Of a stretch of 32,383 nt of DNA, positions 1 through 32,383 are shown one piece after another. The position numbers were made by a program, and so were the translations under genes. The notes under the pieces are model-generated. The model did not search any database. It was given only the letters and a program-made list of their open reading frames with translations, and had not been told where the DNA came from. How positions within the stretch are numbered: position 1 is the first letter of the stretch; each line of letters begins with the position of its first letter. The stretch comes from a virus (taxonomy: Duplodnaviria; Heunggongvirae; Uroviricota; Caudoviricetes), in the IMG/VR virus record IMGVR_UViG_2861069343_000002, positions 1-32,383 of that record. One strand, given 5' to 3'.

Positions 1-780
1 ATGGAAAACAAAAAAAGTTGCGTTTATTGTAAAAGCACAACAAACTTAACTAAAGAACATATTTTCCCTTCAGCAATAATTAAAAGTTTTAATGTTGAAC
101 TTTTATCGATGACTGATAAGAGTGACTACCATTTTAAAGGCGATCCAGTTATTGGGGATGTATGCGCTGAGTGTAATAATGGAATACTGTCGCAACTAGA
201 TGCTGATTTCGTAACTTGTTTTAAAAATCAGATGCTAACACCTTTAAAACCCGGAAATGAAATAACATTTGAATATGAATATGATTTATTATTACGTGAA
301 CTTCTAAAGATATCATATAATTCAGCGAGGGCATCAAATGGTGGTTATAATGCCAGAGCCATTTTAGAAAAATACATACCATTCATAATCACTGGCAATA
401 AAAACAAAAATGTAGATAGTATAATTCTTTCCCTTCTAATTGTAACTTCTGCAAATATGGTTAATCTGGAAACTGGTAAACATGAAGAGCCTTTAGAACC
501 ATATCTATTAAGAAGCGCATCGATTGATGGTTTAAACCTCAACCCTAACAATTATATTGTTAGGATGGTTGCATTTAATAGCTTTTGGTTTTTTTTGTTA
601 ATTCCAAAGAGGCCAGTTACATCCAAAGTGAAAAAAGAATTTTGGGATGAATTTAAAAGAAAAAATCATCTGCATGGAGTTTTGTTAAAAAGAAACAACA
701 CGTCAATAAAGATCACAAAAGATAAAACGACATATTTGCATCCTGACTTAATAGAAAAGATGTGGCGAAAAATAAAGTAG
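1..780 (+). CDS. HNH (His-Me finger) endonuclease-domain protein, 259 aa, AT-rich cargo gene
   Basis: ORF begins with ATG at window position 1. N-terminal CVYCK...TKEHIFP...CAECNNG spacing is typical of HNH nucleases. Visibly AT-rich compared with phage structural genes (by eye, not computed). C-terminal half has no recognisable motif. Confidence 0.5.
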   Translation: MENKKSCVYCKSTTNLTKEHIFPSAIIKSFNVELLSMTDKSDYHFKGDPVIGDVCAECNNGILSQLDADFVTCFKNQMLTPLKPGNEITFEYEYDLLLRELLKISYNSARASNGGYNARAILEKYIPFIITGNKNKNVDSIILSLLIVTSANMVNLETGKHEEPLEPYLLRSASIDGLNLNPNNYIVRMVAFNSFWFFLLIPKRPVTSKVKKEFWDEFKRKNHLHGVLLKRNNTSIKITKDKTTYLHPDLIEKMWRKIK

Positions 781-1040
781 AACAAATTTTCCAGTTGACA
801 ATACCAAAAATAATTAATGGGGACTAGGTTAAATGACGCAGTGGAACAAACTCACCAGAGAAGAAAATTAATGGTATTAATGTTCAATGTGTTCATTACT
901 GTAACCTAGCCCCTACTAATTTATTCACTATATTGCTGAGTATGTCCGCATCTGGCACATAGCAGCCCTAGAGATAGGAGCACACAGTCATAGATGGTCG
1001 GTGGGAGGTAGTGAAAATCCTCTCATACAATAAATACGTA

Positions 1041-1130
1041 AAATCGATAACGGCAAGAGACCTTTCAATACTCGCACTATCGGAAGTTAACCAACCTGCC
1101 ACAGCACGTTCTCGCATACACGTGTCTGCG
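1041..1130. repeat. Direct repeat copy A (~90 bp), diverged copy of 3298..3388
   Basis: Manual alignment: both copies begin AAATCGATAACGGC and share CGCACTATCG and GCATACA blocks; roughly 75% identity by eye. Confidence 0.6.
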
Positions 1131-1194
1131 CCCCCCCCCCTCCATCAATCATAATCAGATAGAGCCAAAAAACAAAAACAAAAACAAAAAAAAC
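1131..1194. repeat. Homopolymeric C10 tract (1131..1140) followed by a (CAAAA)n-like A-rich microsatellite (1166..1194)
   Basis: Read directly: gcg-cccccccccc-tcc, then caaaaaacaaaaacaaaaacaaaaaaaac. Confidence 0.85.
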
Positions 1195-1391
1195 ATCAAG
1201 TTACAACAATAAAAAAGACGCCAGTCAACCGATGATGAAACAAATGAGGATACGCAAAGGAGCCGCAGCTCCCTAGTAATATGAAAGCCCAGACCATCAA
1301 AGCAGAAGACTGTTAAAATATCAAAAACCCGTTATCCGCTGAAACACAGTACTACTTTGTTTAAGTTAACGATATTGCCTCAAGGGCAGTT

Positions 1392-1925
1392 TTAAAATAC
1401 GGTGAATACATCACACAGGTCCGATAAAACTTCTCGACAAACATGCCTATGATCGCTGAGCACAGAGTTTATATGCTGAAGTGTTATATACTCTTCATAC
1501 CATTCTTGTGTTACAACATTTTTCAAATTATAGAGCCTGTGAAATGACTCTTTTGCCTCCTGCGAATTAACAAATTGTTGATTATGCCCCATTAACCTCA
1601 TTAAAAACCCCTCCAAACAAAATGGTGAGGATTGAATGATTTGTATGTCTCTATTTCTAGCAGCAGATAGAGCATCAGTAGGTATTGCAAGGTCTGAGTC
1701 AATAAAAACAACTCTTTTATCAAAACTACCAGCATGGTTTATAGCAGCCATTATAGCTGATTTCGGTCCTCCACCGCCGGCATCATCTAACCTAACACTA
1801 AACCCTGCAGTCCTAGTTGTTAAGAGTCGTTTTAAACAATCAGCAAATCTTTTATCAGTAATTCCTTCGCACATCAAAAGCTTAGTTCGTTCAACTCCAC
1901 GCTTTACACGTCTGGGCTTCATCAT
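1392..1925 (-). CDS. RloB-like / TOPRIM-like small protein, partner of the upstream AAA ATPase
   Basis: 177 aa. N-terminal basic stretch then LLMCEGITDKRF (CEGxT[ED] motif as in RloB/DUF4276), later VVFIDSDLA acidic motif. ATG overlaps the ATPase stop (ATGATGA junction at 1922..1925), indicating translational coupling. Confidence 0.5.
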   Translation of the reverse strand: MMKPRRVKRGVERTKLLMCEGITDKRFADCLKRLLTTRTAGFSVRLDDAGGGGPKSAIMAAINHAGSFDKRVVFIDSDLAIPTDALSAARNRDIQIIQSSPFCLEGFLMRLMGHNQQFVNSQEAKESFHRLYNLKNVVTQEWYEEYITLQHINSVLSDHRHVCREVLSDLCDVFTVF

Positions 1926-3196
1926 AAGTCTGGTACTCCTCCAAAAGCACCAGCTAAATATTTAGCCGCAATATTATCGTCGACTCGCGCCTCACTGGAT
2001 GGAAAATCATCAAGTCGATAACATTCACTTCTATTGAATTTTTTCTCAGTAATCAACACACGGTACTTACCCAAATAATTTATCAATTCGGGTTTATGAC
2101 AAGTAAAAATTAACTGTGTATGTAACGGGTTTGTTTCTTTACTGATAAACAACTCTAATATAGGTTTAACCATATGTGGGTGCAAATCATCACCAAGTTC
2201 ATCAATAAAGCATGCTGTTCCTTTTTTCAGACATTGCATAATATTATGCAATCTGATAAATGCACTTTGTGTTCCAGCAGATTCGAATGCAAAGGGTAAC
2301 TCAAACTTGGAACCATCTTCTTTTTCATGAATACCATTTATAATATAATAAACATCCTTCTCACCGTTTATATCAACTTTCTCTTCTTTTTCTATAGTTA
2401 TATCATCTAAACCTAAATCCCATTTGCGTAAAATATTTTTTACACTTTTAAAGGCTACTGGATCTTTATATAAATCCTCCGCTGTCGCACCTAAATCTCC
2501 ATAATCATAGCTATACCTTCCCATAGCATTTACATTAGTAGTACTGCTCATTTTTTCGGCTATATCTATAGCCAAAGGAACACCTACACGGCGAGCTGCA
2601 GAAATTATACTTGTATTAGCAGGAGTTCTCTTACCCTCTAAAAGACCTAAAGGAAAAAGTTCTGCTTTTTCAACATAATCATATTTAATTGTTTTTAACA
2701 GTTCTTCAACTTCTTGATGACTAAAATCATCACTACAATTATTTAACTGTTTCTCATAATTTTCTTTATCCAACTTCCTTTTAAAAACATAGATATTTTT
2801 ATTTTTCTCATTTCTTACATACAATTCTTCTTTAATGACAAAATGGTCGCAGGCCGTAACAACATATGTGTATACTTTTCCATCTAAAACAAAACATATT
2901 TTAATCATACCTGGTTTTGTAAAAGGCCGATTAATGTTTAAATACAGATAATCAGTTACTTTTGCTGGTATAGACCAAAAAAACCAACTCAAGAAAGACA
3001 TTGGTTTAAGGAGTGTTGTCTTACCGGAGGCGTTCGCCCCCATGATAGCAGTAATCAGATTGACCTTGTGTCCATCTACATCTACCCACAGTTCTTTTTT
3101 CTTATCTTTAGCTGTAGTAGTTAGGTCTACGAACCCACCTTCATCTTCAAAGCTACCGATATTCTTAATCTCATACCAAAGTATAGCGTTAGCCAT
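1922..3196 (-). CDS. AAA family ATPase (ABC/AAA_21-like), candidate abortive-infection/defense ATPase
   Basis: 424 aa. Walker A GANASGKTT near N-terminus; Walker B plus H-loop ACFIDELGDDLHPH near C-terminus. Strong SD (AAGAGGGG) before ATG at 3196. AT-rich. Confidence 0.7.
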   Translation of the reverse strand: MANAILWYEIKNIGSFEDEGGFVDLTTTAKDKKKELWVDVDGHKVNLITAIMGANASGKTTLLKPMSFLSWFFWSIPAKVTDYLYLNINRPFTKPGMIKICFVLDGKVYTYVVTACDHFVIKEELYVRNEKNKNIYVFKRKLDKENYEKQLNNCSDDFSHQEVEELLKTIKYDYVEKAELFPLGLLEGKRTPANTSIISAARRVGVPLAIDIAEKMSSTTNVNAMGRYSYDYGDLGATAEDLYKDPVAFKSVKNILRKWDLGLDDITIEKEEKVDINGEKDVYYIINGIHEKEDGSKFELPFAFESAGTQSAFIRLHNIMQCLKKGTACFIDELGDDLHPHMVKPILELFISKETNPLHTQLIFTCHKPELINYLGKYRVLITEKKFNRSECYRLDDFPSSEARVDDNIAAKYLAGAFGGVPDL

Positions 3197-3244
3197 AACC
3201 CCTCTTTTTATACAAAAAAATGTTCAAAATCGCCACATGCTGAG

Positions 3245-3274
3245 TTTATAGCAGGAAGCGTATATAGCAAGCAA
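3245..3274 (-). promoter_or_regulatory. Candidate sigma70 promoter for the ATPase/RloB-like operon
   Basis: On minus strand TTGCTT-N18-TATAAA (plus-strand aagcaa at 3269..3274 and tttata at 3245..3250), about 50 nt upstream of the ATPase ATG. Confidence 0.3.
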
Positions 3275-3297
3275 AAAAACATAGACATGATTTAGTT

Positions 3298-3388
3298 AAA
3301 TCGATAACGGCCGGAAATCATTCAATTCCCGCACTATCGAACGTTCACCAGCCAACCGCAAAACGTTATTGCATACAACGTTTCTGCG
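3298..3388. repeat. Direct repeat copy B (~90 bp), diverged copy of 1041..1130
   Basis: See copy A. Lies between the stf stop and the ATPase promoter. Confidence 0.6.
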
Positions 3389-3586
3389 GCATAATCCCAA
3401 TGATTACTCCCTGACAGGATTTGCAGGCCACTCAATATCAGGTGCAGTTGATGTATCAACACGGTTCAGCAACACCCGATACTTTTTCCAGGCTTCCAGC
3501 AACAAGGTTTCTTTCTCCGTTGCGATCTCCAGCTCAACAACAGTCTGAACGTACCGGGAACAGCCTCCTTCAGAGCTTGAAGGATA

Positions 3587-6500
3587 TCAATGTTCGCTTC
3601 CTGTTAACTGCCGGACAAGTGCAACCAGTTCGCTTACCTGATTTTCCAGAGTGCTGATCCGGGTGTCTGCTGTTGCCAGATTTTCACGTAGCGTTGTGTT
3701 TTCCTCTTCCAGCGCGGTAACGCGATCATCTGTTTCACGGGCGACCTGAACAAGTAAACCCGTCACGGCGGCGTAGTCAACATTAAGATAGCGCGTTTCT
3801 TCGCGTAGCTCGTTGCCGTCAACGGTCGGGCCTTGCAACTCTTCACCGTAATGAGTAAACGATCCCACAGCTTCTGGTATCGCCTCCATTACTTCCTGTG
3901 CAATAACGCCAGCATAAGGCATCCCGTTTTCCCTGAGCGTGTAGGTGTATCCGTTCATTTTACGGATTGCTTTCGTCGCGTCGCTGATAACGAGAATATC
4001 GTCTTTAAGGTCGCGGTCTGATGACTGATTCAGCGTTGTGCAATTAATAGCGCCATTTACATCAAACAACTGGCCTGCTGACGTTTTTTGCGCATAAAAC
4101 AGATACGCAGCAGACGTGCCAACCTCAAAAACGTTTTGTCGAGTACTGGAACCCCACACCCTGATACCAACTGGTAGTTCTGAATTACCTGAATTAAGTA
4201 AAGCAAAACGATTGCCAGTCCCTGTTTGTTTTCTAATTACTAAATCGGCAGTTGAGTTAACCTCATCTTTGTTGATGGTTAGCGCCTGTGCTGTAGCACC
4301 GTTGACAGTACCGCTTAGTAGTTGCACCGCGCCATCATCGCCATTTAACAGCACTTGAGCGCTGCTTCTGTGGTTTTTAAGGCACAACATTTTTCCCGTG
4401 TTTTTCGATGTACCTACTGACCACGCCGAATTGGTTCCAGTGCTATCAACACCGCGCACAGCACAATTCATACTACTGTAATCTGACGTACTCCCCAGCA
4501 CATCAACACGCCCGCCGCCTAATTTTGATGGAGTCGTCGAGGTTAACGACCTGACGGTTACATCCTGATTCCATCCTGAAACAACTACCTGACTCCACTC
4601 CGTCCAACTTCCATTGACAACAAAGCGAACGTATATGCGTTTTGTGTCGCTGCCAATCAGCGTTTGCATGATCGCATAATCTGAACCCGTAGTTTTACGA
4701 GTAGATTCTACACGTAGCAAAAAGTTACCGCTTACGCCGTCAGGCTTATTGGTAATATATGCACCACCTGCGACAGTTTTGCATTGATAGTATTTAACAG
4801 ATCCAGCCACTGTATTAGCAATGATCAAGTCGTTTAAATCAATAGTCTTGTTGTCAATGGTTTCCGGCTCGATAGATCCCGCCATACCTGCGTTAAATGT
4901 GGCAAGGTCAGAAAAGGTTGTTTTACCGCCTACCGTCACCCCGCTATCGAGTTTTGCTTGTGTGATTACTTTGCTGTTTTTTGTGTGGTCAGAATAACTA
5001 CCAAAATACAAATCACCGTCACCAGCTATACCCAGGTATTTTTGATCAACATCATCAACCTTAAACCCAATGGACAAGTTTTTAATTGTGTTGTTGCTCG
5101 TTAAAACCAAAGGCGTATGCTGAGATCCTTTGATGCTTACCGTAGTGTTATCGGAACTGGTGCTTGTGTTTGCAAATTCTGCGGTGGCTGCGCTGATTTT
5201 GTAAGTTATTTTTAGATTGCGGGCCTCAACCCTCCCGTCGTGGCGAACAATAAAATCACCACTTGATTCACCTTTTGTGTTTTTCGCCCTGATGTGGATT
5301 TCGCCAAGTGATTCGTTGTTTTCAGGCGACCAAACAACGCCGCGCTCGCTTCCGTCGTTGTTCATGAACCACAGATGAGCGGTTCCTTTTGCTGATTTTA
5401 GCCTGATAGATGGCGTTTCTTTCAATATATCAAGATCACCAGACATAACATCGCCGGATTTTTTCACCTGCGCATCGTTAGTTACGTTGCCAAGTCCAAC
5501 ATCCGATTTCGACGGCTTGTTTGCCGAGCCGTATAGCTCATTGATGCTAAAAGTCCCGTTGTTAAGCCGGGCATCGTTGCCGGCATAGATCTTAATCTTC
5601 GCGGTTGAGTAGTCGATATTGATCGCTGACCACGTATCGCCGCACCGCGAGAATATACCAGAACCGTGGCTATAAATGGTCGCCGTGCTTCCGGTCGGCT
5701 TATCACCGCGCCAGAAATGACCACCTTTGTCACGCAGAGCTTTTAAGATCTCTACATCGCTCATCTTGCCGTTTGTTGATATCCCGCTACCGCCAAGACC
5801 GAAAGCGCCTGTAAGCATAGCATTAGAAAGACCCAAATCTGCTTTAGTCGGCTTGTTTAACTGGTCGTAAATCCTTACAACGGGGCTTTCAACATATCCA
5901 GAAGGCGCGGCGGTTTGCTTAACAAATCCGTCTGGAATGTATAATTCCGTGCGTGCCGTCTGCGCCAGTACCGCAACCTTTGCGCCGTTGATAAATGCAC
6001 GCTGGAAGGCCCAAACCTCAATAAAGCCATCATCTTTAACCAGGCCGTAACGCATTTGCATGCTATTGATTAGCCCGGTTGGCCCTAAACGGCGTATACT
6101 CAGGTAACGAGATACATTATCAGCAGTAAGCGAAGAAGGCAGACCGCGCGCCGAGATCTCGATAAAGTCAATGTTTCCGTAAGGGGAGCCGTAGTCACCG
6201 CCGTTAGTAACCATTAGCGTTACATGGCAATTGTTGCTTCCGGGATCGGAAAGTTTCGCGATCTTTATGTAAAAAGACTCATTACCAGTAACAACGGGCC
6301 AATCGTATTGCGTCATCGGGCTGACGAGTCCCCCGACCTTGTCGAGATATTCTTTCGCCTTGTTCTCTGACGCTTTAGCGTTGGTTTCGCTGACCTTTGC
6401 TGCTGACTCACTATTTTTCGCGTTGGTTTCTGATTTTTTGGCTGCTGTCGCGGAATTTGCCGATGCAGTTTGTGAGTCTGCTGCCGCCTGTGCGCTGTTA

Positions 6501-7345
6501 TCCGCATTCATCTCAGACGTTTTTGCGGCCTTCGCGGAATTTCCTGCCGCCGTTGCCGAGGAAGCTGCACTGCCGGCGCTCGAGGCTGCGCTCGTTTCTG
6601 ATGATTTTGCCGCCACTTTTGAAGCCGACGCATCCCGGGCTGAGGTGGCAGCTTCTGACGCTTTCGTGGTCGCGGTGGATGCAGAAGTGGCCGCAGATTT
6701 TTGTGATGCTGCGGCATTCGTTTCTGACGTTTTCGCTGCACCGGCACTGGTGGCTGCCGCGCTTTTTGAAGACTCTGCAGCGGCAGCACTTTTTGATGCT
6801 TCAGTAGCCTTTGTTGATGCCGTTCCTGCGCTGGAAGACGCTGACTGAGCCGACGACGCGGCCTGTCCGGCTGACGTGCTGGCTGCGCGTGCGGAGTCCG
6901 CAGCATCAGTCGCATGGGTTGCCGCCTCACGGGCTGATGTGCGGGCATCACTGGCTGACTTCTTCGCGGCTGCCGTGTTCTGTGCCACTGCGGACGCGTT
7001 ACGCGCCACCTCTTCCACCATCAGTTCAAAGCGGCGCAGTGCCTCCGGACGGACATCATCCTCCGTCATGGCACCGAGAAAATCATTCAGCGTACCCGGT
7101 TGTGAGTCTTCATACACGGTGATGGTCCCGGCATGCGATGGCGGGAAGCCTTCCACCAACAGAATAACGCTGTACTGACCGTACTCAACGTCCATGCTGT
7201 AACGCCCGGCTTCATCCGGGTTTTCTGAGGCCACTGTGTTCACCACCACCGTGGTGCTGTTACGTTTTGCTTTCAGCTGGATTGTACAGTTCTGTACCGG
7301 TTTACCTGCACCGTCTTTCAGTACACCTGAAATCTTTACTGCCAT
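3587..7345 (-). CDS. stf: Side tail fiber protein (lambda Stf-like N-terminus, A/S/T-rich repeat region, C-terminal peptidase S74 intramolecular chaperone domain)
   Basis: N-terminus MAVKISGVLKDGAGKPVQNCTIQLKA matches lambda Stf N-terminus as recalled. Long Ala/Ser/Thr-rich repetitive segment. C-terminal SDRDLKDDI...NGYTYT...GVIAQEV motif of self-cleaving S74 chaperone. ATG at 7345 preferred over the in-frame GTG at 7351. Confidence 0.85.
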   Translation of the reverse strand: MAVKISGVLKDGAGKPVQNCTIQLKAKRNSTTVVVNTVASENPDEAGRYSMDVEYGQYSVILLVEGFPPSHAGTITVYEDSQPGTLNDFLGAMTEDDVRPEALRRFELMVEEVARNASAVAQNTAAAKKSASDARTSAREAATHATDAADSARAASTSAGQAASSAQSASSSAGTASTKATEASKSAAAAESSKSAAATSAGAAKTSETNAAASQKSAATSASTATTKASEAATSARDASASKVAAKSSETSAASSAGSAASSATAAGNSAKAAKTSEMNADNSAQAAADSQTASANSATAAKKSETNAKNSESAAKVSETNAKASENKAKEYLDKVGGLVSPMTQYDWPVVTGNESFYIKIAKLSDPGSNNCHVTLMVTNGGDYGSPYGNIDFIEISARGLPSSLTADNVSRYLSIRRLGPTGLINSMQMRYGLVKDDGFIEVWAFQRAFINGAKVAVLAQTARTELYIPDGFVKQTAAPSGYVESPVVRIYDQLNKPTKADLGLSNAMLTGAFGLGGSGISTNGKMSDVEILKALRDKGGHFWRGDKPTGSTATIYSHGSGIFSRCGDTWSAINIDYSTAKIKIYAGNDARLNNGTFSINELYGSANKPSKSDVGLGNVTNDAQVKKSGDVMSGDLDILKETPSIRLKSAKGTAHLWFMNNDGSERGVVWSPENNESLGEIHIRAKNTKGESSGDFIVRHDGRVEARNLKITYKISAATAEFANTSTSSDNTTVSIKGSQHTPLVLTSNNTIKNLSIGFKVDDVDQKYLGIAGDGDLYFGSYSDHTKNSKVITQAKLDSGVTVGGKTTFSDLATFNAGMAGSIEPETIDNKTIDLNDLIIANTVAGSVKYYQCKTVAGGAYITNKPDGVSGNFLLRVESTRKTTGSDYAIMQTLIGSDTKRIYVRFVVNGSWTEWSQVVVSGWNQDVTVRSLTSTTPSKLGGGRVDVLGSTSDYSSMNCAVRGVDSTGTNSAWSVGTSKNTGKMLCLKNHRSSAQVLLNGDDGAVQLLSGTVNGATAQALTINKDEVNSTADLVIRKQTGTGNRFALLNSGNSELPVGIRVWGSSTRQNVFEVGTSAAYLFYAQKTSAGQLFDVNGAINCTTLNQSSDRDLKDDILVISDATKAIRKMNGYTYTLRENGMPYAGVIAQEVMEAIPEAVGSFTHYGEELQGPTVDGNELREETRYLNVDYAAVTGLLVQVARETDDRVTALEEENTTLRENLATADTRISTLENQVSELVALVRQLTGSEH

Positions 7346-7354
7346 ATTCACCCC

Positions 7355-7383
7355 ACAAAAAAGCCCGCCTGAACCGGCGGGCT
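7355..7383 (-). terminator. Rho-independent terminator downstream of lom
   Basis: Minus-strand hairpin AGCCCGCC-GGTTCA-GGCGGGCT followed by TTTTTT. Confidence 0.5.
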
Positions 7384-7409
7384 GTCATAACACTGTGTTA
7401 CCTGGCTAA

Positions 7410-8009
7410 TCAGAACTTATAACCAACACCCACGATGAAACCGTCAGTGCGCCAGTTGCCACTGCCGGAGCCTTCATAAGCGACATCAACGGCCACGGAT
7501 TCGGTCGGGTTAAACTGCACGCCAGCTCCCCACGCCAGAGAGGTGTTACTGTGGCGAGCGTCATCACTTCCGGTCAGCACGTCGTGCGTTTTTCCCTTGT
7601 TGTCAGTTACGCGGAGATAATCCCCGGAAAAAGTCGACACACGGCTGTAAGCCATACCCGCCATCGCATACGCGCTGAACCATTCATTCACGCGCACAGA
7701 CGGCCCCGCCATTACGCTGAACCAGCGGTTACGAACGGAATCCTCATGCCAGCGGGTATCGCTGTAACGGGTAAGCTGGCGATTCTTGTCTCCTGCATAG
7801 CTGAATGACGTCACCAGCCCCAGTGTGTCCGTAAACTCATAACGGTATTTCACGTTAATCCCGTTCAGATCATCGCTGCCGGGAACGTTGGTCCGGGCAT
7901 GAAGATACCCCGCGCTCAGCGTGGACTGATGTTCAGATGCCCATGCAGGCGCACCGGATACGGCCAGACAAATGGCTGCGGACAAAATGGCGGCATAAAG
8001 TTTACGCAT
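7410..8009 (-). CDS. lom: Lom-family outer membrane protein (Ail/Lom beta-barrel)
   Basis: 199 aa; signal peptide [24 protein letters not shown]; beta-barrel-like alternating aromatic pattern ending ...[10 protein letters not shown]; located between J-like gene and stf as in lambda. SD GAGAGGT before ATG. Confidence 0.85.
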
Positions 8010-8033
8010 AATTACCTCTCGCTTTTCTGCAAT

Positions 8034-8057
8034 AAAAAAGGCGCCAGAAATGGCGCC
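8034..8057 (-). terminator. Rho-independent terminator between J-like ORF and lom
   Basis: Minus-strand hairpin GGCGCC-ATTTCT-GGCGCC followed by TTTTTTATT. Confidence 0.45.
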
Positions 8058-8077
8058 CGCATATGGGTTATGAAAAT

Positions 8078-9604
8078 TCAGCTAATCGTGATACCTGCTG
8101 TGGATTTTTTCATCACCACAACCAGCAAATCACTGATACTGGCTGTGGGATACCAGTCATTTACCAGCCACGCTGATACCGAAAACTCCAGCGTCATGTG
8201 ACCGCGACCAGCAGGCATATCAATAACACCTGTATAAACCAGCGTATTATCCAGCGCGGTACGGTTATAAATTTCAGCACCATTTTTCTTCACTATCAGG
8301 CGGCATGACGAATAAATATCGTTATTCTCCCGCTCATGTTTAGCGCCACGAAACGCCACCGCGGGAATAACAATCTGCCGGTCAAACGGCTGATCGTCAT
8401 AAACCCTGACGGTAATGGTCCCTGATGGCCACCGCTCCGGTGCACGGGAGTCCCGGGGGAAAGCTTTGCCCACTGTTTTAACGAGATCGCCTTCAATCTG
8501 GTTCGCAGACAGTTTTCCCAGAACCCGACAGTTTTCATTTATCGTGACATTGTTGAGCGTCCCGGCGTTCGCATTCACACTGCCACTGATATCCGCATTT
8601 TTCGCCGTCAGTCGCCCATCCGGTGTAAGGGAAAATGCAGGAGGATTACCGCCGCTAGTAATGGTGGGAGCCGTCAGATATTTCAGGAACACGTCGTTCA
8701 TGAATATCTGATCACCCTGACCAACAAACATCGGTTTTGTGTTGCCATTTGCAGGATTAATCATCGCAATCCTGTCTGCCGCCAGCAGCACCTGACTCTG
8801 CATGCCGTCGGGGGTGTTCTCAATACCGGCACCGATACCCGCAATATAAAGGCGTCCATCCTGCATCTGCTGCAGCTTCACAGCCCACATGCTGTTCAGA
8901 TTATTATTTGTATCAACCTGAACCTTCTGTATCTGCTGGATCGCTGCACTCTGGTCTTCCAGTTTCTTATTGACGGTCTGTGTGATTTCATTGCTGACAT
9001 CCGTAATGGATGCCTGCTCTTTAAGCTGACGGATAAACGCCACTTTCTGTCGGGTAGCCTCTTCCTCAGCCTGCGTAAGAACACGGGTTTTCGCCGTAAC
9101 CTCAGAAATCAGCGCCAGATAATCCTGCTGACCAATCCCGCCACTGTTTCTGGCCTGTCGGATCTGCTGCTGAATACGCTGTAATTCCTGCAGCCCCGCA
9201 CTGGCCTGTTTCACACTGTCAATCTGACGATAAAACGCAGCAGCTGCTTTATCCTGAGCCTCCGCCAGAGCCATGGCCTGCGCCTGTTCCTCGCGCATTT
9301 TCTGGCTCAGTGCCTCCATACGCTGGCGGGTTTTCTCCACCTCGCGGGCCATGCGTTCATGAGCCTGTGCGTTCTTCTCCACCGTCTGCGCATGGACGGA
9401 TGCGGCTGTTGCAGCCGAAGACGCCGCCTGCGTTGTCTGCCGGGCGGCCTGAGTCTGACGCTCCATAAAACGCTGCATACGGGCAGAAGACCGTTCTGCA
9501 TCGCTGGCTGCACCATTCAGAAGGTTTTTGATACGGGGAATTTCATTTTTAAACTCTGCCGCATCAATCCCCAAATCAATGACCAGGTTGGCTATCTGGT
9601 CCAT
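8078..9604 (-). CDS. Short tail ORF: tape-measure-like N-terminus (lambda H-like) continuing into a host-specificity J-like C-terminal region; probable in-frame deletion remnant
   Basis: N-terminus [19 protein letters not shown] resembles lambda H N-terminus (recalled); coiled-coil Q/A-rich middle. Position directly upstream of lom is where J ends in lambda. No M/L/K/I genes present. ATG at 9604 with SD GGAGGTG. Confidence 0.5.
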
Positions 9605-9905
9605 AACGCACACCTCCGGAAATACCTTCCCCAAGATGCATCAGTTCTTCGTCCGTTCGCTCCGGTATCCCGTTCTCTTCCGGTAAAAGGCTGAAATCAG
9701 CCACCGCAGCATCACTGCTGCCGGACACCATTCTCACGATCAATGCCTTCAGCGAGGCAAACTGCGCATCCATCCACACATCACTGAAGCTCTGCATCCG
9801 GAAATAATCGCCCCACTCACCAAGCTCAGTGGCCGACATTTCCGACAGCATCCGCCGCCAGTCTGCCCGCCGGAACTCCCGGGCAAGCCGCATGACAAAC
9901 TGCAT
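9576..9905 (-). CDS. Tail assembly chaperone T-frame segment (expressed as G-T fusion by -1 frameshift in lambda-like phages)
   Basis: ORF in -1 frame overlapping the 3' end of the G-like gene, immediately upstream of the tape-measure-like ORF; conserved G/GT arrangement. Confidence 0.5.
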
Positions 9906-9913
9906 TTCCCGCG

Positions 9914-10303
9914 TCAGGACTTTTCCGGCGTCAGCACCTCATGCTCCAAATCCCCGGCATTATCAATGGCCCCCATACCGCTCAGCGACAGAACCATCTC
10001 CGCCCCCGCACCCAGGGCATCATACGACCATGTTGTAATAACGGATGCGTAAAGCGTCTCAACATCCTGAGACTGTTCCGCATTCCACAGTGAGCGGGAA
10101 ACCAGCCAGGCATTGATATCCATCCCCATCCGCAGAAAAGCAATCTGTCGTTCAGCCTCCGGCAGTTCTCCCTCCCCGGCATCAAACTTTGCCGTTCGCT
10201 GCTGAACAAACATCAGATATTCAATTCTCTGCAGCCCGGACAGCTCACTGAGCACCACGGACTGTTTTTCATAATTAAACGTGTCCTGTTTCAGAAACAT
10301 CAT
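9914..10303 (-). CDS. G: Tail assembly chaperone G
   Basis: Position after major tail gene V; MMFLKQDTF...VVLSELSGLQRIEYL resembles lambda G (recalled); SD GGTGGAG before ATG at 10303. Confidence 0.6.
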   Translation of the reverse strand: MMFLKQDTFNYEKQSVVLSELSGLQRIEYLMFVQQRTAKFDAGEGELPEAERQIAFLRMGMDINAWLVSRSLWNAEQSQDVETLYASVITTWSYDALGAGAEMVLSLSGMGAIDNAGDLEHEVLTPEKS

Positions 10304-10360
10304 GTTCTCCACCTGCAAAAAAGCCCCGAATAACCGGGGCAAATGATGAGTATCGTCCTG

Positions 10361-11104
10361 TTAACCTGCTGCGCTGACAGTCACCGCAGCCACAGCCACA
10401 AAATTCCCGTCAGCGGTCATGCCCACAATGCTGACACTGCCCTGCTTCACGCCTTTTACCGTGGCCACAAGTCCGTTCAGGGTAACCGTGGCAGTCTGTG
10501 GATCTGACGAATGCACACTGATCGCTTTGTCACTGGCTCCGTCAGGTTTTACTGTAAAGGTCAGCGTGGTGGTTGCTCCCACTTTTACACTGGCAGATGC
10601 CGGTGATACTGTCAGCCCGGTAACGCTCACGGTTTCAGTGCCTTCCTCTGCCAGATACGGACGCCCCACACCGCTGATTTTCACGGTGCGGGTCATCACG
10701 TCTTTTGAGGCAATGGTTTTACCCAGTGAACTCAGCCAGCCACGGAAAACATCAACAGTACCGTTGGAATATTTGATACGAAACGCGCAGACTTCACCGG
10801 AGTCGAACAACTGAACCAGTTTTTTCTGCCCGCTGTCCCCCGGACGCCAGGCCAGCGTCGCCGAAGTATCACCGACTGATTTCTGCCCCTGGGTTGTCGT
10901 TTTCCAGTCTGCATCTTCATCATCGAGATAAGTGTCATCTTCTGCATCAGCGGTCATTTCGCCAGGTTGCAGATCCTTCACCATCGCAAGACGCAGCCAG
11001 TCAGTGTCCGATAAAGGGTTCGCAAACGCATCGCCCTTGCCGGTATACATCCAGAACGTCGTTCCCGCACCTTTCGTTTTTGCCAGTGGATTTGGTGTGG
11101 TCAT
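10361..11104 (-). CDS. V: Major tail protein V with C-terminal Ig-like domain
   Basis: MTTPNPLAKTKGAGTTFWMYTGKGDAFANPLSD...YLDDEDADW...NGTVDVFRGW closely resembles lambda gpV (recalled); strong SD AAGGAGG before ATG at 11104. Confidence 0.85.
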   Translation of the reverse strand: MTTPNPLAKTKGAGTTFWMYTGKGDAFANPLSDTDWLRLAMVKDLQPGEMTADAEDDTYLDDEDADWKTTTQGQKSVGDTSATLAWRPGDSGQKKLVQLFDSGEVCAFRIKYSNGTVDVFRGWLSSLGKTIASKDVMTRTVKISGVGRPYLAEEGTETVSVTGLTVSPASASVKVGATTTLTFTVKPDGASDKAISVHSSDPQTATVTLNGLVATVKGVKQGSVSIVGMTADGNFVAVAAVTVSAAG

Positions 11105-11114
11105 TACCACCTCC

Positions 11115-11516
11115 TTAATTCGTGTACGTGATCTGGTACGTGATTTCCGCCATCGCCCAGGTGGCCATCTCATTATCACGTTGATAGTTAAAACCGAGTG
11201 GGATCAGGGTGTCGATGAGTCCGGAAAGTGCCGGTACATCATTCAGTGCCGGGAAAATGGTGCTCTCCATCCACATATCCAGCTCTGAATCCGGTGCCTG
11301 TGCCCGGATGAAGACAGCAATATGCAGAACAGCCTGCCAGTCATCTTCATCCGTCATTTTTCCGGTGTACTGAGCATCACTCAGCCACACCGCCACGGCA
11401 GGCAGTTCCTGCGCATCAACAAATGCCGGAAGTCCGTCAAAAAACGTGGCGCTGTCTCCACACTGTTCCCGAAGGCGTGCCAGTACGACCTGGCGGATTT
11501 GTGTATGTCGGTTCAT
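11115..11516 (-). CDS. U: Tail terminator protein U
   Basis: ATFFDG...AVAVWL...DSELDMWMES motifs resemble lambda gpU (recalled); ATGA overlap with upstream Z-like gene. Confidence 0.8.
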   Translation of the reverse strand: MNRHTQIRQVVLARLREQCGDSATFFDGLPAFVDAQELPAVAVWLSDAQYTGKMTDEDDWQAVLHIAVFIRAQAPDSELDMWMESTIFPALNDVPALSGLIDTLIPLGFNYQRDNEMATWAMAEITYQITYTN

Positions 11517-12091
11517 CGGGTCAGCCATAATCTCAGTTGTTGTTTCAGTGCATACCCCAGCTGTTTCGGCATTTCCGCGGCAATGATGCGGTCGCGGGCA
11601 TCTTCAAATGCCTGTGTCAGCGGTCCGGACAGCGGGATTTTCACCACATCAATGGGGTAACGATTTTTGCCATCAATACGCCGCATCACATGCCAGCGAC
11701 CATTCGCCAGTTGCTGAATAAACGCATCCCGGAAAAGATATTTACCCACCTTCAGCACGCTGCCACGGTACTGCAGTTTTCCACCACGCCGGGTCAGTCT
11801 GACCCGGGCGGTCCCCAGCTTAATGGCAGGCAGATTGCCCCGGTTAACGCGGATCCTGGCCGTCATTTTTCCTGACGGACTGGCTTTAAACACCCGGACA
11901 CGCTGACGTACCAGTTTCAGGGGTATCCCTTTCACCTGGTTATCTCCCGCAACGGTATTCCCGGCAACCTGCCGGGTGGCAACCGAGACCGCTTTCTGTG
12001 CCACACGGTTTATCGCCCATGCGCTGGCCTGTGGCACCATACGGGTATCAAGGCTGTTCAGATTGCGGATGGCATTCTCAAGCCCCTTCAT
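11513..12091 (-). CDS. Z: Minor tail / tail completion protein Z-like
   Basis: 192 aa, position between head-tail genes and U; SD AAGAGGTG before ATG. Confidence 0.65.
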   Translation of the reverse strand: MKGLENAIRNLNSLDTRMVPQASAWAINRVAQKAVSVATRQVAGNTVAGDNQVKGIPLKLVRQRVRVFKASPSGKMTARIRVNRGNLPAIKLGTARVRLTRRGGKLQYRGSVLKVGKYLFRDAFIQQLANGRWHVMRRIDGKNRYPIDVVKIPLSGPLTQAFEDARDRIIAAEMPKQLGYALKQQLRLWLTR

Positions 12092-12102
12092 CCCACACCT
12101 CT

Positions 12103-12378
12103 TTACTCAATAAAGATCATTGGCTTACCGTTAAAACGTTCATGCCGTGTGACCGTCCATTGTTGTCCGTCATAAACAACGCGATCCCCGCGCCGTGGGC
12201 GGTATCCCGAAGAAAACACCACCAGAGAGACCGCAGGTCCGGACAGAGCATTCAGCTCTGCCAGTGTTTCGCCCGGGATCACAGCCATATCGACATCATT
12301 AATCGAGGCTGTCTTTCCCATCTTTCTGACCGTGATCGCATCCATACGCGCTGCCAGCCGGGAAAAGGGATCAGACAT
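12103..12378 (-). CDS. Head-tail joining / head completion protein (FII-like), hypothetical
   Basis: 91 aa ORF in head-to-tail junction position; assignment by position only. Confidence 0.4.
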   Translation of the reverse strand: MSDPFSRLAARMDAITVRKMGKTASINDVDMAVIPGETLAELNALSGPAVSLVVFSSGYRPRRGDRVVYDGQQWTVTRHERFNGKPMIFIE

Positions 12379-12694
12379 TGAGTTTTACCGGCACTTCTTC
12401 TGCACTGGTTCCGGCATCTGCCCAGACAACCCCGACCAGCGGATCAGAGCCGCTGTTAGTCAGCTGAACTTTTCCGGACTTCAGATAAACCTTCTTACCC
12501 GTTTTCATGTCATCCGTTTTCAGTTTAGGCAGGATAAACACACCTTCGGTCATGCCGTCGCCTGTTTCACCCTGTGGAATATCGGTCAGCGCCACCGCAA
12601 AAACATCACCCACCTGCACCAGATCTCCGCTGCTGATGGCTGCACTGGCAACAATCGCCACCGTTTTTCCTTCTTCTACAAAATTCTTTGCCAT
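12371..12694 (-). CDS. DUF2190-like small head protein (possible decoration/cement protein)
   Basis: 107 aa from ATG at 12694 with SD GGAGACAG; Gly/Val-rich beta-rich composition; immediately downstream of the capsid gene. Confidence 0.45.
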   Translation of the reverse strand: MAKNFVEEGKTVAIVASAAISSGDLVQVGDVFAVALTDIPQGETGDGMTEGVFILPKLKTDDMKTGKKVYLKSGKVQLTNSGSDPLVGVVWADAGTSAEEVPVKLNV

Positions 12695-12737
12695 AACTGT
12701 CTCCGCACAGCCCCGTTCAGGGGCTGATTTCAGGTAC

Positions 12738-12756
12738 AAAAAAAGCCCTTACGGGC
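12738..12756 (-). terminator. Weak intrinsic terminator/attenuator just downstream of the capsid gene
   Basis: Minus-strand GCCCGTAAGGGC hairpin followed by TTTTTTT, 25 nt after the capsid stop. Confidence 0.35.
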
Positions 12757-12780
12757 CATCAGAGTTGTTGTCTGCGACGT

Positions 12781-14739
12781 TTACGCCGTACATTTCACCA
12801 GACCGCGGTGATCAACTGGCGCGACACCGGCGTCAATACGCACTTTCGTTGTCACGCCATCCACACTGAAGCCCTCCATCTGATCAATATATGGCGTATC
12901 CACACCGTTGAGATAAGCCACTTCAATCGTATCGGAGCCTTTTGACGCAGCCAGGTAGAAGGTGGTCTGGCTGTTATCATCAAGACGAGGCTCTGCAATA
13001 ACGGTCGCAAAATCTTTCACCGGGTTAATAATACCGGCGTTAATGTCAGCCCCCTTGACACTTGAGGAGCGAATGACCTGGTTAGCAACAGACTCCATCG
13101 CCGTCGGTACCAGTACGAACGCAGGACGAATATTCAGATGACGCTCCCCCTCTTTCTGAACGCGCATCAACTGGCGGGCTTTATCCAGCGATGCCACGTC
13201 CATTGCAGCGCTCTCCAGTACGTTTGCATGTTTCGCTTTATCGAACAGACTTACATTATCTGTGGAGATTTTCGGGTTAGACGTCAGAATGGCATAAACC
13301 AGATCGGCAATAGTGGATTTCGCCGCACGGCCCAGTTTCATCGGGACATCGGTCAGCATATTCAGATCATCATTGATAATGGCCTGACGGGTGATACTGA
13401 ACAGCTCGCCATAGGTCGCCAGTGCAATAGTGGCCTGTTTATCTCCGGTGGTGACGTATTTATATTCCGCCCCTTCACGCACCTGACGCAGAGCACTGAA
13501 GCCCCCCATACCCACACGATGGGCAATTTTAAAATCAGACAACTGACCTTTCCGCGTCCACTGTTCATAGGTTTCAGGGGCATCTTCCCAGCCCTGCAGA
13601 ATGGCTTTGTTCGCAACATCCAGCAGAATATTACCGAAGTCAGACGTACTGTGTGTGAACGCCGCACCGACCATCTGCATCGGGTTATAACCGGAAACCC
13701 CAATACCCCGTTCAGTCAGTGACATACGGGCATATTCACGCAGGGTCATCCCGTTGTAGACATTATCACGTTCGGTTTTTTCAAATCCGGCACGCGCCAT
13801 CAGCGCCTGGCGAATCCCGTCCCCCACAAAATTACCGTTACCGGCATAAATATGAGCCGGGGTATTTTTATTGGATGGCGTGGACTCGCGCCCCATCTCG
13901 TTCAACAGCTTTTCACGGGCCTGCTCCAGCGAACATTCAGGATCGGCAAGACACTGAGCCTGCAGCGTCTGATAACGCCCGCCAAACATGGCAAACAGAT
14001 CATTAATACCGTTTACACGCGCTTTTTGCTCTGCCAGTACCTGTGCACGGATGCTGTTTTCATCCACCACGGGTGCTGCTGCCTGCACTGGCGTCCGGGA
14101 GGCTTCAGATTCATTATCCTGTACGCGTGGAGCACTGTTGCGTGGCGGAGTAATCATGTTTCGAATGGATTCCGGCATCTTTTTAAATTCCTCTGTACGT
14201 TTTGACTGAATACATGCCATTGCCTTAACGGCTGGCGTTACCTGATCAGCAAATCCATGTGCCAGACATTCGGCACCGGACATCCAGGTCTCATCCGCCA
14301 GCATGGCAGCAATTTCATCGGTGGTTTTCCCGGTTTTCTGTGCATAAGCGGGTAACAGAACCGCCTCAACTTTATCGAGCAGGTCGGCATAGGTGCGCAT
14401 GTCCTCCGCATCACCGCCCGTAAAGCCAAATGGTTTATGAATCATCATGAAGGTGTTTTCCGGCATAATGACCGGGTTTCCCACCATCGCAATGACCGAC
14501 GCCATTGACGCCGCCACACCGTCGACATAAACGGTAATGGACGCACCATGTGTTTTCAGCGCATTAAAAATGGCGATGCCTTCAAAGACATCGCCACCCG
14601 GTGAATTAATATGGAGATTAATGTGGGTGATATCGCCCAGTGCATTCAGATCACTGATAAACTGCTTCGCTGTAACACCCCAGAAACCAATCTCGTCATA
14701 AATATAAATATCCGCGTCACTCTGGTGACCAGCCTGCAT
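12781..14739 (-). CDS. Prohead protease (ClpP/S49-like) fused to HK97-fold major capsid protein
   Basis: N-terminal DADIYIYDEIGFWGV...INSPGGDVFEG...ASMASVIA serine protease motifs, long C-terminal capsid-like region; first ATG after portal stop chosen (14739); longest ORF extends to 15000. Confidence 0.75.
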   Translation of the reverse strand: MQAGHQSDADIYIYDEIGFWGVTAKQFISDLNALGDITHINLHINSPGGDVFEGIAIFNALKTHGASITVYVDGVAASMASVIAMVGNPVIMPENTFMMIHKPFGFTGGDAEDMRTYADLLDKVEAVLLPAYAQKTGKTTDEIAAMLADETWMSGAECLAHGFADQVTPAVKAMACIQSKRTEEFKKMPESIRNMITPPRNSAPRVQDNESEASRTPVQAAAPVVDENSIRAQVLAEQKARVNGINDLFAMFGGRYQTLQAQCLADPECSLEQAREKLLNEMGRESTPSNKNTPAHIYAGNGNFVGDGIRQALMARAGFEKTERDNVYNGMTLREYARMSLTERGIGVSGYNPMQMVGAAFTHSTSDFGNILLDVANKAILQGWEDAPETYEQWTRKGQLSDFKIAHRVGMGGFSALRQVREGAEYKYVTTGDKQATIALATYGELFSITRQAIINDDLNMLTDVPMKLGRAAKSTIADLVYAILTSNPKISTDNVSLFDKAKHANVLESAAMDVASLDKARQLMRVQKEGERHLNIRPAFVLVPTAMESVANQVIRSSSVKGADINAGIINPVKDFATVIAEPRLDDNSQTTFYLAASKGSDTIEVAYLNGVDTPYIDQMEGFSVDGVTTKVRIDAGVAPVDHRGLVKCTA

Positions 14740-14752
14740 CCTGAACCAGGAA

Positions 14753-16261
14753 TTATTCTTCGGACTGGTCGTCGGTGTGCTGCGGCTCCTGTCGTTTCGT
14801 TGCGGCACTACTGCCTCCTTTATCACTGGCCGGATCGGTATCAAATACCAGATCCAGCTTGCGGTTTTCATCAATTTCGGCCTTGCGCCGACGTTTGACA
14901 TCATCCGGATTACGACCACCAGCACGTACCCAGTCTGATTCTGTCGCCGCTCCACCACGAATCTGGATTTTCCAGGCCTCAGCCTCCTTAACAGGGTCAA
15001 TCCACGGCATCACCGGTCCGGAATACACCGCGGTATACAGTGAAGAACGGTCAAGATCGCGGGGTAGCCTGATAACACCGGATGCCACAGCCTGTTTCAG
15101 CCAGGCACGATACATCGGACGGGTGACGGCACCAATAAACCAGTCCTGCAGGATCAGGTAGCCATCAGTGGATTCAACCAGCTCCTGACGCTGGGCGCTG
15201 TAAGTGCCGTTATAGTTGCGCGCTGTACTGGAAAAACTCAGACGACTGCCCGCCGCCACGGCACGCAACTGACCATTACGAAAAGTTTCAAGGTTAGGAT
15301 TGGGGCGATCCGACTTCACCATTCCGATTTCTTCGCCGGGTTTCAGATCATCGTAAATAATGCCTGGCTGAATGGTAAGCTCGCGTTCCTTATCCTTGCT
15401 GCCATTACCATCCGCTTCATAGCTCTGCCCGTCGCCTTTCCGGATGTACATCCCCAGAGCAGCGGCGATCCTTGCTGCAGTCAGCTCAGAATCTTCATAC
15501 TCTTTCAGAGCACTGAGGCGGATCAGCACACCGGACAATAAAGACGTCCCGCGCATCTGGTGCAGACGGCGAACAAATTTAAGATGCAGCATTCGCTCTG
15601 CATCCACTTCTTTGGTTTCCATCTGCCGTCCGGATACGGGACGGCTTTTATACACCAGATATTTTTCGGGACGCCCCCAGTCATCAACAAACACGCCCTG
15701 ATTCAGCCTGTTGCTCTCATCACTGGTCATGGGAATAAAGTCCGGCTCGAGCGCCTCCAGCCAGAAATGAACACCGGCAGAAGGCGTCAGGCTGTTTATG
15801 CGCCCGGAAACCATCTGGGCAAACACCTCACCATCGCGCAGCCAGGTACGAAGCATCAGACGTTCCAGCATCGGACGGGTAAACTGCCCGGTGACTTCCG
15901 GGCTGACAGACCATTCACTCCATCGGGTGCGAATCTCCGCAGCCAGGTCACGGGCAATGGCCCCATTGCGTAATACCGGATGTGGCTCGACAATAATCCC
16001 GTTTTTCCCCACCACCCGTTCTTCCAGCTTGTCAAATACACCAATAACCAGATCGTGGTTGTTATCAAGGTAACGGGCCTGCTCACGTAACGACACGGCC
16101 CCGTACTGGCTTAACTGGTCGGCAGTTCGGTTCTCCCGTCGGGCTTTGTGTGTCCGCGTCGTTTTTACGGCCTCATAAGCCTGGATCACCGCACGGGAAC
16201 GCAGCCTTGCCGCTTTCCATCCTGGTGAAAAAACGCCAATCACATCATCAAGAATTGCCAT
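14753..16261 (-). CDS. Portal protein (lambda-family portal-like)
   Basis: About 500 aa ORF immediately upstream of the protease-capsid gene; no Walker A motif (argues against terminase); acidic C-terminus. Start uncertain: ATG 16261 (SD GAGG), ATG 16291 (ATGA overlap with endolysin stop) or GTG 16303. Confidence 0.65.
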   Translation of the reverse strand: MAILDDVIGVFSPGWKAARLRSRAVIQAYEAVKTTRTHKARRENRTADQLSQYGAVSLREQARYLDNNHDLVIGVFDKLEERVVGKNGIIVEPHPVLRNGAIARDLAAEIRTRWSEWSVSPEVTGQFTRPMLERLMLRTWLRDGEVFAQMVSGRINSLTPSAGVHFWLEALEPDFIPMTSDESNRLNQGVFVDDWGRPEKYLVYKSRPVSGRQMETKEVDAERMLHLKFVRRLHQMRGTSLLSGVLIRLSALKEYEDSELTAARIAAALGMYIRKGDGQSYEADGNGSKDKERELTIQPGIIYDDLKPGEEIGMVKSDRPNPNLETFRNGQLRAVAAGSRLSFSSTARNYNGTYSAQRQELVESTDGYLILQDWFIGAVTRPMYRAWLKQAVASGVIRLPRDLDRSSLYTAVYSGPVMPWIDPVKEAEAWKIQIRGGAATESDWVRAGGRNPDDVKRRRKAEIDENRKLDLVFDTDPASDKGGSSAATKRQEPQHTDDQSEE

Positions 16262-16287
16262 CAGAACCTCGCCAGCCGGTACTCTGC

Positions 16288-16785
16288 TCATTGTTGCCCC
16301 CACAAACAGACTTCACGCTCAATCTCACGACGAGTCATCAGGCCTTTCCATTGCTTACCGCCAGCGTATATCCAGCGACGTAGCTGGTCACATGCGCCTT
16401 TGATATCGCCCTGGTTTATTTTGCGAAGAAGCGTCGATGTTCTGAAATTACCAGCACCCACGTTGTAGACGAACGAGTAAAGAGCGCCGCGCGTTGTTTC
16501 CGGTATATCGACTTTGATGTACGGGTTAATTTGTCTGGCAACCGTGGCAAGGTCTTTATTCAGGAGGGCTTTGCATTCTGCTTCGGTATACGTTTTACCG
16601 AGCATGATGTCTTTTCCGGTGTGTCCGTGACATACAGTCCATACGCCAACGATATCTTTGTATGGTATGTAGCTGACACCTTCCAGGCCATCGTCACCAC
16701 TTGGGCCAGTGATTAACACTGATGCTATAGCAATTGCTCCGCCACCAATAGCAGCAGCAACTGCTTTTCGTAATGATGGAGGCAT
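16288..16785 (-). CDS. SAR endolysin (GH24 lysozyme with N-terminal signal-anchor-release domain)
   Basis: N-terminal Gly/Ala-rich weakly hydrophobic segment [20 protein letters not shown] followed by lysozyme-like domain; start overlaps pinholin stop by 1 nt. Confidence 0.8.
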
Positions 16786-17000
16786 TATTCACCTCTCGCA
16801 GCCTTGCGCTTATCTTCTTTAATCTTGAAATAAAGGTTTGTCAGGTACGTCAGCAGGCCAAATACCAGACTACCCAGCACACCTATTGCCGCCCACTGTG
16901 AGGGCGTGACTTTATCGAGCAACTGTAAAAACCAGTACCCGGCACTACCTGCTGAGGTGCCATAGGCGACACCCGTTGTTAACTTATCCATGGATTTCAT
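16785..17000 (-). CDS. Pinholin, phage 21 S-like with dual start motif (MKSMDK)
   Basis: [29 protein letters not shown]...[36 protein letters not shown] closely resembles phage 21 S21 (recalled); two in-frame ATGs separated by two codons; SD GAGGTG. Confidence 0.85.
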
Positions 17001-17036
17001 AACCCCACCTCGCAGATGCGGGTGCTGTGTAATGGA

Positions 17037-17061
17037 AATAAAAAGGCCACCTGACGTGGCC
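17037..17061 (-). terminator. Intrinsic terminator between the N6-MTase gene and the lysis cassette
   Basis: Minus-strand GGCCAC-GTCAG-GTGGCC hairpin followed by TTTTTATTT. Confidence 0.45.
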
Positions 17062-17067
17062 ACCAGA

Positions 17068-18120
17068 TTATTTCCCCACCAGCTCGTTTATCTCTTTCAC
17101 TGTCTGGTTAAACCGCTCTGACTCAAGCTCAACACCTAAGGCCCGACGCCCCAGCGCCATTGCTGCTTTTATTGTGGAACCGGATCCCATAAAAAAATCA
17201 GCAACCAGATCACCTGGTCGACTACTGGCATTGATTATTTGCCTGAGCATATCCGCCGGTTTCTCACACGGATGTTTCCCCGGGTAGAACTGAACGGGTT
17301 TATGCATCCAGACATCGGTATAAGGCACGGAGACTGATACGGAGAAATAGCGCCGGAGAGATTTAAACTCATCCAGCAATTCAGAATATTTGCGATTCAG
17401 TGAATCATAAGATGCCACCAGCTGGTGGTGTGGTTGTTCCAGTTGTTGTTCCTGAAACTTCTCTGCCGCTATACGGGAAAACAGTGCCTGTAACTTCCGA
17501 TAGTCAGCCTCATTCGGCAACTGCCACTGACTGGCACCAAACCAGTGGGAAACCATATTTTTCTTACCTGTGGCTTCGGCAATTTGTTTTGCCGTTACAC
17601 CCAGTTCGGCACGAGCATCCCTGAAATACGATATCAGCGGTGCCATTATGTGCTGTTTGAGTTCCCTTTCTTTTGCCGCATAGCCGTCACTTTTGCCGCG
17701 ATATGGTCCCTGGTAATGTTCAGCAAACAGAACGCGCTCTGTGGCAGGAAAATATGCGCGCAGACTTTCTTTATTACACCCATTCCAACGTCCGGACGGC
17801 TTCGCCCAGATGATATGGTTAAGCACGTTGAAACGTTCACGCATCATGATCTCAATATCAGATGCCAGGCGATGCCCACAGAACAGGTAAAGGCTTCCGG
17901 CAGGTTTCAACACCCGCCAGAACTGGGCCAGACAGTGGTCCAGCCACTTAAGGTAATCTTCGTCCCCTTTCCACTGATTGTCCCAACCGTTGGGTTTCAC
18001 CTTGAAGTAAGGCGGATCGGTAACAATCAGGTCAATGGAATCATCAGGCAGGGACTGAATAAAATGCAGGCAATCAGCGTTGATTAAATCAACACTGTTT
18101 ATTTTTACAGTATTTTTCAT
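17068..18120 (-). CDS. DNA N6-adenine (or N4-cytosine) methyltransferase, beta-class, orphan phage MTase
   Basis: Motif IV DPPY near N-terminus (LIVTDPPYF) and AdoMet motif I FMGSGST near C-terminus; 350 aa. Confidence 0.8.
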
Positions 18121-18269
18121 GGATCAGTAAGCGTAACTCTGGTAGGCTCACTCTGCTTTTGCGCTAAAGCAGTGGGCCGTGGTTCGCTTGTGACCAGTAA
18201 GCATGAGCGAATGGCTGGCAGGTGCTACCAACACCCACCAGCCGCCCATTTTCACAAATTAAAAGTCCT

Positions 18270-18464
18270 TCATTGCTGAAGGCGTCTGTAACAGCCGAAC
18301 TGGTAATCTGCCAGCCCCGCCATAACCAACTGGGTCAGTATTAACTGACAGCGTTCGCGTGAAAGATATGTGTTTTGTGCAATCTCCCCGACTGTTGCCG
18401 GTTCGATGCTTAATTCATTAAAAACAACTTTCGCCGTTTCTGTCATATCTTGCTGTTTTAGCAT
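18270..18464 (-). CDS. Hypothetical small protein, possible HTH
   Basis: 64 aa from ATG 18464 with SD AAGGA; segment TVGEIAQNTYLSRERCQL is HTH-like. Weak support. Confidence 0.3.
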   Translation of the reverse strand: MLKQQDMTETAKVVFNELSIEPATVGEIAQNTYLSRERCQLILTQLVMAGLADYQFGCYRRLQQ

Positions 18465-18586
18465 GTCTTTTTTCCTTCTGGTTAACATGACATACCAATA
18501 ACTCTTGTCTAAAAAGCCAGCAAGATAAAAAGTCAGTATTCACGACCACCAGCGTGTTTACCGTACTGCACCAGGTTTACAGGTAC

Positions 18587-18612
18587 AAAAAAACCCGCTC
18601 GACGGCGGGTTT
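18587..18612 (-). terminator. Strong minus-strand intrinsic terminator upstream of the plus-strand cassette
   Basis: Minus-strand AAACCCGC-CGTCGA-GCGGGTTT hairpin followed by TTTTTTT. Confidence 0.5.
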
Positions 18613-18657
18613 AAGTTGTGTGGCGAAGTAACCACTCTTAACACAATACAATACTTT

Positions 18658-18686
18658 TTGCGTACGCGTTATAGTTTTCTTACAAT
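18658..18686 (+). promoter_or_regulatory. Candidate sigma70 promoter of the DUF262-HEPN cassette
   Basis: TTGCGT (18658..18663), 17 nt spacer, TACAAT (18681..18686); SD AAGGAA then ATG at 18713. Confidence 0.3.
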
Positions 18687-18712
18687 CAACTTTCAATTAA
18701 AGGAACGAAAAC

Positions 18713-19873
18713 ATGACTACACTCAAAGAACTCAAAGAAGAGCTTGCTCAGATACAAGATGAACACGCTAAGAACAGAAAAAAGGCTGAAATTGCAGCTT
18801 TAACCGCTTCCGCTGACAATGAAATCAGACTCGCTCAGAGAAACATTGGATACAATGTACGTGAGTGGACCGTTGAAGTCATTATTCAAAAGTATGGTGA
18901 TAATATTGAAAATGACAAAAACGAGCTTTTTATTCCAGATTATCAACGTGATTACAAGTGGGATACAAAAACAGCCTCTCGCTTTATAGAAAGTATTCTA
19001 TTAGACTTTCCAATACCTTACCTTTACATTGCTGATGTATTTAATGAAGACCCTGAATTAGATGGTAGGGTAGAAATCATTGATGGTTCACAACGGATAC
19101 GCTCTATTTATTATTTTTGGAACGATCAATTTGAGTTAAAGGATTTGAAAGAGCTTAAAAGTTTAGAAGGTTTCAAATTTTCAGATCTTTTAGCTAGCCG
19201 CCAAAGAAGATTTTTAAGAGCTTCACTAAGATTTATTGAGTTGAAAGGTGATGTTGAGGAACAACATAGAAGAGATTTATTTGAAAGGATCAACTCAGGT
19301 GTTAAAAGATTAGAAGCGATGGAAGTGAGGCATGGCTCAGATGCTGCTACCTCAATGTTCTATAAAGATGTTGTGACCCCATGCTCAACAAACTCACTTT
19401 TTTCCCAACTAGCTCCATTATCAGACCGGAAACGGTCGAATGGCGATCATCGTGAGTTAGTTTTGAGATTTTTTGCATATTTAAATGATTTAGAAAACTA
19501 TAAGGGATTTGTCCGTCCCTTTATTGATAATTATTTAAATGAACAAGCAGCAGCTGTGACTACTCAACAAGATGTTGATAATTTTAAACATGATTTTGAA
19601 ATGATGCTTGCTTTTGTTGCTACCCATTTCCCTATTGGCTTTAAAAAGACCGCAACAAGTAAAACCACCCCACGAGCCAGATACGAAGCCATTGCCGTGG
19701 GAACTGCACTTGCATTAAAAACTAACCCACAACTCCAGAGTCCAGCCGTACCTGTAGGTGAATGGCTATTTGAAGAGGAATTTGAAACACTTGTTACTGC
19801 TGATAGTGCAAACAATACCAGCCAGCTAAAAAACAGAATCTTTTACGTTAAAAATAAGTTGTTAGGGATTTAA
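18713..19873 (+). CDS. DUF262 (ParB/Srx-like, GmrS-type N-terminal domain) protein
   Basis: 386 aa; hallmark motifs FIPDYQRDYKW and IIDGSQRIRSI (DGQQR variant); no DUF1524/HNH C-terminal domain evident; AT-rich. Confidence 0.75.
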   Translation: MTTLKELKEELAQIQDEHAKNRKKAEIAALTASADNEIRLAQRNIGYNVREWTVEVIIQKYGDNIENDKNELFIPDYQRDYKWDTKTASRFIESILLDFPIPYLYIADVFNEDPELDGRVEIIDGSQRIRSIYYFWNDQFELKDLKELKSLEGFKFSDLLASRQRRFLRASLRFIELKGDVEEQHRRDLFERINSGVKRLEAMEVRHGSDAATSMFYKDVVTPCSTNSLFSQLAPLSDRKRSNGDHRELVLRFFAYLNDLENYKGFVRPFIDNYLNEQAAAVTTQQDVDNFKHDFEMMLAFVATHFPIGFKKTATSKTTPRARYEAIAVGTALALKTNPQLQSPAVPVGEWLFEEEFETLVTADSANNTSQLKNRIFYVKNKLLGI

Positions 19874-19875
19874 AA

Positions 19876-20565
19876 ATGAGTCTAATTGATTTACGAGATG
19901 AATATGAAGAAAGAGCAAGAGACATTATGGAACTGCTTTCTCTTGCATCATCTATAGAGATTCATACTCAGCAGTTAGATCCGCAAGCGCATCAAGATGA
20001 AATAGAATCTAATATCCTAAGGGTAAATATTTTAAAATCATCCGTTCATATGATGCTATATAATCAAGTTGAAAATACTGCCAGAGGTTGCATCGAGTCA
20101 ATTTATGATCATTTACAAGATAATGAGGTGAATTACGCATCACTCAGGGAGAAGCTTCAAGTAAATATATTACATAGAATTGTTTCAGATAATGAAACAG
20201 GGCAATCCCTTTATAAAAAGATAGGCACTGACATTTCCAAAAGAATAATTTCAGCCTCATTGAATATTCGTAAAGAATTCAATGGTAATGTTTGCAAGCC
20301 TGTATTACACAAAATAACGCAGGCTTACGGAATAACTATCGCAAACTCACCTGAATGTAGAAATGGTATTGACTTAGACTTGCTTAAGGATATCAGAAAC
20401 GAACTCGCGCATGGAAGTACTAGCTTCTCTAAAAAGGGGCAAATTGACCCCTTAGAAGAAGTTAAGTCTAGAGCAGAGAGAGTTGATCTATATCTTCGTT
20501 TATTAATAAACTCAACTGAAGATTATATTATCTCTAACGGATATTTATCCCCTCAACATGCCTAA
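19876..20565 (+). CDS. HEPN-domain protein (Rx4H motif), putative RNase effector coupled to the DUF262 gene
   Basis: 229 aa; RNELAH matches HEPN R-x4-6-H; starts 2 nt after the DUF262 stop with SD AGGGA; 3' end overlaps convergent MTase gene by 32 nt. Confidence 0.65.
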   Translation: MSLIDLRDEYEERARDIMELLSLASSIEIHTQQLDPQAHQDEIESNILRVNILKSSVHMMLYNQVENTARGCIESIYDHLQDNEVNYASLREKLQVNILHRIVSDNETGQSLYKKIGTDISKRIISASLNIRKEFNGNVCKPVLHKITQAYGITIANSPECRNGIDLDLLKDIRNELAHGSTSFSKKGQIDPLEEVKSRAERVDLYLRLLINSTEDYIISNGYLSPQHA

Positions 20566-21574
20566 CAAACGTTCTCCCTATTACTTGGCCAATTATAGGG
20601 GGAACAGCATTACCAATCATCGTTCCTAACTTTTGGAATGAAAAAGGCGTATTTTTTCCAATAAATTTATAATCCATAGGAAAAGATTGTAAAATAGCAG
20701 CTTCACGCAAAGTTATTGCTCTATTTTGCTCAGGATGTCCGAATCGCCCATTACCATATCCATAACATTGGGTAGTTATTGTAGGACTAGTATCGTCCCA
20801 AACCATCCGTCCATAAACACTTTTATAGGTAGCACCTGAATGCTTTTTATGGCAATCCGCTCTAATTTCTTCAGGCCAATCATCCCACGTACCACCTGGT
20901 AAAGAGTGCAAGATTCGTTTAAGGTTAATATCCCTTAATTTAGGCGAACGATGCAATGGATCACTTTCGAGTTTCTCCCCTGCACCTATTTTTGGCAACT
21001 GACCAATAGCATCCTTTACTGTAACTTTACGGCTTACTTTTTTTTGATCAAGGCTGATTGGCCCCAATATGGACCCAATTAGAATTAATCTACGTCTATT
21101 TTGAGGCAAGCCATACTCGGAACATTTTACAACGTCGTACCACAGATGATACCCAAGAGTCTTTAATACACTAACAAACTCTTCAAAAACCTTATGATTT
21201 CTAAGTTGAGGAACATTTTCCATAGTCACAAGCTCTGGCATGACATCACTTACAATCCTCTGAAACTCAGATAAAAGACGCCACTTTGTATCATCTTTTC
21301 TGCTATTTGGATTACGATACTTGGAAAACGGTTGGCAAGGGGCACAGCCTGCAAGTAATCTAATATTTCCTTCCTTGAACATAGCAGACACATCGCTGGA
21401 TTGCAGTTCAGTAACTGACTGGTTAATGAACTTCGTTAAGGGATTATTGCTCTCAATAGCGAAACGGCAGGACTCATCAATATCAATGCCATGAGAAACT
21501 TCAATCCCGGCTTTTTTTAGCCCAAAAGTTAAGCCCCCTGCGCCACAAAAAATGTCTACTGCTTGAATGTTCAC
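20534..21574 (-). CDS. DNA cytosine-5 methyltransferase (Dcm-like), first gene of the late operon
   Basis: Motif I DIFCGAGG, motif IV GCAPCQPFS (catalytic PC), motif VI ENV, motif VIII QNRRR, motif X GNAV; GTG start at 21574 with SD GGAGAA. Confidence 0.85.
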   Translation of the reverse strand: MNIQAVDIFCGAGGLTFGLKKAGIEVSHGIDIDESCRFAIESNNPLTKFINQSVTELQSSDVSAMFKEGNIRLLAGCAPCQPFSKYRNPNSRKDDTKWRLLSEFQRIVSDVMPELVTMENVPQLRNHKVFEEFVSVLKTLGYHLWYDVVKCSEYGLPQNRRRLILIGSILGPISLDQKKVSRKVTVKDAIGQLPKIGAGEKLESDPLHRSPKLRDINLKRILHSLPGGTWDDWPEEIRADCHKKHSGATYKSVYGRMVWDDTSPTITTQCYGYGNGRFGHPEQNRAITLREAAILQSFPMDYKFIGKNTPFSFQKLGTMIGNAVPPIIGQVIGRTFVRHVEGINIR

Positions 21575-21600
21575 AAGATTCTCCGTTACTTTACCCTGGT

Positions 21601-21629
21601 ATTATATACACATAAAAGTTGGGAAAGTA
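21601..21629 (-). promoter_or_regulatory. Candidate late promoter (pR'-like) downstream of Q
   Basis: Minus-strand TATAAT (plus attata 21601..21606) in the 79-bp Q-to-MTase gap; -35 poor (TACTTT). Confidence 0.25.
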
Positions 21630-21653
21630 GAATGATTTTACATAGCACTTAAC

Positions 21654-22007
21654 TCATTGTATTAAATAAAAAAATGACAAGCATCCATCAATAAACCCCA
21701 TAGCTGTTTGCATATCTTTTCGAACTGTTCCGTCTGAACATTTCCGCTTCTTTGCAATTGTACGGAGCGAAATGCCAACAACAAAGTGAGCAATTATCAG
21801 CTCATACTCTGCCGGCTTGTATTTACGCAACCTAGCGACACAACCGTCTATTATGATGCCCTCATCATCATCGCACTGAATCCGGGACTTTCTGCCATGA
21901 GGTAAAAGCCGCTTGAAGCCAGCAGCTACCGGTTGCCAGTCCACACCACTGTTTTCTGCAGCAGCCCATGCCCCCCAGCGGTCCAAAACTTCATACATAT
22001 CACGCAT
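21654..22007 (-). CDS. Late gene antiterminator Q-family protein (Phage_antitermQ-like)
   Basis: LDRWGAWAA...W...AAGFKRL...SRIQCDDDEGIIIDGCVARL pattern matches small phage Q proteins as recalled; position before late operon; ATG 22007 with SD GGAGAAAG. Confidence 0.65.
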   Translation of the reverse strand: MRDMYEVLDRWGAWAAAENSGVDWQPVAAGFKRLLPHGRKSRIQCDDDEGIIIDGCVARLRKYKPAEYELIIAHFVVGISLRTIAKKRKCSDGTVRKDMQTAMGFIDGCLSFFYLIQ

Positions 22008-22024
22008 CAACTTTCTCCACAAAA

Positions 22025-23020
22025 TCAGGCCAGCACGCCAATTGCCAGCGCACGATCGATAAAACGAAATATCAGCTCCAGCTGGGAGCCATACATCTCT
22101 TCAAATGCCACGGTATCTGCATGCAGCTCGTCGTGATGCTTTCTGCACAAAGGCAACACAAAGAGGTCATGCGCTTTTGTACCCATTCCACCCTGACCGT
22201 GACCTATCAGGTGGTGGGGATCATCAGCAGGCTTTCCACAACATGCACACGGCTGTGTCTTAACCCAGCGCGTGTACTTTTCATTAACCCAGCGGCGACG
22301 TTTTGGGCGTAACATAAAAGACTCCGGCGACTCCGGATCCACTTTCAGCGCCAGCACCTTTTTCGCCTTATCCTGGATGATGCTGGTAGCAGGAACCGAA
22401 GGCACAAGGTCACTTTCCCGGGTGACAGACGGCACAACAGGCTTCGGTAATCTCAGTGCCTTACGGGCTGCACTTTCCGGTAAGGCATCCGCCAGGTCAT
22501 TACGAATCAGCCACCAGCACAGTTCCGGCATTGTCACAACGTGACTGTCATCAAAACCGAGATCCCGACGCACAACAGACAACACCCAGCGGGCACAGTT
22601 ATCCGTTGCCATTGATTCCAGCCGTTCCGTGAACTGATCACGCAGCTGGTTATCGCAGTGCCAGCACAGACGGATTGCACCCGGAGCGTGTCGCATTGTG
22701 GTCATGTTCTCGCTGTGCCAGTCGGAATGAGGCCACTGGCAGCCTTTTTCACGAAGTAACCAGCTTTCAAGACATTCCACGCCACCAGCACGACGGATCA
22801 CTGCCTCATTGCGGAACACGGCCCAAACGGCAGGATCATCCGCCAGCGGTTGTGACGCCGCGGGAACGGCACCACTGGCGAAAGATGAATAATGCTCCGG
22901 CTCAGGCTCCAGCAGGACACGCCCCTGCATAAACAGGGGCATCAGCTCTGAACCGGGCCTGAACAATACGATCCCCATACGCGGGGCAATTTCAGGGGTC
23001 AGTAGTGCTCTCACGGTCAC
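22025..23020 (-). CDS. DUF968 protein (YdfU-like) with C-terminal HNH-like zinc motif
   Basis: C-terminus QPCACCGKPADDPHHLIGHGQGGMGTKAHDLFVLPLCRKHHDELH; GTG start at 23020 (alternative ATG 22978). Confidence 0.65.
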   Translation of the reverse strand: MTVRALLTPEIAPRMGIVLFRPGSELMPLFMQGRVLLEPEPEHYSSFASGAVPAASQPLADDPAVWAVFRNEAVIRRAGGVECLESWLLREKGCQWPHSDWHSENMTTMRHAPGAIRLCWHCDNQLRDQFTERLESMATDNCARWVLSVVRRDLGFDDSHVVTMPELCWWLIRNDLADALPESAARKALRLPKPVVPSVTRESDLVPSVPATSIIQDKAKKVLALKVDPESPESFMLRPKRRRWVNEKYTRWVKTQPCACCGKPADDPHHLIGHGQGGMGTKAHDLFVLPLCRKHHDELHADTVAFEEMYGSQLELIFRFIDRALAIGVLA

Positions 23021-23021
23021 C

Positions 23022-23369
23022 TCAATGAACGGTATCGAGCAGCTTTAACAGCTCAGGGACCAGTTTTTCCGCCTGGCGAGTCAGGCACAAAATCACCCGG
23101 GAATCGTTAGTGCCGACATAGAAATTGCGCACAGGTCTGGTTTCACGAACTGGTTGTGGTTCCGGCTCCTGCGCTCTCTCAGTCAGGCGCGGGAAATGTC
23201 TGCGTGTATCCCCTTCACAACGGTGAGCCACACGCCCACTCTGACGTAACTTGCTTGCTGACTGCAGAACGCGCTGCCGTGAGTAACCTGCAAAAGCATC
23301 CGCAATGTCTCCGGAAGTACAGCCCGGATGGGCTTCAATGAATTTCTGAACTTCATTCAAAAGACTCAT
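23022..23369 (-). CDS. Hypothetical prophage protein
   Basis: 115 aa from ATG 23369 (SD GGGGGTGA); position between replication gene and DUF968. Confidence 0.4.
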   Translation of the reverse strand: MSLLNEVQKFIEAHPGCTSGDIADAFAGYSRQRVLQSASKLRQSGRVAHRCEGDTRRHFPRLTERAQEPEPQPVRETRPVRNFYVGTNDSRVILCLTRQAEKLVPELLKLLDTVH

Positions 23370-23371
23370 GC

Positions 23372-24313
23372 TCACCCCCTGAATCCTGCCGGGATCTGGC
23401 TGTAGTCCACGCTGTCGTAACTGGATTTGAAATACGGGTCTTCGCGTTTTTCTGTGTATGTGCTGATGGACGGCGATAAGCGCAGGGAAAGCTCATCCCA
23501 TTTTTCCCGCAGCTTCGACGGGCTGAGCACGTTACGGCACCAGAACGGATCGCGGCTGACGCGGCTGTACATCTCGCAGATTTGTTTGTGAGTACGACCA
23601 TCCTGCACACACATCAGGCGAATTTCGTTTGCCCAGGCTGTCCAGTTCGGTTCTTTGGGACGAACCACCTCGCCGTCACATTCGGCGGCCTGCTCGTACA
23701 GGGCAATGATTTTTTTCCAGAGCCACTGTGCGCAGGTCAAATCATCCTGCGTTCCCCACTGGCGCTTTTTAGGGCTGAATACAACCGCATCAGGATGGCG
23801 AGTTAAAAAATCCTGTTCAGCCGTCTGCGTGTCCGGTTGCGAAGCGTCCGGACGAGAAGGTTTTTTATCTGACGGATCATGTTTTGATTTTACTGACGGA
23901 TCCCCGCCAGATTCTGACGGGTGAAAACCCGCTTTTTTGCCAGATTTCGACGCATCAAATTTTGACGTGTCAGATTTTGATGCGTCAGATTTTGACGGGT
24001 CAGAATCTGACAGTTGAGAAAATGCCGCTGCCTGAAGCTTCGCAACGTTAAGCTGATAAACATTCGACGCATTGCGGTTACCCTGGCGACGCGCCTTACG
24101 CGTTAACCAGCCTTCTGCTTCCAGCCGTGCGATAGCCGTTCTGACGGTACTCATCCCCGCGCCAATCTGACGGGCAATAGTTTCAATTGATGGCCAGCAC
24201 ACACCTTCGTCATTACTGAAATCAGCCAGGCGGGCCATAATTGCCACGCTGGATAATTTCATGCCTGACGCAGCGCAACCATCCCATACATAGCCGGTTA
24301 ATTTAGTGCTCAT
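23372..24313 (-). CDS. Replication initiator (lambda O-like function) with winged-helix N-terminus and iterons inside the coding sequence
   Basis: N-terminal HTH/winged helix (SIETIARQIGAGMSTVRTAIARLEAEGWL); central SKSDASKSDTSKFDASKSG repeats encoded by tandem approximately 15-bp DNA repeats; SD AGAGGT before ATG 24313. Confidence 0.6.
   Translation of the reverse strand: MSTKLTGYVWDGCAASGMKLSSVAIMARLADFSNDEGVCWPSIETIARQIGAGMSTVRTAIARLEAEGWLTRKARRQGNRNASNVYQLNVAKLQAAAFSQLSDSDPSKSDASKSDTSKFDASKSGKKAGFHPSESGGDPSVKSKHDPSDKKPSRPDASQPDTQTAEQDFLTRHPDAVVFSPKKRQWGTQDDLTCAQWLWKKIIALYEQAAECDGEVVRPKEPNWTAWANEIRLMCVQDGRTHKQICEMYSRVSRDPFWCRNVLSPSKLREKWDELSLRLSPSISTYTEKREDPYFKSSYDSVDYSQIPAGFRG
23890..24013. 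repeat. Iteron array (putative phage replication origin) inside the initiator gene
   Basis: Tandem approximately 15-bp units (CAGATTTCGACGCAT, CAAATTTTGACGTGT, CAGATTTTGATGCGT, CAGATTTTGACGGGT, CAGAATCTGACAG) plus upstream CAGATTCTGACGGGT. Confidence 0.55.
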
Positions 24314-24661
24314 GACCGACCTCTATTTCCCTGAATTTACGACGAAACTGTTCGAGCGGGCTGAAGCACTCATGCTCATAGCCTTCACGGAGGTAGATAA
24401 CCCGTTGTGTTTCCGGCTCCCAACGAATGACTCTGACGGGCACTCCGTAGTGATCTTTGAACCAGCGGTTAACTTGTCGCAAAGGACTGTCTCCTTCTGC
24501 CGGTTGAAATCCCCCACAGCCCACTCAGCAAAGCTGTGGGTTACAATTTCCCTGTCACCTGGTACATTTACTGCATAGCAATACTCCACCTTCGCTTTTC
24601 CACCCGGTACAGGAAGCGCAATCAGTTGCGAGCGACGGTAGTGTGTTGTTAAACTGTTCAT
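24303..24661 (-). pseudogene. Small early gene split between two overlapping frames at a G5 tract (frameshift mutation or programmed frameshift)
   Basis: ORF 24661..~24500 (N-terminal part, ATGA-coupled to CII-like gene) and ORF 24524..24303 (C-terminal part, overlaps initiator start) overlap at GTGGGGGAT (plus-strand C5 at 24511..24515); one extra G would fuse them into a ~126 aa ORF. Confidence 0.3.
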
Positions 24662-25215
24662 GCGTTAGTTTCTCCACAACCAGAAGCAATCGACGCCACG
24701 ACGCCCGGAGCTGCACACTCGCGGGCGTCATTACTTTCTGAAACGCAAAAAATTTTGTAGACAAGTGCTGCATGCTCCTGCAGCTTCGAAATTGAGAGGT
24801 ACAGCTCGTCGTTAATTGCTGTCTTCTCATGCGGTTCCACTACACCGTCTTCGATTGCCGAACGAATCTGTTTTGAATAACTGCCGATCTGTTCAATGAC
24901 TTCCAGTAAACGCTGGTTAATATCGGCATTGTCCACATCCTCGACGTCAGGAAGAGACACAAAGACGCCATTTGCAGACTGCGCCACAGCGTCGGCAATG
25001 AAGTGAGTGCCACCAGCACGTTGTAAAATCATTGCCCATCCCAGCGGGAAAATCTGATCGCCATCGGCACGAAGGCGGTTAAATAATGCGTTCTCTGTTA
25101 CATCCAGCCACTCAGCAGCTTCAGCGTAACCCCCCGGCAACGCCGCGATAGTTTTTCTGACAGCTTTCACGTACCACTCAGGCTGTTTTTCCACTTTCCA
25201 GTGATGATTACCCAC
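24658..25215 (-). CDS. CII-like early regulatory protein (phage 186 CII-like), hypothetical
   Basis: 185 aa, GTG start with strong SD AGGAGGT; immediately downstream of cro-like gene; loose resemblance to 186-type CII. Confidence 0.4.
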
Positions 25216-25468
25216 GGCTTACCTCCTGTTCCTGTGGTTTAAACCCATTCTGGTTTTGGCTAGATTGAAAACGTGCCGGATAAAGAATCTGCATTTCGCT
25301 GATTTCACCCTTAAAAAAATTGGCCAGACGTTCTGCAAGATCGATAGATGGAATTTGTTCCAGTCTTTCAATACGACTCAGCGTCGCTGGATTGACCTGA
25401 ACGCCAGCAGCAACATGCTGCAAAGTAAATCCGTGCGCCTTACGCACATTCCGTAATGGTGATTGCAT
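25208..25468 (-). CDS. Cro-like HTH (XRE family) regulator
   Basis: 86 aa; HTH GFTLQHVAAGVQVNPATLSRIE; divergent from CI across operator region; SD GGAGG before ATG 25468. Confidence 0.7.
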   Translation of the reverse strand: MQSPLRNVRKAHGFTLQHVAAGVQVNPATLSRIERLEQIPSIDLAERLANFFKGEISEMQILYPARFQSSQNQNGFKPQEQEVSRG

Positions 25469-25565
25469 ATAACCTCCACATATTGCGTGATAAGCATATT
25501 ATTTCACGCAAATATTTTGCGCAAGTTGATTTGCTTAACGCGCAATAAAGAAATGTAATAAACGC
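25469..25565. promoter_or_regulatory. Immunity operator/promoter region (oR-like) with divergent promoters
   Basis: Repeated half-sites TTGCG/CGCAA (TTGCGTGA, TCACGCAA, TTGCGCAA, TTGCTTAACGCGCAA). Candidate pR on minus strand: TTGCGC-N17-TAATAT. Candidate pRM on plus strand: TTGCTT-N17-TGTAAT ending about 7 nt before the cI ATG (possibly leaderless). Confidence 0.55.
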
Positions 25566-26258
25566 ATGAACATAGGAAACCGAGTCAGACAACTTCGCCA
25601 GGCGAAGAACATGAAAATCGCCGATCTCGCTGAAGCAATAGGAGTGGATGCGGCGAATATCTCACGCCTGGAAACAGGTAAGCAGAAACAATTCACTGAA
25701 CAAGCCCTGAGTAATATTGCCAGGAGCTTAGGTGTTGATATTGCTGATCTCTTTACCTCAGACGTCAAAAGTAATACTGTATGTAAAAACAGTATTAGTG
25801 AGGATGTTGCGCAGGTGAAGGATGTATTCCGTATTGAAATGCTGGATGTCAGTGCCAGTGCGGGAAATGGCCTTATCCAGGGCGGTGATGTCATTGATGT
25901 GATTCATGCCATTGAATACAGAACTGATAATGCTGTATCGATGTTTGGCGGACGGCCAGCCAATCACATTAAAGTTATCAACGTTCGTGGGGACAGTATG
26001 TGTCCAACCATTGAGCCAGGAGATCTCATCTTCGTTGATGTCAGTATCAATCAGTTTGATGGAGATGGTATCTATGTATTTGGTTTTGATGATAAAATTT
26101 ATGTCAAACGACTGCAAATGATACCTGACAAACTACTGGTGATTTCTGATAACCAGATTTACCGTGAATGGGGAATTACCAGCGAAAATGAACACCGGTT
26201 TATGGTCTTTGGAAAGGTCTTAATCAGCCAGTCACAAACCCTTAAGCGACACAATTAA
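25566..26258 (+). CDS. CI-like repressor (N-terminal HTH plus C-terminal S24 LexA-like peptidase domain)
   Basis: HTH IADLAEAIGVDAANISRLETGK; C-terminal GDSMCPTI (Ser nucleophile) and VKRL (Lys); 230 aa. Confidence 0.85.
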   Translation: MNIGNRVRQLRQAKNMKIADLAEAIGVDAANISRLETGKQKQFTEQALSNIARSLGVDIADLFTSDVKSNTVCKNSISEDVAQVKDVFRIEMLDVSASAGNGLIQGGDVIDVIHAIEYRTDNAVSMFGGRPANHIKVINVRGDSMCPTIEPGDLIFVDVSINQFDGDGIYVFGFDDKIYVKRLQMIPDKLLVISDNQIYREWGITSENEHRFMVFGKVLISQSQTLKRHN

Positions 26259-26278
26259 CCCTTACCTCCTCATCAATT

Positions 26279-26303
26279 AGCCACCCAAAGGTGGCTTTTC
26301 ATT
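26279..26303 (+). terminator. Rho-independent terminator after cI
   Basis: AGCCACC-CAAA-GGTGGCT perfect hairpin followed by TTTTCATT. Confidence 0.6.
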
Positions 26304-26310
26304 ACCCTTT

Positions 26311-26366
26311 AAATTGCATATCTCGCAACAAAAACACTTGCATAATGCGCAACTTCATTTTATCTT
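26311..26366 (+). promoter_or_regulatory. Candidate oL/pL-like operator-promoter region
   Basis: Two 15-bp sites TTGCATATCTCGCAA (26314..26328) and TTGCATAATGCGCAA (26338..26352) with the same TTGC-N6-CGCAA pattern as 25531..25545; possible -35 TTGCAT / -10 TATCTT. Confidence 0.35.

Positions 26367-32383: not shown

Follow-up and report, generated by a model that had tools for sequence, protein, structure and literature searches.

The first gene of the 32,383-nucleotide stretch of DNA analysed here (the window) runs from an ATG at position 1 to a TAA at position 780 on the plus strand (1..780) and encodes a 259-aa protein (29.8 kDa, pI 9.1; WP_086625066.1), in which a predicted His-Me finger (HNH) nuclease module is joined to a basic C-terminal domain for which neither a family nor a fold is assigned. 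The gene itself is complete and autonomous, its catalytic residues are under strong purifying selection, it is accompanied by no conserved partner, and it moves between genomes as a cassette. We propose that its product is an autonomous single-protein anti-phage nuclease, carried as cargo by a temperate phage whose lysogen it would protect; nuclease activity, anti-phage role, substrate and mode of control are all what we infer, and the chances of this proposal being right we put at about even.

The gene, its prophage and its cassette

Given its base composition, at which ~8.5% of random codons would be stops, an open frame as long as that at 1..780 would arise with a probability of ~1e-10. Comparison with four homologues gave dN/dS values of 0.11–0.23, and 1..780 is therefore a genuine protein-coding gene under purifying selection, even if in the genomes that carry it identically PGAP names its product only as 'hypothetical protein'. 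Its region has a GC content of 0.30–0.32, versus ~0.5–0.6 in the adjoining host DNA, and no neighbouring gene family recurs across ~70 loci of its relatives, in keeping with its initial annotation as a standalone AT-rich gene.

The window edge coincides with the annotated start codon. That the gene begins exactly at position 1, as initially described, is correct for the annotated ATG but leaves aside a possible alternative start 9 nt upstream, outside the window, where ATG or GTG is found in all five cassettes compared; the codon at position 1 itself is ATG in the E. coli cassette and TTG in the other four. When the sequence was extended upstream in E. coli AR437 (locus L001, where position 1 of the window is 12001), a TAA was found in frame 27 nt before position 1, and at most three additional codons are possible there. 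This excludes a longer gene of which the open frame would be only the 3' part, a concern raised at the outset. A GGATGG Shine-Dalgarno-like site is located 5 nt before position 1 and a promoter-like sequence, TTGACT-17-TACTCT, at window −67..−39, just upstream of the window, where the promoter had been expected to lie; a consensus scanner missed it because its −10 hexamer is weak.

Beyond the promoter-like site, no intact upstream ORF longer than 56 aa was present in the identical E. coli genomes. The upstream DNA in 13 complete E. coli genomes comprises ~500 bp of non-coding prophage end, followed by a 42-nt copy of the tRNA-Thr(CGU) 3' end (~window −554..−513), which is the attachment-site duplicate, and then by host genes, namely the yagP pseudogene and paoD. 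The suggestion that a partner gene or a larger system might continue upstream was thus not borne out, since only the promoter-like site, non-coding prophage end, attachment-site copy and host genes are found there and since one relative, in Vibrio, is an integron cassette consisting of that gene alone. At the other end of the prophage, the full tRNA-Thr(CGU) gene (window 30940–31015) adjoins the integrase gene (window 29807–30925). The degraded lambdoid prophage that is integrated at thrW has the 1..780 gene as its last, and 13 complete E. coli chromosomes match the window without a difference over its first 3.6 kb. Just to the left of the cassette, a stretch is 92% identical to lambda 27322–27384, in the b region near attP, and the position of the gene is equivalent to the lambda b region.

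Homology at the DNA level delimits a cassette from about window −262 to +945/958, composed of the gene, ~260 bp of upstream flank and ~180 bp of downstream flank; the latter is a 3' non-coding segment (781..958, plus strand) that travels with the gene, DNA homology ending at 787–958. Cassette DNA that is 79–87% identical occurs in Klebsiella oxytoca, a P2-like prophage of Hafnia, Enterobacter and a viral contig. Between the same two flanks, another viral contig (L076) carries other cargo, a DUF4145 gene together with a family member that is only 33% identical to the query and oppositely oriented. The presence of this distant allele between the same flanks indicates turnover of cassettes at a hotspot.

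The HNH module, the C-terminal domain and the protein family

The HNH module spans aa 7–78 (19..234, plus strand), as delineated by Pfam HNH_5, conservation, the AlphaFold model and hhalign, with the motif C7-x2-C10 ... E19-H20 ... C55-x2-C58-N59 ... D67. Pfam HNH_5 (PF14279) matches only aa 7–26, aligned to profile positions 1–23 of 56 (E=4e-5; 23.8 bits, below the gathering score of 27.5), and the match is partial because ~25–30 aa are inserted between the two HNH core strands. One homologue, P0171, scores 28.2 bits against PF14279, and several further homologues carry precomputed PF14279 matches. By its core motifs the 259-aa protein belongs to the His-Me finger superfamily; the Pfam threshold is passed by relatives and borderline for the query itself.

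To assess conservation, we compared 122 representatives, whose identity to the query has a median of 27%. Among these divergent relatives, the four residues of the predicted Cys4 zinc site are nearly invariant (C7 and C10, 97%; C55 and C58, 100%), as are E19 (96%), H20 (99%), N59 (100%) and D67 (99%), so that the N-terminal HNH motif first recognised from the sequence alone stands as a Cys4/EH/N/D core conserved to at least 96%. The AlphaFold secondary structure has strands at 16–20 and 50–55 and a helix at 62–78, with E19-H20 at the end of the first strand and D67 on the helix that follows. From alignment to the HNH consensus, N59 would be the structural Asn and D67 a metal ligand.

The remainder of the protein forms a basic C-terminal domain (aa 84–259, pI 9.65; 250..777, plus strand). 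No match for these ~175 aa was found in Pfam, NCBIfam, PADLOC or PDB sequences, and PHROGs provided only a weak match to the unannotated phrog_10503 (E=6e-5). The domain is nonetheless well conserved in part: residues conserved to 91–100% in the 122 relatives include not only C7, C10, E19, H20, P23, D53, V54, C55, C58, N59, L63 and D67, but also L97, R99, K103, N107, R110, R171, R188 and F197. R99, K103, N107 and R110 make up a conserved face of the predicted helix 94–110, to which R171, R188 and F197 are added; most residues of the basic face reach a conservation of at least 96%. The whole protein is modelled by AlphaFold as a single compact globule (pLDDT 89.7, pTM 0.89), for which comparison with PDB and BFVD yielded no fold match. 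We considered whether the C-terminal domain is shuffled among different proteins, and rejected this since a profile search with the domain alone recovered only the same architecture. The ~180 aa of unassigned sequence noted initially thus correspond to a ~175-aa domain without a family match.

Searches recovered 87 relatives with the single sequence and 483 with a profile, and a library of representatives held 1869 cluster representatives at E<1e-3 and 447 at E<1e-30. Nearly all relatives are 245–290 aa long and align end to end; longer variants of 411–439 aa are extended by sequence in which a Crr6-like signal is faint at best. The family is found in Proteobacteria, Cyanobacteria, Bacillota, Myxococcota, Bacteroidota and others, and its members are named in the sources as either 'hypothetical protein' or 'HNH endonuclease'. 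Neither PADLOC v2 (2023) nor NCBIfam (June 2026) has a model for the architecture of a split HNH core plus an unassigned domain, and our literature search found the protein accessions mentioned in no paper. HNH_5 as such is among the frequent domains of integron cassettes (PMC7370490), and it includes the unannotated 'group 8' of the 2017 classification of the His-Me finger superfamily (PMC5714182).

Genomic contexts and possible functions

Co-occurrence with a conserved neighbour, proposed initially as a check, was examined by clustering the ORFs of ~75 loci and scanning 122 immediate neighbours (~61 non-redundant loci) with Pfam and PADLOC. No recurring partner emerged: no Pfam family was present more than three times among the 122 neighbours, the commonest (three times each) being UmuC-like IMS, phage tail S, integrase and HTH_3, and methyltransferases accounted for one or two isolated matches, none recurrent. 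Cluster c88, which looked like an upstream partner in L066 and L067, proved to be a shadow ORF antisense to gpV. Roughly 10 of the 122 neighbours, by an eyeball estimate that is a raw count without a background rate, matched PADLOC models (dGTPase, Hachiman, Shedu, PDC-M34B, NsnA and others, once each, as well as AbiL).

The family gene was free-standing and intergenic in all loci examined, and its surroundings were diverse. It is located between gpS and gpV in four P2-like prophages, once beside a gene for DUF4238, a family that has been validated in P2-like phages as a single-gene defence against T7 (PMC9122126); at the end of a Mu-like prophage, adjoining umuDC-like genes; and between tail fibre and integrase in Morganella. 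In the chromosomal integron of Vibrio parahaemolyticus (L085), it forms a one-ORF cassette between attC-type repeats of ~125 bp (5543–5668 and 6449–6588), in an array that also holds ParE/Phd, Mrr_cat and Shedu-like cassettes, and in a second V. parahaemolyticus strain it adjoins a TIR gene. Small defence systems are reported to abound in integron cassettes (bioRxiv 10.1101/2024.07.02.601686), and prophage and integron positions such as these, often adjoining known defence genes, are what defence cargo typically occupies. Many loci are isolated insertions amid housekeeping genes, for example at two different sites in Shewanella. Some family genes sit beside IS110.

In the defence mechanism that we propose, the N-terminal zinc-stabilised His-Me finger would cut nucleic acid, either DNA or RNA, with H20 as the general base and E19 and D67 holding the metal. 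The basic C-terminal domain would pack onto the HNH module as one globule and present the Arg/Lys/Asn helix face, and it may bind the substrate and set when or what is cut. Damage to the cell itself would be avoided within the protein, self-restraint being presumed intrinsic because there is no antitoxin, methyltransferase or ATPase partner. This could be achieved in one of two ways: by recognition of a feature of foreign DNA, as in a type IV-like restriction of modified phage DNA of the kind exerted by McrA, or by latency until an infection cue, as in abortive infection.

Four other explanations were weighed against this one. The gene might encode a nuclease of phage life cycle or DNA metabolism that serves the carrier prophage in recombination, host DNA degradation or packaging. 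HNH proteins help terminases in some phages, and the family is indeed frequent in prophages, with members on 18 IMG/VR viral contigs. It is not, however, confined to prophages but is present also in an integron array and on chromosomal islands, and in E. coli the gene is rare and patchy (13 of 5426 complete genomes), its presence or absence within one phage type marking it as dispensable. Moreover, it occupies cargo positions that are often antisense to the late operon (L066–L068) and that are not adjacent to terminase genes, and here it remains intact although the prophage that carries it is degraded. We therefore regard a service to the prophage as unlikely.

A free-standing homing endonuclease, that is, a selfish gene whose HNH product cleaves cognate loci without the gene and which spreads by their repair, to no benefit of the host, would account for the classic homing-endonuclease fold, for a discrete cassette that has moved into lambdoid, P2-like and Mu-like prophages, and for the use of the same gpS/gpV junction in all four P2-like phages. 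The initial annotation had likewise raised the case of a homing endonuclease belonging to a mobile intron or intein, but the gene lies in neither. The insertion contexts, furthermore, are many and unrelated (an attC integron cassette, the vicinity of IS110, housekeeping neighbourhoods), the flanks are accessory DNA rather than conserved target genes, the distant allele of L076 is found between the same flanks in the opposite orientation, and the C-terminal domain resembles none of the DNA-binding modules known from homing endonucleases. Taken with these observations, homing is distinctly unlikely.

A lone nuclease needs restraint, and it might be supplied by a small antitoxin, peptide or RNA, encoded in the conserved flanks, the gene then being the toxin of a toxin-antitoxin or addiction module. 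The ~260 bp upstream of the gene do travel with it, as does a long imperfect hairpin of 110 nt downstream (812–921; dG −35.6 kcal/mol, z −4.5 in E. coli), and most homologues have a weak TTG start codon. Identity between cassettes in the flanks is, however, 68–73%, compared with 69–70% at third codon positions of the gene; the flanks thus diverge at the rate of synonymous sites and are therefore co-inherited rather than constrained. Rfam gave no match on the cassette flanks, RNAalifold found only a weak consensus structure (−9 and −1 kcal/mol), no small ORF is conserved in them on either strand, and the hairpin, strong in K. oxytoca too (z −3.1), is lost in L064 (z −0.7). These data together led us to reject a regulatory RNA or small antitoxin, and the flanks are most probably co-inherited baggage that hides neither. 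In more distant relatives, in addition, the flanks are tight or differ, and nothing but the ORF fits into the integron cassette, so that we judge an addiction module very unlikely.

The fourth alternative concerns the two genes that follow in the window on the minus strand, an AbiLii-like (RloB-like) gene (1392..1925; PADLOC E=1.5e-9) and an AbiLi ATPase gene (1922..3196; PADLOC E=1e-65). The 1..780 gene is convergent with this pair and separated from it by 611 bp, and direct repeats of ~94 bp, 78% identical, bracket the pair at window 1038–1130 and 3295–3388. In the viral contigs L063 and L065, an identical HNH cassette abuts the 94-bp repeat without AbiL, and in L063 an HTH and ImmA-like pair lies between two copies of the repeat in place of AbiL. 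HNH and AbiL genes do occur as a 3.9-kb block with 99.7% identity in two different prophage backgrounds, and in E. coli F467 an e14-like prophage holds this block immediately downstream of pinE; K-12 e14 lacks the 94-bp repeat. Elsewhere, no AbiL or ATPase neighbour was found among the other ~70 loci, AbiL being confined to the E. coli block. The AbiL pair is a cassette independent of the HNH gene, which, as had been surmised, is not an operon partner of the ATPase and RloB-like genes. A role for the HNH protein as third component of the AbiLi/AbiLii system, conceivable from the joint movement of the three genes and from the ATPase–HNH pairs of Septu and of lambda Ea59/Ea31, is thus effectively excluded by the convergent arrangement, the separate bracketing of AbiL and its absence beside identical cassettes, and also by the failure of the protein to resemble PtuB or Ea31 beyond the HNH core (see below).

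Whatever the function of its product, the locus illustrates how cargo is exchanged at prophage ends, where cassettes (the HNH gene, AbiL, the HTH/ImmA-like pair) set off by short conserved flanks and a 94-bp repeat are swapped among lambdoid, e14-like and P2-like phages. If the proposed role in defence is true, the gene would specify a compact, partner-free nuclease of 30 kDa with its specificity in a domain without a known fold, which would matter to the catalogue of bacterial immunity and might offer a new module for nucleic-acid recognition; if it is not, this would be one further uncharacterised HNH gene on a mobile element. For the present it is a well-defined and widespread defence candidate, one of many such. 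A more far-reaching version, which we offer only tentatively and consider somewhat improbable, is that it represents the founding example of a widespread family of one-protein immune nucleases (~450–1900 clusters at 50% identity), in which a ~175-aa domain with a fold absent from PDB would control a split HNH and serve as a novel type of sensor, whether for foreign or modified nucleic acid or for a signal of infection, and which would have spread as a minimal prophage or integron cassette.

Comparison with known systems

With HNH_5 proteins, the 259-aa protein shares the CxxC...EH...CxxCN...D core, the predicted beta-beta-alpha arrangement and the Cys4 zinc site. PF14279, however, covers only a core of 56 residues, whereas here the core is split by 25–30 aa and is always joined to the ~175-aa domain. 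No member with this split-HNH and ~175-aa-domain architecture is characterised, and none has a solved relative.

Among nucleases of phages and defence systems, lambda Ea31 and Septu PtuB are similar in being Cys4 HNH nucleases, and the b region of lambdoid phages has its equivalent in the position of the present gene. Ea31 and PtuB, however, act with an adjacent ABC-type ATPase (Ea59 and PtuA respectively), whereas the 1..780 gene has no co-oriented ATPase. Orthology to Ea31 was rejected, BLASTP giving E=0.53 and hhalign a probability of 21% over 49 columns that cover the HNH CxxC..H..CxxCN core only, and the PtuB models of PADLOC do not match the protein. Neither a SAVED/CARF-like sensor domain nor a cyclase neighbour, features of CBASS Cap5-type proteins, was found. 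The 259-aa protein is thus outside the Septu/PtuB–Ea31, McrA, Cap5 and AbiL families, lacking a defining feature of each.

As a small one-protein unit found in prophage hotspots and chromosomal integrons, it resembles single-gene defence cassettes such as DUF4238, Sirona and Nemetona. DUF4238 has no homology to it. Sirona and Nemetona, defences of the V. cholerae integron (bioRxiv 10.1101/2024.07.02.601686), are described as distantly HNH-related, their relation being to NinG or a type II enzyme domain and not to HNH_5. The best 120 of the 483 profile matches included no V. cholerae protein, nor did the matches of the single-sequence and C-terminal-domain searches.

The other instructive comparison is with EcoKMcrA, the HNH type IV restriction enzyme of the cryptic prophage e14, whose gene mcrA lies downstream of pinE in K-12, the place taken by the HNH–AbiL block in the e14-like prophage of E. 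coli F467. The two proteins are not orthologues: hhalign gave a probability of 1%, without homology beyond CxxC, and the flank is also unrelated. The HNH domain is at the C-terminus in EcoKMcrA and at the N-terminus in the 259-aa protein, and the C-terminal domain of the latter has no Pfam, PDB sequence or fold match to a modified-base reader (the McrA N-terminal domain, SRA and similar). In design, on the other hand, the likeness is evident, each being a single-gene HNH nuclease (predicted as such in our case) of similar size (277 aa in EcoKMcrA), without a methyltransferase, and forming part of the cargo at that end of a prophage where the attachment site lies.

The AbiL pair as repeat-bracketed cargo

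PADLOC identified a complete AbiL-type two-gene system on the minus strand at window positions 1392–3196, convergent with the HNH gene. Its products are the 424-aa ATPase AbiLi, of the ABC/AAA_21 type (PADLOC E=1e-65), and the 177-aa RloB-like protein AbiLii (PADLOC E=1.5e-9), and the stop and start of the two genes overlap. Comparison of the thrW lambdoid prophage with an e14-like prophage of E. coli F467 revealed that AbiL and the HNH cassette together form one mobile block of 3.9 kb. In the window the AbiLi/AbiLii pair is bracketed by two copies, 78% identical, of a ~94-bp direct repeat (1038–1130 and 3295–3388), the second of which lies just downstream of a tail-fibre-assembly remnant and is kept in thousands of E. 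coli genomes. Because there is nothing between the repeat copies in one related viral contig (L065), and an HTH gene paired with one for an ImmA-like metallopeptidase in another (L063), the repeat seems to be a boundary of exchangeable cargo cassettes. Directly after the copy at 1038–1130 there is a low-complexity tract (1131–1192) with a run of ten Cs and, ~30 nt further on, AAAAAACAAAAACAAAAACAAAAAAAAC.

Flanks of the HNH cassette

On its left, the HNH cassette is bordered by a 62-bp lambda-like stretch at positions 11700–11761 of the E. coli AR437 locus (L001), that is, outside the window at about −300 to −240, which is 92% identical to phage lambda 27322–27384 in the b region, left of attP. 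The same 62-bp flank borders a different cargo in viral contig L076. On the 3′ side, 30 nt past the stop codon of the HNH gene, is a long imperfect hairpin (812–921; dG −35.6 kcal/mol, z −4.5), for which no match was found in Rfam. K. oxytoca retains the hairpin (z −3.1), with substitutions that look compensatory, but viral contig L064 does not (z −0.7). The hairpin could serve as a terminator or be a relic.

The prophage that carries the HNH gene also contains more defence-like cargo at 17068–21574, where, by the annotation of identical genes in AR437, a DUF262 gene (18713–19873) is followed by one for a MAE_28990-type HEPN-like nuclease (19876–20565), with a DNA methyltransferase gene on each side (17068–18120 and 20534–21574).

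Truncated and extended relatives of the HNH protein

A truncated member of the HNH protein family, with only the C-terminal domain and the HNH part missing, occurs in Hydrogenophaga (locus L062, 9899–10267), where the adjoining gene encodes a TIR-domain protein; the remnant appears to be a decayed family copy in a defence-type neighbourhood. Two longer members, P0173 and P0226 (411–439 aa), have a C-terminal extension of ~170 aa that gives a faint signal for Pfam Crr6 (PF08847; E about 0.008). Divona, a defence protein from integrons, is also reported to have a Crr6 domain, and this parallel with the faint signal in the long family members may be a coincidence.

Follow-up and report, generated by a model that had tools for sequence, protein, structure and literature searches.

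The linker idea, which places homology at the boundaries of modules, is said to come from Susskind and Botstein. Lambdoid mosaics arise by relaxed homologous recombination via Rad52-like phage recombinases (PMC3945230). Morons have been described in the lambdoid phages HK97 and HK022 (Juhala et al. 2000, as cited in PMC4104026), and hotspots for defence systems in P2-like phages and P4 satellites (Rousset et al. 2022, PMC9122126). In this study we analysed a window of 32,383 nucleotides, the whole stretch of viral DNA presented here, in which two diverged direct repeats (copies A and B) bracket two genes next to the tail-fibre end of a lambdoid prophage (Table 1). Judged by sequence, both copies are members of a conserved ~95-nt non-coding junction element of Escherichia, Shigella and Citrobacter lambdoid prophages. 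Phage lambda carries the same element in the same orientation to tfa: in its b-region a full distal copy (24163-24260) and a hairpin-only, tail-side copy just after tfa (22565-22616) bracket one accessory gene, ea47. The two loci differ in that both window copies are full length, and in their cargo: ea47, for which no function is known, is read toward tfa, whereas the AbiL genes of the window lie on the other strand.

Table 1. Features at and around the junction-element copies, in window coordinates
Feature	Position	Strand	Evidence or remark
259-aa ORF	1..780	+	weak, sub-threshold HNH_5 match
'U4' flank, ~100-nt conserved block	942..1037	+	79-84% matches in lambda and at least 10 other loci
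Junction element copy A	1038..1130	+	59-nt block 1038-1096; weakened hairpin 1097-1130
C10 run (1131-1140) and degenerate module remnant	1131..1290	-	72-82% matches just downstream of the element in L024, L054, L082 and L116
AbiLii, 177 aa, cargo	1392..1925	-	PADLOC AbiLii E 1.5e-9; no Pfam family
AbiLi, AAA_21/AAA_15 ATPase, 424 aa, cargo	1922..3196	-	Pfam AAA_21 5e-19; PADLOC AbiLi E 1.1e-65
Upstream region of AbiL operon	3197..3294	-	cargo junction falls exactly on the copy B 5' boundary
Junction element copy B	3295..3389	+	block 3295-3353; hairpin 3354-3389, lambda-tfa type; adjoins tail module
Truncated tail-fibre-assembly (tfa) remnant	3404..3538	-	87-96% matches to lambda and mEp460 tfa 3' ends
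Side tail fibre, C-terminal S74 chaperone domain	3587..7351	-	Pfam phage_tail_N 1.9e-72, Peptidase_S74 9e-12

Copies A and B are direct repeats in the same orientation and are 77% identical, in good agreement with the sequence-only reading, which had described diverged repeats of ~90 bp and about 75% identity. With blastn the two align at 77.7% over 94 nt (E 3.4e-15 in a database of ~1.1 Mb). A MAFFT alignment of the originally proposed bounds, 1041..1130 and 3298..3388, gave 69 invariant columns out of 91 with a single 1-nt gap; these bounds proved slightly too narrow and have been corrected to those of Table 1. A repeat search lengthens the pair to 1038-1120 and 3295-3377, at 77% identity without gaps, and finds in it the longest direct repeat of the whole window. 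The 14-mer AAATCGATAACGGC common to both copies occurs exactly twice in the window (at 1041 and 3298) where 0.02 matches are expected, a count reached in none of 100 shuffles, so that chance similarity is excluded by this test and by the blastn E value. Within the window an nhmmer profile and a covariance model each recovered just copies A and B. The covariance model scores A at 82 bits and B at 113, compared with 135 for the best family member. Copy A, the distal one, is the most diverged member of the family (median block identity to the others 0.83, against a family median of 0.92), its fold is not above shuffles (z +0.35), and it is clearly degenerating. Copy B folds with z scores of -2.45 (+ strand) and -3.2 (- strand); its hairpin (dG -12.8) recurs unchanged at one other locus (L091) and matches the copy behind lambda tfa at 95% identity.

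Read on the + strand, the element consists of a near-invariant, C-rich block of 59 nt (consensus GTAAAATCGGTAACGGCTGGAAATCATTCAATACTCGCACTATCGAAAGTTCACCAGCC) and then a hairpin with a stem of 12-14 bp and a 9-nt loop. At least 120 viral contigs carry it, with 63 unique full copies, and at least one copy is present in 5380 of 5426 complete E. coli genomes (median 2, maximum 9). In ~99% of E. coli genomes a fossil copy with 92-94% identity occupies the ecpE-ykgJ interval (about 304,221-304,311 in K-12), with a remnant of the dinI 3' end still upstream of it. In HK97 one copy abuts sib/tI, and in mEp460 one directly follows the dinI stop codon. Annotation of the element is absent from the records of lambda, HK97 and mEp460 that were examined, Rfam gave no match on it at the gathering threshold or at E<=5, and a literature search with sequence strings of the element returned unrelated matches only; the element is apparently unannotated. 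Its 5' boundary is sharp, being the same within ~2 nt in at least seven unrelated upstream contexts. Across the 63 unique copies, which stand in unrelated contexts, the block shows more conservation than expected of a neutral relic, and neither its near-invariance over 59 nt nor the sharp 5' boundary is accounted for by a plain terminator or homology patch. Several candidates were discarded along the way. Apparent carriers in Streptomyces, Enterococcus, Pseudomonas and other taxa were contamination, i.e. 100% lambda DNA on low-coverage contigs. Motifs resembling IHF sites, Int arm-type sites, Chi (GCTGGTGA, - strand), boxA/boxB and attC were weighed by eye and discarded as partial or not conserved across copies. 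Among known small RNAs, PasB was set aside with its probe absent, AgvB/AsxR with a different locus, at PR', and EcOnc22/23/24 and EcOnc31, promising by size or position, with no element copy at the two Sakai loci checked (EcOnc22 and EcOnc31); EcsR2 (PMC4350180) is located outside the element, in the yagU-ykgJ tfa remnant next to it.

The hairpin is held up by covariation. In the 14-pair helix 88.7% of the cells are paired, versus 23-54% when the partner is slid, and five pairs show double changes (48 cells), with an observed score that was reached in none of 500 shuffles. Stem dG is -12 to -23 kcal/mol in most types. T-rich tails (TTTTTCTTTTT, CTTTTTAC) are found on the + strand only, with none on the - strand, and 38 of 68 unique copies have at least four T in the 7 nt after the stem. 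The element thus looks like a terminator: its hairpin has compensatory changes and, in the majority of cases, a T-run behind it on the + strand of the window. Counts of G·U and A·C in the stem (31 vs 30) do not favour a strand. At most two T follow the stem in 23 of the 68 unique copies, and both window copies are among these: B is followed by CATAATCC and A by the C10 run. Since there is no T-run 3' of either hairpin, the window copies do not look like efficient intrinsic terminators. The suggestion that the repeats represent a conserved terminator or regulatory sequence holds in part, given the covarying hairpin and the + strand T-run of most family members. A first stem-loop (GGCUGG/CCAGCC with an inner hairpin) fits the sequences; it is unproven because no compensatory change occurs in it.

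The element marks the point at which accessory genes read leftward (dinI, int/sib, ea31) come up against the tail-fibre operon's end. Its 117 full copies fall into 11 upstream and 28 downstream flank classes that occur in 42 combinations, and a dinI stop codon directly precedes 58 of them; the element alone is common to left and right modules that are otherwise unrelated. Of 125 sources, 16 have two copies at a spacing of 1.0-1.6 kb, and in most of these the tail-side copy is the hairpin part only; the remaining 109 sources have one copy and no cargo. The notion that the repeat is carried with defence cargo is not supported: the element is phage backbone, mostly in single copy without cargo. 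In other prophages the pairs do flank different cargo, as the sequence-only reading had wished to see checked: Ea47, PD-T4-3 (E 3.8e-140), a SAM methyltransferase and an unknown protein of 271 aa. The feature is ordinary in kind, namely module-boundary homology with a terminator and a moron slot.

By its gene content, adjacent AbiLi and AbiLii, the cassette between A and B is an AbiL system, with a predicted function in defence. The two genes are co-oriented, and the AbiLii ORF overlaps the AbiLi stop codon by 4 nt. The cassette has a GC content of 28-39% versus 46-60% in the tail genes, so that genes of deviant GC lie between backbone neighbours; the same flanks occur without the cassette on another contig (L041). 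An earlier label, 'ATPase/RloB-like', was right about two bracketed genes, but AbiLii is preferred over 'RloB-like' because no Pfam family was found for the 1392-1925 ORF. A promoter of the cassette had also been assumed in 3197-3294, and a consensus scan for sigma-70-like promoters found none there; neither does a canonical terminator follow AbiLii. By eye only, a candidate TTGCTT-N18-TATAAA can be noted in the same interval. The AbiL genes lie on the strand opposite to the cargo genes of the other four two-copy types examined, and for this reason the picture of an insulated moron fits AbiL less well.

The neighbourhood of the pair is itself a mosaic. The U4 flank precedes the element in about a quarter of the loci, lambda (24295-24390) included, and on its - strand has a 12-codon mini-ORF, MRGFSLPPTDHL. 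The 259-aa ORF is accompanied by U4, copy A and AbiL in strain F467, and by U4 and a single element in L041. The module behind the remnant that follows copy A has, elsewhere, a small hydrophobic - strand ORF of ~53 aa, annotated by PGAP as a pseudogene for a 'capsid protein' (L127, sequence and annotation). On the other side the tfa remnant, a RefSeq pseudogene in the identical strain AR437, has its stop codon 14 nt from the copy B hairpin, and no intact gene of the late operon comes after the side tail fibre. The integrase of the window (29762-30925) adjoins tRNA-Thr, 26 kb from the element. Rfam matches in the window are only this tRNA-Thr and a sub-threshold IS009 match on the tfa remnant.

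Two natural recombinants have breakpoints inside the repeats. In strain F467 the same AbiL block is joined to a different, pinE/Mu-like tail module: its sequence is identical to the window through the block of copy B and then, past AACCGCA of that copy, gives way within the hairpin to a pinE-linked hairpin followed by a tail of Mu/e14-like type. The order in L041 is window 781-1040 (99.6%), CGTAAAATCGATAACGGC of the A type, the rest of B (98% block identity) and an F467-type hairpin. This contig accordingly runs from the sequence left of A through the initial 18 nt of A directly into the rest of B. The cassette is absent, and the arrangement resembles the outcome of a precise A×B deletion inside the 14-mer common to the two copies. 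Such an empty-site form was found in none of the 5426 complete E. coli genomes and is known from this one contig. With alternative, unrelated modules on both sides and recombinant breakpoints inside it, the element behaves as a homology patch would be predicted to behave. The two recombinants and the 42 combinations of flank classes (11 × 28) in part support the idea of a recombination hotspot at conserved boundary sequences that had been put forward from the window.

We give a probability of roughly two in three to the reading that A and B are diverged paralogous copies of a junction element which is at once a terminator, a homology patch for module swaps and the border of a moron slot holding AbiL. 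The + strand hairpin, with the T-run of most members, would be a Rho-independent terminator, and it would close leftward accessory or early-left units (dinI, int/sib, ea31 and others) that converge on the end of the tail-fibre operon. As the only sequence common to unrelated modules on both sides, the element would at the same time serve as a homology patch by which prophages swap tail modules and accessory genes, presumably by homologous recombination (RecA or phage Red/RecT). The space from the element to the tail-fibre end would then be a slot for cargo of the moron type. In the thrW prophage studied here this slot would be filled by the AbiL abortive-infection operon, with resident copy B on the tail side, while on the far side a decaying second copy, A, would still be joined to the remnant of its own former neighbour.

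Other explanations need to be weighed against this. A less probable one is that the element is primarily a functional + strand RNA, an sRNA of ~85 nt with its own promoter (a TAAAAT -10 at the 5' boundary) or processed from the 3' UTRs of dinI, int or other cargo transcripts; the repeats flanking AbiL would then be two gene copies and recombination a by-product of their conservation. Canonical copies indeed fold as two adjacent hairpins (z -3 to -4), the second being the terminator with a U-tail in many types, but the copy A fold is no better than shuffles, and the 23 unique copies with few T after the stem, both window copies included, do not fit. The almost invariant block between unrelated flanks speaks for an RNA, as does the start of the conserved region at TAAAAT/TATAAT, after which the next 10 nt are the most variable positions, as for a spacer from -10 to the start; a conserved -35 or extended -10 is present in no flank class. 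Where one side alone of the first stem-loop has changed, the result is always a U·G pair on the + strand (34 cells in total), yet compensatory changes are lacking there. Persistence of the ecpE-ykgJ copy in the core genome would also suit this explanation, against which stand the lack of an Rfam family at either threshold and the EPEC RIL-seq tables, which have no entry for the ecpE-ykgJ intergenic region in the parts covered. In a wider and equally tentative form, block and hairpin together may be the selected unit itself, either as a ~85-nt RNA from SOS- or induction-driven transcript 3' ends (dinI, int), possibly also at ecpE-ykgJ, or as a recombination linker that stays invariant because lambdoid prophages can swap tail modules and cargo for defence through it, a counterpart of integron attC that works by homology.

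It is very improbable that the repeats are sites of a dedicated cassette-mobilising system, be it integron attC-like, the ends of a transposon or MITE, or the att sites of a small integrative element that brought AbiL. Direct repeats of ~95 nt do surround a foreign, low-GC cassette, the cargo junction at B lies exactly on the 5' boundary of the element, as in every other context, and different defence cargos are found between copy pairs. However, A and B are 77% identical over their full length instead of sharing a short identical crossover core in unrelated arms; the element stands alone at the 109 single-copy loci, and its tail-side copy is just the hairpin part in most of the others. Terminal inverted repeats or target-site duplications are missing at the element ends, the attC core motifs RYYYAAC and GTTRRRY are absent from the alignments, and no recombinase is consistently adjacent and no IntI is present, the neighbours varying between dinI, P4-type or lambda-type int, pin and IS. 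Copy A, moreover, comes with the remnant of its own former neighbour and therefore marks a junction between two prophage ends, not an insertion. We regard as just as implausible that the similarity reflects a decaying coding remnant of dinI or tfa, or a chance AT-rich likeness, without function. The position directly after the dinI stop in half of the loci, the dinI 3' remnant kept at the fossil and the degeneration of copy A might be taken in its favour. Against it, chance is excluded by the E value and the 14-mer test, and the element is outside the dinI and tfa reading frames. No frame is conserved: a - strand frame is open in B and has a stop in A, and differences between the copies are non-synonymous. 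The covarying hairpin and a block conservation beyond that of a neutral relic do not suit a remnant either.

With the junction element, lambdoid prophages have a precise sequence landmark for the slot where accessory genes are placed next to the tail-fibre end. Genome scans for it, especially for pairs a few kb apart, should recover defence and moron cargo, as AbiL and PD-T4-3 were found here. The recombinants provide concrete natural cases of prophage mosaicism and of cassette loss through a homology patch of ~95 nt, down to a crossover interval of 14 nt. The invariant block merits functional attention because the element, which lambda, HK97 and nearly all E. coli genomes carry, has no annotation in the records examined and no family in Rfam.

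Compared with known systems, the locus shares with morons genes of foreign composition between backbone genes at a tolerated site, terminator-like hairpins around them and a cargo that is predicted to defend the lysogen. It departs from the classic definition, own promoter and own terminator, in that the 'terminators' are copies of a backbone element and not specific to the cargo, and the promoter is putative. Like integron attC sites of ~60-120 nt, the element is a structured repeat that separates gene cassettes; unlike them it has neither core motifs nor IntI, is conserved in sequence and not in structure only, and occurs mostly in single copies. The sib-tI retroregulation hairpin of lambda and HK97 is likewise a non-coding hairpin ending the leftward int unit, and in HK97 the element starts immediately after it. 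However, element and sib are not similar in sequence, and the element is located outside attP and, in many prophages including that of the window, far from att. As in the P2/P4 hotspots, diverse anti-phage systems occupy fixed slots of temperate phages between conserved flanks; there the borders are flanking protein genes, whereas the slot described here is lambdoid and delimited by a non-coding repeat. Finally, the lambdoid 'HR traces' (De Paepe et al. 2014, PMC3945230) are also short conserved stretches between unrelated modules that correspond to recombinant breakpoints. These traces are statistical, whereas the junction element is one specific locus with a defined anatomy, an extreme prevalence and a fossil in the core genome.

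The sequence-only reading had described two similar stretches in the same orientation on either side of a two-gene cassette, and this description held. Aligned with each other, the stretches are identical in 69 of 91 columns, with one 1-nt gap, and no other direct repeat in the window is as long as their ungapped part (1038-1120/3295-3377, 77% identity). Their similarity is beyond chance (blastn E 3.4e-15). The identical start that had been noted is a common 14-mer, AAATCGATAACGGC, found within the window only at 1041 and 3298 (0.02 expected by chance). The positions 1041 and 3298 are thus real, but the extent had to be redrawn to the complete units listed in the table as copies A and B. The bracketed genes constitute an AbiL system according to PADLOC (AbiLi 1.1e-65, AbiLii 1.5e-9); Pfam gave AAA_21/AAA_15 only, in the first gene, and nothing in the second. 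The cassette has a GC content of 28-39%, below the 46-60% of the tail genes.

The window is a lambdoid prophage inserted at the tRNA gene thrW. In E. coli AR437, which carries an identical sequence, the opposite prophage end adjoins the yagP/pao/yagU/ykgJ region. Leftward, the order is a C-terminal fragment of J, lom, the side tail fibre, a tail-fibre-assembly (tfa) remnant, B, the cassette, A and a 259-aa ORF. The side tail fibre has its own intramolecular S74 chaperone domain and the neighbouring tfa is only a remnant, which fits with a separate assembly chaperone being now dispensable. The 259-aa ORF is low in GC (31%); PADLOC does not recognise it, and its only match, to HNH_5 at the N terminus, is sub-threshold. 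It accompanies the AbiL block in E. coli F467 and the single-copy form in viral contig L041, and may represent a further gene for defence or an accessory function. Downstream of it lies an inverted repeat (GGGGACTAGGTTA ... TAACCTAGCCCC, spacer ~70 nt) that has no match in Rfam; either a terminator or some structured RNA is conceivable.

Positions of the junction elements and of features near them
Feature	Sequence	Position	Strand
259-aa ORF	window	1-780	+
Inverted repeat	window	819-831 / 902-913	
Flank block U4	window	942-1037	
Flank block U4	lambda	24295-24390	
Mini-ORF, 12 codons	window	988-1026	-
Mini-ORF	lambda	about 24,270-24,310	+
Copy A	window	1038-1130	
C10 run	window	1131-1140	
A-rich run	window	1166-1197	
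160 nt right of A	window	1131-1290	
Copy B	window	3295-3389	
tfa remnant, 135 nt	window	3404-3538	-
Rfam IS009 match	window	3447-3647	-
Side tail fibre, 1254 aa, S74 domain	window	3587-7351	-
Integrase ORF	window	29762-30925	+
tRNA-Thr(CGU) thrW	window	30940-31015	-
proA	window	31130-32383	-
Match to A	lambda	24163-24294	
Match to A	HK97	20947-21041	
Match to A	mEp460	22893-22994	
Core-genome copy	L125	6001-6085	
Core-genome copy	K-12 MG1655 (L128)	about 304,221-304,311	minus
yagU-ykgJ intergenic region	K-12 (L128)	7606-7854	
Inverted pair of copies	L108	2366-5486	
'Capsid protein' pseudogene	L127	3987-4137	

The repeat is a member of a family and not a private duplication. By megablast, homology with thousands of E. 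coli prophages begins exactly at the left edge of B and extends into tfa, and A matches lambda, HK97 and mEp460. In mEp460 the element starts 8 nt past the dinI stop and finishes ahead of a convergent tail-fibre gene; in HK97 it starts directly after the annotated sib/tI hairpin and finishes ahead of tfa. In lambda one full copy separates ea31 from ea47 and a hairpin-only copy directly follows tfa, so that ea47 is bracketed like the cassette in the window. A pattern scan of viral contigs gave at least 120 loci, with at least 63 unique full copies among the matches listed. At least one copy was present in 5380 of 5426 complete E. coli genomes (median 2, maximum 9), and a scan of one genome per species placed natural copies in Escherichia, Shigella and Citrobacter only. 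Streptomyces, Enterococcus, Pseudomonas and similar taxa were rejected as hosts, their matches being contaminating DNA 100% identical to lambda. Such lambda sequence (tfa, ea47, ea31) lies on low-coverage contigs of assemblies labelled Chromatium, Pseudomonas, Shewanella, Streptomyces, Enterococcus, Neobacillus and others (L129, L135, L141, L147, L152, L162, L171, L172 and about 15 short contigs) and is lambda contamination or spike-in in public genomes. A limited literature search found the element described in no paper or annotation, which is not proof of novelty.

Read on the window + strand, each full element opens with a near-invariant block of 59 nt, GTAAAATCGGTAACGGCTGGAAATCATTCAATACTCGCACTATCGAAAGTTCACCAGCC, in which variation falls mostly in the 10 nt following TAAAATC. 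The last ~36 nt form a hairpin of 12-14 bp with a 9-nt loop, in many sequence versions. When 68 distinct copies were aligned with a covariance model, hairpin pairing held in 88.7% of cells, versus 23-54% with the partner column slid; five pairs show double-sided changes (48 cells), and none of 500 shuffles reached the observed score. On the + strand most hairpin versions are followed by a T-rich tail (TTTTTCTTTTT, CTTTTTAC, TTTCATTTA), with at least four T within 7 nt past the stem in 38 of the 68 copies; on the - strand TTGGCTGG follows. As an intrinsic terminator the element would therefore share the direction of dinI, int and ea31 and face the tail operon's end. Counts of G·U and A·C (31 vs 30) do not discriminate the strand. 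A first stem-loop (GGCUGG...CCAGCC, with an inner hairpin) agrees with 94% of cells and is putative only, since it has no compensatory changes. Folding is better than that of shuffled sequences in canonical copies (z -3 to -4) and in B (z -2.45), but not in A (z +0.35). A is also the most diverged full member (82 bits vs 113 for B), with a median block identity to other members of 0.83 versus a family median of 0.92. Directly past its hairpin lies a C10 homopolymer, with an A-rich, (AAAAAC)n-like run nearby; both are possibly slippage-prone tracts, within a degenerate remnant of a small hydrophobic ORF.

Flank classes were drawn from 30 nt either side of 117 full copies. Upstream there are 11 classes, among them the dinI stop codon (58 of 117 copies), the ~100-nt conserved block U4, also present in the window and in lambda, the 3' end of a P4-type integrase, HK97 sib and an IS; downstream there are 28, including several tfa ends, the pin invertase, a small membrane protein and effector-like genes. 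They occur in 42 combinations. Hairpin versions tend to track the downstream, tail-side module, and the block is common to all. Such a pattern would be expected of a homology patch with reassorting modules, and fits with relaxed homologous recombination, which experiments have established as a source of lambdoid mosaics (PMC3945230). In the U4 class a mini-ORF starts immediately beyond the 5' edge of the element, with a polyproline run (MRGFSLPPTDHL in the window, MREFVPPPTDHL in lambda), conserved at the DNA level. In contig L108 a full and a hairpin-only copy stand inverted around a tail-fibre segment of pin-invertase type that includes two pin genes, which may reflect inversion or duplication of the invertible region.

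Two copies lie 1.0-1.6 kb apart in 16 of 125 sources. Besides AbiL, the cargo is lambda Ea47, PD-T4-3 (PADLOC 3.8e-140), a SAM-dependent methyltransferase with a tfa fragment, or a 271-aa protein. In these four types the cargo gene reads in the direction of the tail module, and its transcription could thus end at the second hairpin. The tail-side copy is partial outside the window (hairpin plus up to about 12 nt of block), that of contig L116 being diverged and near-full. In contrast, both window copies are full length and AbiL is oriented oppositely.

Direct evidence that these repeats have recombined comes from two related sequences. F467 shares the 259-aa ORF, U4, A, AbiL and the block of B at 99.7% identity, equals the window through AACCGCA, where the hairpin of B starts, and continues with another version of the hairpin, one that goes with pinE, invertible tail fibres and the baseplate genes of a Mu/e14-like tail; on the left it differs from the window (IS1, tra genes). 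In L041, a stretch matching window 781-1040 at 99.6% identity holds the 259-aa ORF's 3' end and U4; after it come CGTAAAATCGATAACGGC of A type, the rest of the block of B type (98% identity), an F467-type hairpin and pin. Judged by its sequence, L041 would be the expected product of A×B recombination within the shared 14-mer in an F467-like genome, with the cassette deleted. The reverse, an insertion that split one element and regenerated both halves, would be much less parsimonious. The form occurs in this one contig only, with no counterpart among complete E. coli genomes. The 160 nt right of A, opening with the C10 run, are 72-82% similar to DNA that follows the element in another prophage class, with a ~53-aa hydrophobic ORF ending at the hairpin; hence A seems to have brought along part of the DNA that once adjoined it. 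This speaks for a joining of two prophage ends rather than for a site-specific cassette insertion, although the order of events is inferred. The small ORF could encode a membrane peptide. In many E. coli records PGAP calls a frameshifted 'capsid protein' pseudogene over this ORF and the element, probably a mis-annotation.

The E. coli core genome itself holds a fossil copy, between ecpE and ykgJ, with 92-94% identity to phage copies. Upstream is a dinI 3' remnant, the ykgJ ATG is 45 nt past the hairpin, and on the far side of ykgJ there is a tfa-like remnant; by this order ykgJ occupies the same cargo slot of an ancient prophage end, which is present in nearly all E. coli. The published K-12 sRNA EcsR2 (PMC4350180) maps to that tfa-like remnant (yagU-ykgJ), where its 3'-RACE primer also matches, and the tfa remnant by B gives a sub-threshold match to Rfam IS009 (92.5 bits vs gathering 117). 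Evidently tfa remnants adjoining the element can be transcribed as small RNAs.

We consider it probable, at roughly two in three, that the element is the terminator-hairpin terminal module of leftward units, a preferred crossover point and a moron-slot boundary. It would form the non-coding end of leftward accessory or early-left transcription units, with a conserved 3' untranslated block before the terminator hairpin; being shared, it would favour crossover between prophages, and so placed it would delimit the moron slot. In the main rival reading, the block owes its conservation to being part of a functional RNA. This reading draws on the invariance of the block, on the sharp 5' boundary at the TAAAAT hexamer in at least seven unrelated contexts, on changes that are U·G-only on the + strand and on the retained core-genome copy. 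However, no conserved -35 was found, Rfam has no family for the element, it is unlike Pas, AgvB/AsxR or the two EcOnc loci checked, and the available parts of the EPEC RIL-seq tables hold no ecpE-ykgJ intergenic entry; we regard this reading as unlikely. A dedicated site-specific cassette system is poorly supported and highly improbable, and the same applies to a neutral coding relic or chance similarity.

Among the closest known things are the flanks of lambda ea47, which are the same element as the window copies. The closest known kinds of arrangement are the HK97/HK022 morons, the boundary homology of lambdoid mosaicism, sib/tI, and the P2/P4 defence hotspots.

Follow-up and report, generated by a model that had tools for sequence, protein, structure and literature searches.

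A C10 homopolymer beside an AbiL defence cassette as the probable relic of a tmRNA-gene attachment junction inside a thrW-integrated lambdoid prophage

The window analysed here, by which we mean the whole stretch of 32,383 nucleotides, is a lambdoid prophage that is reversed relative to the lambda map. Within it, a run of ten cytosines and an A-rich hexamer tract lie in the intergenic space between two convergent cargo genes, ORF1 and AbiLii. The genes and tracts that frame this locus are as follows:

1-780, + strand: ORF1, 259 aa, a cargo gene of the b-like region with a weak N-terminal HNH_5 match
1011-1154: 47-aa ORF across the C-run, which reads the run as Pro-Pro-Pro
1131-1140, + strand: C10 homopolymer, polymorphic in length
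1166-1194, + strand: A-rich hexamer tract C-A6-C-A5-C-A5-C-A8-C (TRF and alignments to the ssrA trailer)
1383-3293, − strand: AbiL defence cassette including its upstream region (Citrobacter braakii homology and PADLOC)
1392-1925, − strand: AbiLii (PADLOC 1.5e-9)
1922-3196, − strand: AbiLi (PADLOC 1e-65)
3404-3538, − strand: tail-fibre-assembly (tfa) gene remnant
3587-7351, − strand: tail-fibre gene
7410-8009, − strand: lom
12781-15000, − strand: head protease-capsid fusion
29762-30925, + strand: integrase, adjoining tRNA-Thr(CGU)
30940-31015: tRNA-Thr(CGU), thrW, abutted by the integrase

The C10 run noted in an earlier sequence-only reading is indeed present, at 1131-1140, and is the only C or G run longer than 6 nt in the whole window. 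Under an iid model, 0.037 runs of at least 10 nt are expected per window, and in a comparison set of 1.23 Mb drawn from other enterobacterial prophages and islands one further C10 was found, along with three runs that are 8 nt long and eight that are 7 nt long, in agreement with the earlier description of the tract as unusual. The second C10 of the 1.23 Mb (L060 4051-4060) has no similarity to the window tract. The homopolymer is separated by 25 nt of mixed sequence from the A-rich tract, which TRF calls as (AAAAAC)x3.8 at 1168-1190 with 100% matches, so that the repeat unit is a hexamer and the pentanucleotide (CAAAA)n proposed earlier has to be given up. The placement of the tract, between convergent genes and outside both, was read correctly, with ORF1 (1-780, + strand) ending 351 nt away on one side and AbiLii (1392-1925, − strand) ending 251 nt away on the other. 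The same is true of its position after a repeat: direct-repeat copy A was placed at 1038-1120 by repeat search, blastn and further alignments push its end to 1130, and the C10 begins on the next base, where the homology of the repeat stops.

The prophage that carries these features is integrated at thrW. A 64-nt att repeat at 30922-30985 is found again 510 nt upstream of ORF1 in strain AR437 (L001), and ORF1, the tract and AbiL are therefore placed inside the prophage, at the position of the lambda b region. The sole integrase found in the window, whose ORFs were scanned for recombinases in part, abuts the tRNA-Thr gene, and no ssrA-type integrase was found near the tract. Over exactly 1383-3293 the AbiL cassette shows 82% nucleotide identity to Citrobacter braakii (L017), and it is present in just 13 of 5426 complete Escherichia coli genomes, in every case together with the tract. 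In C. braakii the AbiL genes (L017 2410-4534) lie directly downstream of tRNA-Ser(CGA) and are followed by a convergent 423-aa ORF; a tRNA-associated island is suggested as the usual home of the cassette. Elsewhere in the window, a second cargo cluster (18713-21574 and 17068-18120) encodes a GmrSD_N-domain protein (386 aa) and a HEPN protein (229 aa), both on the + strand, and adjoins a C5 cytosine methylase and an N6/N4 methylase, both on the − strand; this cluster is likely a further defence or epigenetic module of the prophage. A sub-threshold Rfam match to IS009 at 3447-3647 on the − strand (92.5 bits versus a gathering threshold of 117, E 4e-21) is derived from coding sequence, namely the tfa remnant and the 3' end of the tail-fibre gene, and is not an sRNA gene.

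The repeat that ends immediately before the C-run belongs to a conserved non-coding element, here called element E, of which the window holds two copies:

942-1130, + strand: element E copy A, conserved and non-coding, 82% identical to lambda 24351-24163
3295-3389, + strand: element E partial copy B, namely its 3' 95 nt; the hairpin is intact, and the stop codon of the tfa remnant lies 15 nt away

E is ~190 nt long and forms the terminal non-coding segment in a family of prophages and islands; its lambda counterpart is the non-coding gap between ea31 and ea47, and copies A and B are 77% identical to one another. The element is found in 5375 of the 5426 complete E. coli genomes (99%), at a median of 2 copies. 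Its last ~35 nt (about 1096-1130) form a hairpin, which recurs on its own just past lambda tfa, so that ea47 is bracketed in lambda much as AbiL is bracketed here (L002 3001-3191 and 4744-4780). In copy A this hairpin is weakened by an A-C mismatch and by the loss of basal pairs, and it is followed by the C10, as opposed to the U-rich stretch that follows it in some other copies. Among the non-self matches listed, matches to E in E. coli genomes end at 1130, the base before the C-run, with the exception of one attR-type locus, in which the match continues beyond 1130.

Several further observations concern the element itself. In its terminal 11-12-bp hairpin, two double (compensatory) changes separate the lambda copy from copy B/lam2 and leave the pairing intact, and a T5 follows the hairpin in L074, L081 and L128. 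Cargo bracketed by E includes AbiL in the window, ea47 in lambda, Avs2 in L144 and the SRAP/polV remnants in L143. E is probably a terminator that doubles as a homology anchor for cargo exchange. That it could be a remnant of a protein-coding gene was ruled out, as 1-nt indels shift the frames between copies and substitutions in the open frame are mostly non-synonymous. A search of the literature found no description of element E or of the att relic described below.

Beyond copy A, three further features, each with homology outside the prophage, fill the space up to the AbiL cassette:

1131-1147, + strand: putative ssrA 3'-end relic (att core), consisting of C10 and TCCATCA (alignments, global alignment, colinear blastn)
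1148-1291, + strand: ssrA 3' trailer relic, ~75% identical to the E. coli trailer
1288-1381, + strand: IS4-family relic, the last ~92 nt (transposase 3' end and terminal inverted repeat), 80% identical to L019 2501-2591

The trailer is the longer of the two ssrA-like segments. Window positions 1178-1291 match (~75%) the DNA that comes directly after ssrA in 3789 of 5426 E. coli genomes; in strain 19AR1321 (L018) the match begins 23 nt past the annotated tmRNA gene, and in K-12 it lies at the right end of CP4-57. For the alignment of 1148-1291 with the trailer, the E-values are 4e-18 against L018 and 4e-16 against K-12. The relic keeps the stem-loop GGAGC-CGCA-GCTCC at 1259-1272, its terminator hairpin is broken off after GAAAGCCC, and the GGTGT/ACACC hairpin of the natural trailer is missing. 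The A-rich tract aligns with GGACAACACCAACAAAAACA of the natural trailer and is 7-8 nt longer. Substitutions in the relic run towards A on the + strand in 19 of 32 cases (G>A 11, C>A 6), and the trailer between 1148 and 1247 is 59% A, versus 39% in natural ssrA trailers.

In the core, the C10 lies opposite TCCCGCCAGC, which comprises part of the T-arm and the acceptor 3' strand of tmRNA, and the window's TCCATCA lies opposite TCCACCA, so that the CCA end of ssrA reads TCA in the window. The full ssrA counterpart is (GGTTCAAC)TCCCGCCAGC-TCCACCA, of which 8 nt of the T-arm, GGTTCAAC, are deleted from the window core. In the alignment rows, window CCCCCCCCCC corresponds to TCCCGCCAGC at the ssrA locus and window ATCATAATCAGA corresponds to ATCATGATTGGA. 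The core matches E. coli ssrA at only 12 of 18 positions, its placement being set by the flanking homology, and derivation of the homopolymer from the ssrA end needs four independent changes, all of them to C. Intermediate alleles of the C-run were absent from two exact-pattern scans of viral contigs and from the ssrA-flank extracts. Because of this 12/18 match and the lack of an intermediate allele, the assignment of the core leans mainly on its position between two clearly homologous flanks. Rfam searches, both at gathering threshold and by E-value, gave no tmRNA match for the core, as is expected for 17 nt.

Junctions of the same kind were found outside this prophage. Viral contigs were scanned with the conserved trailer stem-loop GGATACGCAAAGGAGCCGC, which gave at least 120 stretches, of which 115 oriented ssrA-flank extracts were taken; among the matches listed, the same trailer follows an intact ssrA in many of the 115, and in 10 of them the E hairpin is joined directly to GGTTCAACTCCCGCCAGCTCCACCA, which leads into the trailer. 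The window, from about 942 to 1290, aligns with these ten attR-type loci in one colinear blastn alignment (E 1e-41 to 1e-56), the tenth (L043) aligning from 1029 only (E 8e-29). This alignment passes through the C-run and the A-rich array without a break, so that the tract belongs to the interior of an old composite and is not a joint made on the arrival of AbiL. At the attR-type junctions the order is mobile-element DNA (E), ssrA core and host flank (trailer).

The intact E-core-trailer arrangement has also been found inside two other prophages, L142 and L143. The first of these lies at the same thrW/LysR site, and the derived ...AAAAAAACATGAAGTTA is common to it and to the window. In the second, the trailer leads into an SOS-response peptidase gene, polV remnants, an invertase remnant and then tail genes, and its peptidase and polV genes are those found downstream of ssrA in strain 19AR1321 (L018). 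As read from the order of these segments, ssrA-flank DNA, including the att junction, is shown to be built into prophage accessory regions. The window site shares with ssrA attachment junctions the trailer that follows and the mobile-element DNA that precedes, and it has no cognate integrase; because the only integrase found is the tRNA-Thr one, the site is taken to be a relic and not a working att site. The suggestion that the tract might mark a recombination junction thus holds in part, in that it lies at the end of the repeat homology and is the relic of an att junction, and fails in part, in that it is not the joint made by the present cargo.

The remainder of the insert can be accounted for piece by piece. 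In L019, where the last 90 nt of the element match window 1288-1379, the coding sequence of the IS4-family transposase ends at 2581, and what the window retains is a remnant only, with one terminal repeat left and no transposase gene. The outer end of this stub lies 2-3 nt from the limit of Citrobacter homology and thus adjoins the AbiL cassette, and its inner break is fused to the broken terminator stem of the trailer, at GAAAGCCC. These two ends, one at the AbiL edge and one at the broken terminator, suggest that an IS-mediated deletion may have brought AbiL beside the att relic. Two other origins for the tract were considered and rejected: the C-run is not a GC-rich target duplication of an IS186/IS4-type element, since the outer end of the stub faces AbiL, 250 nt from the C-run, nor does the tract belong to the AbiL cassette, as the Citrobacter homology stops at 1383.

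An empty version of the site is seen in prophage L010, which is 96.8% identical to window 563-1124. It combines the 3' end of ORF1 with a single copy of E and a DNA-invertase gene and lacks the relic, the IS stub and AbiL. Measured against this empty site, the insert spans 2257 bp, the same as the distance between the repeats, and diverged copies of the 3' part of E flank it. A metagenome contig (L021) has the full insert with C9, and after copy B it carries an invertase gene instead of the tfa remnant. From this arrangement we infer that insertion took place by one homologous exchange in E together with one illegitimate joint, or by a single crossover with a circular intermediate. No donor genome with IS4 and AbiL downstream of ssrA was found: a search of the genome collection with the AbiLii protein gave the single Citrobacter locus by tRNA-Ser, two exact-pattern scans of viral contigs gave none, and a metagenome scan gave the same prophage only (C9). 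The phage collection contained no copy of 1126-1295 except for one short, weak match.

The locus has been found in 13 of 5426 complete E. coli genomes and in one metagenome contig, and the length of the tract varies among them. In the window and its 14 near-identical copies (13 genomes and the metagenome contig), C10 occurs eight times, C9 four times and C8 three times, and copies carrying C8, C9 or C10 are otherwise 99.8-100% identical. Four Swiss isolates with almost identical coordinates carry C8, C8, C9 and C10. The adjoining 1911-nt cassette is 99.8-99.9% identical across all 13 genomes. An alignment of nine copies (the window and eight loci) over 811 nt has six variable columns, of which two fall in the C-run, one is a SNP, one is a T deletion in strain 455 that lies outside any run, and two, C1179T and a change from A8 to A7, belong to isolate F467 (L008).

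These alleles fit replication slippage at a 10-nt homopolymer, and they could equally be long-read homopolymer sequencing errors, which predict the same pattern. The expectation that the tract is prone to slippage is accordingly upheld as regards the length differences (8, 9 and 10 C in near-identical copies), which may stem from either of these two sources. Comparison with other strains, which the earlier reading had put forward as a check, shows that length is not uniform and that the tract always accompanies the AbiL cargo (13 of 13 genomes). Its further suggestion of an assembly junction is not sustained: an artefact is excluded because the same arrangement recurs in 13 complete E. coli genomes and in a metagenome contig.

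Signals that would give the tract a function were also sought. Scanning found no sigma-70-like promoter at the tract and, between 1090 and 1300 on both strands, no intrinsic terminator; a −10-like CATAAT at 1150-1155 was read by eye and has no acceptable −35 upstream. RNA folding was no better than that of shuffled sequences for 1085-1300 on the + strand (z −1.5) and 1085-1400 on the − strand (z 0.05). No Rfam family was found for the tract in a gathering search or in an E-value search to E 10, apart from a chance-level match to CrcZ that stems from the A-rich motif. The frame of the 47-aa ORF is not conserved, as 1-nt indels separate homologues, and of the 14 codons that differ from lambda, 11 were counted by hand as non-synonymous. 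With no promoter or terminator at the tract and no fold beyond that of shuffles, there is no evidence for the possibility raised earlier, that termination or transcript stability is affected, and a regulatory role would appear unsupported, as argued from this lack of signals.

Taken together, the C10 and the (AAAAAC)n array are, with good confidence, best read as a fossil ssrA att junction inside a thrW-integrated lambdoid prophage, with no purpose-built signal. In the proposed sequence of events, an element at ssrA, or recombination through E, would have carried the attR junction together with IS4 and AbiL into the accessory region of the prophage, and this transfer would have left E duplicated as copies A and B around the 2257-bp insert. 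The non-functional core and trailer would then have decayed, with substitutions and slippage presumably turning a C-rich patch into the homopolymer and a CAAAAA patch into the short array. An IS4-family element has cut the trailer terminator and left its own last 92 nt abutting AbiL. The C-run is now probably a slippage-prone, neutral tract with no reading frame or promoter to switch, which would account for C8, C9 and C10 among near-identical strains. The trailer could also be the mobile element's own copy (an attP arm) instead of captured host DNA.

The alternative that survives best is that the decayed end has been exapted as a Rho-dependent terminator or insulator, in which a rut site would halt transcription from ORF1 before it enters the AbiL operon in antisense, and in which the U-rich run on the other strand would help to end AbiL transcripts. 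Composition suits such a site, with 80-nt windows over 1061-1220 containing 15-34 C versus 6-12 G, and those starting at 1061-1121 containing 25-34 C versus 8-12 G, and so does the weak fold of the + strand. The hairpin of copy A is degraded and has no U-tract, such that another stop between the convergent genes would be useful. However, composition by itself is a weak predictor of Rho-dependent termination, the same rut-like composition also follows from decay of a C-rich tRNA-like end with drift towards A, and conservation outside this one prophage lineage, as would be expected under selection for a rut site, is lacking. We regard this exaptation as unlikely, while noting that it would be compatible with the fossil origin and not an alternative to it.

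It is a good deal less probable that E, with or without a residual ssrA core, serves as a portable landing pad at which lambdoid prophages capture and swap tmRNA-flank DNA, including AbiL, and at which the C-run tunes residual recombination or read-through. If this were true, the tract would belong to an integron-like site for cargo exchange that nearly all E. coli genomes carry.

A phase-variable contingency switch, in which slippage of the C10 alters a neighbouring gene or a small ORF such as the 47-aa ORF at 1011-1154, appears very improbable. A 10-base homopolymer with three length alleles in near-clonal strains, including the four Swiss isolates, is what such a switch would show, and the 47-aa ORF does span the tract. 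Yet there is no sigma-70-like promoter at the tract, the CATAAT lacks a −35, the 47-aa frame is not conserved, ORF1 and AbiLii, the nearest genes, converge on the tract and stop 351 nt and 251 nt short of it, and the length differences may be sequencing error. The placement of contingency loci, inside a coding frame or in a −35/−10 spacer, is thus not that of this tract. Finally, a fresh illegitimate-recombination joint or filler from the insertion of AbiL, or an assembly artefact, can be dismissed as hardly credible: the tract does begin right where copy A ends, and the cargo never occurs without it, but homology continues past the tract and into the ssrA trailer, the end of the cassette itself is 250 nt off, at 1383, and the sequence is repeated in 13 independent complete genomes and in a metagenome contig.

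The reading as a fossil att junction can be set against systems that are already known. The tmRNA gene has long been known as a hot spot of integration, at which tandem traffic of elements has reportedly been described. Displaced copies of the ssrA 3' end at attR have been shown to carry mutations, the copy in K-12 lacking T357 (PMC10107115). In the present analysis, absence of T357 was also seen in L020 by global alignment. Like the window, CP4-57-type attR junctions run from element DNA through a copy of the ssrA 3' end into a trailer with a GGAGCCGC(A/G)GCTCC stem-loop, the known copies ending in CCA, and there too the displaced ssrA copy is non-functional and mutated. Unlike them, the window relic is buried in a thrW prophage and not at ssrA, with no ssrA-type integrase nearby, and its core has decayed much further (8 nt lost, four positions turned to C, CCA to TCA), with a trailer truncated by an IS.

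In lambda gal and lambda bio, att-adjacent host DNA has been captured in the manner of specialised transduction. The window is similar in that att-adjacent DNA and an att junction now lie in a phage accessory region, a pattern also shown by L143, whereas here the capture is inferred, the present prophage uses another att site, and recombination in E could have moved the module. In the ea31-ea47 region of lambda itself, E is 82% identical and its hairpin is repeated on the far side of ea47 after tfa; after E, however, there is no C-run or trailer but GGCTCTACCATATC, which is at most a much shorter trace of the core. This lambda sequence (L002 3185-3200, lambda ~24150-24165) resembles the ssrA end GCTCCACCAATC at 12 of 13 positions with one gap, and what lambda has kept in its b region may be a still smaller remnant of this tmRNA att core, although the similarity is weak.

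Contingency loci are phase-variable homopolymeric tracts, among them the poly-C or poly-G tracts that Bordetella, Neisseria and Haemophilus carry in promoters or ORFs. The window tract resembles them as a long run of G/C whose length, as assembled, differs between close relatives; its position differs, being outside any promoter spacer or conserved frame, with no gene coupled to it. The locus is best seen as an ordinary decayed att-site relic with a probably neutral, apparently hypermutable run, of which this specific instance has not been described previously.

For those who annotate these genomes or call variants in them, length differences from C8 to C10 at this position are expected noise or slippage. 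A more useful lead than the tract is element E, a conserved non-coding hairpin element that brackets variable prophage cargo. What the reading of the tract as a fossil junction would mean is that a striking homopolymer beside a defence cassette is the decayed end of a tmRNA gene and not a regulatory device, and that the att junction, its flanking DNA and the IS4 stub would together be a concrete trace of the route by which AbiL came into the prophage.

Follow-up and report, generated by a model that had tools for sequence, protein, structure and literature searches.

A mobile two-gene cassette of an Escherichia coli prophage as a probable AbiL-type anti-phage module

AbiL, first described in 1999, is known from Lactococcus lactis as a two-gene operon on a lactococcal plasmid, in which an ABC ATPase is followed by a RloB/Toprim-type partner, and the lactococcal system acts after phage transcription. 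It is grouped in the literature with other defence systems that combine an ABC ATPase with a TOPRIM domain, among them PARIS, OLD and Gabija. In P2 Old, Ts OLD, Bp OLD and GajA, the last of which cuts DNA, the ATPase and the Toprim domain are fused. [quoted passage not shown] A hexamer of its AriA keeps AriB sequestered until a phage protein is sensed; AriB, then released or activated, cuts tRNA, and P2 OLD is also reported to be an abortive tRNase, unlocked when its oligomer is destabilised. In the NetFlax experiments AAA ATPases neutralised TOPRIM_OLD toxins. The mechanistic analogies drawn below come from this body of work (PMC11464382, PMC10802264, PMC12409363, 10.64898/2026.07.10.737580, PMC10440598).

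The pair of genes considered here lies in a 32,383-nucleotide stretch of viral DNA (the window), which matches E. coli FDAARGOS_433 exactly. Like lactococcal AbiL it is an ATPase-first, two-gene operon borne by a mobile element; unlike it, the element is an enterobacterial prophage, and the likeness was recognised through PADLOC models. The PADLOC definition of AbiL consists of an ATPase, an AbiLii partner and same-strand adjacency with the ATPase first, and all of these were found; existing models of the PADLOC type already recognise both proteins. The partner differs from that of AbiL in belonging to a short subfamily (160-180 aa), within which its Enterobacterales clade falls below Pfam RloB detection. 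In a tblastn search of a plasmid collection, Lactococcus did not appear among the organisms or rows listed, and in the literature we found no report of an enterobacterial AbiL put to the test. On the PADLOC and Pfam models, assignment of the pair to the AbiL type, taken alone, is very likely correct. By analogy with the systems above, the pair is probably a prophage-borne anti-phage module in which the ATPase would act as a sensor controlling a nuclease, with abortive infection as the outcome, and it would appear to be related to the OLD nucleases, with the two domains split between proteins.

Small enterobacterial plasmids carry pairs of an ATPase and a canonical RloB, and one of these, named 'abiLI' on the Klebsiella plasmid pSTW0522-44-9 (451 and 206 aa), likewise has overlapping genes, an AAA_21 ATPase and a C-x-E motif in the partner. 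That partner, however, is a full-length RloB (119 bits), unlike the short one here, and BLAST gave no significant similarity between the two; the ATPases are similar over the C-terminal 42% only, at 29% identity.

Layout and conservation of the gene pair

The principal features of the pair in the window are as follows.

3196..1922, minus strand: gene for an AbiLi-type ABC ATPase (Rad50/SMC-type, AAA_21), 424 aa, ATG start; assigned from profiles, invariant residues, an AF2 model and Foldseek
1925..1392, minus strand: gene for a short-form RloB/AbiLii-type protein, putative Toprim nuclease and predicted effector, 177 aa (about 20 kDa), ATG start; assigned from PADLOC and a family profile
1922..1925, minus strand: ATGA stop/start overlap of 4 nt, a translational coupling signal
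3197..3300, minus strand: upstream region travelling with the cassette; DNA homology to Salmonella and Citrobacter loci reaches 3300 and 3285, respectively

The initial annotation had described two coupled frames of 424 and 177 aa with a 4-nt overlap, which is exact, the strand being minus. The motifs that it quoted (GANASGKTT, FIDELGDDLHPH, CEGxTD and FIDSD) all occur in the two proteins. It had also placed the pair downstream of a tail fibre and called it AT-rich, and both statements hold: the pair is preceded by a tail-fibre ORF of 1254 aa and by the truncated gene for tail-fibre assembly, and GC is 0.28-0.41 over the two genes compared with 0.43-0.61 in the adjacent tail-fibre gene. A Shine-Dalgarno sequence, GAGGGG, stands before the ATPase start at 3204-3199, and GGAGGA lies about 11 nt upstream of the start of the second gene, that of the small protein. 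By eye, TTGCTT (3274-3269) and TATAAA (3250-3245), separated by 18 nt, form a candidate promoter which may serve the cassette and which a consensus promoter scan did not report. The terminator scan gave none after the small gene, and Rfam no RNA element within or adjoining the cassette.

Both frames have the same length in orthologues from Salmonella, Citrobacter and Klebsiella (423/424 and 177 aa), where the ATGA overlap is also kept. Between the window and Salmonella, the ATPase gene has a dN/dS of 0.038 and the small gene one of 0.042, with synonymous sites nearly saturated (pS 0.69-0.73; pN 0.07-0.11). Both genes are under strong purifying selection, and because they are full-length in four genera, with dN/dS of about 0.04 and a conserved ATGA overlap, they are real genes far beyond chance. 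An antisense ORF of 109 aa (1636..1965) is shorter in three orthologous loci, in which the longest antisense open run over the two genes is 86-97 aa.

The association of the two genes extends to more divergent forms. An ATPase homologue (32-87% identity, 398-428 aa) stands directly upstream of the small-protein relative in all eight viral contigs recovered, six of which keep the 4-nt overlap; these loci were found with a closer small-protein alignment and not with the 65-sequence family alignment described below. The ATPase gene likewise stands directly ahead of the partner gene at every one of the nine Enterobacterales loci returned, and a plasmid of Photobacterium has a 417-aa ATPase followed by a 170-aa 'RloB domain' protein. 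Pairing and translational coupling are consistent among close relatives. Distant environmental relatives of the ATPase mostly keep a small downstream partner, but as the partner gene has decayed in L004/L005, and the 173-aa gene that follows another relative (L006) was rejected as a partner homologue, being unrelated by hhalign, pairing is not universal at about 33-35% ATPase identity.

The prophage and the mobile cassette

A 64-bp exact repeat containing the 3' part of tRNA-Thr(CGU) is present at window positions 30922-30985 and again 511-574 bp before window position 1, and these att repeats bound a lambdoid prophage of about 31.4 kb integrated at thrW. The integrase gene is at 29.8-30.9 kb, and the cassette lies inside the att repeats at the prophage end opposite int, a position that corresponds to the lambda 'b region'. 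The prophage looks defective: portal and lysis genes directly adjoin one another, the annotation contains no terminase, and the tail genes are reduced to a few. Near the start of the window an ORF at 1..780, with an HNH_5-like N-terminus, is convergent to the pair and 612 bp away from it.

Comparison with the other loci delimits the unit that moves and the repeats around it.

1383..3300, minus strand: mobile unit, the sole DNA common to the window and the Salmonella loci (80% identity)
3295..3377, no strand: 83-bp direct repeat, copy 1, directly after the tfa remnant
1038..1120, no strand: 83-bp direct repeat, copy 2, 77% identical, 263 bp beyond the cassette

Since shared DNA is confined to 1383-3300, the moving unit is a two-gene cassette of 1.9 kb with its own upstream region, which takes in 104 bp ahead of the first start codon and reaches 9 bp beyond the second stop; the Citrobacter (73%) and Klebsiella (65%) DNA matches cover shorter spans inside it. 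The copies of Salmonella, Klebsiella and Citrobacter end close to a lambdoid or Rac-type integrase gene, at a distance of 6-20 bp from its 3' end and usually with mtfA adjoining, and at one Salmonella locus the copy is also downstream of tail-fibre genes. The cassette moves between the att-proximal ends of temperate phages, and related forms of the pair occur on viral contigs and on a small plasmid. In some of the loci TIR-domain genes neighbour the Salmonella copies and an Abi_alpha gene the Citrobacter copies. The proposal that the site is a cargo hotspot holds in part: similarity to 4660 other E. coli genomes, which have the tfa remnant, ends directly after it at 3295, and the cargo seen here is present in only 14 of 5426 complete E. 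coli genomes. The slot is variable, as three other E. coli genomes that were sampled have sitABCD there. The 83-bp repeats, which bracket the cassette together with 262 bp of low-complexity DNA, may be a trace of the recombination that delivered the block.

Such persistence and mobility could also be those of a toxin-antitoxin addiction module, with the nuclease as toxin and the ATPase as antitoxin, that stabilises the prophage or the cassette and has no anti-phage role. The NetFlax validation of AAA ATPases as neutralisers of TOPRIM_OLD toxins is in keeping with this, as is the survival of the cassette in a prophage that looks defective and, in Salmonella locus L010, at a site with no adjacent integrase. 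However, the NetFlax paper itself views pairs of this kind as probable Abi defence systems, PARIS indicates that toxin-antitoxin behaviour and defence are compatible, and the cassette occupies phage cargo slots beside other defence genes; an addiction role alone is in our opinion unlikely. The setting speaks against a restriction-modification (R-M) accessory of the RloA/RloB type working with the methyltransferases of the prophage. RloB was named from Campylobacter type I R-M loci and two DNA methyltransferase genes are indeed present in the prophage, but these are about 14-18 kb from the pair and outside the 1.9-kb moving unit, and the orthologous loci have no R-M neighbours. This reading is very improbable, and membership of the RloAB pairs of type I R-M loci was rejected, as hsd genes are absent from either side of the pair, both in the window and at related loci.

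Family assignment and predicted active sites of the two proteins

The resemblance to AbiL, first proposed from motifs and gene order, is borne out by profile searches of both proteins. PADLOC AbiLi (PDLC02335) matches the large protein at 1.1e-65 (219.9 bits, protein residues 3-424), Pfam AAA_21 at 69.9 bits (cut-off 27; 5e-19) and AAA_15 at 32.4 bits (cut-off 32.1), all above cut-off in the case of the Pfam models, and AbiLii matches the small protein at 1.5e-9 (PDLC02338, residues 58-146). The next-best PADLOC defence ATPase model for the large protein is AriA, far weaker at 5.7e-22, and the PtuA models match it only at about 1e-5. The 'AbiEii toxin' label of Pfam AAA_21 was set aside as a naming artefact; AbiEii is a nucleotidyltransferase and the name is misleading. 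Other collections added little: for this protein there was no match among PDB sequences at E<=0.01, NCBIfam gave P-loop noise only, and PHROGs an unannotated family only.

In the large protein the Walker A motif GANASGKTT occupies residues 53-61 (G53-T61, with K59), the signature is E305-S306-x-G308, Walker B is D332-E333 and the H-loop is H367. Among 48 homologues, ranging down to 30% identity, no variation is seen at G53, N55, S57, G58, K59, T60, E305, S306, G308, D332 or H367 and hardly any at the Walker B glutamate E333, and the nucleotide-binding motifs are all intact. The string that surrounds D332/E333 had been taken for Walker B together with the H-loop; FIDE is Walker B as proposed, but LGDDL is the D-loop and the H-loop histidine is the invariant H367 of 'FTCH', not those of 'DLHPH'. 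The AF2 model is confident (pLDDT 90, pTM 0.89), and its best PDB matches by Foldseek are Rad50 heads, JetC, Septu PtuA and retron PtuA. On these grounds the large protein is an ABC ATPase of the Rad50/SMC type; its helical insertion is short, and a long coiled coil is absent.

The small protein is less easily placed. In addition to AbiLii it matches PADLOC PDLC02337 (1.8e-4) and, weakly, the Toprim part of GajA in the PADLOC models. Searches of Pfam gave nothing at E<=1, RloB and DUF4435 included, and NCBIfam gave no match; matches to PDB sequences were at chance level (E>=0.24), a 65-member family profile had none among PDB sequences, and Foldseek of the small-protein model found no significant PDB match. 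Three close homologues were likewise without a Pfam RloB match at E<=5. The word-indexed homologues form 21 clusters that have no Pfam domain, several of them named 'glycosyltransferase family 2', and those named by organism are all from Enterobacterales. Connection to RloB comes through relatives. One of these, the 116-aa partner of an ATPase relative with 37% identity, shares 33% identity (E 3e-13) with the small protein and scores 29.9 bits on Pfam RloB (PF13707; gathering threshold 31.5 bits). An exhaustive search with a profile built from a 16-sequence alignment returned 607 cluster representatives at E<=1e-3. From a sample of 65 relatives, 51 match Pfam RloB at E<=0.01 (best 5e-15), 64 match PADLOC AbiLii (best 4e-22) and 36 match GajA. 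The initial annotation had remarked that the protein is shorter than is typical of RloB, a concern that falls away, given that nearly all of the 150 family members listed are 160-180 aa long and that most sampled relatives match RloB. On the AbiLii match, the similarity to the 116-aa partner and the RloB matches among the sampled members of the 607-member family, placement of the small protein in the RloB/AbiLii Toprim lineage is supported, with the reservation that the RloB homology is transitive and falls short of the formal Pfam threshold.

Its predicted active site can be compared with that of Burkholderia (Bp) OLD.

Proposed catalytic residues of the small protein: E20, D24, G51, D76, D78, C103, E105, K125

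The site of Bp OLD is made up of E400, E404, a glycine after beta-2, D455-x-D457, T506-x-E508 where the helical domain begins, and K562, which a later helix supplies; this set of residues binds two Mg2+ ions (Schiltz et al., PMC6755086). In the small protein the motifs CEGITD (residues 19-24) and FIDSD (residues 74-78), which had been thought TOPRIM-like, do correspond to the Toprim glutamate and DxD, and the remaining OLD positions have counterparts. E20 and D24 are spaced as E400 and E404, G51 after beta-2 matches the glycine, and D76-S-D78 follows beta-3 as the equivalent of D455xD457; C103-L-E105, where the helix that follows beta-4 begins, has the spacing of T506xE508 with Cys in place of Thr, and K125 in the next helix would stand for K562. 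This correspondence was drawn from sequence order, spacing and predicted secondary structure and not from superposed coordinates. Across the 65 diverse relatives E20, G21, G51 and D76 are invariant, and conservation is 90% or higher at D78, P101, C103, E105 and K125. Asp at position 24 does not vary within the Enterobacterales clade; the consensus of the wider family has Glu there. The small protein is accordingly predicted to have a Toprim core and a helical domain, with residues that align with the OLD-type two-metal set, and because order, spacing and predicted secondary structure match those of Bp OLD we infer that it is a working two-metal nuclease.

These assignments bear on the remaining relatives. 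[quoted passage not shown] This match, however, covers residues 48-373 and model positions 1-304/304, just as the generic match to AAA_21 does, and falls far below that of AbiLi (1e-65). AriB has a mass of 35 kDa, carries DUF4435 and includes a region for dimerisation, while the small protein here has 177 aa and about 20 kDa. The authors of PARIS call AbiL-type systems structurally distinct, and its detection rule is an AriB with DUF4435 (PF14491) (PMC9122126), which the small protein does not match in Pfam at E<=1. Membership of PARIS was rejected on this ground and is extremely improbable; the PARIS likeness suggested in the initial annotation holds for architecture only.

OLD classes 1-3 (P2 Old, Gabija GajA and the retron-linked class) were also rejected, the pair being two ORFs, separate proteins where those are fused, and neither a UvrD-type helicase nor a reverse transcriptase being encoded by the neighbouring genes; Gabija moreover needs the GajB helicase, and there is no helicase near the cassette. 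A phage recombination or repair pair like RecF and RecR, with a similar combination of ABC ATPase and Toprim domain, or a Septu-like pair employing the nearby HNH-like ORF at 1..780, with Foldseek placing the ATPase near Rad50 and PtuA, is likewise extremely improbable, for the NCBIfam recF match is to the P-loop only (E 0.019; cut-off 172 bits), the small protein keeps a counterpart for every member of the two-metal set of nucleases, the AT-rich pair is cargo outside the phage recombination region, the operon partner is Toprim-like and not a PtuB HNH protein, and the ORF at 1..780, besides being convergent and at a distance, has no PADLOC match, PtuB included, and is absent from all orthologous loci.

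Proposed action of the module and its significance

If the cassette is an AbiL-type defence module, its action could be envisaged as follows. In the uninfected cell an oligomer of the ATPase would hold the nuclease inactive and serve as the sensor of infection. A cue derived from the phage would alter the state of the ATPase, by which the nuclease would be freed or activated, and the active nuclease would cut host nucleic acid so that the infected cell is arrested before phage release. Coupled translation with the ATPase first could ensure that the nuclease is never produced without its keeper. The sensor and effector roles, the sequestration, the trigger and the target are all transferred here from other systems. 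As AriB and P2 OLD are both reported to be tRNases, we lean somewhat towards tRNA anticodon loops as the target of the nuclease; DNA, which might be nicked or cleaved as by GajA, is a possible but less favoured target.

The Enterobacterales clade that is invisible to Pfam is one branch of the short-form RloB proteins of about 170 aa. It is conceivable, although rather doubtful, that these short forms represent a minimal, free-standing OLD-type nuclease that is controlled by its ATPase in a manner unlike that of PARIS, since they have no DUF4435 dimerisation region, and perhaps with another trigger or target. If this were true, short-form RloB pairs would in effect constitute a further class of split OLD-like immunity, to be set beside PARIS, P2 OLD and Gabija.

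Surveys based on Pfam will undercount the Enterobacterales clade of the small protein, whose members are missed by its models and labelled 'hypothetical' or, wrongly, 'glycosyltransferase family 2'. A compact AbiL native to E. coli and Salmonella (424 and 177 aa in 1.9 kb) would be a convenient model for the study of trigger, target and assembly. It would also be available in the same host in which PARIS and P2 OLD were solved, where the generality of tRNA cleavage in split ABC/Toprim systems may be tested.

DNA bracketing the cassette and the slot that it occupies

The AbiL-type cassette, made up of an ATPase gene and the gene for a small Toprim-like protein, lies together with 262 bp of extra DNA between the two copies of a direct repeat, which are 77% identical to each other:

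3295-3377 and 1038-1120: 83-bp direct repeat, copies 1 and 2

Copy 1 is the conserved sequence found 3' of the tfa remnant, a truncated tail-fibre-assembly gene, in thousands of E. coli genomes, and the repeat may be a recombination scar left when the block was acquired. A low-complexity tract is also present between the cassette and copy 2 (about 1130-1220), and is restricted to the 14 of 5426 complete E. coli genomes that carry the cassette block. On the minus strand it reads as T-rich, (TTTTG)n-like runs followed by about 11 G in a row.

The slot 3' of the same truncated tfa is filled in three other E. coli genomes (L027, L028 and L029, about 950-4400) by the sitABCD iron/manganese transporter in place of the AbiL cassette. 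Two further features belong to this region:

3587-7351, minus strand: tail-fibre reading frame, 1254 aa, open in the window
3447-3647, minus strand: full-length but sub-threshold Rfam IS009 match (92.5 bits; gathering score 117)

RefSeq divides the tail-fibre region into a 974-aa CDS and a separate N-terminal pseudogene, with an Ala/Ser-rich repeat between them, and the IS009 match overlaps the tfa remnant and the last part of the tail-fibre gene.

Limits, state and other cargo of the prophage

The prophage, of about 31.4 kb, is bounded by an exact 64-bp att repeat (30922-30985 in the window; 11427-11490 in locus L001) that includes the 3' part of tRNA-Thr(CGU) (thrW). It looks defective. Its portal gene directly adjoins the lysis genes, its annotation contains no terminase and its tail-tip gene is truncated.

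Three further genes lie inside the prophage, two of them flanked by methyltransferase genes:

1-780, plus strand: AT-rich ORF of 259 aa, convergent with the AbiL pair
18713-19873, plus strand: DUF262 protein gene (PADLOC NsnA, 6e-45; PD-T4-2_A, 5e-27)
19876-20565, plus strand: HEPN-like nuclease gene, directly after the DUF262 gene (RefSeq MAE_28990/MAE_18760 family)
17068-18120 and 20534-21574, both minus strand: DNA methyltransferase genes flanking the DUF262 and HEPN-like pair

Besides the AbiL pair, the prophage carries another defence-type cargo, the pair at 18713-20565. The HEPN-like nuclease had no match in PADLOC, and one of the two flanking methyltransferases is DrmMII/DruM-like. The N-terminus of the ORF at 1-780 has HNH_5-like Cys/His residues (Pfam, 23.8 bits, under the cut-off of 27.5), and the ORF gave no match to PADLOC models or in tblastn of the phage collection. 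Near-full-length DNA bearing it was found in the 14-genome lineage only. Because it is missing from orthologous AbiL loci, this ORF is not part of the AbiL system, and may form an independent cargo of one gene.

Relatives of the pair in other genomes

Several homologues of the small Toprim-like protein encoded at 1392-1925 (P0005, P0007, P0008 and P0011) carry the NCBI name 'glycosyltransferase family 2 protein', which looks like a propagated annotation error. In some relatives of the ATPase, at about 33-35% identity, the RloB-like partner has been lost, and its place is taken as follows:

L006, 6222-6743: unrelated gene of 173 aa
L004, 5062-5431, and L005, 1519-1644: 41-aa remnant ORF alone

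In Salmonella (L007 and L009, 1-4208) the cassette adjoins mtfA. Two TIR-domain genes and a P4-type integrase are found a few kb away from the cassette, and the region resembles a small defence island located at a prophage junction.

Follow-up and report, generated by a model that had tools for sequence, protein, structure and literature searches.

A side tail fibre gene with a lambda-type collar, a T5 pb1-like shaft and a C-terminal S74 chaperone in a decayed Escherichia coli prophage

Introduction

The fibre gene discussed here has relatives in phages lambda and T5. In lambda, the collar of the side tail fibre (Stf) sits at the gpV/gpM junction, residues 102–393 of Stf have been described as a coiled coil, and the distal half of the protein is T4 gp37-like and binds OmpC (Ur-lambda structure paper, PMC12617516). 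In the L-shaped tail fibre of T5, pb1, residues S1264 and K1269 drive cleavage, and an uncleaved chaperone masks receptor binding (PMC4690869). Fibre genes of the lambda type can also be exchanged and engineered. Homology of 88–95% in stf/tfa lets lambda pick up DNA from the defective prophages Rac and Qin (PMC3945230), and engineered fusions of the lambda Stf N-terminus to the K1F tail fibre function as side fibres (PMC11338833). Here, we describe an intact fibre gene that combines lambda-type and T5-type parts, the prophage in which it is found, and how the encoded fibre might assemble.

An intact fibre gene in a decayed prophage

The window, i.e., the whole 32,383-nucleotide stretch of DNA that was analysed, carries a complete side tail fibre gene on its minus strand (Table 1). 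The ORF listing gives a single open frame at 3587..7351 (−) with a GTG start. The ATG at 7345 begins the sequence MAVKISG…, the same as lambda Stf; it lies 5 nt past a GGGGTG Shine-Dalgarno-like motif and directly behind a terminator-like hairpin, and terminators are annotated at the same lom–stf spot in the records of phages Ayreon and mEp460. Because the lambda Stf start, the motif and the hairpin agree on this ATG, the gene boundaries given by the first-pass annotation, 3587–7345, are exact. The identical 1252-aa protein is already in NCBI (ATM25464.1 and others). Chance is excluded as an explanation of the ORF, its domains, its composition bias and its extra ORFs.

Table 1. Features of the fibre locus, with residue numbers of the fibre protein where they apply
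Feature	Position	Strand	Evidence
Tape-measure N-terminus (~240 aa) fused in frame to J C-terminus (lambda J ~812–1163)	8078..9634	−	
lom (Ail/Lom outer-membrane beta-barrel)	7410..8009	−	Pfam Ail_Lom, E 1e-119; phrog_108
lom–fibre intergenic hairpin resembling an intrinsic terminator	7362..7383	−	Sequence
Complete side tail fibre CDS	3587..7345	−	Uninterrupted ORF, 1252 aa + stop
Collar (anchor) domain, aa 1–94	7064..7345	−	phmmer to PDB 9e7m/9mgh; Pfam phage_tail_N
A/S/T/K-rich heptad-repeat region, aa ~102–340	6326..7042	−	Autocorrelation, hydrophobic period, indel sizes
Lambda/T5 crossover zone, aa 245–281, motif SSATAAGNSAKAAKTSEMN	6504..6613	−	blastn and protein alignments; homologies overlap
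T5 pb1-homologous shaft (pb1 ~205–819), aa 341–952	4490..6325	−	blastp; phrog_24369
Variable distal tip, aa 953–1108	4022..4489	−	Identity among homologues; module common to mEp460
S74 intramolecular chaperone, aa 1109–1252	3590..4021	−	Pfam PF13884, with HMM position 1 aligned to aa 1109
tfa relic, last 48 codons + stop	3404..3550	−	Translation; Pfam Caudo_TAP; lambda identity

The upstream neighbour of the fibre gene is lom, as in lambda, and the minus-strand order of J C-terminal fragment, lom, stf and tfa relic is that of a lambda-type J–lom–stf–tfa segment. Further upstream, a single frame joins two genes: its N-terminal part matches phrog_24 and phrog_11020, and its C-terminal part matches NF049904 (lambda_TipJ 812–1163), Phage_Tail_Tip and Ig_GpJ_C. 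An intact sister prophage, used to define deletions, carries H-M-L-K-I-J at the fusion site, and the fusion is the scar left by loss of the tail tip genes. By the same comparison, the tape-measure C-terminus, M, L, K, I, the J N-terminus and the terminase are missing, so the prophage cannot build a tail for the fibre. Profile matches and the sister prophage thus both bear out the earlier statement that the tail tip has been lost while lom and the fibre have been kept. The locus is an intact fibre gene left behind in an E. coli prophage that has decayed, and, by sequence, the gene is a mosaic of lambda Stf, T5 pb1 and S74-chaperone parts.

A lambda-type collar and coiled-coil stalk

Pfam phage_tail_N (PF08400) matches over its full length at aa 1–134 (E 2e-72, 242 bits; cut-off 26.6). 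Within this region, phmmer aligns aa 1–94 to lambda tail fibre residues 1–94 in PDB 9e7m/9mgh (E 1e-51) with about 6 substitutions, i.e., the collar is ~94% identical to that of lambda and near-identical to the solved lambda collar structure. The first-pass annotation had recognized a lambda Stf-like N-terminus, which stands, but had limited it to ~100 aa. The DNA homology to lambda reaches aa ~281 (blastn, 86% identity, 7544..6504), and aa 1–348 are 75% identical to the protein encoded by lambda orf-401 (BLAST).

Lambda homology covers most of the Ala/Ser/Thr-rich repeat that follows the collar, so the repeat belongs to the lambda module and is not a module of its own. Its compositional bias is real: Ala, Ser and Thr together make up 55% or more of the residues in sequence windows spanning aa 112–327, and aa 135–345 consist of 33% Ala, 22% Ser, 11% Thr and 9% Lys. 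The periodicity is that of heptads, with autocorrelation z of about 9 at lags of 7, 14 and 28 and a hydrophobic period of 3.49. Relative to lambda and mEp460, the indels have lengths of exactly 7 and 14 aa, and direct repeats in the DNA of the stalk region are spaced by multiples of 21 nt; TRF found no DNA tandem array in the A/S/T-rich region. What had been described as a low-complexity repeat is therefore better read as a degenerate heptad coiled-coil stalk, as predicted from these patterns and as in Ur-lambda Stf, than as a DNA tandem repeat. We infer that aa ~102–340 form a trimeric proximal stalk. The antisense ORFs earlier ascribed to this stretch are present: positions 6313–7178 contain four of them (100–169 aa), together with two alternative-frame sense ORFs (64 and 147 aa), compared with only three extra ORFs, of 62–83 aa, in the remaining 2.7 kb of the gene.

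A shaft related to T5 pb1

The central part of the fibre is related to T5, a kinship that the first-pass annotation did not recognize. blastp aligns aa 166–952 with pb1 residues 32–819 at 57% identity, an alignment that takes in both the A/S/T heptad segment and the shaft, and blastn detects 1.4 kb of T5 ltf homology at 6613..5234 (73% identity). From these alignments, aa ~245–952 are judged to be homologous to the L-shaped tail fibre. tblastn matches to the shaft are found in T5-like Salmonella and Klebsiella phages. The shaft includes a stretch that RefSeq calls a “pyocin knob domain”, a label that is a RefSeq product name only. An AF2 model of the shaft has a pLDDT of 40, and hence its fold is known only via homology to a part of pb1 whose structure is unsolved. 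Recombination within a coiled-coil motif common to both lineages probably linked the T5 pb1-type shaft to the lambda part.

A variable distal tip and an S74 chaperone

Among 25 homologues, mean pairwise identity is 0.49–0.57 in the distal tip versus 0.82–0.85 in the chaperone. The A1 profile matches T4 gp34 (4uxe, 5nxf; E 6e-9), and the last ~50 aa of the tip resemble a T4 gp34 shaft element. A PDB sequence search and BLAST found no similarity of the tip to the T5 pb1 tip or its polymannose-binding domain. Presumably, it is the distal tip that binds the receptor.

The extreme C-terminal 144 aa of the protein form the chaperone. Peptidase_S74 (PF13884) matches aa 1109–1160 over HMM positions 1–57 of 58 (45.5 bits, E 9e-12; cut-off 22), and the motifs quoted when an S74 chaperone was first proposed are all present: SDRDLK at 1109–1114, NGYTYT at 1131–1136 and GVIAQEV at 1146–1152. 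With the Pfam match and an intact Ser/Lys dyad, that proposal is confirmed. SDRDLK aligns with S1264-DARL-K1269 of T5 pb1, and Ser1109, Asp1110 and Lys1114 are invariant in 25 of 25 homologues (51–97% identity). By analogy with T5, the predicted cleavage site is Ser1108|Ser1109, with Ser1109 as the putative nucleophile and Lys1114 as the putative base.

The chaperone is predicted to end in a long coiled-coil helix. AF2 places a helix at aa 1191–1248 (pLDDT 65–85), profile matches link the chaperone to S16 gp37 (6f45) and the P22 gp26 coiled coil, and Pfam APC_N_CC gives a weak match, below its cut-off, at aa 1209–1250. The AF2 monomer model of aa 900–1252 is weak overall (mean pLDDT 63, <50 over aa ~1102–1156), and a Foldseek search with it returned 3gw6 only at E 0.65–1.5.

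A tfa relic, and the same architecture elsewhere

Downstream of the fibre gene lies a relic of tfa. It matches positions 86–130 of 131 in Pfam Caudo_TAP (E 1e-19) and is 79% identical in amino acid sequence to lambda Tfa 147–194; the DNA is 87% identical to lambda over 3549..3354 (blastn). The N-terminus, about 146 codons, and a proper start are gone, and RefSeq labels the relic as an incomplete tail fiber assembly protein. A separate tfa had been reported as absent, and this holds for a functional gene, while the start-less C-terminal relic had been missed. Tfa-like sequence downstream amounts to these 48 codons, and the same relic is found in the viable phages Ayreon and mEp460; it therefore does not overturn the earlier reading, for which a downstream tfa-like gene had been named as a refutation. 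The DNA junctions are at 6504/6613 and 3549, and the relic marks the right-hand one and forms the right-hand arm of lambda homology.

Phages Ayreon, mEp460 and vB_EcoS-640R1 have the same fibre architecture, as do 395 of 5426 complete E. coli genomes. The gene is an ordinary phage side-tail-fibre gene.

Proposed assembly and alternative explanations

The evidence strongly favours a lambda-anchored, presumably homotrimeric side fibre of a lambdoid phage, built of modules of different ancestry and folded with the help of its S74 domain. In this model, aa 1–94 would act as the lambda Stf collar, attaching the fibre to the tail at the gpV/gpM junction; in Ur-lambda, this junction is ringed by twelve collar copies, which bear four trimeric fibres. 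A short linker leads into the Ala/Ser/Thr-rich heptad coiled coil, ~35 nm long by calculation if fully helical. By analogy with T5 pb1 and with the K1F endosialidase, which carries an S74 chaperone, the chaperone would trimerise and, starting at the C-terminus, bring the three chains into register. Correct folding of the beta-structure upstream would then allow Ser1109, with Lys1114 activating it, to cut the Ser1108–Ser1109 bond; the released chaperone would depart and unmask the tip. A built-in chaperone would therefore make a separate Tfa unnecessary, and the last 48 tfa codons are the sole remainder of that gene, a recombination scar.

Three other accounts of the protein itself were considered. 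That the fibre still needs a Tfa-type chaperone, whether one provided in trans from a different prophage or a peptide made from the relic, is very unlikely. The Tfa C-terminal sequence is conserved downstream of the gene in the window, Ayreon and mEp460, and a TTG-initiated 33-aa ORF (3404–3505) lies within the relic, but about 146 N-terminal codons are missing, Ayreon, which has nothing but the relic, was isolated and grows on a K-12 derivative, and T5 pb1 is an example of an S74-bearing fibre that needs no Tfa to fold (PMC4690869); recent shared ancestry and a role as a recombination arm explain the conservation. Even less credible is the division into two genes, a decayed Stf pseudogene (aa 1–326) and a 909-aa “pyocin knob domain-containing S74 family peptidase” starting at Met344. 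RefSeq annotates the identical N196 DNA and 2024CK-00474 in this way, and there are many database entries of 909, 914 or 916 aa. However, the frame is uninterrupted, with no stop or frameshift in the window, in N196 (identical sequence) or in 2024CK-00474, which contradicts the split; the GenBank records of Ayreon, mEp460 and 640R1 give one gene, the full 1252-aa protein is in NCBI, and a 909-aa product would lack the tail-attachment domain. We give equally little credence to the idea that the protein is not a binding fibre but an enzymatic tailspike, i.e., a depolymerase of the endosialidase kind. Endosialidases are the proteins on which S74 chaperones were first described, and the Pfam family is named “Chaperone of endosialidase”, but no catalytic domain, be it sialidase, pectate lyase or another, turned up in Pfam, NCBIfam and PDB searches, and the body of the protein has its homologues in T5 pb1, a non-enzymatic fibre, and in a shaft element of T4 gp34.

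Whether a fibre of the preferred, S74-assisted kind still serves a purpose in a tail-less prophage is a separate question. Its most plausible remaining role is that of a host-range cassette: the stf 5′ and tfa 3′ arms of lambda homology could let an infecting lambdoid phage capture it by homologous recombination. Selection may have kept the gene for use in trans on the tails of co-resident lambdoid prophages or of superinfecting phages, or for a service to the host, although we consider this unlikely. The collar, so close to that of lambda, might be compatible with the tails of other lambdoid phages; N196 is one of the strains with several lambdoid lom/stf loci (5 places in the record); and different deletion variants (window/IH5 and N196) both keep the J C-terminus, lom and stf. 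Against this, the window differs from IH5 by 1 mismatch in ~28 kb, meaning that the decay is recent and that an intact ORF needs no selection, and the IH5 copy of the same gene is truncated by IS1. It is correspondingly doubtful that the 3.8-kb cassette is maintained, rather than merely undecayed, as a host-range module that co-resident or incoming lambdoid phages mount in trans or capture via its homology arms; if it is, the independent deletion variants that keep the J C-terminus, lom and stf would reflect selection.

The gene has little importance beyond correct annotation. The RefSeq split into a “pseudogene” and a 909-aa protein hides the full architecture in many E. coli genomes. The locus also offers a clean, well-delimited case of modules swapped between fibres of a temperate (lambda-type) and a virulent (T5-type) kind, its left junction falling in a common coiled-coil motif and its right one in tfa. 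It further illustrates how an assembly gene can give way to a chaperone within the fibre itself. Natural lambda-Stf/S74 hybrids could serve as templates for engineered lambda-based delivery particles with new receptor specificities.

Comparison with known systems

The nearest relatives are the fibres of Ayreon (MF807953, ATP61598.1), vB_EcoS-640R1 (ON470612) and mEp460 (JQ182728), which occupy the same J–lom–stf position and share the lambda-type N-terminus, coiled coil, S74 chaperone and downstream tfa relic. Ayreon stf encodes 1252 aa and is 89% identical end to end, with 68–82% identity in aa ~500–950. The 640R1 fibre is 97% identical over aa 1–1092, where the record ends. mEp460 has aa 1–365 and 910–1252 in common with the window fibre, whereas its middle section is unrelated. 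These genes belong to complete phage genomes, while the window fibre belongs to a prophage without tail tip genes.

The K1F endosialidase (PDB 3GW6) and Salmonella phage S16 gp37 (PDB 6F45) have chaperones of the same Pfam family. The scissile-Ser motif of S16 gp37 can be aligned with that of the fibre (“LNVSSDRRIKKDI” against “LNQSSDRDLKDDI”), but past the first ~50 residues both chaperones have low sequence similarity to it. T5 pb1 likewise ends in a self-cleaving chaperone whose Ser and Lys have the same S-x4-K spacing, cleavage being predicted in the window fibre. The N-terminal attachment region of pb1 (1–31) has no counterpart, its place being taken by the lambda collar. BLAST homology ends at pb1 residue 819, the chaperones are not BLAST-alignable outside the motif, and a PDB search found no match to the 4UW7/4UW8 sequences of the bullet-shaped polymannose-binding domain (970–1263).

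Lambda (Ur-lambda) Stf matches the window fibre in its collar, linker and proximal coiled coil; in both cases, the gene follows lom, and the 3′ end of tfa is kept. BLAST found no match in the window fibre to the lambda distal half (orf-314). Lambda has a separate Tfa, whereas the window fibre lacks a functional Tfa and has its folding help built in as the S74 domain. The fibre is therefore an Stf by attachment and position rather than by tip or mode of assembly.

A continuous fibre gene with a lambda-type N terminus

The side tail fibre gene (stf) is an unbroken open reading frame on the minus strand, extending in the ORF listing from a GTG at 7351 to a stop codon at 3587-3589. In biological terms, the ATG at 7345 is the sensible start: it yields MAVKISG…, like lambda Stf, is preceded by GGGGTG, and directly follows the hairpin that closes the upstream neighbour, lom (Ail/Lom). 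The first-pass annotation, made from the sequence alone, had delimited the gene exactly, at 1252 codons from this ATG. RefSeq/PGAP splits the same frame into two features, a pseudogene for the N terminus (aa 1-326, "incomplete") and a 909-aa protein from Met344, the latter named "pyocin knob domain-containing S74 family peptidase"; RefSeq product names are the sole source of the "pyocin knob" label. The split point lies where the coiled coil meets the T5-like shaft, both described below. A pseudogene followed by a separate 909-aa gene can be rejected: the frame is open in the window, in strain N196 and in strain 2024CK-00474, and the split is applied even where the DNA equals that of the window or an open frame can be verified. 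This artefact appears to be shared by many database entries of 909, 914 or 916 aa.

Over residues 1-94 the protein matches the lambda collar domain of known structure (PDB 9e7m/9mgh; E 1e-51, ~six substitutions), and Pfam phage_tail_N covers aa 1-134 (242 bits, E 2e-72). In Ur-lambda, the Stf collar consists of residues 1-94 (modelled 1-91 plus linker 92-101) and rings the gpV/gpM junction; residues 102-393, after the collar, form a trimeric coiled coil, the proximal one of the side fibre (PMC12617516). An initial proposal of a lambda-like N terminus of ~100 aa stands as to the collar but not as to its limit: 86% DNA identity to lambda reaches from inside lom to nt 6504 (codon 281), where it ends, and aa 1-348 share 75% protein identity with lambda orf-401.

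A predicted coiled-coil stalk

The Ala/Ser/Thr-rich stretch seen at first pass is confirmed: 30-residue windows that reach 55% Ala+Ser+Thr or more cover aa 112-327, and aa 135-345 comprise 33% Ala, 22% Ser, 11% Thr and 9% Lys. A DNA tandem array was rejected as the nature of the repeat: Tandem Repeats Finder returned no array at score ≥30 over 3500-7400, and the direct DNA repeats are short, degenerate and spaced by multiples of 21 nt, the pattern being a degenerate protein heptad. The seven-residue period is very strong (BLOSUM autocorrelation z ~9 at lags 7, 14 and 28 versus shuffles), the hydrophobic/Ala signal has its maximum at 3.49 residues, and homologues differ in length here by exactly 7 and 14 residues. 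Together with the homologous coiled coil of Ur-lambda Stf, the heptad period argues that this "low-complexity repeat" is a coiled-coil stalk. Taking 1.5 Å per residue, the calculated length of aa 102-340 would be ~35 nm. The stretch also bears out the many antisense ORFs reported for it, with four of 100-169 aa plus two out-of-frame sense ORFs, compared with only three short ones in the rest of the gene. In the lambda reference annotation, orf206b is an equivalent antisense ORF in the corresponding position. Most simply, these frames are a by-product of GCN/TCN/ACN/AAR codon usage.

A T5-type shaft and a distinct tip

Homology to phage T5 ltf, the gene for the L-shaped tail fibre pb1, starts at nt 6613 (codon 245; 73% for DNA, 57% for protein) and extends at the protein level to aa 952, aligned to pb1 32-819. 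The lambda and T5 homologies overlap in codons 245-281, a coiled-coil motif (…SSATAAGNSAKAAKTSEMN) found near-verbatim in both phages, and these codons are the left crossover of the mosaic. An AF2 model of the shaft (aa 340-952, 20 sequences, 78-99% identity), where a central beta-helix had been suggested at first pass, has a mean pLDDT of only 39.7.

T5 similarity stops after aa 952, and a PDB sequence search gave no link between the tip (aa 953-1108) and the polymannose/receptor-binding domain of T5 pb1. In a profile search, the 50 residues upstream of the predicted cleavage site showed similarity to a shaft element of T4 gp34 (E 6e-9). A depolymerase reading of the fibre was rejected on Pfam, NCBIfam and PDB searches.

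The S74 chaperone and predicted cleavage

Pfam Peptidase_S74 is significant over aa 1109-1160 (45.5 bits versus a cut-off of 22, E 9e-12), with HMM position 1 on Ser1109. All three motifs that had suggested an S74 chaperone are present: SDRDLK (1109-1114), NGYTYT (1131-1136) and GVIAQEV (1146-1152). In T5 pb1, Ser1264, activated by Lys1269, cleaves Thr1263-Ser1264 after the upstream trimer interdigitates correctly, and in its uncleaved state the protein fails to compete for the receptor (PMC4690869). The S-x4-K spacing is identical in the fibre (Ser1109, Lys1114). Across an alignment of 25 homologues (51-97% identity), Ser1109, Asp1110 and Lys1114 are invariant, as are Arg1069 and Glu1074 upstream of the chaperone, which are candidate folding-sensor residues. 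Mean pairwise identity is 0.82-0.85 in the chaperone versus 0.49-0.57 in the tip; such a contrast is usual where a constant folding device is joined to a diversifying receptor-binding part.

Structure prediction did not confirm the chaperone fold: aa 900-1252, modelled by AF2 as a monomer (25 sequences; mean pLDDT 63, pTM 0.34), came out poorly over aa ~1102-1156, and Foldseek of this model against the PDB gave only weak T4 gp34 matches (E 3e-3, TM 0.16) and 3gw6 at just E 0.65. Cleavage at Ser1108|Ser1109 is thus inferred, on good grounds, rather than demonstrated. With moderate confidence, AF2 predicts a long C-terminal helix (aa 1191-1248), which matches coiled-coil profiles. The K1F fibre carries an S74 chaperone. 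Fusions of the lambda Stf N terminus to the K1F fibre work on lambda particles (PMC11338833), and thus the architecture of the present fibre is known to be workable.

A relic of tfa

A separate tail fibre assembly gene (tfa) had been described as absent. This holds for function, with no proper start or upstream coding sequence at the locus, but not for sequence, as a C-terminal relic remains. Lambda homology restarts 38 nt past the fibre stop codon, and window 3549..3354 is 87% identical to the final 146 nt of lambda tfa plus 51 nt downstream. The relic's 48-residue translation is 79% identical to lambda Tfa 147-194 and matches positions 86-130 of 131 in Pfam Caudo_TAP (E 1e-19); RefSeq likewise labels it an incomplete tail fibre assembly protein. 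An NCBIfam search gave no match for the fibre or the relic. Since a relic of identical type follows the stf stop codon in phages Ayreon and mEp460, it is an old scar of cassette replacement rather than decay peculiar to this prophage.

Prophage decay and possible rescue

The prophage site is tRNA-Thr, adjoining proA. Deletions were defined against the intact sister prophage of strain 2024CK-00474, which has terminase, portal and head genes, V-G-T, a 3075-nt tape-measure gene, M, L, K, I, J and lom, and also carries the same fibre and tfa relic. Strain IH5 has one mismatch to the window from ~4041 to the window end (32383). Three deletions are found in both: tape-measure C terminus through J N terminus, Rz through terminase, and a KilA-N/RusA/LexA-like block. 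As first proposed, lom and the fibre are kept and the tail tip is lost, with M, L, K, I and the J N terminus deleted. Because the first deletion runs from the tape-measure gene into J, the gpM half of the collar docking site is missing, the tail tip cannot be made, and the fibre is an orphan in this genome.

N196 has a different deletion, in which a shorter J C-terminal fragment is fused to a truncated head protease; lom and stf are retained in both deletion types. In IH5, IS1 truncates the fibre gene ~20 nt from the triplet at 4019-4021, which encodes Ser1109 of the predicted cleavage site, and the part removed is precisely the chaperone.

The fibre flanks (stf 5' part, tfa 3' end) are 86-87% identical to lambda. 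Via such stf/tfa homology, lambda acquired DNA in experiments from Rac and Qin, both defective prophages (PMC3945230), so the most plausible way in which the cassette could still matter is its recombinational rescue by a lambdoid phage entering the cell.

Neighbouring cargo genes

Two overlapping genes of low GC (0.31-0.40) lie immediately downstream of the tfa relic; their profile matches suggest an AbiL-type pair, for abortive infection or defence, that the prophage carries as cargo. The ORF at the window start, hypothetical in RefSeq, may be a further defence or cargo gene. A DUF262/HEPN-like block of low GC (0.36-0.42) in the late/lysis region looks like more defence-type cargo.

Features of the fibre locus and its surroundings (window coordinates unless a strain is named)
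Feature	Position	Strand	Remarks
Continuous 1252-codon ORF, split by RefSeq	3587-7345; N196 6288-10046; 2024CK-00474 6282-10040	−	
Strong hairpin + T-run	7362-7383		closes lom; between lom and fibre gene
Stop-free alternative frames	6313-7178	both	over coiled-coil coding region; antisense up to 169 aa
IS1 interruption of fibre gene in IH5	~4040; IH5 8101-8178		
In-frame 518-aa H'-'J fusion	8078-9634	−	tape-measure N terminus (~240 aa) + J C-terminal receptor-binding part (lambda J 812-1163)
424-aa AAA ATPase	within 1392-3196	−	PADLOC AbiLi E 1e-65; Pfam AAA_21
177-aa protein	within 1392-3196	−	PADLOC AbiLii E 1.5e-9
259-aa ORF	1-780	+	AT-rich (GC 0.33); weak HNH_5 match, N-terminal Cys-rich motif, E 4e-5, below Pfam cut-off
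DUF262 protein + HEPN-like nuclease pair	~18700-21600; IH5 22835-25696		between two DNA methyltransferase genes; from IH5 annotation

Occurrence and comparison with known fibres

At least 80% of the T5-like/chaperone cassette is present in 395 of 5426 complete E. coli genomes, and at least 80% of window 3300-8100 in 394. NCBI lists an identical 1252-aa protein (ATM25464.1 and others; 14 contigs) as "prophage tail fiber N-terminal domain-containing protein" or "peptidase S74", and its 90%-identity cluster has 1260 members. A literature search found no paper dissecting this exact lambda/T5/S74 hybrid. The fibre is already known, and every component is established, as is the exchange of fibre modules between temperate and virulent phages. 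The same architecture occurs in phage Ayreon (1252 aa, 89% identical), in vB_EcoS-640R1 (97% identical over aa 1-1092) and in the published phage mEp460, which has a module in common with fibre aa 910-1252 (80% overall, up to 100% in the chaperone).

Follow-up and report, generated by a model that had tools for sequence, protein, structure and literature searches.

A tape-measure/tail-tip gene fusion in a defective Escherichia coli lambdoid prophage, very probably left by one in-frame deletion

The DNA analysed here (hereafter the window; 32,383 nucleotides, IMG/VR record IMGVR_UViG_2861069343_000002, Caudoviricetes) carries a lambda-like late operon on the minus strand, in which Z, U, V, G and T are followed by an ORF of 508 codons plus stop, then lom and the side tail fibre gene stf (table 1). 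The ORF runs from an ATG at 9604 to a stop at 8078−8080, and a TTG at 9634 offers an alternative upstream start that would give 518 aa. Its start overlaps the 3′ end of T by 29 nt, an arrangement found identically at the tape-measure gene of intact relatives, and its stop lies 68 nt upstream of lom. A sequence-only reading of the window had described an ORF of about 509 aa positioned right before lom; the coordinates, length and position given there hold, and the strand, which it did not state, is minus. Pfam searches of the ORF product yielded Phage_Tail_Tip (aa 221−349, E = 1e-31) and Ig_GpJ_C (aa 378−508, E = 3e-39), and no tape-measure domain. Further upstream, the end of G (window 9904−9930, minus strand) reads ...CCGGAAAAGTCCTGA; the canonical lambda slippery heptamer GGGAAAG is absent there, and GGGAAAT sits just past the G stop.

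Table 1. Features of the window, with one related fusion from another prophage (P0004).
Feature	Position	Strand	Description
Side tail fibre gene (stf)	3587−7345	−	phage_tail_N ... Peptidase_S74; intact in the window
lom, Ail/Lom outer membrane protein	7410−8009	−	Pfam Ail_Lom, E = 1e-119; directly downstream of the fusion ORF
H′-′J fusion ORF	8078−9604	−	508 aa; RefSeq WP_099010530.1, 'DUF1983 domain-containing protein' in strain IH5
J part of the fusion	8078−9010	−	codons 199−508 plus stop; equals J residues 850−1159
Tape-measure (H) part of the fusion	9011−9604	−	codons 1−198; assigned by sequence identity to intact TMP genes
Deletion junction	9011−9012	−	2-nt microhomology 'CA'
Tail assembly protein T ORF	9576−9905	−	Pfam Phage_tail_T
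Tail assembly chaperone G	9914−10300	−	Pfam Phage_TAC_2
Major tail tube protein V	10361−11104	−	Phage_TTP_12 and Big_2
Z	11513−12091	−	late operon
Other deletion junction	16277−16282	−	first Rz codons joined to sequence immediately upstream of the portal gene
N6/N4 methyltransferase	17068−18120		further methyltransferase near the defence-like island
Q	21654−22022		retained in the prophage
S24-type repressor	25566−26258		retained in the prophage
Integrase	29762−30925		retained in the prophage
P0004	L012/L013 10001−12544		related E. coli prophage with TerS and TerL present

When window positions 7300−10400 were compared by megablast with 50,697 phage records, the query fell into two parts. Bases 1−1390 of the query, covering V, G, T and the first approximately 590 nt of the ORF, matched mEp460/cdtI-type phages at 98−99% under the name 'tape measure protein', and bases 1385−3101 matched the J 3′ end, lom and stf of other lambdoid phages. 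The junction between the two was absent from all phage records, and none of the 238 matching records covered 80% or more of the query. As the intact reference we used the prophage of E. coli 2024CK-00474 (L005). Downstream of the same T gene, that prophage has a 1024-aa tape-measure protein (TMP), then M, L, K and I, a small ORF and a J of 1159 aa.

Residues 1−198 of the fusion are identical to the start of the 2024CK-00474 TMP at all 198 positions, which bears out the earlier view that the ORF starts like a tape-measure protein, and they match the TMPs of N196 and mEp460 at 195−196 of 198. The corresponding nucleotides share 99.0% identity with intact TMP genes over their first 594 nt, and the starts align colinearly. 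Lambda gpH itself is a weak match, confined to its residues 4−58 (E = 6e-4). The ORF shares with the mEp460/cdtI-type TMP, the functional analogue of lambda gpH, its N-terminal homology, its position after G and T and its T-overlapping start. However, that protein is approximately 1021−1024 aa long and the fusion retains only 198 residues, so that the C-terminal four-fifths, which sets tail length and reaches the tip, is gone.

The remainder of the ORF derives from the tail-tip gene J. Residues 199−508 match residues 850−1159 of the 2024CK-00474 J at 308 of 310 positions, with 97.9% nucleotide identity over window 8162−9010. Neither the H part against J nor the J part against H gave an alignment above noise, and the domain and identity scores of both halves far exceed chance. 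The C-terminal part also aligns to residues 798−1131 of lambda gpJ, for which structures have been solved; the J part is colinear with gpJ residues approximately 823−1132, fusion residue 199 falling at about gpJ 823, and gpJ chains in the PDB match it with E-values of 1e-99 to 3e-120. The published domain order of gpJ is hub domains, FNIII-1, FNIII-2, α-helical shaft, β-prism fibre and receptor-binding domain (RBD), with residues 841−861 among the shaft helices (PMC11101478), and by this order the retained piece corresponds approximately to shaft, fibre and RBD. The fusion thus shares Phage_Tail_Tip, Ig_GpJ_C and an end just before lom with lambda gpJ/TipJ (PDB 8IYK, 8XCJ/8XCK; A8 gpJ, 9WCA), but lacks the hub and both FNIII domains of that protein, which fall within J residues 1−849; with these missing, its product cannot form the tail-tip cone. 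Consistent with this, longer and full-length J matches carry PF24421, PF24489 and PF13550, and the fusion has none of these. The best PDB match of the fusion RBD is the fragment of A8 gpJ, a lambda gpJ chimera that was built and tested for delivery through OmpC (PMC11338833).

The two breakpoints lie 7,816 bp apart in the 2024CK-00474 prophage, and that amount is missing from the window. At the junction, H reads ...GAGCAGGCA and continues with ACCCGCC, J reads ...ATCAGGACA and continues with TCCATT, and the window reads ...GAGCAGGCA followed by TCCATT. With longer flanks, H of the intact relative reads ...AAAGAGCAGGCA before ACCCGCC..., J of the intact relative reads ...GAAATCAGGACA before TCCATTACGG..., and the window reads ...AAAGAGCAGGCATCCATTACGG.... 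The sole exact overlap is 'CA' (minus-strand reading), which lies inside an imperfect CAGG(A)CA match (6/7 nt with one gap), and there are no inserted bases or mobile-element sequence at this junction. Since 'CA' forms codon positions 2−3 of GCA (H codon 198) as well as of ACA (J codon 849), the reading frame is kept. A 2-nt overlap between colinear flanks, with no insertion and 7,816 bp missing, is the signature of a homology-independent (illegitimate) deletion, for which slippage or end joining would be candidate mechanisms. Such a deletion would join H codon 198 to J codon 850 in frame, at the cost of approximately 7.8 kb comprising H codons 199−1024, M, L, K, I, the small ORF and J codons 1−849 with the hub and FNIII domains.

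We are therefore highly confident that the ORF is the remnant of one illegitimate in-frame deletion that joined the start of H to the end of J in an mEp460/cdtI-type lambdoid prophage of E. coli, and we found nothing that contradicts this reading. An in-frame deletion fusing the 5′ end of H to the 3′ end of J is what had been proposed from the window, and the comparison of the separate halves agrees: H 1−198 and J 850−1159 each align colinearly with one of two full-length proteins from a single relative, and the junction is mapped to the nucleotide. Besides the strand, one amendment is needed, namely that the parents are mEp460/cdtI-type lambdoid genes and not lambda H and J themselves.

The rest of the prophage is also depleted. 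A tblastn search of the 32-kb window with the proteins of the 2024CK-00474 prophage (E ≤ 1e-3) found no M, L, K, I, small ORF beside I, TerS, TerL, W-like protein or Rz, while recovering portal, lom and both gene fragments as expected; the same genes are also absent from the annotation within 20 kb on either side of the junction in E. coli IH5. The proposed lack of M, L, K and I homologues is thereby confirmed, as is the suspicion that the morphogenetic region has suffered two large deletions. The other one, relative to the 2024CK-00474 prophage, removes approximately 4,057 bp (L005 8220−12277) containing Rz, a small ORF, the cos region, TerS (DUF1441), TerL and the W-like gene. 'GTA' is common to both arms at that junction, where the next base differs from the right arm in L005, and N196 and IH5 have the identical junction.

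Besides the integrase, repressor and Q, the prophage retains lysozyme, portal, protease-capsid, Z, U, V, G and T. In lambda, tail initiation requires J, I, K, L, H and M, and packaging requires terminase. Having lost TerS, TerL, the W-like gene, Rz, M, L, K, I and most of H and J, this prophage can neither package DNA nor start a tail and should be scored as defective. The defective lambdoid prophages DLP12, Rac, Qin and e14 likewise keep integrase, repressor, Q, lysis genes and some structural genes and have lost essential morphogenetic genes by deletion. Compared with the DLP12 type, the present case shows two discrete, mappable deletions in a young prophage that is otherwise 96−99.98% conserved, and its sister strains display intermediate and further-decayed states. 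Progressive deletion has been described for such 'grounded' prophages (review PMC6379469).

The closely related prophage of N196 (L004) gives some insight into the order of events. It is approximately 99.5% identical to the window on both sides and has the same terminase-deletion junction, but its H-M-L-K-I-J genes are intact. On grounds of parsimony, the terminase genes, and the spanin gene with them, were probably lost before the H-J deletion took place. A complication is the J remnant itself: the 849 nt at window 8162−9010 are 77% identical to N196 over the alignable part, as against 97.9% to the 2024CK-00474 prophage, and the C-terminal approximately 290 residues of the N196 J have 65% amino acid identity to the fusion. 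In the adjacent stf, identity to N196 rises to 99.97%. The pattern indicates that the J 3′ remnant is a mosaic patch, with an apparent swap of the RBD allele in one of the lineages, and a mismatch of this kind is typical of lambdoid mosaicism. No parent 100% identical to both flanks was found among complete genomes; given the different J 3′ allele of N196, the sampled genomes do not include the immediate ancestor, and it is parsimony that supports the order of events.

The same pattern could be read in another way, which we consider unlikely, though better placed than any other alternative discussed below. DNA from an incoming lambdoid phage or another prophage might have recombined with the resident prophage in one step, by an illegitimate join at H and a homologous crossover near the end of J, so that the deletion was made and the foreign J 3′ allele imported at once. 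The extent of the mismatch fits this idea, as the 849 nt from the junction to window 8161 are the stretch where the allele differs from N196 and both sides are approximately 99.5% identical to it. However, swaps of the J C-terminal allele are common mosaicism and could have occurred in either lineage, before or after the two split, and in prophages of the 2024CK-00474 type the two alleles, that of H and that of J, occur together in a single intact operon. The end product is the same whichever history applies.

Deletions in this region have arisen more than once. Among approximately 5.8 billion proteins searched for ones matching both halves, one other such match was found: P0004 (847 aa), in which H1−211 is fused in frame to J524−1159. 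Its junction is blunt, with 6,799 bp deleted. P0004 and the window fusion join the same two parent genes in frame, but in P0004 the H breakpoint lies 13 codons (40 nt) further on; the different junction, and its presence in a prophage that still bears terminase, make it an independent event. A frame-agnostic DNA search of complete genomes revealed a third event in strain 410 (L014 9797−11620, in a prophage at ssrA), where a truncated H, annotated as a 1,263-nt fragment, abuts a shortened lom; this prophage has RusA-to-portal and DUF2190-to-Z deletions besides. Because protein searches see in-frame fusions only, the two in-frame cases are uninformative on selection. The proximity of the two H breakpoints, 40 nt apart, led us to ask whether the site is a structural hotspot, and we dropped the idea: the repeats there are short and unremarkable, no notable hairpin signal was present (DNA fold z-score −0.67) and strain 410 breaks elsewhere. 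A further candidate fusion, P0005 (608 aa, Shigella), was rejected as an internal J-J duplication without an H part.

Concerning the product, if the late operon were transcribed, the normal H start would give a 508-aa protein consisting of a helical H N-terminus followed by the J shaft, fibre and RBD. With four-fifths of the TMP and all of the J hub and FNIII domains absent, such a protein would serve neither parental role, and we infer that the fusion is a non-functional deletion scar of ordinary prophage decay. It is conceivable, though improbable, that the ORF has instead been co-opted. Under this proposal, the H N-terminus would engage the G/GT chaperones while the J part trimerises and binds its outer-membrane receptor; made on induction or by leaky late expression, the chimera could poison the tails of superinfecting lambdoid phages as a dominant-negative subunit or, if released, block receptors as a decoy, to the benefit of the host. 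An interference role would, if true, explain at least two origins of in-frame H-J fusions.

Several features are in keeping with co-option. The ORF is unbroken and in frame, starting colinearly with intact TMP genes that it matches at 99.0%; the retained J segment begins near the boundary of FNIII-2 and the α-helical shaft; a longer soluble fragment of lambda gpJ (713−1132) folds and binds LamB with nM affinity (PMC11101478); and the G-T-fusion-lom-stf block persists in relatives that have lost further head genes. Against this, an in-frame junction is expected by chance in one case out of three, and the evidence for persistence is biased by the way in which the relatives were found. Genes of the lambda late operon are normally silent in a lysogen. 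No PADLOC defence family matched the fusion protein at E ≤ 1e-3, and the junction occurs in only one of 5,426 complete E. coli genomes, that of IH5. All carriers found have an intact ORF of identical sequence, but since they were retrieved through an exact protein look-up, this identity reflects ascertainment and is no sign of selection; with no variation among them, conservation had no power as a test of selection and was dropped as such.

Records of the exact 508-aa protein exist for 33 contigs, 23 of which we read. In the closed IH5 chromosome, 25,360 bp of which align to the window with 99.996% identity, the junction sequence is unchanged (100% identical), and the contigs read include two further ones of 4.68 and 4.69 Mb. 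Its presence in IH5 and in many contigs shows that the junction is real and inherited. An assembly artefact, in which H and J reads were collapsed, has no specific support and is hardly credible given that the same junction recurs in independent assemblies (closed IH5 and the 4.68- and 4.69-Mb contigs) that differ from one another elsewhere in the prophage. We give just as little credence to a genuine short family of tail-fibre or tip proteins with no fusion involved: the RefSeq name, being simply 'DUF1983 domain-containing protein', would allow it, but among the 5.8 billion proteins only the ORF's own cluster covers it fully, the remaining matches are limited to one portion, either J (61% of the query) or H, and the halves are 100% and 99% identical to pieces of two separate genes. 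Colinearity of the whole ORF with a single family, which the sequence-only reading had named as the finding that would overturn it, was accordingly not seen. The fusion-deletion reading has a practical consequence for annotation, in that the RefSeq entry is the product of a fusion pseudogene and an H::J label would describe it better.

Carriers of the junction have gone on to diverge. IH5 differs from the window in that an IS1 remnant truncates stf at the equivalent of window position approximately 4041 (L003 25345−25991). This remnant joins stf to a LysR pseudogene and dsbG, whereas the window keeps an intact stf and AbiL-like genes. Other carriers have further upstream deletions, each different: methyltransferase to capsid (L007), lysozyme to V (L009) and methyltransferase to the cement gene (L011). 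All three retain G-T-fusion-lom, a retention subject to the bias noted above. The locus is a new, nucleotide-resolved case of known prophage decay and represents neither a new kind of element nor a new mechanism. Taken with its relatives it forms a decay series, from the intact relative through terminase loss and H-J loss to more head-gene deletions or IS1 truncation in sister strains, which could serve studies of prophage degradation rates.

The window also carries genes resembling defence systems. Downstream of stf, on the minus strand at window 1392−3196, lies a two-gene cargo encoding a 424-aa AAA_21 ATPase, which matches PADLOC AbiLi (E = 1e-65), and a 177-aa protein, which matches AbiLii (E = 1.5e-9); judged by these matches, the pair probably forms an abortive-infection system of the AbiL type. 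Beyond the AbiL-like genes, the N196 sequence switches at position 31064/31065 (equivalent to window 763 and 28650) to a truncated yfdR-yfdQ-yfdP block with 99.9% identity to window 26650−28650, a finding suggestive of a neighbouring prophage, tandem or adjacent, and of a deletion spanning the boundary. A defence-like island at window 18713−21574, between Q and the lysis genes, encodes a DUF262/GmrSD_N protein (PADLOC NsnA, E = 6e-45; PD-T4-2_A, E = 5e-27) and a HEPN_MAE_28990 nuclease on the plus strand, beside a Dcm-type cytosine methyltransferase on the minus strand.

Follow-up and report, generated by a model that had tools for sequence, protein, structure and literature searches.

A probable 4,058-bp deletion of packaging and spanin genes between endolysin and portal in an mEp460-like lambdoid prophage of Escherichia coli

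The window analysed here (the whole stretch of DNA, 32,383 nucleotides) very probably carries an mEp460-like lambdoid prophage at tRNA-Thr/proA which lost 4,058 bp by a single illegitimate recombination and is now a defective, vertically inherited remnant. Judged from related sequences, the deletion would begin at Rz codon 5 and end 18-21 nt before the portal ATG, and the lost block would comprise the Rz/Rz1 spanins, a 50-aa ORF, cos, the DUF1441 small terminase (TerS), the gpA-family large terminase (TerL) and a gpW/Ad1-like adaptor. The first-pass annotation had claimed that spanin and terminase genes were absent between endolysin and portal, which held when examined by tblastn and by comparison with strain 204; its estimate of about 3 kb for the missing DNA had to be replaced by 4,058 bp net relative to strain 204. 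The features discussed below were listed in Table 1.

Table 1 Positions of genes, gene remnants and deletion junctions in the window
Feature	Position	Strand	Basis or remark
AbiL-like two-gene pair	1392-3196	-	AAA_21 ATPase of 424 aa (PADLOC AbiLi E=1e-65) overlapping 177-aa partner (AbiLii E=1.5e-9)
Tail-fibre gene, single 1,254-aa ORF	3587-7351	-	Long Ala/Ser/Thr-rich repetitive N-proximal region
Deletion A, ~7.8 kb, tape-measure N-terminus::gpJ C-terminus	8078 to about 9604-9634, junction 9008-9016	-	BLAST vs L003
ClpP-like prohead protease/major capsid protein (MCP) fusion	12781-14808	-	PF00574 + PF25209; RefSeq product name in IH5
Portal, lambda gpB family, 502 aa, complete	14753-16261	-	PF05136; WP_000985945.1
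70-aa gpW/Ad1-like head-tail adaptor remnant, last 6 codons (YRLARF) + stop overlapping portal ATG	16261-16281	-	tblastn 16264-16281, 6/6 identical; L003 20962-21174
Deletion junction B	16277-16282		BLAST vs strain 204 locus L003; column views; megablast end-points in thousands of genomes
Rz (i-spanin) remnant, ATG + S-R-V codons, fused in frame to portal leader	16280-16291	-	Sibling Rz begins MSRVTAIIS...
Endolysin, rrrD-type lysozyme, 165 aa, intact	16288-16785	-	PF00959 E=1.8e-45
Holin, essD-type, P21 S family	16785-17000	-	PF04971 E=3.6e-35; annotated essD, WP_000839596.1, in sibling loci
N6/N4-type DNA methylase	17068-18120	-	Upstream of holin in gene order
DUF262/GmrSD_N protein	18713-19873	+	PADLOC NsnA-like, E=6e-45; divergent pair with HEPN gene
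MAE_28990-type HEPN protein	19876-20565	+	Pair with DUF262 gene, cargo island
Dcm-type C5 methyltransferase	20534-21574	-	Cargo island
Antiterminator Q, late-gene activator, upstream of cargo and lysis genes	21654-22007	-	RefSeq annotation, identical sequence in IH5 and N169
Deletion junction C, ~1.5 kb	23058-23059		BLAST vs L003 (strain 204) and L002 (N2456)
Tyrosine integrase by attachment site	29807-30925	+	RefSeq annotation
tRNA-Thr (CGT), thrW integration site beside proA	30940-31015	-	ARAGORN; annotation

A full-length prophage at the same thrW site was found in strain 204 (NZ_CM134209.1, locus L003), where the two halves joined in the window are about 4 kb apart. The holin, endolysin, portal, N6-methylase, DUF262, HEPN, Dcm and Q proteins of this prophage have the same accessions as those of the window sequence. 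Two colinear blocks were aligned by BLAST (window 9008-16282 with L003 13708-20983, and window 16277-23059 with L003 25035-31818), and the difference between their offsets gave the 4,058 bp net missing from the window. At the DNA level, strain 204 and the window were 99.985% identical from endolysin to DUF968 and about 98.8-98.9% identical in the head and early regions. Because the identity on the head side was only 98.8%, strain 204 was regarded as a sibling and not the direct ancestor, and the ancestral sequence at the endpoints is therefore one that we infer.

The interval between endolysin and portal in strain 204 contains, in order, Rz/Rz1, the 50-aa ORF, cos, DUF1441 TerS, gpA-type TerL and the 70-aa gpW/Ad1-like adaptor. 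The 155-aa 'lysis protein' of this interval is Rz (PF03245, E=8e-29 in Pfam), and nested in the +1 frame of the Rz gene is an ORF that has both a lipobox (…LIMVVGC…) and a tail rich in proline, which we take, from lambda Rz/Rz1, to be the signature of the o-spanin Rz1. The DUF1441 protein (PF07278) is named small terminase in isolated-phage records, the large terminase (700 aa) has a gpA ATPase domain (PF05876) and a nuclease domain (PF20454), and the 70-aa ORF is named head-to-tail joining protein W or Ad1 adaptor in phage records. A non-coding stretch of 676 bp was listed between the 50-aa ORF and the DUF1441 gene. The whole 4.2-kb stretch was 98.6-99% identical to phages vB_EcoS-569R4, phi458, mEp460 and Ayreon. 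Since the linear records of mEp460 and Ayreon open about 25 nt upstream of the TerS gene, cos should lie inside the deleted interval.

These four isolated lambdoid siphophages share the late-gene order of the window outside the lost segment. The order in the mEp460 group is holin, endolysin, Rz/Rz1, cos, DUF1441 TerS, gpA-type TerL, small adaptor, lambda-type portal and ClpP/MCP fusion. In contrast to this group, the window has no segment from Rz to the adaptor, has lost three early genes and most of the stretch from tape measure to gpJ, and carries cargo genes of its own.

The minus strand is the coding strand for the holin, endolysin, portal and protease/capsid genes. The endolysin gene ends with TGA at 16290-16288; the protein does not differ from the one encoded by the full-length prophage of strain 204, and its N-terminus presumably resembles a signal-anchor-release (SAR) segment. 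The 516-aa ORF at 14753-16303 is a mechanical ORF opening at a GTG within the endolysin gene, and it appears to overlap the endolysin as a result of the fusion of the Rz remnant with the portal leader together with this upstream in-frame GTG. The native portal ATG is at 16261, where RefSeq starts the 502-aa WP_000985945.1 on identical sequence in other genomes, and it is preceded by GGCGAGG, which looks like a putative ribosome-binding site. At 16291 there is another ATG, which shares bases with the endolysin stop (ATGA). The claim that the endolysin stop overlaps the first possible portal starts was thus right as a description of coordinates, but the native start codon is 26 nt downstream of that stop. 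The portal protein is identical to that of the strain 204 sibling and is therefore not truncated; an N-terminal truncation of the portal was rejected, as the 502-aa protein is the same as in the full-length prophage. The gene next to it is the ClpP/MCP fusion, and a position directly upstream of a prohead protease/major capsid gene is the one expected of a portal.

The adaptor, TerL, TerS, 50-aa ORF and Rz proteins were searched against the window by tblastn. The sole real match of the five was the last six codons of the adaptor, and the other matches in the window were chance ones (E of at least 0.5). The window holds only the first four Rz codons and thus no Rz/Rz1 spanin. In the RefSeq (PGAP) annotation of the identical sequence in six genomes, no terminase or spanin was named. 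The first-pass annotation had raised, as an objection to its own claim, that the 516-aa ORF might itself be a terminase or that a terminase gene might lie elsewhere in the prophage. An unrecognised terminase, either this ORF or a non-homologous protein elsewhere in the prophage, is extremely improbable: the ORF fits the lambda portal profile end to end (PF05136, E=5.5e-82, 276.2 bits with a cutoff of 32.9, profile positions 3-354 of 354), it had no match to a terminase family in Pfam and does not belong to the gpA-family TerL, tblastn with TerL and TerS was blank, and PGAP gave a name to every CDS of the identical sequence in the carrier loci, none of them a terminase.

Alignment to an intact relative, which had been proposed as a check, gave a clean internal deletion with mapped endpoints and an intact portal N-terminus. 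On the portal side, homology to strain 204 reaches 16282 with one mismatch at 16279, and on the lysis side it runs from 16277 with one 1-nt gap. On the plus strand, the window reads …GCCAGCCG-G-TAC-TCTGCTCATTG… at the junction, the portal flank of strain 204 reads …GCCAGCCG-A-TAC-CCGGG… and its lysis flank reads …ATCGCGG-T-TAC-TCTGCTCATTG…, and the junction sits in a 3-6-bp imperfect microhomology. Short microhomology at a join is the usual footprint of illegitimate recombination. The G at 16279 fits neither flank unless a SNP or a 1-nt slip is assumed, which leaves two options for the crossover, either within TAC with a SNP or at CGG with a 1-nt slip. This junction-proximal G was found in no available intact relative, the best intact matches having one mismatch. 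In gene orientation the window reads ATG AGC AGA GTA CCG GCT GGC GAG GTT CTG ATG GCA…, in which the Rz start and three further codons (M-S-R-V) are in frame with the 18 nt preceding the portal ATG. A single event of illegitimate recombination would have excised the 4,058 bp and joined the ends at the 3-6-bp imperfect microhomology. An insertion sequence as the cause was rejected, as there is no IS at the junction and the flanks join directly at the imperfect microhomology. An IS1 remnant was found in genome IH5 only, at a different place.

The junction region was megablasted against 5,426 complete E. coli genomes. The lysis half was present in 4,191 and the portal half in 1,896 of these 5,426 genomes, and the two halves were joined in seven. 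In non-carrier genomes, the similarity on the lysis side starts at window position 16277 and that on the portal side stops at 16282. The exact 61-nt junction string was found in all six carrier loci examined (listed as N169, N196, IH5, AR437, 23GD35035 and a window-like IH5 segment), with the seventh match, N137, left out. A collapsed or mis-joined contig can hardly be credited as the origin of the abutment, given that six complete genomes, each sequenced independently, have the same 61-nt junction. The carrier genomes came from Switzerland, Iraq and China, and the origin of AR437 is unrecorded. With the exception of N196, the carriers differed from the window by 1-10 mismatches over 17-28 kb, which points to a recent clonal origin. 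IH5 was 99.996% identical to the window over 4041-32383 (one mismatch), and the two diverge to the left of this stretch; N169 and AR437 agree with the window at its left end but have larger internal deletions. Among the complete genomes there was no match to the whole window.

Besides the packaging block, two further blocks retained by strain 204 were missing from the window, namely a 7.8-kb tail block and a 1.5-kb early block. Deletion A took out the gpM/L/K/I-like genes and the greater part of both the tape measure and gpJ. It leaves a tape-measure::J chimera of 518 aa, in which Pfam finds only the J C-terminal PF09327 and PF12421 (residues 231-518), which represent the tail-tip and receptor-binding domains at the C-terminus of gpJ. 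Among the carriers, only IH5 has the same junction. Deletion C removes KilA-N, RusA and LexA-family genes present in the strain 204 sibling, and its exact junction was common to six of the six carrier loci examined. The structural genes of the carriers erode in different ways. N196 has no further structural deletion, its head and tail genes all being present; the 7.8-kb tape-measure::J deletion is common to IH5 and the window; N169 and AR437 lack everything between a point inside the ClpP/MCP gene and the tail tip or lom; and in 23GD35035 the loss starts within the portal itself. The simplest reading of this distribution is that the packaging and early-region deletions arose once and that the further deletions probably accumulated independently later. 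The same prophage at the same thrW site has decayed differently in N2456 (locus L002), where Rz and TerS are kept and TerL breaks off after some 160 codons. In place of the entire morphogenesis region, N2456 (L002 1-19000) has unrelated genes, among them those for an FRG-domain protein, a TOTE conflict-system primase, YfjI/YagK-like proteins and an Rpn nuclease.

The ends of the element are those of a cryptic prophage. A 64-nt repeat of window 30922-30985 was located by BLAST about 0.5 kb beyond the left end of the window, in locus L001, and together with the integrase and the tRNA integration site it bounds the element, which has lost essential particle genes relative to intact relatives (the packaging block, and the tape measure through J). 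In sibling genomes the annotation splits the tail-fibre gene into a pseudogene fragment and a 'pyocin knob domain-containing S74 family peptidase', which suggests that the repeat region may vary in length or frame. The AbiL-like pair lies downstream of the tail-fibre genes within the att-bounded element; it is absent from the strain 204 copy, which differs left of window position 3295. A cargo island (17068-21574) is situated between antiterminator Q and holin, and it was intact in all sibling loci, the full-length prophage included. In Stx phages this Q-holin position is occupied by the Stx toxin genes.

The claim that immunity, lysis and cargo genes are retained was correct as a description, since the element keeps repressor and early genes, Q, defence-type cargo, holin, endolysin, portal and capsid genes; this retention is no evidence of selection. 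A selected 'domestication', in which the removal of packaging disarms the prophage and the Q-controlled holin/endolysin and the defence-type cargo stay on to the benefit of the host, was considered unlikely. It agrees with the observation that in six of six carrier loci examined the Q-cargo-lysis block and the AbiL-like pair at the left end are intact and the structural genes variously eroded, and with cargo genes (the methylases, the DUF262 and HEPN pair, the AbiL-like pair) that match defence-system profiles; models also predict that host-beneficial genes are retained (PMC7744054). However, seven carriers among 5,426 genomes, with so few mismatches to the window (N196 excepted), fit a single recent clone and not repeated selection, the roughly 99.98% identity of the retained genes to the intact sibling means too little time for visible purifying selection, and N2456 decayed differently at the same site, keeping Rz and part of TerL. 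Slightly less likely still is the specific form in which the packaging deletion would be a selected disarming in one E. coli clone, with the spanin-less, Q-controlled holin/endolysin and the defence cargo as a host-serving module (e.g. for abortive infection or controlled lysis) and the capsid genes decaying neutrally afterwards. Under the preferred reading of plain prophage decay, the 99.98% identity of the retained DNA to the full-length sibling suggests that the deletion is recent, and the lysis, portal and capsid genes would still be intact because the deletion is young.

As capsid and portal genes are present without a terminase, a helper-dependent satellite (PICI-like or capsid-forming), terminase-less by design and borrowing packaging from a helper, was also weighed and found very improbable. 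Apart from three simple deletions, it is colinear with a full-length mEp460-type prophage, at 98.8-99.98% identity, cos is absent too, the junction is very rare (7/5,426), sister strains are losing even their capsid and portal genes, and no satellite-type hallmark genes were annotated in the carrier loci. PICIs and capsid-forming PICIs are distinct, conserved and compact elements with their own packaging-redirection module in many genomes, and the prophage described here is not of this kind.

Lambda-type packaging requires cos, a small subunit which recognises cos, and a large subunit which nicks and translocates the DNA. With cos and both terminase subunits gone, the element would be unable to package its own genome, and because cos is missing, the terminase of a related helper should not rescue packaging specifically. 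The deletion from tape measure to J would also block the building of the tail tip, and the loss of the adaptor would be an additional block. The conclusion of the first-pass annotation that the prophage is a defective remnant unable to package DNA was therefore supported by the deletion of TerS, TerL, cos, adaptor and spanins. The loss of Rz/Rz1 would leave a holin-endolysin pair. Without spanins, disruption of the outer membrane is impaired in some conditions and degradation of peptidoglycan still occurs. The late operon, if still transcribed, would read from endolysin directly into portal. A promoter/terminator scan around the junction gave no terminator-like site on the gene strand in the endolysin-portal interval. 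Any surviving Q-dependent late transcription would run into the portal and capsid genes. A strong terminator-like hairpin at 17045-17061 (-), GGCCACGTCAGGTGGCC then TTTTTATTT, sits in the gap between the N6 methylase and holin genes, and it may be a terminator which is read through by Q-modified polymerase.

The lysis genes of the window are named essD/rrrD by PGAP. DLP12 and Qin of E. coli K-12 are cryptic lambdoid remnants in which the holin/endolysin cassette is kept and particle formation was lost through internal deletions; they presumably retain Rz/Rz1 homologues and lack most head genes. Compared with DLP12 and Qin, the window has lost the spanins and still has its genes for portal, capsid and proximal tail. 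What is seen here is ordinary decay of a kind already known, and the element is a textbook defective lambdoid prophage. The loss of the packaging genes with intact lysis, portal and capsid genes is the only detail which is mildly unusual. A published survey of prophage annotations showed that the genes preferentially missing from incomplete prophages were those for terminase, portal and lysis, and it was suggested that terminase genes, being large, are easy targets (PMC7744054).

The prophage should be scored as defective despite its intact-looking lysis, portal and capsid genes, which has little import beyond annotation, and endpoints at the base level can now be given for the inactivating deletion. 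The sister strains form a natural series in which a prophage at a single chromosomal site erodes step by step, and this could be used as a small worked example or to mark this E. coli clone.

Follow-up and report, generated by a model that had tools for sequence, protein, structure and literature searches.

A phage-21-type pinholin and SAR endolysin cassette that lost its spanin genes in a defective lambdoid prophage at thrW

The lysis genes of phage 21 are the closest described counterpart of the locus studied here. The pinholes made by its holin S, the release of its SAR endolysin R and the mechanism of the longer holin form, S71, have been described (PMC6116005, PMC9636201), as have SAR domains in general and the E-X8-D-X5-T motif that defines the lysozyme (PMC9239132). 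The curators of the phage 21 record (OL657228) annotated the two products of S as "S21-71 product of dual start; antipinholin" and "S21-68 ... pinholin class II". Two other systems are relevant. The DLP12 element of Escherichia coli K-12 (essD-rrrD-rzpD) is a defective lambdoid prophage that retained its lysis genes, including those of the spanins (PMC7918800). The Rz/Rz1 amber mutants of phage lambda have a holin and an endolysin but lack spanins, and spanin-null cells lyse when sheared, but do not if the outer membrane is stabilised by divalent cations (PMC6139136).

We analysed a lysis locus in a DNA stretch of 32,383 nt, which we call the window and always consider at its full length. In the list of open reading frames of the window, the S and R genes are two minus-strand frames that occupy exactly positions 16288-17000, the very interval that a sequence-only reading of this DNA had given to a pinholin and SAR endolysin cassette without spanin genes. 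RefSeq draws the same boundaries in identical DNA of other genomes, in which the two genes are labelled essD and rrrD. As in phage 21, S precedes R and overlaps it by one base (TAATG), and the start of Rz overlaps the stop of R. The two loci differ on both sides of this pair. Upstream of S there is a methylase gene and a terminator, where phage 21 has tRNA genes, and downstream of R the spanin genes Rz/Rz1 have been deleted after the fourth codon of Rz. We conclude, with a probability of about 0.93, that this is an intact phage-21-type cassette, made of a dual-start pinholin/antipinholin S and a SAR endolysin R, in a defective lambdoid prophage located in thrW beside proA (Table 1). Neither gene is a chance pattern; both are full-length and near-identical copies of characterised proteins.

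Table 1. Features of the lysis locus and of the adjacent deletion junction, in window positions; the last three lines give the sequences read across the junction.
Feature	Position	Strand	Basis
S71 frame, antiholin form, 71 aa, starting at Met1 of MKSMDK	16785..17000	-	ORF, Pfam, alignments
S68 frame, pinholin form, 68 aa, starting at Met4	16785..16991	-	Second ATG (16991-16989), read from sequence
Shine-Dalgarno region GAGGTGGGGT, serving both start codons	17002..17011	-	Read from sequence
SAR endolysin, 165 aa, GH24 T4-type lysozyme	16288..16785	-	PF00959, structure matches
Endolysin codons 1-30, containing the SAR (signal-anchor-release) segment	16696..16785	-	Identity to phage 21 R
Intrinsic-terminator-like hairpin GGCCACGTCAGGTGGCC followed by a T-run, between the methylase and holin genes	17045..17061	-	Terminator scan
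Terminator-like hairpin	18612-18591	-	Terminator scan
Rz (i-spanin) remnant, ATG AGC AGA GTA (MSRV), overlapping the endolysin stop (ATGA)	16280..16291	-	First 12 nt of sibling Rz
Deletion junction with 3-bp GTA microhomology	16277..16282	-	Manual comparison with the sibling on both sides
Last 18 nt of the deleted 213-nt gene upstream of the portal, now read as PAGEVL in the Rz/portal frame	16262..16279	-	Sibling comparison
Lambda-family portal gene, directly 3' of the endolysin gene and in frame with the Rz start	14753..16261	-	PF05136, E=5e-82
Junction as read in the window: ...CAACA ATG AGC AGA GTA CCG GCT GGC GAG GTT CTG ATG GCA...		-	
Sibling, lysis side (Rz): ...ATG AGC AGA GTA ACC GCG...		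-	
Sibling, portal side: ...GGG TAT CGG CTG GCG AGG TTC TGA TGG CA... (end of the 213-nt ORF overlapping the portal start)		-	

The holin matches the Pfam profile of the family, PF04971 ("Bacteriophage P21 holin S"), from position 1 to 63 of its 64 positions (E=2e-35, 121 bits for a bit-score cutoff of 26). NCBIfam offers no model for this protein. Alignments show that it is identical to S of phage 21 at 61 of 71 residues (86%), with the same MKSMDK start, and that it does not differ at all (100% identity) from the holins encoded by phage 434, by phage Ayreon and by the intact sibling prophage presented below. The phage 434 protein is itself curated as an S71 antiholin/S68 class II holin pair. 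The residues Met1-Lys2-Ser3-Met4 are invariant across our protein and those of phages 21, 434 and Ayreon, and the second start lies at the position of that of S21-68 in the phage 21 record. In phage 434, the DNA identical to GAGGTGGGGT is annotated as two adjacent ribosome-binding sites, assigned to S71 and S68, respectively. Given the MKSM start and GAGGTGGGGT, both starts are predicted to be used at this locus. The 66 nt around the two starts fold no better than shuffled sequences in the window (z=-0.10), and the 66-nt fold of the phage 21 dual start was also not above controls (z=-0.69).

The ten differences with S21 are all conservative (I7L, S8T, I11V, W27L, Q30K, S32T, L47F, F49L, R61K and R64K) and are all found in phages 434 and Ayreon. 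The second transmembrane domain (TMD2) is invariant relative to S21 save for positions 47 and 49. It includes no change at G40, S44 and G48, a motif whose role is discussed in the S21 literature. Kyte-Doolittle profiles computed in windows of 17 residues describe TMD2 as strongly hydrophobic (approximately residues 36-56, with a peak of 2.02; only residues 31-61 score above 1.0) and TMD1 as weakly hydrophobic (residues 8-27, of which 12 out of 20 are Gly, Ala, Ser or Thr). This is the pattern expected of a releasable TMD1 and a channel-forming TMD2. The proposal that the holin has the dual-start arrangement of phage 21 S thus stands, with a full family match. The sequence-only reading had also counted a class II topology as an argument against a pinholin. 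That point was mis-stated, since S21 itself is a class II (two-TMD) holin according to the phage 21 record, and a class II topology is therefore the expected outcome here.

The endolysin belongs to the lysozyme family PF00959 (E=1.8e-45 with Pfam). Its closest structures are RrrD of K-12 (PDB 4ZPU, E=6e-110), with 162 of 165 residues identical (98%), and the lysozyme R of phage 21 (PDB 3HDE, E=4e-109), with 160 of 165 (97%). It also matches 3HDF, whose shorter chain of 140 residues covers positions 27-165 of the protein, and, more remotely, Lyz of phage P1 (1XJT, 1XJU); matches to NCBIfam models were limited to sub-threshold ones with BgtA and SpmX. The protein is 100% identical to those of Ayreon and the sibling prophage, and 98% identical to that of phage 434. 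It differs from RrrD by three substitutions (N31D, K68E and T139I), all of them also present in Ayreon, whose record gives E. coli K12 as the host. The catalytic triad is intact (E35/D44/T50, spaced as E-X8-D-X5-T), invariant in the alignment and the same as in phage 21.

The N-terminus of the endolysin had been described as a Gly/Ala-rich SAR domain, and this description held. The first 30 residues are identical to those of R of phage 21 (the R21 chain in 3HDE; see also 3HDF). Behind the basic residues R6 and K7 comes a weakly hydrophobic segment (A8-T26, Kyte-Doolittle peak of 2.29), in which 12 of the 19 residues are Gly, Ala, Ser or Thr. The segment agrees with what has been published on SAR domains (PMC9239132). 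The 97% identity to R21 suggests that the protein would be exported in a Sec-dependent manner, tethered in an inactive form and released upon depolarisation. On all the traits that can be assessed from sequence, the cassette belongs with the S21 pinholins and the R21 SAR endolysins, and it lacks the traits of a spanin pair. We see nothing in the sequence that would contradict a cassette of the phage 21 type.

By analogy with phage 21, one can propose how the cassette would work; its expression, the formation of pinholes and the spanin-null phenotype would all follow from this analogy. Late transcription antiterminated by Q would pass the terminators that precede S, as in the phage 21 paradigm. 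S68 and S71 would then build up in the inner membrane, and R would be exported by Sec and kept inactive by its SAR helix. Upon triggering, which S71 would delay by virtue of its extra Lys2, TMD1 of the pinholin would leave the bilayer and TMD2 would assemble into small heptameric channels of ~2 nm. The pinholes predicted for this S would depolarise the membrane, collapsing the proton motive force, and would bar the passage of a cytoplasmic endolysin. R would be released, refold and degrade the cell wall.

Expression of the cassette would thus still kill the cell and destroy its wall, but the third step of lysis, that of the Rz/Rz1 spanins, would be lost. The cells would end up as fragile spheres enclosed by the outer membrane, with rupture left to shear or osmotic forces. 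This is the phenotype expected from the lambda spanin-null mutants, i.e., fragile spheres that lyse only under shear or at low concentrations of divalent cations (PMC6139136). The comparison with lambda has limits: its ambers are engineered nonsense alleles in a canonical holin pathway, and the present case is a natural deletion in a pinholin/SAR pathway. Furthermore, the terminase is also absent here, so that no progeny is at stake.

The prophage is flanked by an integrase/tRNA-Thr/proA junction on one side and by an AbiL-like gene pair on the other. The RefSeq names essD and rrrD suggested DLP12 as a source for the element. We rejected this origin because of the location, which is thrW/proA and not argU. 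DLP12 lies at argU, between fimZ/sfmZ and ompT/envY, and we found this site to be empty in strain AR437, one of the carriers of the deletion junction described below, where envY, the tRNA-Arg gene and fimZ are adjacent (NZ_CP029108, 251,400-251,800) and DLP12 is thus absent. Since the element adjoins the integrase/tRNA-Thr/proA junction and the argU site of AR437 is empty, the names essD and rrrD reflect only the similarity of the proteins. Like DLP12, the element is a defective lambdoid prophage that kept lysis genes.

The prophage retains an intact CI-like repressor, with HTH and S24 (autocleavage) domains, and an intact Q antiterminator (PF06530). The terminator-like hairpins upstream of S (Table 1), of which GGCCACGTCAGGTGGCC also occurs in phage Ayreon with a terminator annotation, imply that the lysis genes would need Q-antiterminated transcription. 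A consensus scan of the minus strand between Q and the next gene revealed no late promoter. A TATAAT hexamer can be spotted by eye ~45 nt downstream of the Q stop, which does not establish it as pR'.

Several putative defence genes lie in this prophage. The interval between Q and S contains a Dcm-type cytosine methylase (20534-21574, minus strand), an N6/N4 methylase (17068-18120, minus strand) and, between them, a pair that is antisense to the late operon (18713-20565, plus strand). The latter consists of a GmrSD_N/DUF262 protein (NsnA in PADLOC, E=6e-45) and a HEPN nuclease of the MAE_28990 type. The interval looks like an island of defence or anti-defence cargo in a 'moron' position. Just past the tail-fibre genes, the AbiL-like pair (1392-3196, minus strand) encodes an AAA ATPase (AbiLi in PADLOC, E=1e-65) and a partner of 177 aa (AbiLii, E=1.5e-9).

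The closest intact relative that we identified is a prophage of E. coli 2024CK-00474 (NZ_CP157234), which we call the sibling. The two are 99.9% identical over the lysis region and 98.5% over the wider prophage. The window, the sibling and Ayreon, at 99.8-99.9% DNA identity, share the same succession of methylase gene, terminator, S and R; Rz/Rz1 were kept in the sibling, in Ayreon and in phage 434. The sibling encodes, in this order, S, R, Rz(/Rz1), two small ORFs, TerS (DUF1441), TerL, an ORF of 213 nt and the portal. Its Rz has 155 aa and an embedded Rz1, whose lipobox (VVGC) is revealed by translation in the +1 frame. Relative to the sibling, the window lacks ~4,058 bp directly after the endolysin gene (~4947-9004 of the sibling locus). 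The lost segment contained Rz/Rz1, the two small ORFs, the genes of TerS and TerL and the 213-nt ORF that precedes the portal gene, and presumably cos. Both terminase genes being gone, virions could not be packaged.

We mapped the junction by reading directly the window and the two breakpoint flanks of the sibling (Table 1); one junction base differs from the sibling. BLAST comparisons gave the same picture, because homology to relatives with spanins ends at position 16277 of the window (in the best 40 of 157 phage records and in the genomes listed without the junction). In these same records and genomes, a spanin gene (Rz or 'lysis protein') directly follows R. The earlier claim that a deletion accounts for the missing spanin genes is thus backed by both the sibling and the phage records. 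We also considered that the element might be a satellite or a capsid-forming island in which R and the portal gene are natively adjacent. We rejected this possibility: the sibling has the full segment from Rz to the terminase, and the junction cuts two genes. We conclude that a single microhomology-mediated deletion removed the spanin and the terminase genes together.

The deletion fused the start codon of Rz and the three codons that follow it in frame to the portal gene, which directly follows R. The encoded portal (WP_000985945.1) is the same protein as in the sibling and, in its extended form, matches TIGR01539 (E=2e-137). The native portal ATG (16261) and its GAGG were retained. Between 16291 and 16261 on the minus strand, one can read the Rz start (the ATGA overlapping the endolysin stop), then six codons derived from another frame, and then the portal. 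The ATGA overlap indicates that the Rz start codon is probably translationally coupled to the endolysin stop. The locus could thus encode, besides the native portal, one with an N-terminal extension of 10 aa.

We then looked for spanins in the rest of the window. Homologs of Rz and Rz1 were not found in tblastn searches using the proteins of phage 434 and of the sibling as queries (best E=0.27 for Rz and 0.41 for Rz1). A scan of all ORFs of at least 30 aa on both strands provided no candidate with a lipobox-type signal; it used a loose pattern, and the two control Rz1 proteins were detected with a stricter one. A two-component spanin pairs an i-spanin, with an N-terminal TMD and periplasmic coiled coils, with a Pro-rich o-spanin lipoprotein. 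Of these, the i-spanin gene is reduced to its ATG and three codons and the o-spanin gene was not found in the window. If the host genome contains other prophages, their spanins could complement the cassette in trans.

A 120-nt probe of the junction matched fully in 7 of 5,426 complete genomes of E. coli (AR437, IH5, N73, N137, N169, N196 and 23GD35035), which suggests a rare event that probably occurred only once. The carriers differ by what they lost afterwards. N196 has the same deletion between the lysis and portal genes and kept the tape measure and J. IH5, which is 100% identical to positions 4041-24000 of the window, lacks the tape measure and J, as does the window. AR437 lacks the stretch between the middle of the protease/capsid gene and Lom. 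The different later deletions of the carriers amount to ordinary stepwise prophage decay.

Further differences were observed outside the lysis region. The tail deletion of the window, common to IH5, lies at 8078-9905 (minus strand), where the tape measure and the N-terminal part of J are gone. The ORF of 518 aa that now follows the tail assembly protein T contains only the C-terminal domains of J (Phage_Tail_Tip and Ig_GpJ_C, residues 231-518), and the genes expected between the tape measure and J are taken as lost too. A third difference concerns the early-right region: relative to 14750-17620 of the sibling, the genes of the KilA-N, RusA and LexA families are absent at 22025-23375 of the window (minus strand), between a DUF968 gene and a truncated hypothetical gene. 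The left end of the IH5 prophage falls in the tail-fibre gene and abuts a fragment of IS1 and a truncated LysR gene (5370-6016 of its locus). The neighbours of this end are dsbG/ahpC instead of the pao genes, which suggests a rearrangement mediated by IS1.

One may ask whether the pair of S and R without spanins was domesticated, i.e., maintained by selection on the host for cell-wall turnover, control of outer membrane vesicles (OMVs), biofilm formation or altruistic lysis triggered by the SOS response. There are precedents in related systems, since the S-R-Rz/Rz1 operon of DLP12 was reported to modulate the production of OMVs in K-12 and proposed to be domesticated (PMC7918800), and EssD and RrrD have been implicated in the release of vesicles after exposure to antibiotics (PMC12287860). 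In addition, at least two further deletions in carriers of the junction, the one from the capsid gene to Lom (AR437) and the one from the tape measure to J (IH5 and the window), spared S and R. However, the DLP12 cassette in the OMV work still has its spanins, and the sparing of a target of 0.7 kb by three deletions in a prophage of ~25 kb is what one expects by chance. The intact siblings and Ayreon encode the same S and R proteins (100% identity) in DNA that is 99.8-99.9% identical, so that there was no time for purifying selection to become detectable, and the junction is found in very few genomes. Because intact relatives carry identical genes and the deletion is both rare and recent, we find no support here for domestication, which we regard as very unlikely.

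A more specific variant assumes that a spanin-less pair, in a prophage that lacks a terminase and carries defence genes (the AbiL-like pair, the GmrSD/HEPN pair and two methyltransferases), was selected as a 'suicide/vesiculation' module triggered by the SOS response or by Q. Activation would then give wall-less spheres or large vesicles instead of clean lysis, and this would be the property under selection. We think that there is little chance that this is so. The two remaining explanations carry almost no weight. An artefact of assembly or scaffolding, with spanin and terminase genes really present, could be imagined because similar prophage regions occur in multiple copies (at a median of two places per genome) and can be mis-assembled, but nothing specific points to it, and the junction is identical in seven complete genomes that were assembled independently, in different studies and countries, which shows that it is not an artefact, in line with a clean breakpoint with microhomology and with nested additional deletions consistent with one common ancestor. 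The idea that a non-homologous product of the window (a unimolecular spanin or a disruptin-like peptide) disrupts the outer membrane and makes the cassette functionally complete finds some footing in the great diversity of spanins, some of which are unannotated or encoded apart from the lysis genes (PMC6139136), but it is hardly credible given the outcome of the lipobox scan, the use of Rz/Rz1 by all siblings at the deleted position and the presence of the portal gene directly 3' of R.

The phage-21-type cassette thus represents known biology, that of an ordinary pair of pinholin and SAR lysozyme in a recently degraded thrW prophage of E. coli, and reveals no new mechanism. Its importance beyond correct annotation is small. 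The annotation itself is worth clarifying, because the genes labelled essD and rrrD by RefSeq are, at this locus, the textbook phage 21 pair in a lambdoid prophage at thrW, not DLP12. The locus is also a tidy natural case of stepwise decay, in which one deletion took the spanin and terminase genes and descendant strains then lost different parts of the tail or head modules. Finally, it provides a natural spanin-null pinholin cassette, with which the consequences of lacking spanins may be studied in a wild isolate.

Follow-up and report, generated by a model that had tools for sequence, protein, structure and literature searches.

The window, by which we mean the whole stretch of 32,383 nucleotides analysed here, carries on its minus strand the genes for the antiterminator Q and a C5 cytosine DNA methyltransferase (C5-MTase), then those for an N6/N4 DNA methyltransferase (N6-MTase), an S21-type holin and a lysozyme. 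A DUF262/GmrSD_N gene and a HEPN gene are carried by the plus strand (Table 1). Pfam matches and coordinates agree with the gene order Q, C5-MTase, DUF262-HEPN, N6-MTase, holin given in an earlier note on this DNA.

Table 1. Genes and predicted regulatory features of the Q-to-lysis region (positions in the window)
Feature	Position	Strand	Description
Q antiterminator gene	21654..22007	-	PF06530 Phage_antitermQ, E = 5e-46
C5-MTase gene	20534..21574	-	PF00145, E = 3e-54; PADLOC MTase_II/DrmMII-like
HEPN (MAE_28990-type) gene	19876..20565	+	PF18737, E = 3e-17
DUF262/GmrSD_N gene (NsnA-/PD-T4-2_A-like)	18713..19873	+	PF03235, E = 6e-26
Predicted cassette promoter	18658..18686	+	-35 TTGCGT 18658-18663, 17-nt spacer, -10 TACAAT 18681-18686
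Invariant block, candidate Q-binding element	18655..18670	-	AACGCGTACGCAAAAA; lies where the annotated phage 21 pR' has its QBE
Candidate pR' -10 hexamers, overlapping	18653-18648 and 18648-18643	-	TATTGT and TATTGT; conservation at key positions
Candidate sigma-dependent pause element	18640-18635	-	TAAGAG, then T and GGTTACTTCGC; whole 18623..18640
Terminator 1, read as tR'	18584..18612	-	stem AAACCCGC/GCGGGTTT, 6-nt loop, T7 run
72-aa winged-helix-like ORF	18270..18488	-	weak DprA_WH/TrmB matches; SfV orf47 homologue
N6-MTase gene	17068..18120	-	PF01555, E = 2e-42; PADLOC MTase_II 6e-152
Terminator 2	17036..17061	-	stem GGCCAC/GTGGCC, then TTTTTATTT
S21-type class II holin gene, first late lysis gene	16785..17000	-	PF04971; dual start MKSM
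SAR endolysin (lysozyme) gene	16288-16785	-	PF00959; directly after holin

The probable start of Q is the ATG at 22007, the mechanical open reading frame beginning at TTG 22022. The sole PDB matches of the protein were the Q21 structures 6P18 and 6JNX, which are distant (E = 0.002), and it is 47% identical to QuuD of the K-12 prophage DLP12. Between the Q gene and a conserved core described below, 2.98 kb are occupied by an inserted cassette consisting of the C5-MTase, HEPN and DUF262 genes. The C5-MTase gene, with a GTG start, is its sense-oriented part and converges with the HEPN gene, the two 3′ ends overlapping by 32 nt. PADLOC matched the DUF262 gene to NsnA (5.9e-45) and PD-T4-2_A (4.6e-27). 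Further downstream, the DNA of the 72-aa ORF is 99% identical to SfV orf47, and the N6-MTase gene sits inside the late transcription unit, at a place equivalent to that seen in SfV, Ayreon, cdtI and mEp460. The holin gene has the length and the start motif of the phage 21 S gene. An Rfam scan of the whole window at gathering thresholds returned tRNA-Thr only, and no RNA family at the core or the terminators.

Two hairpins are the best-ranked minus-strand terminator-like sites of a scan covering 13-25 kb, which gave 30 sites as compared to 12.2 ± 4.6 in shuffled sequences. Their predicted folding energies are -20.1 and -19.8 kcal/mol for hairpins 1 and 2 (z = -3.1 and -5.1), the first value referring to a 62-nt leader that contains the hairpin 18612-18591 and the T7 run, and for both none of 200 shuffles folded equally well. 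Hairpin 1 is conserved among 32 sequence variants; most of the differences fall in the loop, and the flanks further downstream are of at least four unrelated kinds. Hairpin 2 is nearly invariant among relatives. The records of SfV and Ayreon annotate terminators at places homologous to both. By their scan ranks, folds, conservation and annotation in these phages, the terminators reported earlier at 18587..18612 and 17037..17061 are thus well founded. Hairpin 2 begins 6 nt past the N6-MTase stop codon, so that this cargo gene has its own terminator, as a moron does. As for a promoter of its own, the scan called none on the minus strand between 17000 and 18600, where only weak candidates were seen by eye. 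An independent late promoter immediately upstream of the holin gene was also looked for, and hairpin 2 is separated from the holin ATG by 44 nt, which hold no promoter-like site and leave no room for one.

Directly upstream of hairpin 1 lies a conserved core of about 60 nt (minus strand, 18672-18613; 18672-18584 for the unit including the hairpin). Its 16-nt block AACGCGTACGCAAAAA occurs once in the window and is identical in 42 of 42 distinct sequences, a set captured by a pattern fixing 13 of the 16 block bases; unconstrained alignment gave one variant, in locus L013. The two overlapping TATTGT hexamers that come next are equally readable as -10 elements from the sequence. In the first, A2 is kept in 41 of the 42 variants and T6 in all, and in the second T1, A2 and T6 are kept in all; DLP12 fits the second only. 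A late start at ~18641 (or ~18636) is the most likely prediction from these elements. Neither candidate -10 is preceded by a recognisable -35: the junction with variable DNA falls exactly at the place expected for it, and sites devoid of insert likewise have none. Because the consensus scan calls a promoter neither in the core nor on the minus strand at 21601-21629, the promoter assignment rests on comparative data. The candidate pause hexamer TAAGAG, 7 nt from the -10 as in phage 21, does not end in T as a -10-like element does, and the pause is predicted at C18625/G18624. Together with its pause context, TAAGAG occurs once in the window and was matched in none of 100 shuffles.

Two other promoter readings of this region were considered. 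TTGAAA-17-TATAAC (18696-18668) was rejected as pR', neither hexamer being conserved elsewhere, whether in other loci or where the insert is missing. TGTTAAGAG could also be read as an extended -10 promoter whose -35 would be TACGCA, but this is a minor possibility only, as the alignments with lambda and phage 21 make TAAGAG transcribed.

The distribution of the core follows the type of Q and not the cassette or the downstream genes. Of 80 IMG/VR loci with a gene for this Q, 76 carry a variable insert (615-3741 nt) followed by the core; in two others a variant form of the block is retained, and the last two are truncated. The invariant block or its variant, a candidate for Q binding, thereby co-occurs with this Q in 78 of the 80. 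In SfV and Ayreon, whose Q is of another type with 250 aa, homology begins only at the hairpin and the block is absent. Nothing is inserted between Q and the core in 14 complete E. coli genomes, where a gap of 16 nt separates them, the order in L087 being Q stop, 16 nt, core, hairpin and late genes. At this empty site, there is neither cassette nor cassette -10, and the core is unchanged. Judged from its sequence, this contiguous arrangement is the canonical Q-pR'-tR' layout, with the presumed late promoter immediately downstream of Q; in the window, the Q-linked element stands 2.98 kb from Q. At least part of the promoter-terminator unit was matched in 3,725 of 5,426 complete E. coli genomes (~70%), including K-12 with DLP12. 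Since a conserved element specific to the Q type lies directly upstream of it, hairpin 1 is read as tR'. Shown directly are the anatomy of the locus and its conservation, the association with the Q type, the existence of an empty site and the stability predicted for the terminators. In the literature examined, no description of the target sites of QuuD-type Q proteins was found.

The elements of phage 21, including the QBE sequences, were taken from the annotation of OL657228.1. In this phage, pR' reads -35, 16-bp QBE, -10, 7 nt and SDPE TAAGCT (+2 to +7), with the terminator ending ~46-50 nt from the start, and the -35 starts 7 nt past the Q stop codon. The window resembles it in a Q of PF06530, in the S21-type holin and SAR endolysin genes downstream, in a 16-bp block before the -10, in the 7-nt gap followed by a TAAGnn pause-like hexamer and in a terminator within ~50-57 nt of the start. 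In contrast, its Q has 117 aa as compared to 162 aa and is distant (phmmer E = 0.002), its block is unrelated to ATTGAGCA/AATGAGCA and has no obvious direct repeat of two 8-bp subsites, it has no TTGACA -35, and its promoter unit lies 2.98 kb, not 7 nt, from Q. With lambda, the resemblance bears on the initial transcribed region. In lambda AACGAT-G-GGTTAATTCGC, the spacing is identical to that of TAAGAG-T-GGTTACTTCGC; both have a pause hexamer followed by GGTTAnTTCGC, with the pause 15-16 nt past the first base of the hexamer (+16/+17 in lambda). As with lambda pR'-6S RNA-tR', a constitutive short terminated transcript would be made ahead of the late genes. However, lambda Q belongs to PF03589, the lambda -35 is good, and the lambda terminator stands at +194 as compared to ~+55.

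DLP12 is organised similarly, with quuD, the antisense moron nmpC (a porin), core and hairpin, and then essD-rrrD-rzpD, the core and hairpin being ~120 nt upstream of the S21-type holin gene. It differs by a diverged core (block variant TACGTACGTAAAAAA; -10 candidate TATGCT), by having neither N6-MTase module nor second terminator, and by its cargo, a porin and not methylase/DUF262/HEPN. Start sites of the DLP12 lysis operon were sought; the citing paper PMC7918800 gives '-121 to +650' only and no primer sequences.

On the plus strand, the core contributes to the predicted promoter of the cassette. The -35 TTGCGT is within the conserved block, whereas TACAAT comes with the cassette and is followed by a Shine-Dalgarno sequence AAGGA and the ATG at 18713. 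The cassette promoter, whose activity is predicted, therefore appears to be a hybrid of a conserved-block -35 and a cassette-borne -10. In 14 of 17 distinct cassette types, a TAnnnT hexamer is equally far from the core, as read with a 1-nt shift; the empty site has none. The cassette promoter and the presumed pR' stand back to back, with the cassette -35 inside the candidate Q-binding block. Conservation of the block may partly or wholly reflect the supply of this -35, which would count against its assignment to Q.

At least 17 distinct insert types, found in 78 loci, separate Q from the core, that is, unrelated cassettes lie between conserved flanks. The defence-like cassette of the window thus occupies an insertion hotspot that is in wide use, located between Q and the probable late promoter. 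PADLOC matches (NsnA/PD-T4-2_A in the window) make the cargo a candidate anti-phage system; of ten other cassette proteins, six had no match, and matches elsewhere were to PDC-S33, PDC-S60 and PDC-M53A. Like the P2/P4 defence hotspots (Rousset et al. 2022, PMC9122126), the site has a fixed position between conserved flanks and receives many unrelated low-GC one- or two-gene systems, some of which match known or candidate defence families. Unlike them, it belongs to a lambdoid lineage and separates a regulator gene from the promoter that this regulator would control, and one half of the promoter of its cassettes seems to come from the flank. The literature searched yielded no description of a Q/pR' defence hotspot or of sigma-dependent pausing in DLP12, which is not proof of novelty.

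These observations make it probable, to our mind, that a phage-21-style late regulatory unit has been split by insertion, with the core 18672-18613 (minus strand) as the Q-responsive pR' and hairpin 1 as tR'. Q loads only on a sigma-containing complex paused near the promoter, beside the QBE (Yin et al., bioRxiv 10.1101/651190), and this need places the Q-responsive start within the conserved element. Our inferences are where exactly transcription starts, that Q binds, that the polymerase pauses and undergoes antitermination, and that the cassette promoter is active. The Q-responsive region would comprise, in order, the 16-bp block, the -10 TATTGT, a start at ~18641, TAAGAG and the lambda-like pause context GGTTACTTCG. 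In the absence of Q, transcription would end at tR' and yield an RNA of ~55 nt. With Q, which would load at the sigma-dependent pause, neither tR' nor terminator 2 (17061-17036) would stop the polymerase; the Q-modified transcript would run on through the small ORF and the N6-methylase gene to the holin, endolysin and structural genes. The cassette lies on the upstream side of the presumed pR', with divergent orientation, and is therefore not expected to be covered by the late transcript.

The earlier note had placed pR' at 21601..21629, beside Q. From there, the late transcript would cover the C5-MTase gene, run antisense to the HEPN and DUF262 genes and pass both terminators, causing cassette expression and late transcription to collide. 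Such a position is that of pR' in the canonical lambdoid phages, phage 21 and lambda, directly after Q, and a perfect TATAAT is seen by eye on the minus strand (21606-21601), 27 nt upstream of the C5-MTase GTG. In addition, no strong terminator stands on the minus strand between the Q stop codon and 18612, where only a weak terminator-like site is found (19521-19502), and an antisense defence gene within a Q-dependent operon has a precedent in phi80 tai (PMC11364771). However, this TATAAT has no -35 (TACTTT at that place), and the sigma70 consensus scan finds a plus-strand promoter-like site there and none on the minus strand. When core motifs were searched across the window, no copy and nothing similar was found near 21600, neither Q-site motif nor pause context. 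The 79-nt post-Q segment is part of the cassette: it is confined to loci with the same C5-MTase cassette and is missing from all other loci with this Q. Homology between loci ends ~25 nt before the Q stop codon, and in most of them an antisense gene ends 0-30 nt from this stop, leaving no room for a promoter beside Q. Finally, it is the core, not this segment, that adjoins Q at the empty site. A pR' at 21601-21629 is thus most likely misplaced, the segment being at best the C5-MTase gene's own promoter, and the late transcript that would start there is highly improbable. The claim that this transcript crosses the cassette followed from that assignment, which the comparative data contradict; with a late start downstream of the cassette, its collision with late transcription loses its basis as well. 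What remains of the read-through proposed earlier is the passage through two terminators and the N6-MTase gene ahead of the holin, but not the crossing of the C5-MTase gene and the cassette. Late gene expression very probably depends on processive antitermination of the Q type, though most likely from a promoter other than one beside Q.

The core might also be a shared regulatory or insulating module, in which a cassette -35 or operator is joined to a shielding terminator, the late genes being served by another promoter further downstream, for example of a stress-sigma type as reported for DLP12. The late strand of the core does lack a -35, the invariant block contains, on the cassette strand, a -35 that is joined by a suitably positioned -10 in most cassette types, and the DLP12 lysis genes are reportedly under RpoE besides Q, as cited in PMC7918800. 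Yet the core is unchanged where neither cassette nor cassette -10 is present, and its occurrence goes with the type of Q. With identical spacing, the sequence of its 3′ half agrees with what is transcribed first from pR' in lambda and phage 21, and the short interval before the holin start is free of promoter-like sites. We therefore regard this alternative as quite improbable. Early rather than late transcripts could still collide with the cassette. RNA reading through from Q or initiated at the C5-MTase promoter would run antisense through HEPN and DUF262 and, not being Q-modified, would be stopped by tR' or by Rho. The weak terminator-like site at 19521-19502 would be the only one on its way, and the C5-MTase and HEPN genes converge with overlapping ends. 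On the other side, untranslated antisense RNA is a typical Rho substrate. Most other cassettes are purely antisense and abut Q, some with a hairpin in between (L069), which suggests that read-through from Q is usually blocked. We hold this early collision to be possible, with the odds somewhat against it. It is compatible with the core acting as pR' and would add a layer to that model.

In phi80, Q overexpression lowers TaiEcA, and tai is antisense within a Q-dependent operon (PMC11364771). The window shares with this tai/ati 'noncontiguous operon' a prophage defence gene opposed to Q-controlled late genes and the idea that late transcription and defence expression are coupled. In phi80, however, the antisense gene is inside the Q-dependent transcript, whereas the cassette of the window (18713-21574) is upstream of the start at ~18641 and divergent, so that it forms no noncontiguous operon, provided that the promoter reassignment is right. 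A bolder reading is that the Q-to-pR' interval is a dedicated, very widespread hotspot where Q binding at the onset of late transcription, or RNAP occupancy at one of the two promoters, would directly switch the hybrid-promoter cassette off; we consider it unlikely at present.

Overall, for E. coli prophages of a very common class, the data correct the plausible annotation rule by which whatever comes after Q is taken to be pR', and they assign predicted coordinates to the targets of QuuD-type Q proteins, namely late promoter, pause site and tR'. They also define a hotspot with clean anchors, the body of Q at one end and the 60-nt core at the other. As six of the ten foreign cassette proteins examined are without a PADLOC match, new defence systems could be sought there. 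The architecture suggests a link between Q binding and the shut-off of prophage defence. If the hybrid-promoter reading is true, the prophage would avoid self-targeting as its late genes turn on, without antisense collision.

The region from 16.2 to 23 kb belongs to a lambdoid prophage with early-right and late genes on the minus strand. Q is a short PF06530 antiterminator; in the PDB, it is related only to the Q structures of phage 21 (E = 0.002). Downstream of it lies a cassette of C5-methylase, HEPN and DUF262 genes, and GC content in this region (18.5-21.5 kb) is 35-39% as compared to ~50% around it. Outside this region, a tRNA-Thr (CGU) gene (30940-31015, minus strand) adjoins an integrase-sized ORF (31130-32383), and this spot is likely the prophage attachment site. 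A 739-aa ORF (12781-15000) encodes a ClpP-like protease segment and then a capsid-like segment, as judged by eye from the translation. This suggests a protease-major capsid fusion, and the true start is probably internal.

Features of the Q to lysis region and of the conserved core
Feature	Position	Strand	Remark
DUF968 gene	22025-23020	-	
Q antiterminator	21654-22007	-	Pfam PF06530; ATG at 22007 = probable start
C5 cytosine methyltransferase	20534-21574	-	
MAE_28990-type HEPN gene	19876-20565	+	
GmrSD_N/DUF262 gene	18713-19873	+	
Invariant 16-bp block	18670-18655	-	AACGCGTACGCAAAAA; candidate Q-binding element
TATTGT	18653-18648	-	first -10 candidate, 1 nt after invariant block
TAAGAG	18640-18635	-	7 nt after TATTGT
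Hairpin 1	18612-18584	-	8-bp stem + T7
72-aa winged-helix-like ORF	18270-18488	-	
N6/N4 methyltransferase	17068-18120	-	
Hairpin 2	17061-17036	-	6-bp GC stem + TTTTTATTT
S21-type holin	16785-17000	-	
SAR-type lysozyme	16288-16785	-	

The two hairpin terminators proposed in the earlier note are real, being the best two minus-strand terminator-like sites in 13-25 kb. Folding gave -20.1 kcal/mol for the leader with hairpin 1 and -19.8 kcal/mol for the 3′ region with hairpin 2, values that none of 200 shuffles equalled, and the homologous sites of SfV and Ayreon carry terminator annotation. The late promoter pR' had been placed next to Q, at 21601-21629, where a promoter scan gave nothing on the minus strand. 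A TATAAT occurs there (21606-21601), without a -35 and 27 nt upstream of the C5-methylase start. The 79-nt segment after Q that holds this site was found only together with the C5-methylase cassette.

SfV and Ayreon encode an unrelated Q of 250 aa, and their homology to the window starts exactly at hairpin 1. In vB_EcoS-569R4, which has the same short Q and a different antisense insert of two genes, homology resumes 67 nt upstream of hairpin 1. We compared 80 IMG/VR loci encoding the Q type of the window. In 76 of these, a variable insert (615 to 3741 nt) lies downstream of Q and leads to a conserved core (window 18672-18613, minus strand) of consensus CTAACGCGTACGCAAAAA-n-TATTGT-ATyGTGT-TAAGAG-TGGTTACTTCGCCACACArCTTAAAC, with the hairpin next. 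Two loci are truncated and two (L069 and L071, ~7260-7330) have a variant core in which the CTAACGCGTACGCAAAA block is kept. In the latter two, TACAAT..TAAAGT follows this block and the N6-MTase region comes directly next, with no hairpin; a bidirectional-looking hairpin lies between Q and the antisense gene. In these loci, late control DNA has possibly decayed or been rearranged.

Homology between loci stops ~25 nt before the Q stop codon. In most loci, this stop and the end of the antisense gene lie 0-30 nt apart, so that no conserved promoter can follow Q. The core motifs occur only once in the window. Of 5,426 complete E. coli genomes, 3,725 gave at least partial matches to a 106-nt query (core, hairpin and flank), every one of them in intergenic DNA without annotation; E. 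coli genomes held 5,942 core places in all. Some of these matches start only at the -10 region or at the hairpin, and this stretch is common to phages of other Q types. DLP12 of E. coli K-12 shows the same architecture, with quuD, antisense nmpC, a diverged core with hairpin, and essD.

When a chimeric query joining Q to the core was searched against complete E. coli genomes, the two were contiguous in one alignment in 14 of them. In Combat2C1 (NZ_CP019243.1), a gap of 16 nt separates the Q stop from the core, after which come a hairpin with T-run, sense-oriented late cargo and then holins; this is the textbook Q-pR'-tR' order (tR' being the terminator after pR'). This empty site identifies the 2.98-kb cassette of the window as an insertion between Q and core. 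The genes directly after the core and terminator of Combat2C1 (L087, 3079-4365) encode a scabin-related ADP-ribosyltransferase and a subtilase-family AB5 toxin binding subunit. In Stx phages, stx lies directly downstream of the late promoter and terminator. By analogy, the Combat2C1 toxin genes would be Q-controlled.

In the annotated pR' of phage 21 (OL657228.1), the -35 TTGACA begins 7 nt past the Q stop, a 16-bp QBE (ATTGAGCA + AATGAGCA) fills the spacer, and the -10 AACACT is followed 7 nt on by the start site. The SDPE TAAGCT lies at +2 to +7 and the terminator spans +3 to +50. The order of elements is the same in the core of the window, where hairpin 1 ends ~57 nt from the predicted start at ~18641. 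In lambda, the pause hexamer AACGAT (+1 to +6) is followed by G and GGTTAATTCGC, and the known pause falls at C+16/G+17. The spacing is identical in the window (TAAGAG, T, GGTTACTTCGC), so that a pause would be expected at C18625/G18624 (~+17/+18). Another hexamer, at 18648-18643, is TAnnnT in 42 of 42 variants and in DLP12 and could be an alternative -10, with the start then at ~18636; the sequence favours neither candidate. No -35 accompanies either of them, which is the model's chief weakness. The invariant block (window 18655-18670; L084 in DLP12, 4698-4712) contains the palindrome GCGTACGC, which reads ACGTACGT in DLP12. It lacks a direct repeat, in contrast with the phage 21 QBE.

According to a preprint (bioRxiv 10.1101/651190), Q proteins load solely onto sigma-containing complexes paused near the promoter, beside the binding element. 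By this rule, a DNA element specific to the Q type marks the Q-responsive promoter itself. Taken with the empty site, the Q-linked element points to 18672-18613 as the most likely position of pR', with hairpin 1 as tR'. The late transcript would begin ~70 nt from the DUF262 start codon, on the side of the late genes, and run away from the cassette. Late transcription antisense across the defence cassette, as the earlier note had proposed, thus does not stand. Its antitermination reading does, since the scan called no promoter-like site between core and holin and the gap from hairpin 2 to the holin ATG is a mere 44 nt: to reach the holin, the transcript would have to pass tR', the 72-aa ORF, the N6-methylase gene and hairpin 2. 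The N6-methylase gene is probably a moron lying within the late operon and bearing a terminator of its own.

Antisense transcription could still run through the cassette from early Q read-through or from a methylase promoter, and the scan found no good intervening terminator; such transcription would end at tR'. An antisense gene within a Q-dependent operon, as the earlier note had conceived it, already exists in phi80, where this gene is tai and TaiEcA falls on Q overexpression (PMC11364771).

The Q-to-core interval (L004-L083; window 18713-21653) is a hotspot, with at least 17 different low-GC inserts of 615-3741 nt, almost all of which consist of one gene or two on the strand opposite to Q. 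Several cassette proteins match candidate defence families in PADLOC: the DUF262 protein of the window (NsnA- / PD-T4-2_A-like), a RelA/SpoT protein (L017, PDC-S33), a metallophosphoesterase-STAND protein (L020, PDC-S60) and a protein of L064 (PDC-M53A). Six of 10 other cassette proteins tested had no PADLOC match. Further cargo includes NA37-like and ion-channel-like proteins. The cassette of the window (18713-21574) is the sole insert type also carrying a sense-strand gene, the C5-MTase, convergent with the DUF262 and HEPN pair with a 32-nt overlap. Possibly, this cassette acts as a restriction-like system linked to methylation. Each cassette type has its own Q C-terminal tail (window 21654-21685 versus L003, L013-L083). 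These tails, and the end of Q homology ~25 nt before the stop, suggest that cassettes are exchanged by recombination with Q body and core as homology arms.

Overall, the region is most likely a phage-21-like Q-pR'-tR' unit split by a defence-like cassette inserted at a common hotspot. We infer from its sequence where transcription starts, that Q binds, that polymerase pauses and reads through, and that the cassette promoter is active. Systems of this kind are known; as far as the searchable literature shows, cargo placed between Q and its promoter, and the QuuD-type late promoter region proposed here, are a new variant, as a search of it found no prior description of either.

On the plus strand, TTGCGT (18658-18663, within the invariant block) is followed after 17 nt by TACAAT (18681-18686), and a Shine-Dalgarno sequence comes next, ahead of the DUF262 ATG. 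With a 1-nt shift in the reading, a TAnnnT hexamer (TAGAAT, TATAAT, TATCAT or TATATT, for example) is found at the same offset in 14 of 17 distinct cassette types, which are not fully independent as some have ~15 nt of extra homology in common here. The empty site has TCATAA at that offset. This arrangement suggests that a cassette promoter and pR' stand back to back, with the invariant block common to both. Q binding or promoter occupancy might then couple cassette shut-off to the onset of late gene expression.

Follow-up and report, generated by a model that had tools for sequence, protein, structure and literature searches.

Two DNA methyltransferase genes of different classes are found in the window, the whole 32,383-nucleotide stretch of viral DNA analysed here, and the question is whether both enzymes serve the phage in the same way. 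A preliminary description of the sequence took both for orphan enzymes with an anti-restriction role, and suspected a link between the C5-cytosine methyltransferase and the adjacent DUF262-HEPN cassette. Both genes were recovered as exact ORFs (Table 1), and motif analysis detected all catalytic motifs in both enzymes. The reading that we favour, with moderate confidence, is that their roles differ: the N6-adenine enzyme would belong to the phage backbone and act in anti-restriction, and the C5 enzyme would be part of a three-gene defence module.

Table 1. Features of the methyltransferase region of the window
Feature	Positions	Strand	Basis
Orphan beta-class N6-adenine DNA methyltransferase, M.EcoGII family (350 aa)	17068..18120	-	PF01555 N6_N4_Mtase (Pfam), E 2.3e-42; M.EcoGII 80%
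Small winged-helix ORF upstream of the N6 methyltransferase (predicted)	18270..18488	-	weak DprA_WH/TrmB matches
Intrinsic terminator hairpin, then T run	18591..18612	-	terminator scan
Segment without homology to phage cdtI	18682..21960		blastn break points against cdtI; GC 0.371
DUF262 (ParB-like) NTPase with C-terminal helical domain, predicted reader/sensor (386 aa)	18713..19873	+	PF03235
HEPN nuclease, MAE_28990 family, predicted effector	19876..20565	+	PF18737, E 2.9e-17; PF18735, E 1.4e-7
C5-cytosine DNA methyltransferase, predicted self-marking component (start codon GTG, 346 aa)	20534..21574	-	PF00145, E 2.7e-54
TGTATATAAT, with perfect -10 hexamer; putative promoter	21601..21610	-	invariant in five loci
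Antiterminator Q, directly upstream of the C5 gene	21654..22022	-	PF06530, E 5.4e-46

The N6-adenine methyltransferase

The N6 gene lies immediately before the holin (16785-17063) and lysozyme (16288-16785) genes, as described earlier, and has the same position in the phages cdtI, SfV, mEp460, and phiP27. The encoded enzyme is 99.7% identical to cdtI orf56. DPPY at residues 34-37 and FMGSGS near residue 310 give the beta-class motif order, and both motifs align with those of M.EcoGII (reference sequence from supplement file 5 of PMC11551740), to which the enzyme is identical at 280 of 349 residues (80%; 90% positives, 2 gaps) over the full length. The two enzymes are alike in length, in the order of DPPY and FxGxG, in lambdoid prophage location, and in having no nuclease partner; profile searches of the neighbours found none beside the N6 gene. 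The enzyme is a true orphan of the M.EcoGII type, an already known phage enzyme.

M.EcoGII and M.EcoGI, from E. coli O104:H4 prophages, have been demonstrated to lack sequence specificity and to be silent in lysogens (PMC5778455), and the M.EcoGII family was proposed to defeat host restriction. The N6 enzyme of the window, which is 20% divergent from M.EcoGII, is probably a non-sequence-specific adenine methyltransferase; both activity and non-specificity are predicted for this allele. Its gene would be transcribed with the late genes, and the enzyme would methylate replicating phage DNA, allowing escape from host restriction. The anti-restriction role first suggested for both methyltransferases is thus retained for this one.

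The winged-helix ORF has counterparts in cdtI (orf55), SfV (orf47), and phiP27 ("TrmB family regulator"), each located upstream of the methylase. RefSeq calls a 64-aa form of this ORF.

The C5 gene within a three-gene island

The C5 gene follows the antiterminator Q gene at a distance of 79 nt and is convergent with the DUF262 and HEPN gene pair, the 3' ends of the C5 and HEPN genes overlapping by 32 nt. It had been called the first late gene. It does stand directly downstream of Q, but upstream of the conserved hairpin (8 pairs, 5 of them G-C), which is kept in cdtI and SfV and annotated in SfV as the terminator after Q; it therefore belongs to the Q-to-terminator leader and not to the late operon proper. 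The element TGTATATAAT is located ~20 nt upstream of a GGAG ribosome-binding site and ~27 nt upstream of the C5 start codon. It is unchanged in five E. coli, Klebsiella, and Yersinia loci despite differing neighbouring intergenic bases, and we infer that it is the promoter element of the C5 gene. With its own conserved -10 element and its placement between Q and the terminator, the C5 enzyme could therefore be made in the lysogen.

The segment that is not homologous to cdtI is AT-rich relative to its flanks (GC ~0.52) and comprises the three genes and, moving along with them, the 3' part of Q. Homology to Klebsiella and Yersinia loci extends over about 18590-22000 (blastn), and in prophages of these genera the three genes recur with their order and slot unchanged, beside different neighbours. 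The island is missing from sibling phages; no phage record in the collection covered half or more of the 5.9-kb query, the matches being to the flanks. Of the E. coli genomes in which any part of the island was detected, all 106 have it whole, in two alleles. We propose that the module was horizontally acquired. Its carriers include E. coli (including ST131), Klebsiella pneumoniae, Enterobacter, Yersinia, Vibrio, Pseudomonas, cyanobacteria, and other phyla, and one K. pneumoniae variant is indexed in 761 collection blocks.

Motifs I (FxGxG, here FCGAGG), IV (PCQ, with the catalytic Cys), VI (ENV), VIII (QxRxR), and X (GNAV) are present in the C5 enzyme and conserved in 32 orthologues, and R174-x4-H179 of the HEPN protein is likewise invariant in 32 orthologues. 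The three genes are inherited together with their catalytic motifs intact.

No recognised restriction-enzyme family was detected on the neighbours of either methyltransferase (Pfam, NCBIfam, PADLOC), in agreement with the initial statement that a cognate endonuclease is lacking; the sole trace is a marginal PADLOC REase_II match (E 7e-4) on the DUF262 protein. A classical type II restriction-modification system was rejected for the C5 enzyme, as no recognised endonuclease family is adjacent. The C5 enzyme matches PADLOC MTase_II (1.2e-88) and DrmMII (7.7e-85), the latter being its likeness to DISARM class 2. DISARM membership was rejected as well: the drmA helicase, drmB (DUF1998), and drmC (PLD) genes are absent in or beside the three-gene island, whose neighbours are phage genes.

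The module in distant relatives

We surveyed 80 DUF262 homologue loci from species-representative (GTDB) genomes. In 75 of them HEPN follows DUF262 directly, and in 39 a C5 methyltransferase gene lies within 2.5 kb. In most cases the linked C5 gene converges on the pair and overlaps the 3' end of HEPN (17/31); in some it is upstream in the same operon. Pairwise identities of the DUF262, HEPN, and C5 proteins co-vary (r 0.86-0.93, Mantel p <= 0.0005); common ancestry alone would produce part of this signal. Two unrelated C5 families (26-31% mutual identity) swap within both DUF262 sub-lineages. The module is located in known defence hot spots, namely the P2 portal/gpA slot in Tatumella and a site beside McrBC in Pseudomonas. 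In a large cyanobacterial clade, DUF262-HEPN lies beside housekeeping genes with no adjacent methyltransferase; together with the two-gene PD-T4-2 system, these pairs suggest that a linked methylase is not always needed.

Orphan C5 methylases are common on phages, and DUF262-HEPN is missing from 20 of the 33 informative loci with a C5 orthologue (about 60%). The Q-to-lysis slot also carries varied cargo: a different two-gene cassette in cdtI, HicAB in Klebsiella, and Mom in Yersinia. Both methyltransferases could on these grounds be independent phage anti-restriction enzymes, the C5 gene adjoining an unrelated DUF262-HEPN pair by chance of an accessory slot. We consider this quite improbable, since the genes stay adjacent in non-phage settings and in different phyla, in many cases with gene ends that overlap or with fusion into an operon, since no E. 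coli genome with island DNA has lost any of the three genes, and since a second, unrelated C5 family occupies the same place in other loci. Elsewhere the C5 family adjoins GHKL ATPases, SNF2 helicases, Vsr, and a NERD-UvrD protein, resembling other C5 methylase and NTPase systems (GHKL/MORC-like, SNF2). Because it is conserved in the three-gene module, and its relatives pair with other NTPase-type restriction-like proteins, the C5 enzyme is not an orphan, and the suspected link to the cassette is supported by co-inheritance across phyla. Annotation pipelines give such a gene the label of a lone "DNA cytosine methyltransferase"; in this case it makes up a third of a widespread module.

Related systems and possible mechanism

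PF03235 is the only Pfam family on the DUF262 protein, and its best fold matches are BrxU and SspE. It matches PADLOC NsnA (5.9e-45) over residues 14-315, that is, over both the DUF262 and the ParB-associated DNA-binding domains, and more weakly PD-T4-2_A (4.6e-27); the SspE and HEC models match just its N-terminal motif region. Identity with Menshen (NsnABC) was rejected: only the NsnA component was detected, and the NsnB ABC ATPase and the NsnC inactive-PIN nuclease were not found. HEPN is the only gene downstream of DUF262, there is no ATPase gene in the island, and a methylase is not among the Menshen core genes.

PD-T4-2 of E. coli ECOR65, a validated anti-T4 system that protects in its native strain (Vassallo et al. 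2022, PMC9519451), likewise encodes a DUF262 protein and, after it, a HEPN protein. It differs in spanning only 1540 bp and in having been cloned without a methylase, and the DUF262 protein of the window is closer to the NsnA model than to PD-T4-2_A. PD-T4-2_B does not match the window HEPN even at E up to 10, the similarity being at the domain level via PF18735 only, and this identity was rejected too. PADLOC 2.0 has no model for the HEPN component of the module.

A DUF262 NTPase domain that carries DGxQR and precedes a helical middle domain is shared with SspABCD-SspE and GmrSD/BrxU. The C-terminal DUF1524 HNH-type nuclease domain of these enzymes is absent, the effector here being a separate HEPN protein, and membership in the GmrSD, BrxU, or SspE type was rejected. 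SspE links a DNA modification that the cell makes itself to reading by DUF262, and we propose the same logic for the module; its mark would be 5-methylcytosine, whereas the Ssp mark is phosphorothioate.

Operons of MAE_28990 HEPN, ParB (DUF262), and DNA methylase genes were predicted by Anantharaman et al. 2013 (PMC3710099) in one table line, with no experiment. The island agrees with this prediction in its PF18737 HEPN with Rx4H (Rx4-6H in the family) and in the adjoining ParB/DUF262 and DNA methylase genes. The present analysis adds to it that the module occurs in prophages, how its genes are arranged, that two C5 families are interchangeable, and that a cyanobacterial clade has a two-gene form. 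Our literature search found no experimental study of the DUF262-HEPN-C5 association.

The three-gene block looks like a restriction-modification-like phage defence system. The C5 enzyme would set 5-methylcytosine on resident DNA as a self mark, the DUF262 ParB-like NTPase would read the methylation state, and it would control the HEPN nuclease, which may act against unmarked DNA or shut the infected cell down. Unmethylated target sites could trigger the effector, as in classical restriction-modification, or methylated self DNA could license or hold DUF262-HEPN, as phosphorothioate does for SspE; we give these two versions roughly equal weight. Since most HEPN domains act as RNases, it is uncertain whether the module restricts DNA directly. 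Once the prophage is induced, transcription driven by Q would increase C5 expression and pass through DUF262-HEPN in the antisense direction.

GmrSD and BrxU recognise modified cytosines through DUF262, and most characterised standalone DUF262 restriction enzymes, these two included, attack modified DNA; Dazbog appears to sense methylated DNA. This fits a type IV-like reading, in which DUF262-HEPN attacks modified phage DNA (hydroxymethyl- or glucosyl-cytosine) and the C5 enzyme is not the self mark and may serve otherwise, e.g., in protection from other nucleases or action on incoming DNA. The anti-T4 defence by PD-T4-2, the protection against T2 and T6 that T4-selected systems generally gave as well, and the methylase-free two-gene forms are in line with it. 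We regard this reading as unlikely: close coupling of a modified-cytosine reader to a cytosine methylase would expose the cell to self-attack, the conserved gene linkage (convergent or within one operon) and the C5 family replacement point to a need for cytosine methylation itself, and the DUF1524 nuclease defining GmrSD-type enzymes is absent. The adjacent, dedicated C5 methyltransferase argues for self-marking and against a cassette simply attacking methylated DNA.

A more specific form of the self-marking model is that the module is a split-protein, base-methylation analogue of phosphorothioate Ssp, with a restrained HEPN RNase, wired to the lysis switch in prophages; we put it forward tentatively, as doubtful. 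DUF262 would then read 5-methylcytosine on the DNA of the cell itself largely regardless of sequence, which would explain why unrelated C5 families can be swapped. The HEPN RNase would be freed by unmethylated replicating foreign DNA or by loss of methylation. In prophages, Q-antiterminated transcription from the C5 promoter would boost the methylase and antisense-silence DUF262-HEPN at induction.

The prophage here and that in strain AR437 look defective, yet keep the island at 100% identity. Selfish behaviour is known from restriction-modification modules, and HEPN toxins are common in toxin-antitoxin pairs. The three genes might on this evidence be an addiction module stabilising the prophage region, with the methylase as antidote to the HEPN toxin and defence secondary. 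This seems very unlikely to us as the main function, since the module occupies defence hot spots of active-looking phages and a defence island and the related PD-T4-2 protects its native strain from phage; addiction and defence are, moreover, not mutually exclusive.

If the methylase is the self mark, as in the reading that we favour, the module would resemble restriction-modification but be unusual in two parts: a ParB-like NTPase would serve as reading head and a HEPN protein as nuclease. It would also be a tractable E. coli case for DUF262 reading of DNA modification. The methylomes of carriers are predicted to show a prophage-borne 5-methylcytosine motif, with the neighbouring M.EcoGII-type gene silent.

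Two methyltransferases in a lambdoid prophage

The window is a lambdoid prophage of the SfV/cdtI/mEp460 group, integrated beside proA. Both methyltransferase ORFs of the preliminary description were confirmed in position and class by their Pfam matches and catalytic motifs. The N6 enzyme has its DPPY motif close to the N-terminus and FxGxG towards the C-terminus, the beta-class order, and the C5 enzyme has motifs I, IV (PCQ), VI (ENV), VIII (QxRxR), and X (GNAV). No recognised restriction endonuclease family adjoins either gene.

Main features of the prophage region
Feature	Position	Strand	Remark
Portal gene	14753-16303		Overlaps start of lysozyme gene
Lysozyme	16288-16785
Holin	16785-17063
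N6 methyltransferase	17068-18120	-	PF01555, E 2.3e-42
Terminator hairpin	18591-18612		Lies past the entire island; located after Q in SfV and cdtI
DUF262 gene	18713-19873		C5 gene converges on it
HEPN gene	19876-20565		3' end overlapped by C5 3' end by 32 nt
C5 methyltransferase	20534-21574	-	PF00145, E 2.7e-54
Q antiterminator	21654-22022
CI-like repressor	25566-26258
Integrase	29762-30925

The N6 enzyme is an orphan phage methyltransferase of the M.EcoGII family, as proposed, with 280 of 349 residues identical to M.EcoGII (80%, 2 gaps; reference sequence from the supplement of the SUPREM paper, PMC11551740). It is 99.7% identical to cdtI orf56, and its position is common to SfV, cdtI, mEp460, and phiP27, where a small winged-helix ORF is followed by the N6 gene and then by holin. 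Both M.EcoGII and M.EcoGI reside in prophages and methylate adenine non-specifically; they are silent in the lysogen and presumed to be turned on against host restriction (PMC5778455), and M.EcoMV, the ST131 homologue, likewise showed no transcription (ST131 methylome paper). The N6 part is thus ordinary, already known biology. The winged-helix ORF (18270-18488, minus strand; weak DprA_WH/TrmB matches) lies upstream of the M.EcoGII-type gene in every relative examined (cdtI, SfV, phiP27, and E. coli prophages) and might be its controller. The M.EcoGII-type methylase of E. coli ST131 strain 4433 (locus L089, 5941-6399) is a truncated pseudogene, and the adjoining C5/HEPN/DUF262 block is intact.

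Portal, protease-capsid, and tail genes lie to the left of the lysis genes. Because the portal gene directly adjoins that for lysozyme and neither terminase nor Rz was found between the lysis and head genes (12781-16785), the prophage is likely to be defective; this weakens here any role in protecting progeny DNA, the usual function of phage orphan methyltransferases according to the preliminary description. E. coli AR437 has an identical island region; its prophage, inserted at the same tRNA-Thr/proA site and near-identical to the one studied here, contains several pseudogenes. We also detected a two-gene pair matching the abortive-infection system AbiL at the tail-fibre end (1392-3196, minus strand, GC 35%), encoding a 424-aa AAA_21 ATPase that matches AbiLi (1.1e-65) and a 177-aa protein that matches AbiLii (1.5e-9); it is a second defence cargo of the same prophage.

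Conservation of the DUF262-HEPN-C5 block

The C5 enzyme had also been called an orphan, and this reading was not sustained: low GC content, absence from sibling phages, an undivided block in E. coli, triads in distant bacteria, and replacement of the methylase all speak against it. Comparative genomics gives good support to the link between this enzyme and the DUF262-HEPN cassette, suggested at the same time.

The region 18682-21653 has a GC content of 37% vs ~52% on both flanks. Homology to cdtI ends at 18681 and restarts at 21961, inside Q. Across the 210 phage records with matches, coverage of the 5.9-kb query never exceeds 45%. In its 3' two-thirds, Q resembles that of the island-carrying Klebsiella and Yersinia loci; from this similarity and the position of the break, Q and the island seem to move together by recombination. 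In the slot equivalent to 18682-21653, phage cdtI (L086, 2977-4365) has a different two-gene cassette, with products of 313 and 147 aa and the strand orientation of DUF262-HEPN. It had no match in PADLOC and is possibly a further uncharacterised cassette with an accessory or defence role.

The entire block was present in 106 of the 106 E. coli genomes that match 18700-21580 (33 genomes at ≥99% identity, 73 at ~87%), and no partial copies were found among them. The C5 enzyme is absent from E. coli ST131 strain EC958. Klebsiella pneumoniae and Yersinia enterocolitica prophages have the identical three-gene order, again placed between Q and the lysis genes, with different neighbours (HicAB in Klebsiella, Mom in Yersinia). 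Among plasmids, the three genes occurred together in a single Klebsiella record, and the other matches were distant methylases. The module is common in clinically important Enterobacteriaceae.

A scan of distant relatives, one genome per species, placed DUF262 homologues at 38-59% identity in 80 loci, which come from Gammaproteobacteria, Cyanobacteria, Planctomycetes, Bacteroidales, and other groups. The HEPN gene is directly downstream of DUF262 in 75 of the 80, and a C5 methyltransferase lies within 2.5 kb in 39. Complete triads with the orthologous methylase number 31 (C5 identity 48-57%): C5 is convergent on HEPN in 26, with overlapping ends in 17 of these, and is codirectional in the other five, upstream in four and downstream in one. 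The three proteins co-vary in their pairwise identities (r 0.86-0.93, Mantel p <= 0.0005), a correlation to which shared descent contributes.

At four loci (L002, L004, L029, L039) the C5 place belongs to another C5 family, which shares only 26-31% identity with the first one, and comparison with L001, L003, L005, L006, L012, and L017 showed the two families to be interchangeable beside closely related DUF262-HEPN pairs. Each of the two DUF262 sub-lineages contains both families, so the conserved feature is a C5 methylase as such.

The linkage has limits on both sides. One DUF262-HEPN clade (L041-L080, mostly cyanobacteria) has no adjacent methylase, and the cyanobacterial two-gene pairs adjoin clpB (often directly downstream of it), methionine synthase, cobN, and similar housekeeping genes. 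Conversely, of 33 metagenomic loci that were informative and had a C5 orthologue, 13 had DUF262-HEPN alongside and 20 did not. Partners in these 20 included a GHKL-type ATPase (12 loci), Vsr (nine), an SNF2 helicase (five), and also a NERD-UvrD protein; the GHKL (HATPase_c_3) proteins are 555-680 aa and the SNF2 helicases ~1040 aa (L091-L169). Given such varied partners, the C5 family looks like a general modification partner of NTPase-dependent, restriction-like effectors, and the methylase-linked NTPase systems are a family. The strong match of the C5 enzyme to DrmMII, the DISARM methylase model (7.7e-85), fits this reading.

Relation to known defence systems

Several observations point to a defence role of the module. 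The DUF262 protein matches the PADLOC defence models NsnA (5.9e-45) and PD-T4-2_A (4.6e-27). Its motifs QR..W, DGxQR, and FxRxN are invariant, as is Rx4H of the HEPN protein, for which the predicted structure is a poor model (pLDDT 64.6). Triads were found in recognised defence hot spots: the lambdoid Q-lysis slot, the P2 portal/gpA slot (Tatumella), and beside McrBC (Pseudomonas).

Three known systems were ruled out by their components. Menshen is the top PADLOC match (NsnA), but NsnB and NsnC are absent. PD-T4-2, a smaller DUF262 and HEPN pair that protects its native E. coli strain against T4 (PMC9519451), differs in size, was cloned without a methylase, and its B component had no match. 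A GmrSD-type enzyme is excluded by the lack of DUF1524.

The gene association was already listed in the 2013 survey of Anantharaman et al. (PMC3710099), where HEPN RNases linked to restriction-modification were proposed to be a back-up suicide arm. The Menshen study noted methylases adjoining some DUF262 systems and raised the possibility of unmodified DNA being the target of DUF262. Our literature search found no paper testing the DUF262-HEPN-C5 module. The C5 part, foreseen on paper in 2013, is probably a novel and as yet uncharacterised form of restriction-modification-like defence.

In Pseudomonas sp. M47T1 (L001, 4541-5821), ~1.1 kb separates the triad from an upstream component of McrBC 5-methylcytosine restriction, and a Bro-N gene lies in this interval. 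If McrBC and the C5 enzyme are both active in this strain, the motif written by C5 should not be a McrBC target.

Possible mechanism and transcription of the module

The three genes are co-inherited and their catalytic motifs are intact. In the mechanism that we propose, the C5 enzyme would mark resident DNA, and the DUF262 NTPase would read cytosine methylation and control the HEPN nuclease. Unmethylated sites could trigger the effector; alternatively, methylated self DNA could license or hold it, like phosphorothioate for SspE. Comparison with solved structures gave DNMT1 and M.HaeIII as the best matches of the C5 enzyme (E 1e-24 to 1e-16) and Dcm as a weak one, from which no specificity could be inferred. 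Since two unrelated methylase families are freely exchanged, the evidence leans towards a DUF262 reader that is not bound to a single recognition sequence.

The TGTATATAAT element before the C5 gene includes a perfect -10 hexamer, TATAAT at 21601-21606, and does not vary among five loci that differ in the neighbouring intergenic bases. The promoter scan did not call this TATAAT, for want of a good -35 hexamer; its conservation makes it a putative promoter. Together with the terminator hairpin beyond the island, the conserved element suggests that the C5 gene could be transcribed without Q, and that polymerase modified by Q would, after induction, traverse C5 and continue antisense across HEPN and DUF262.
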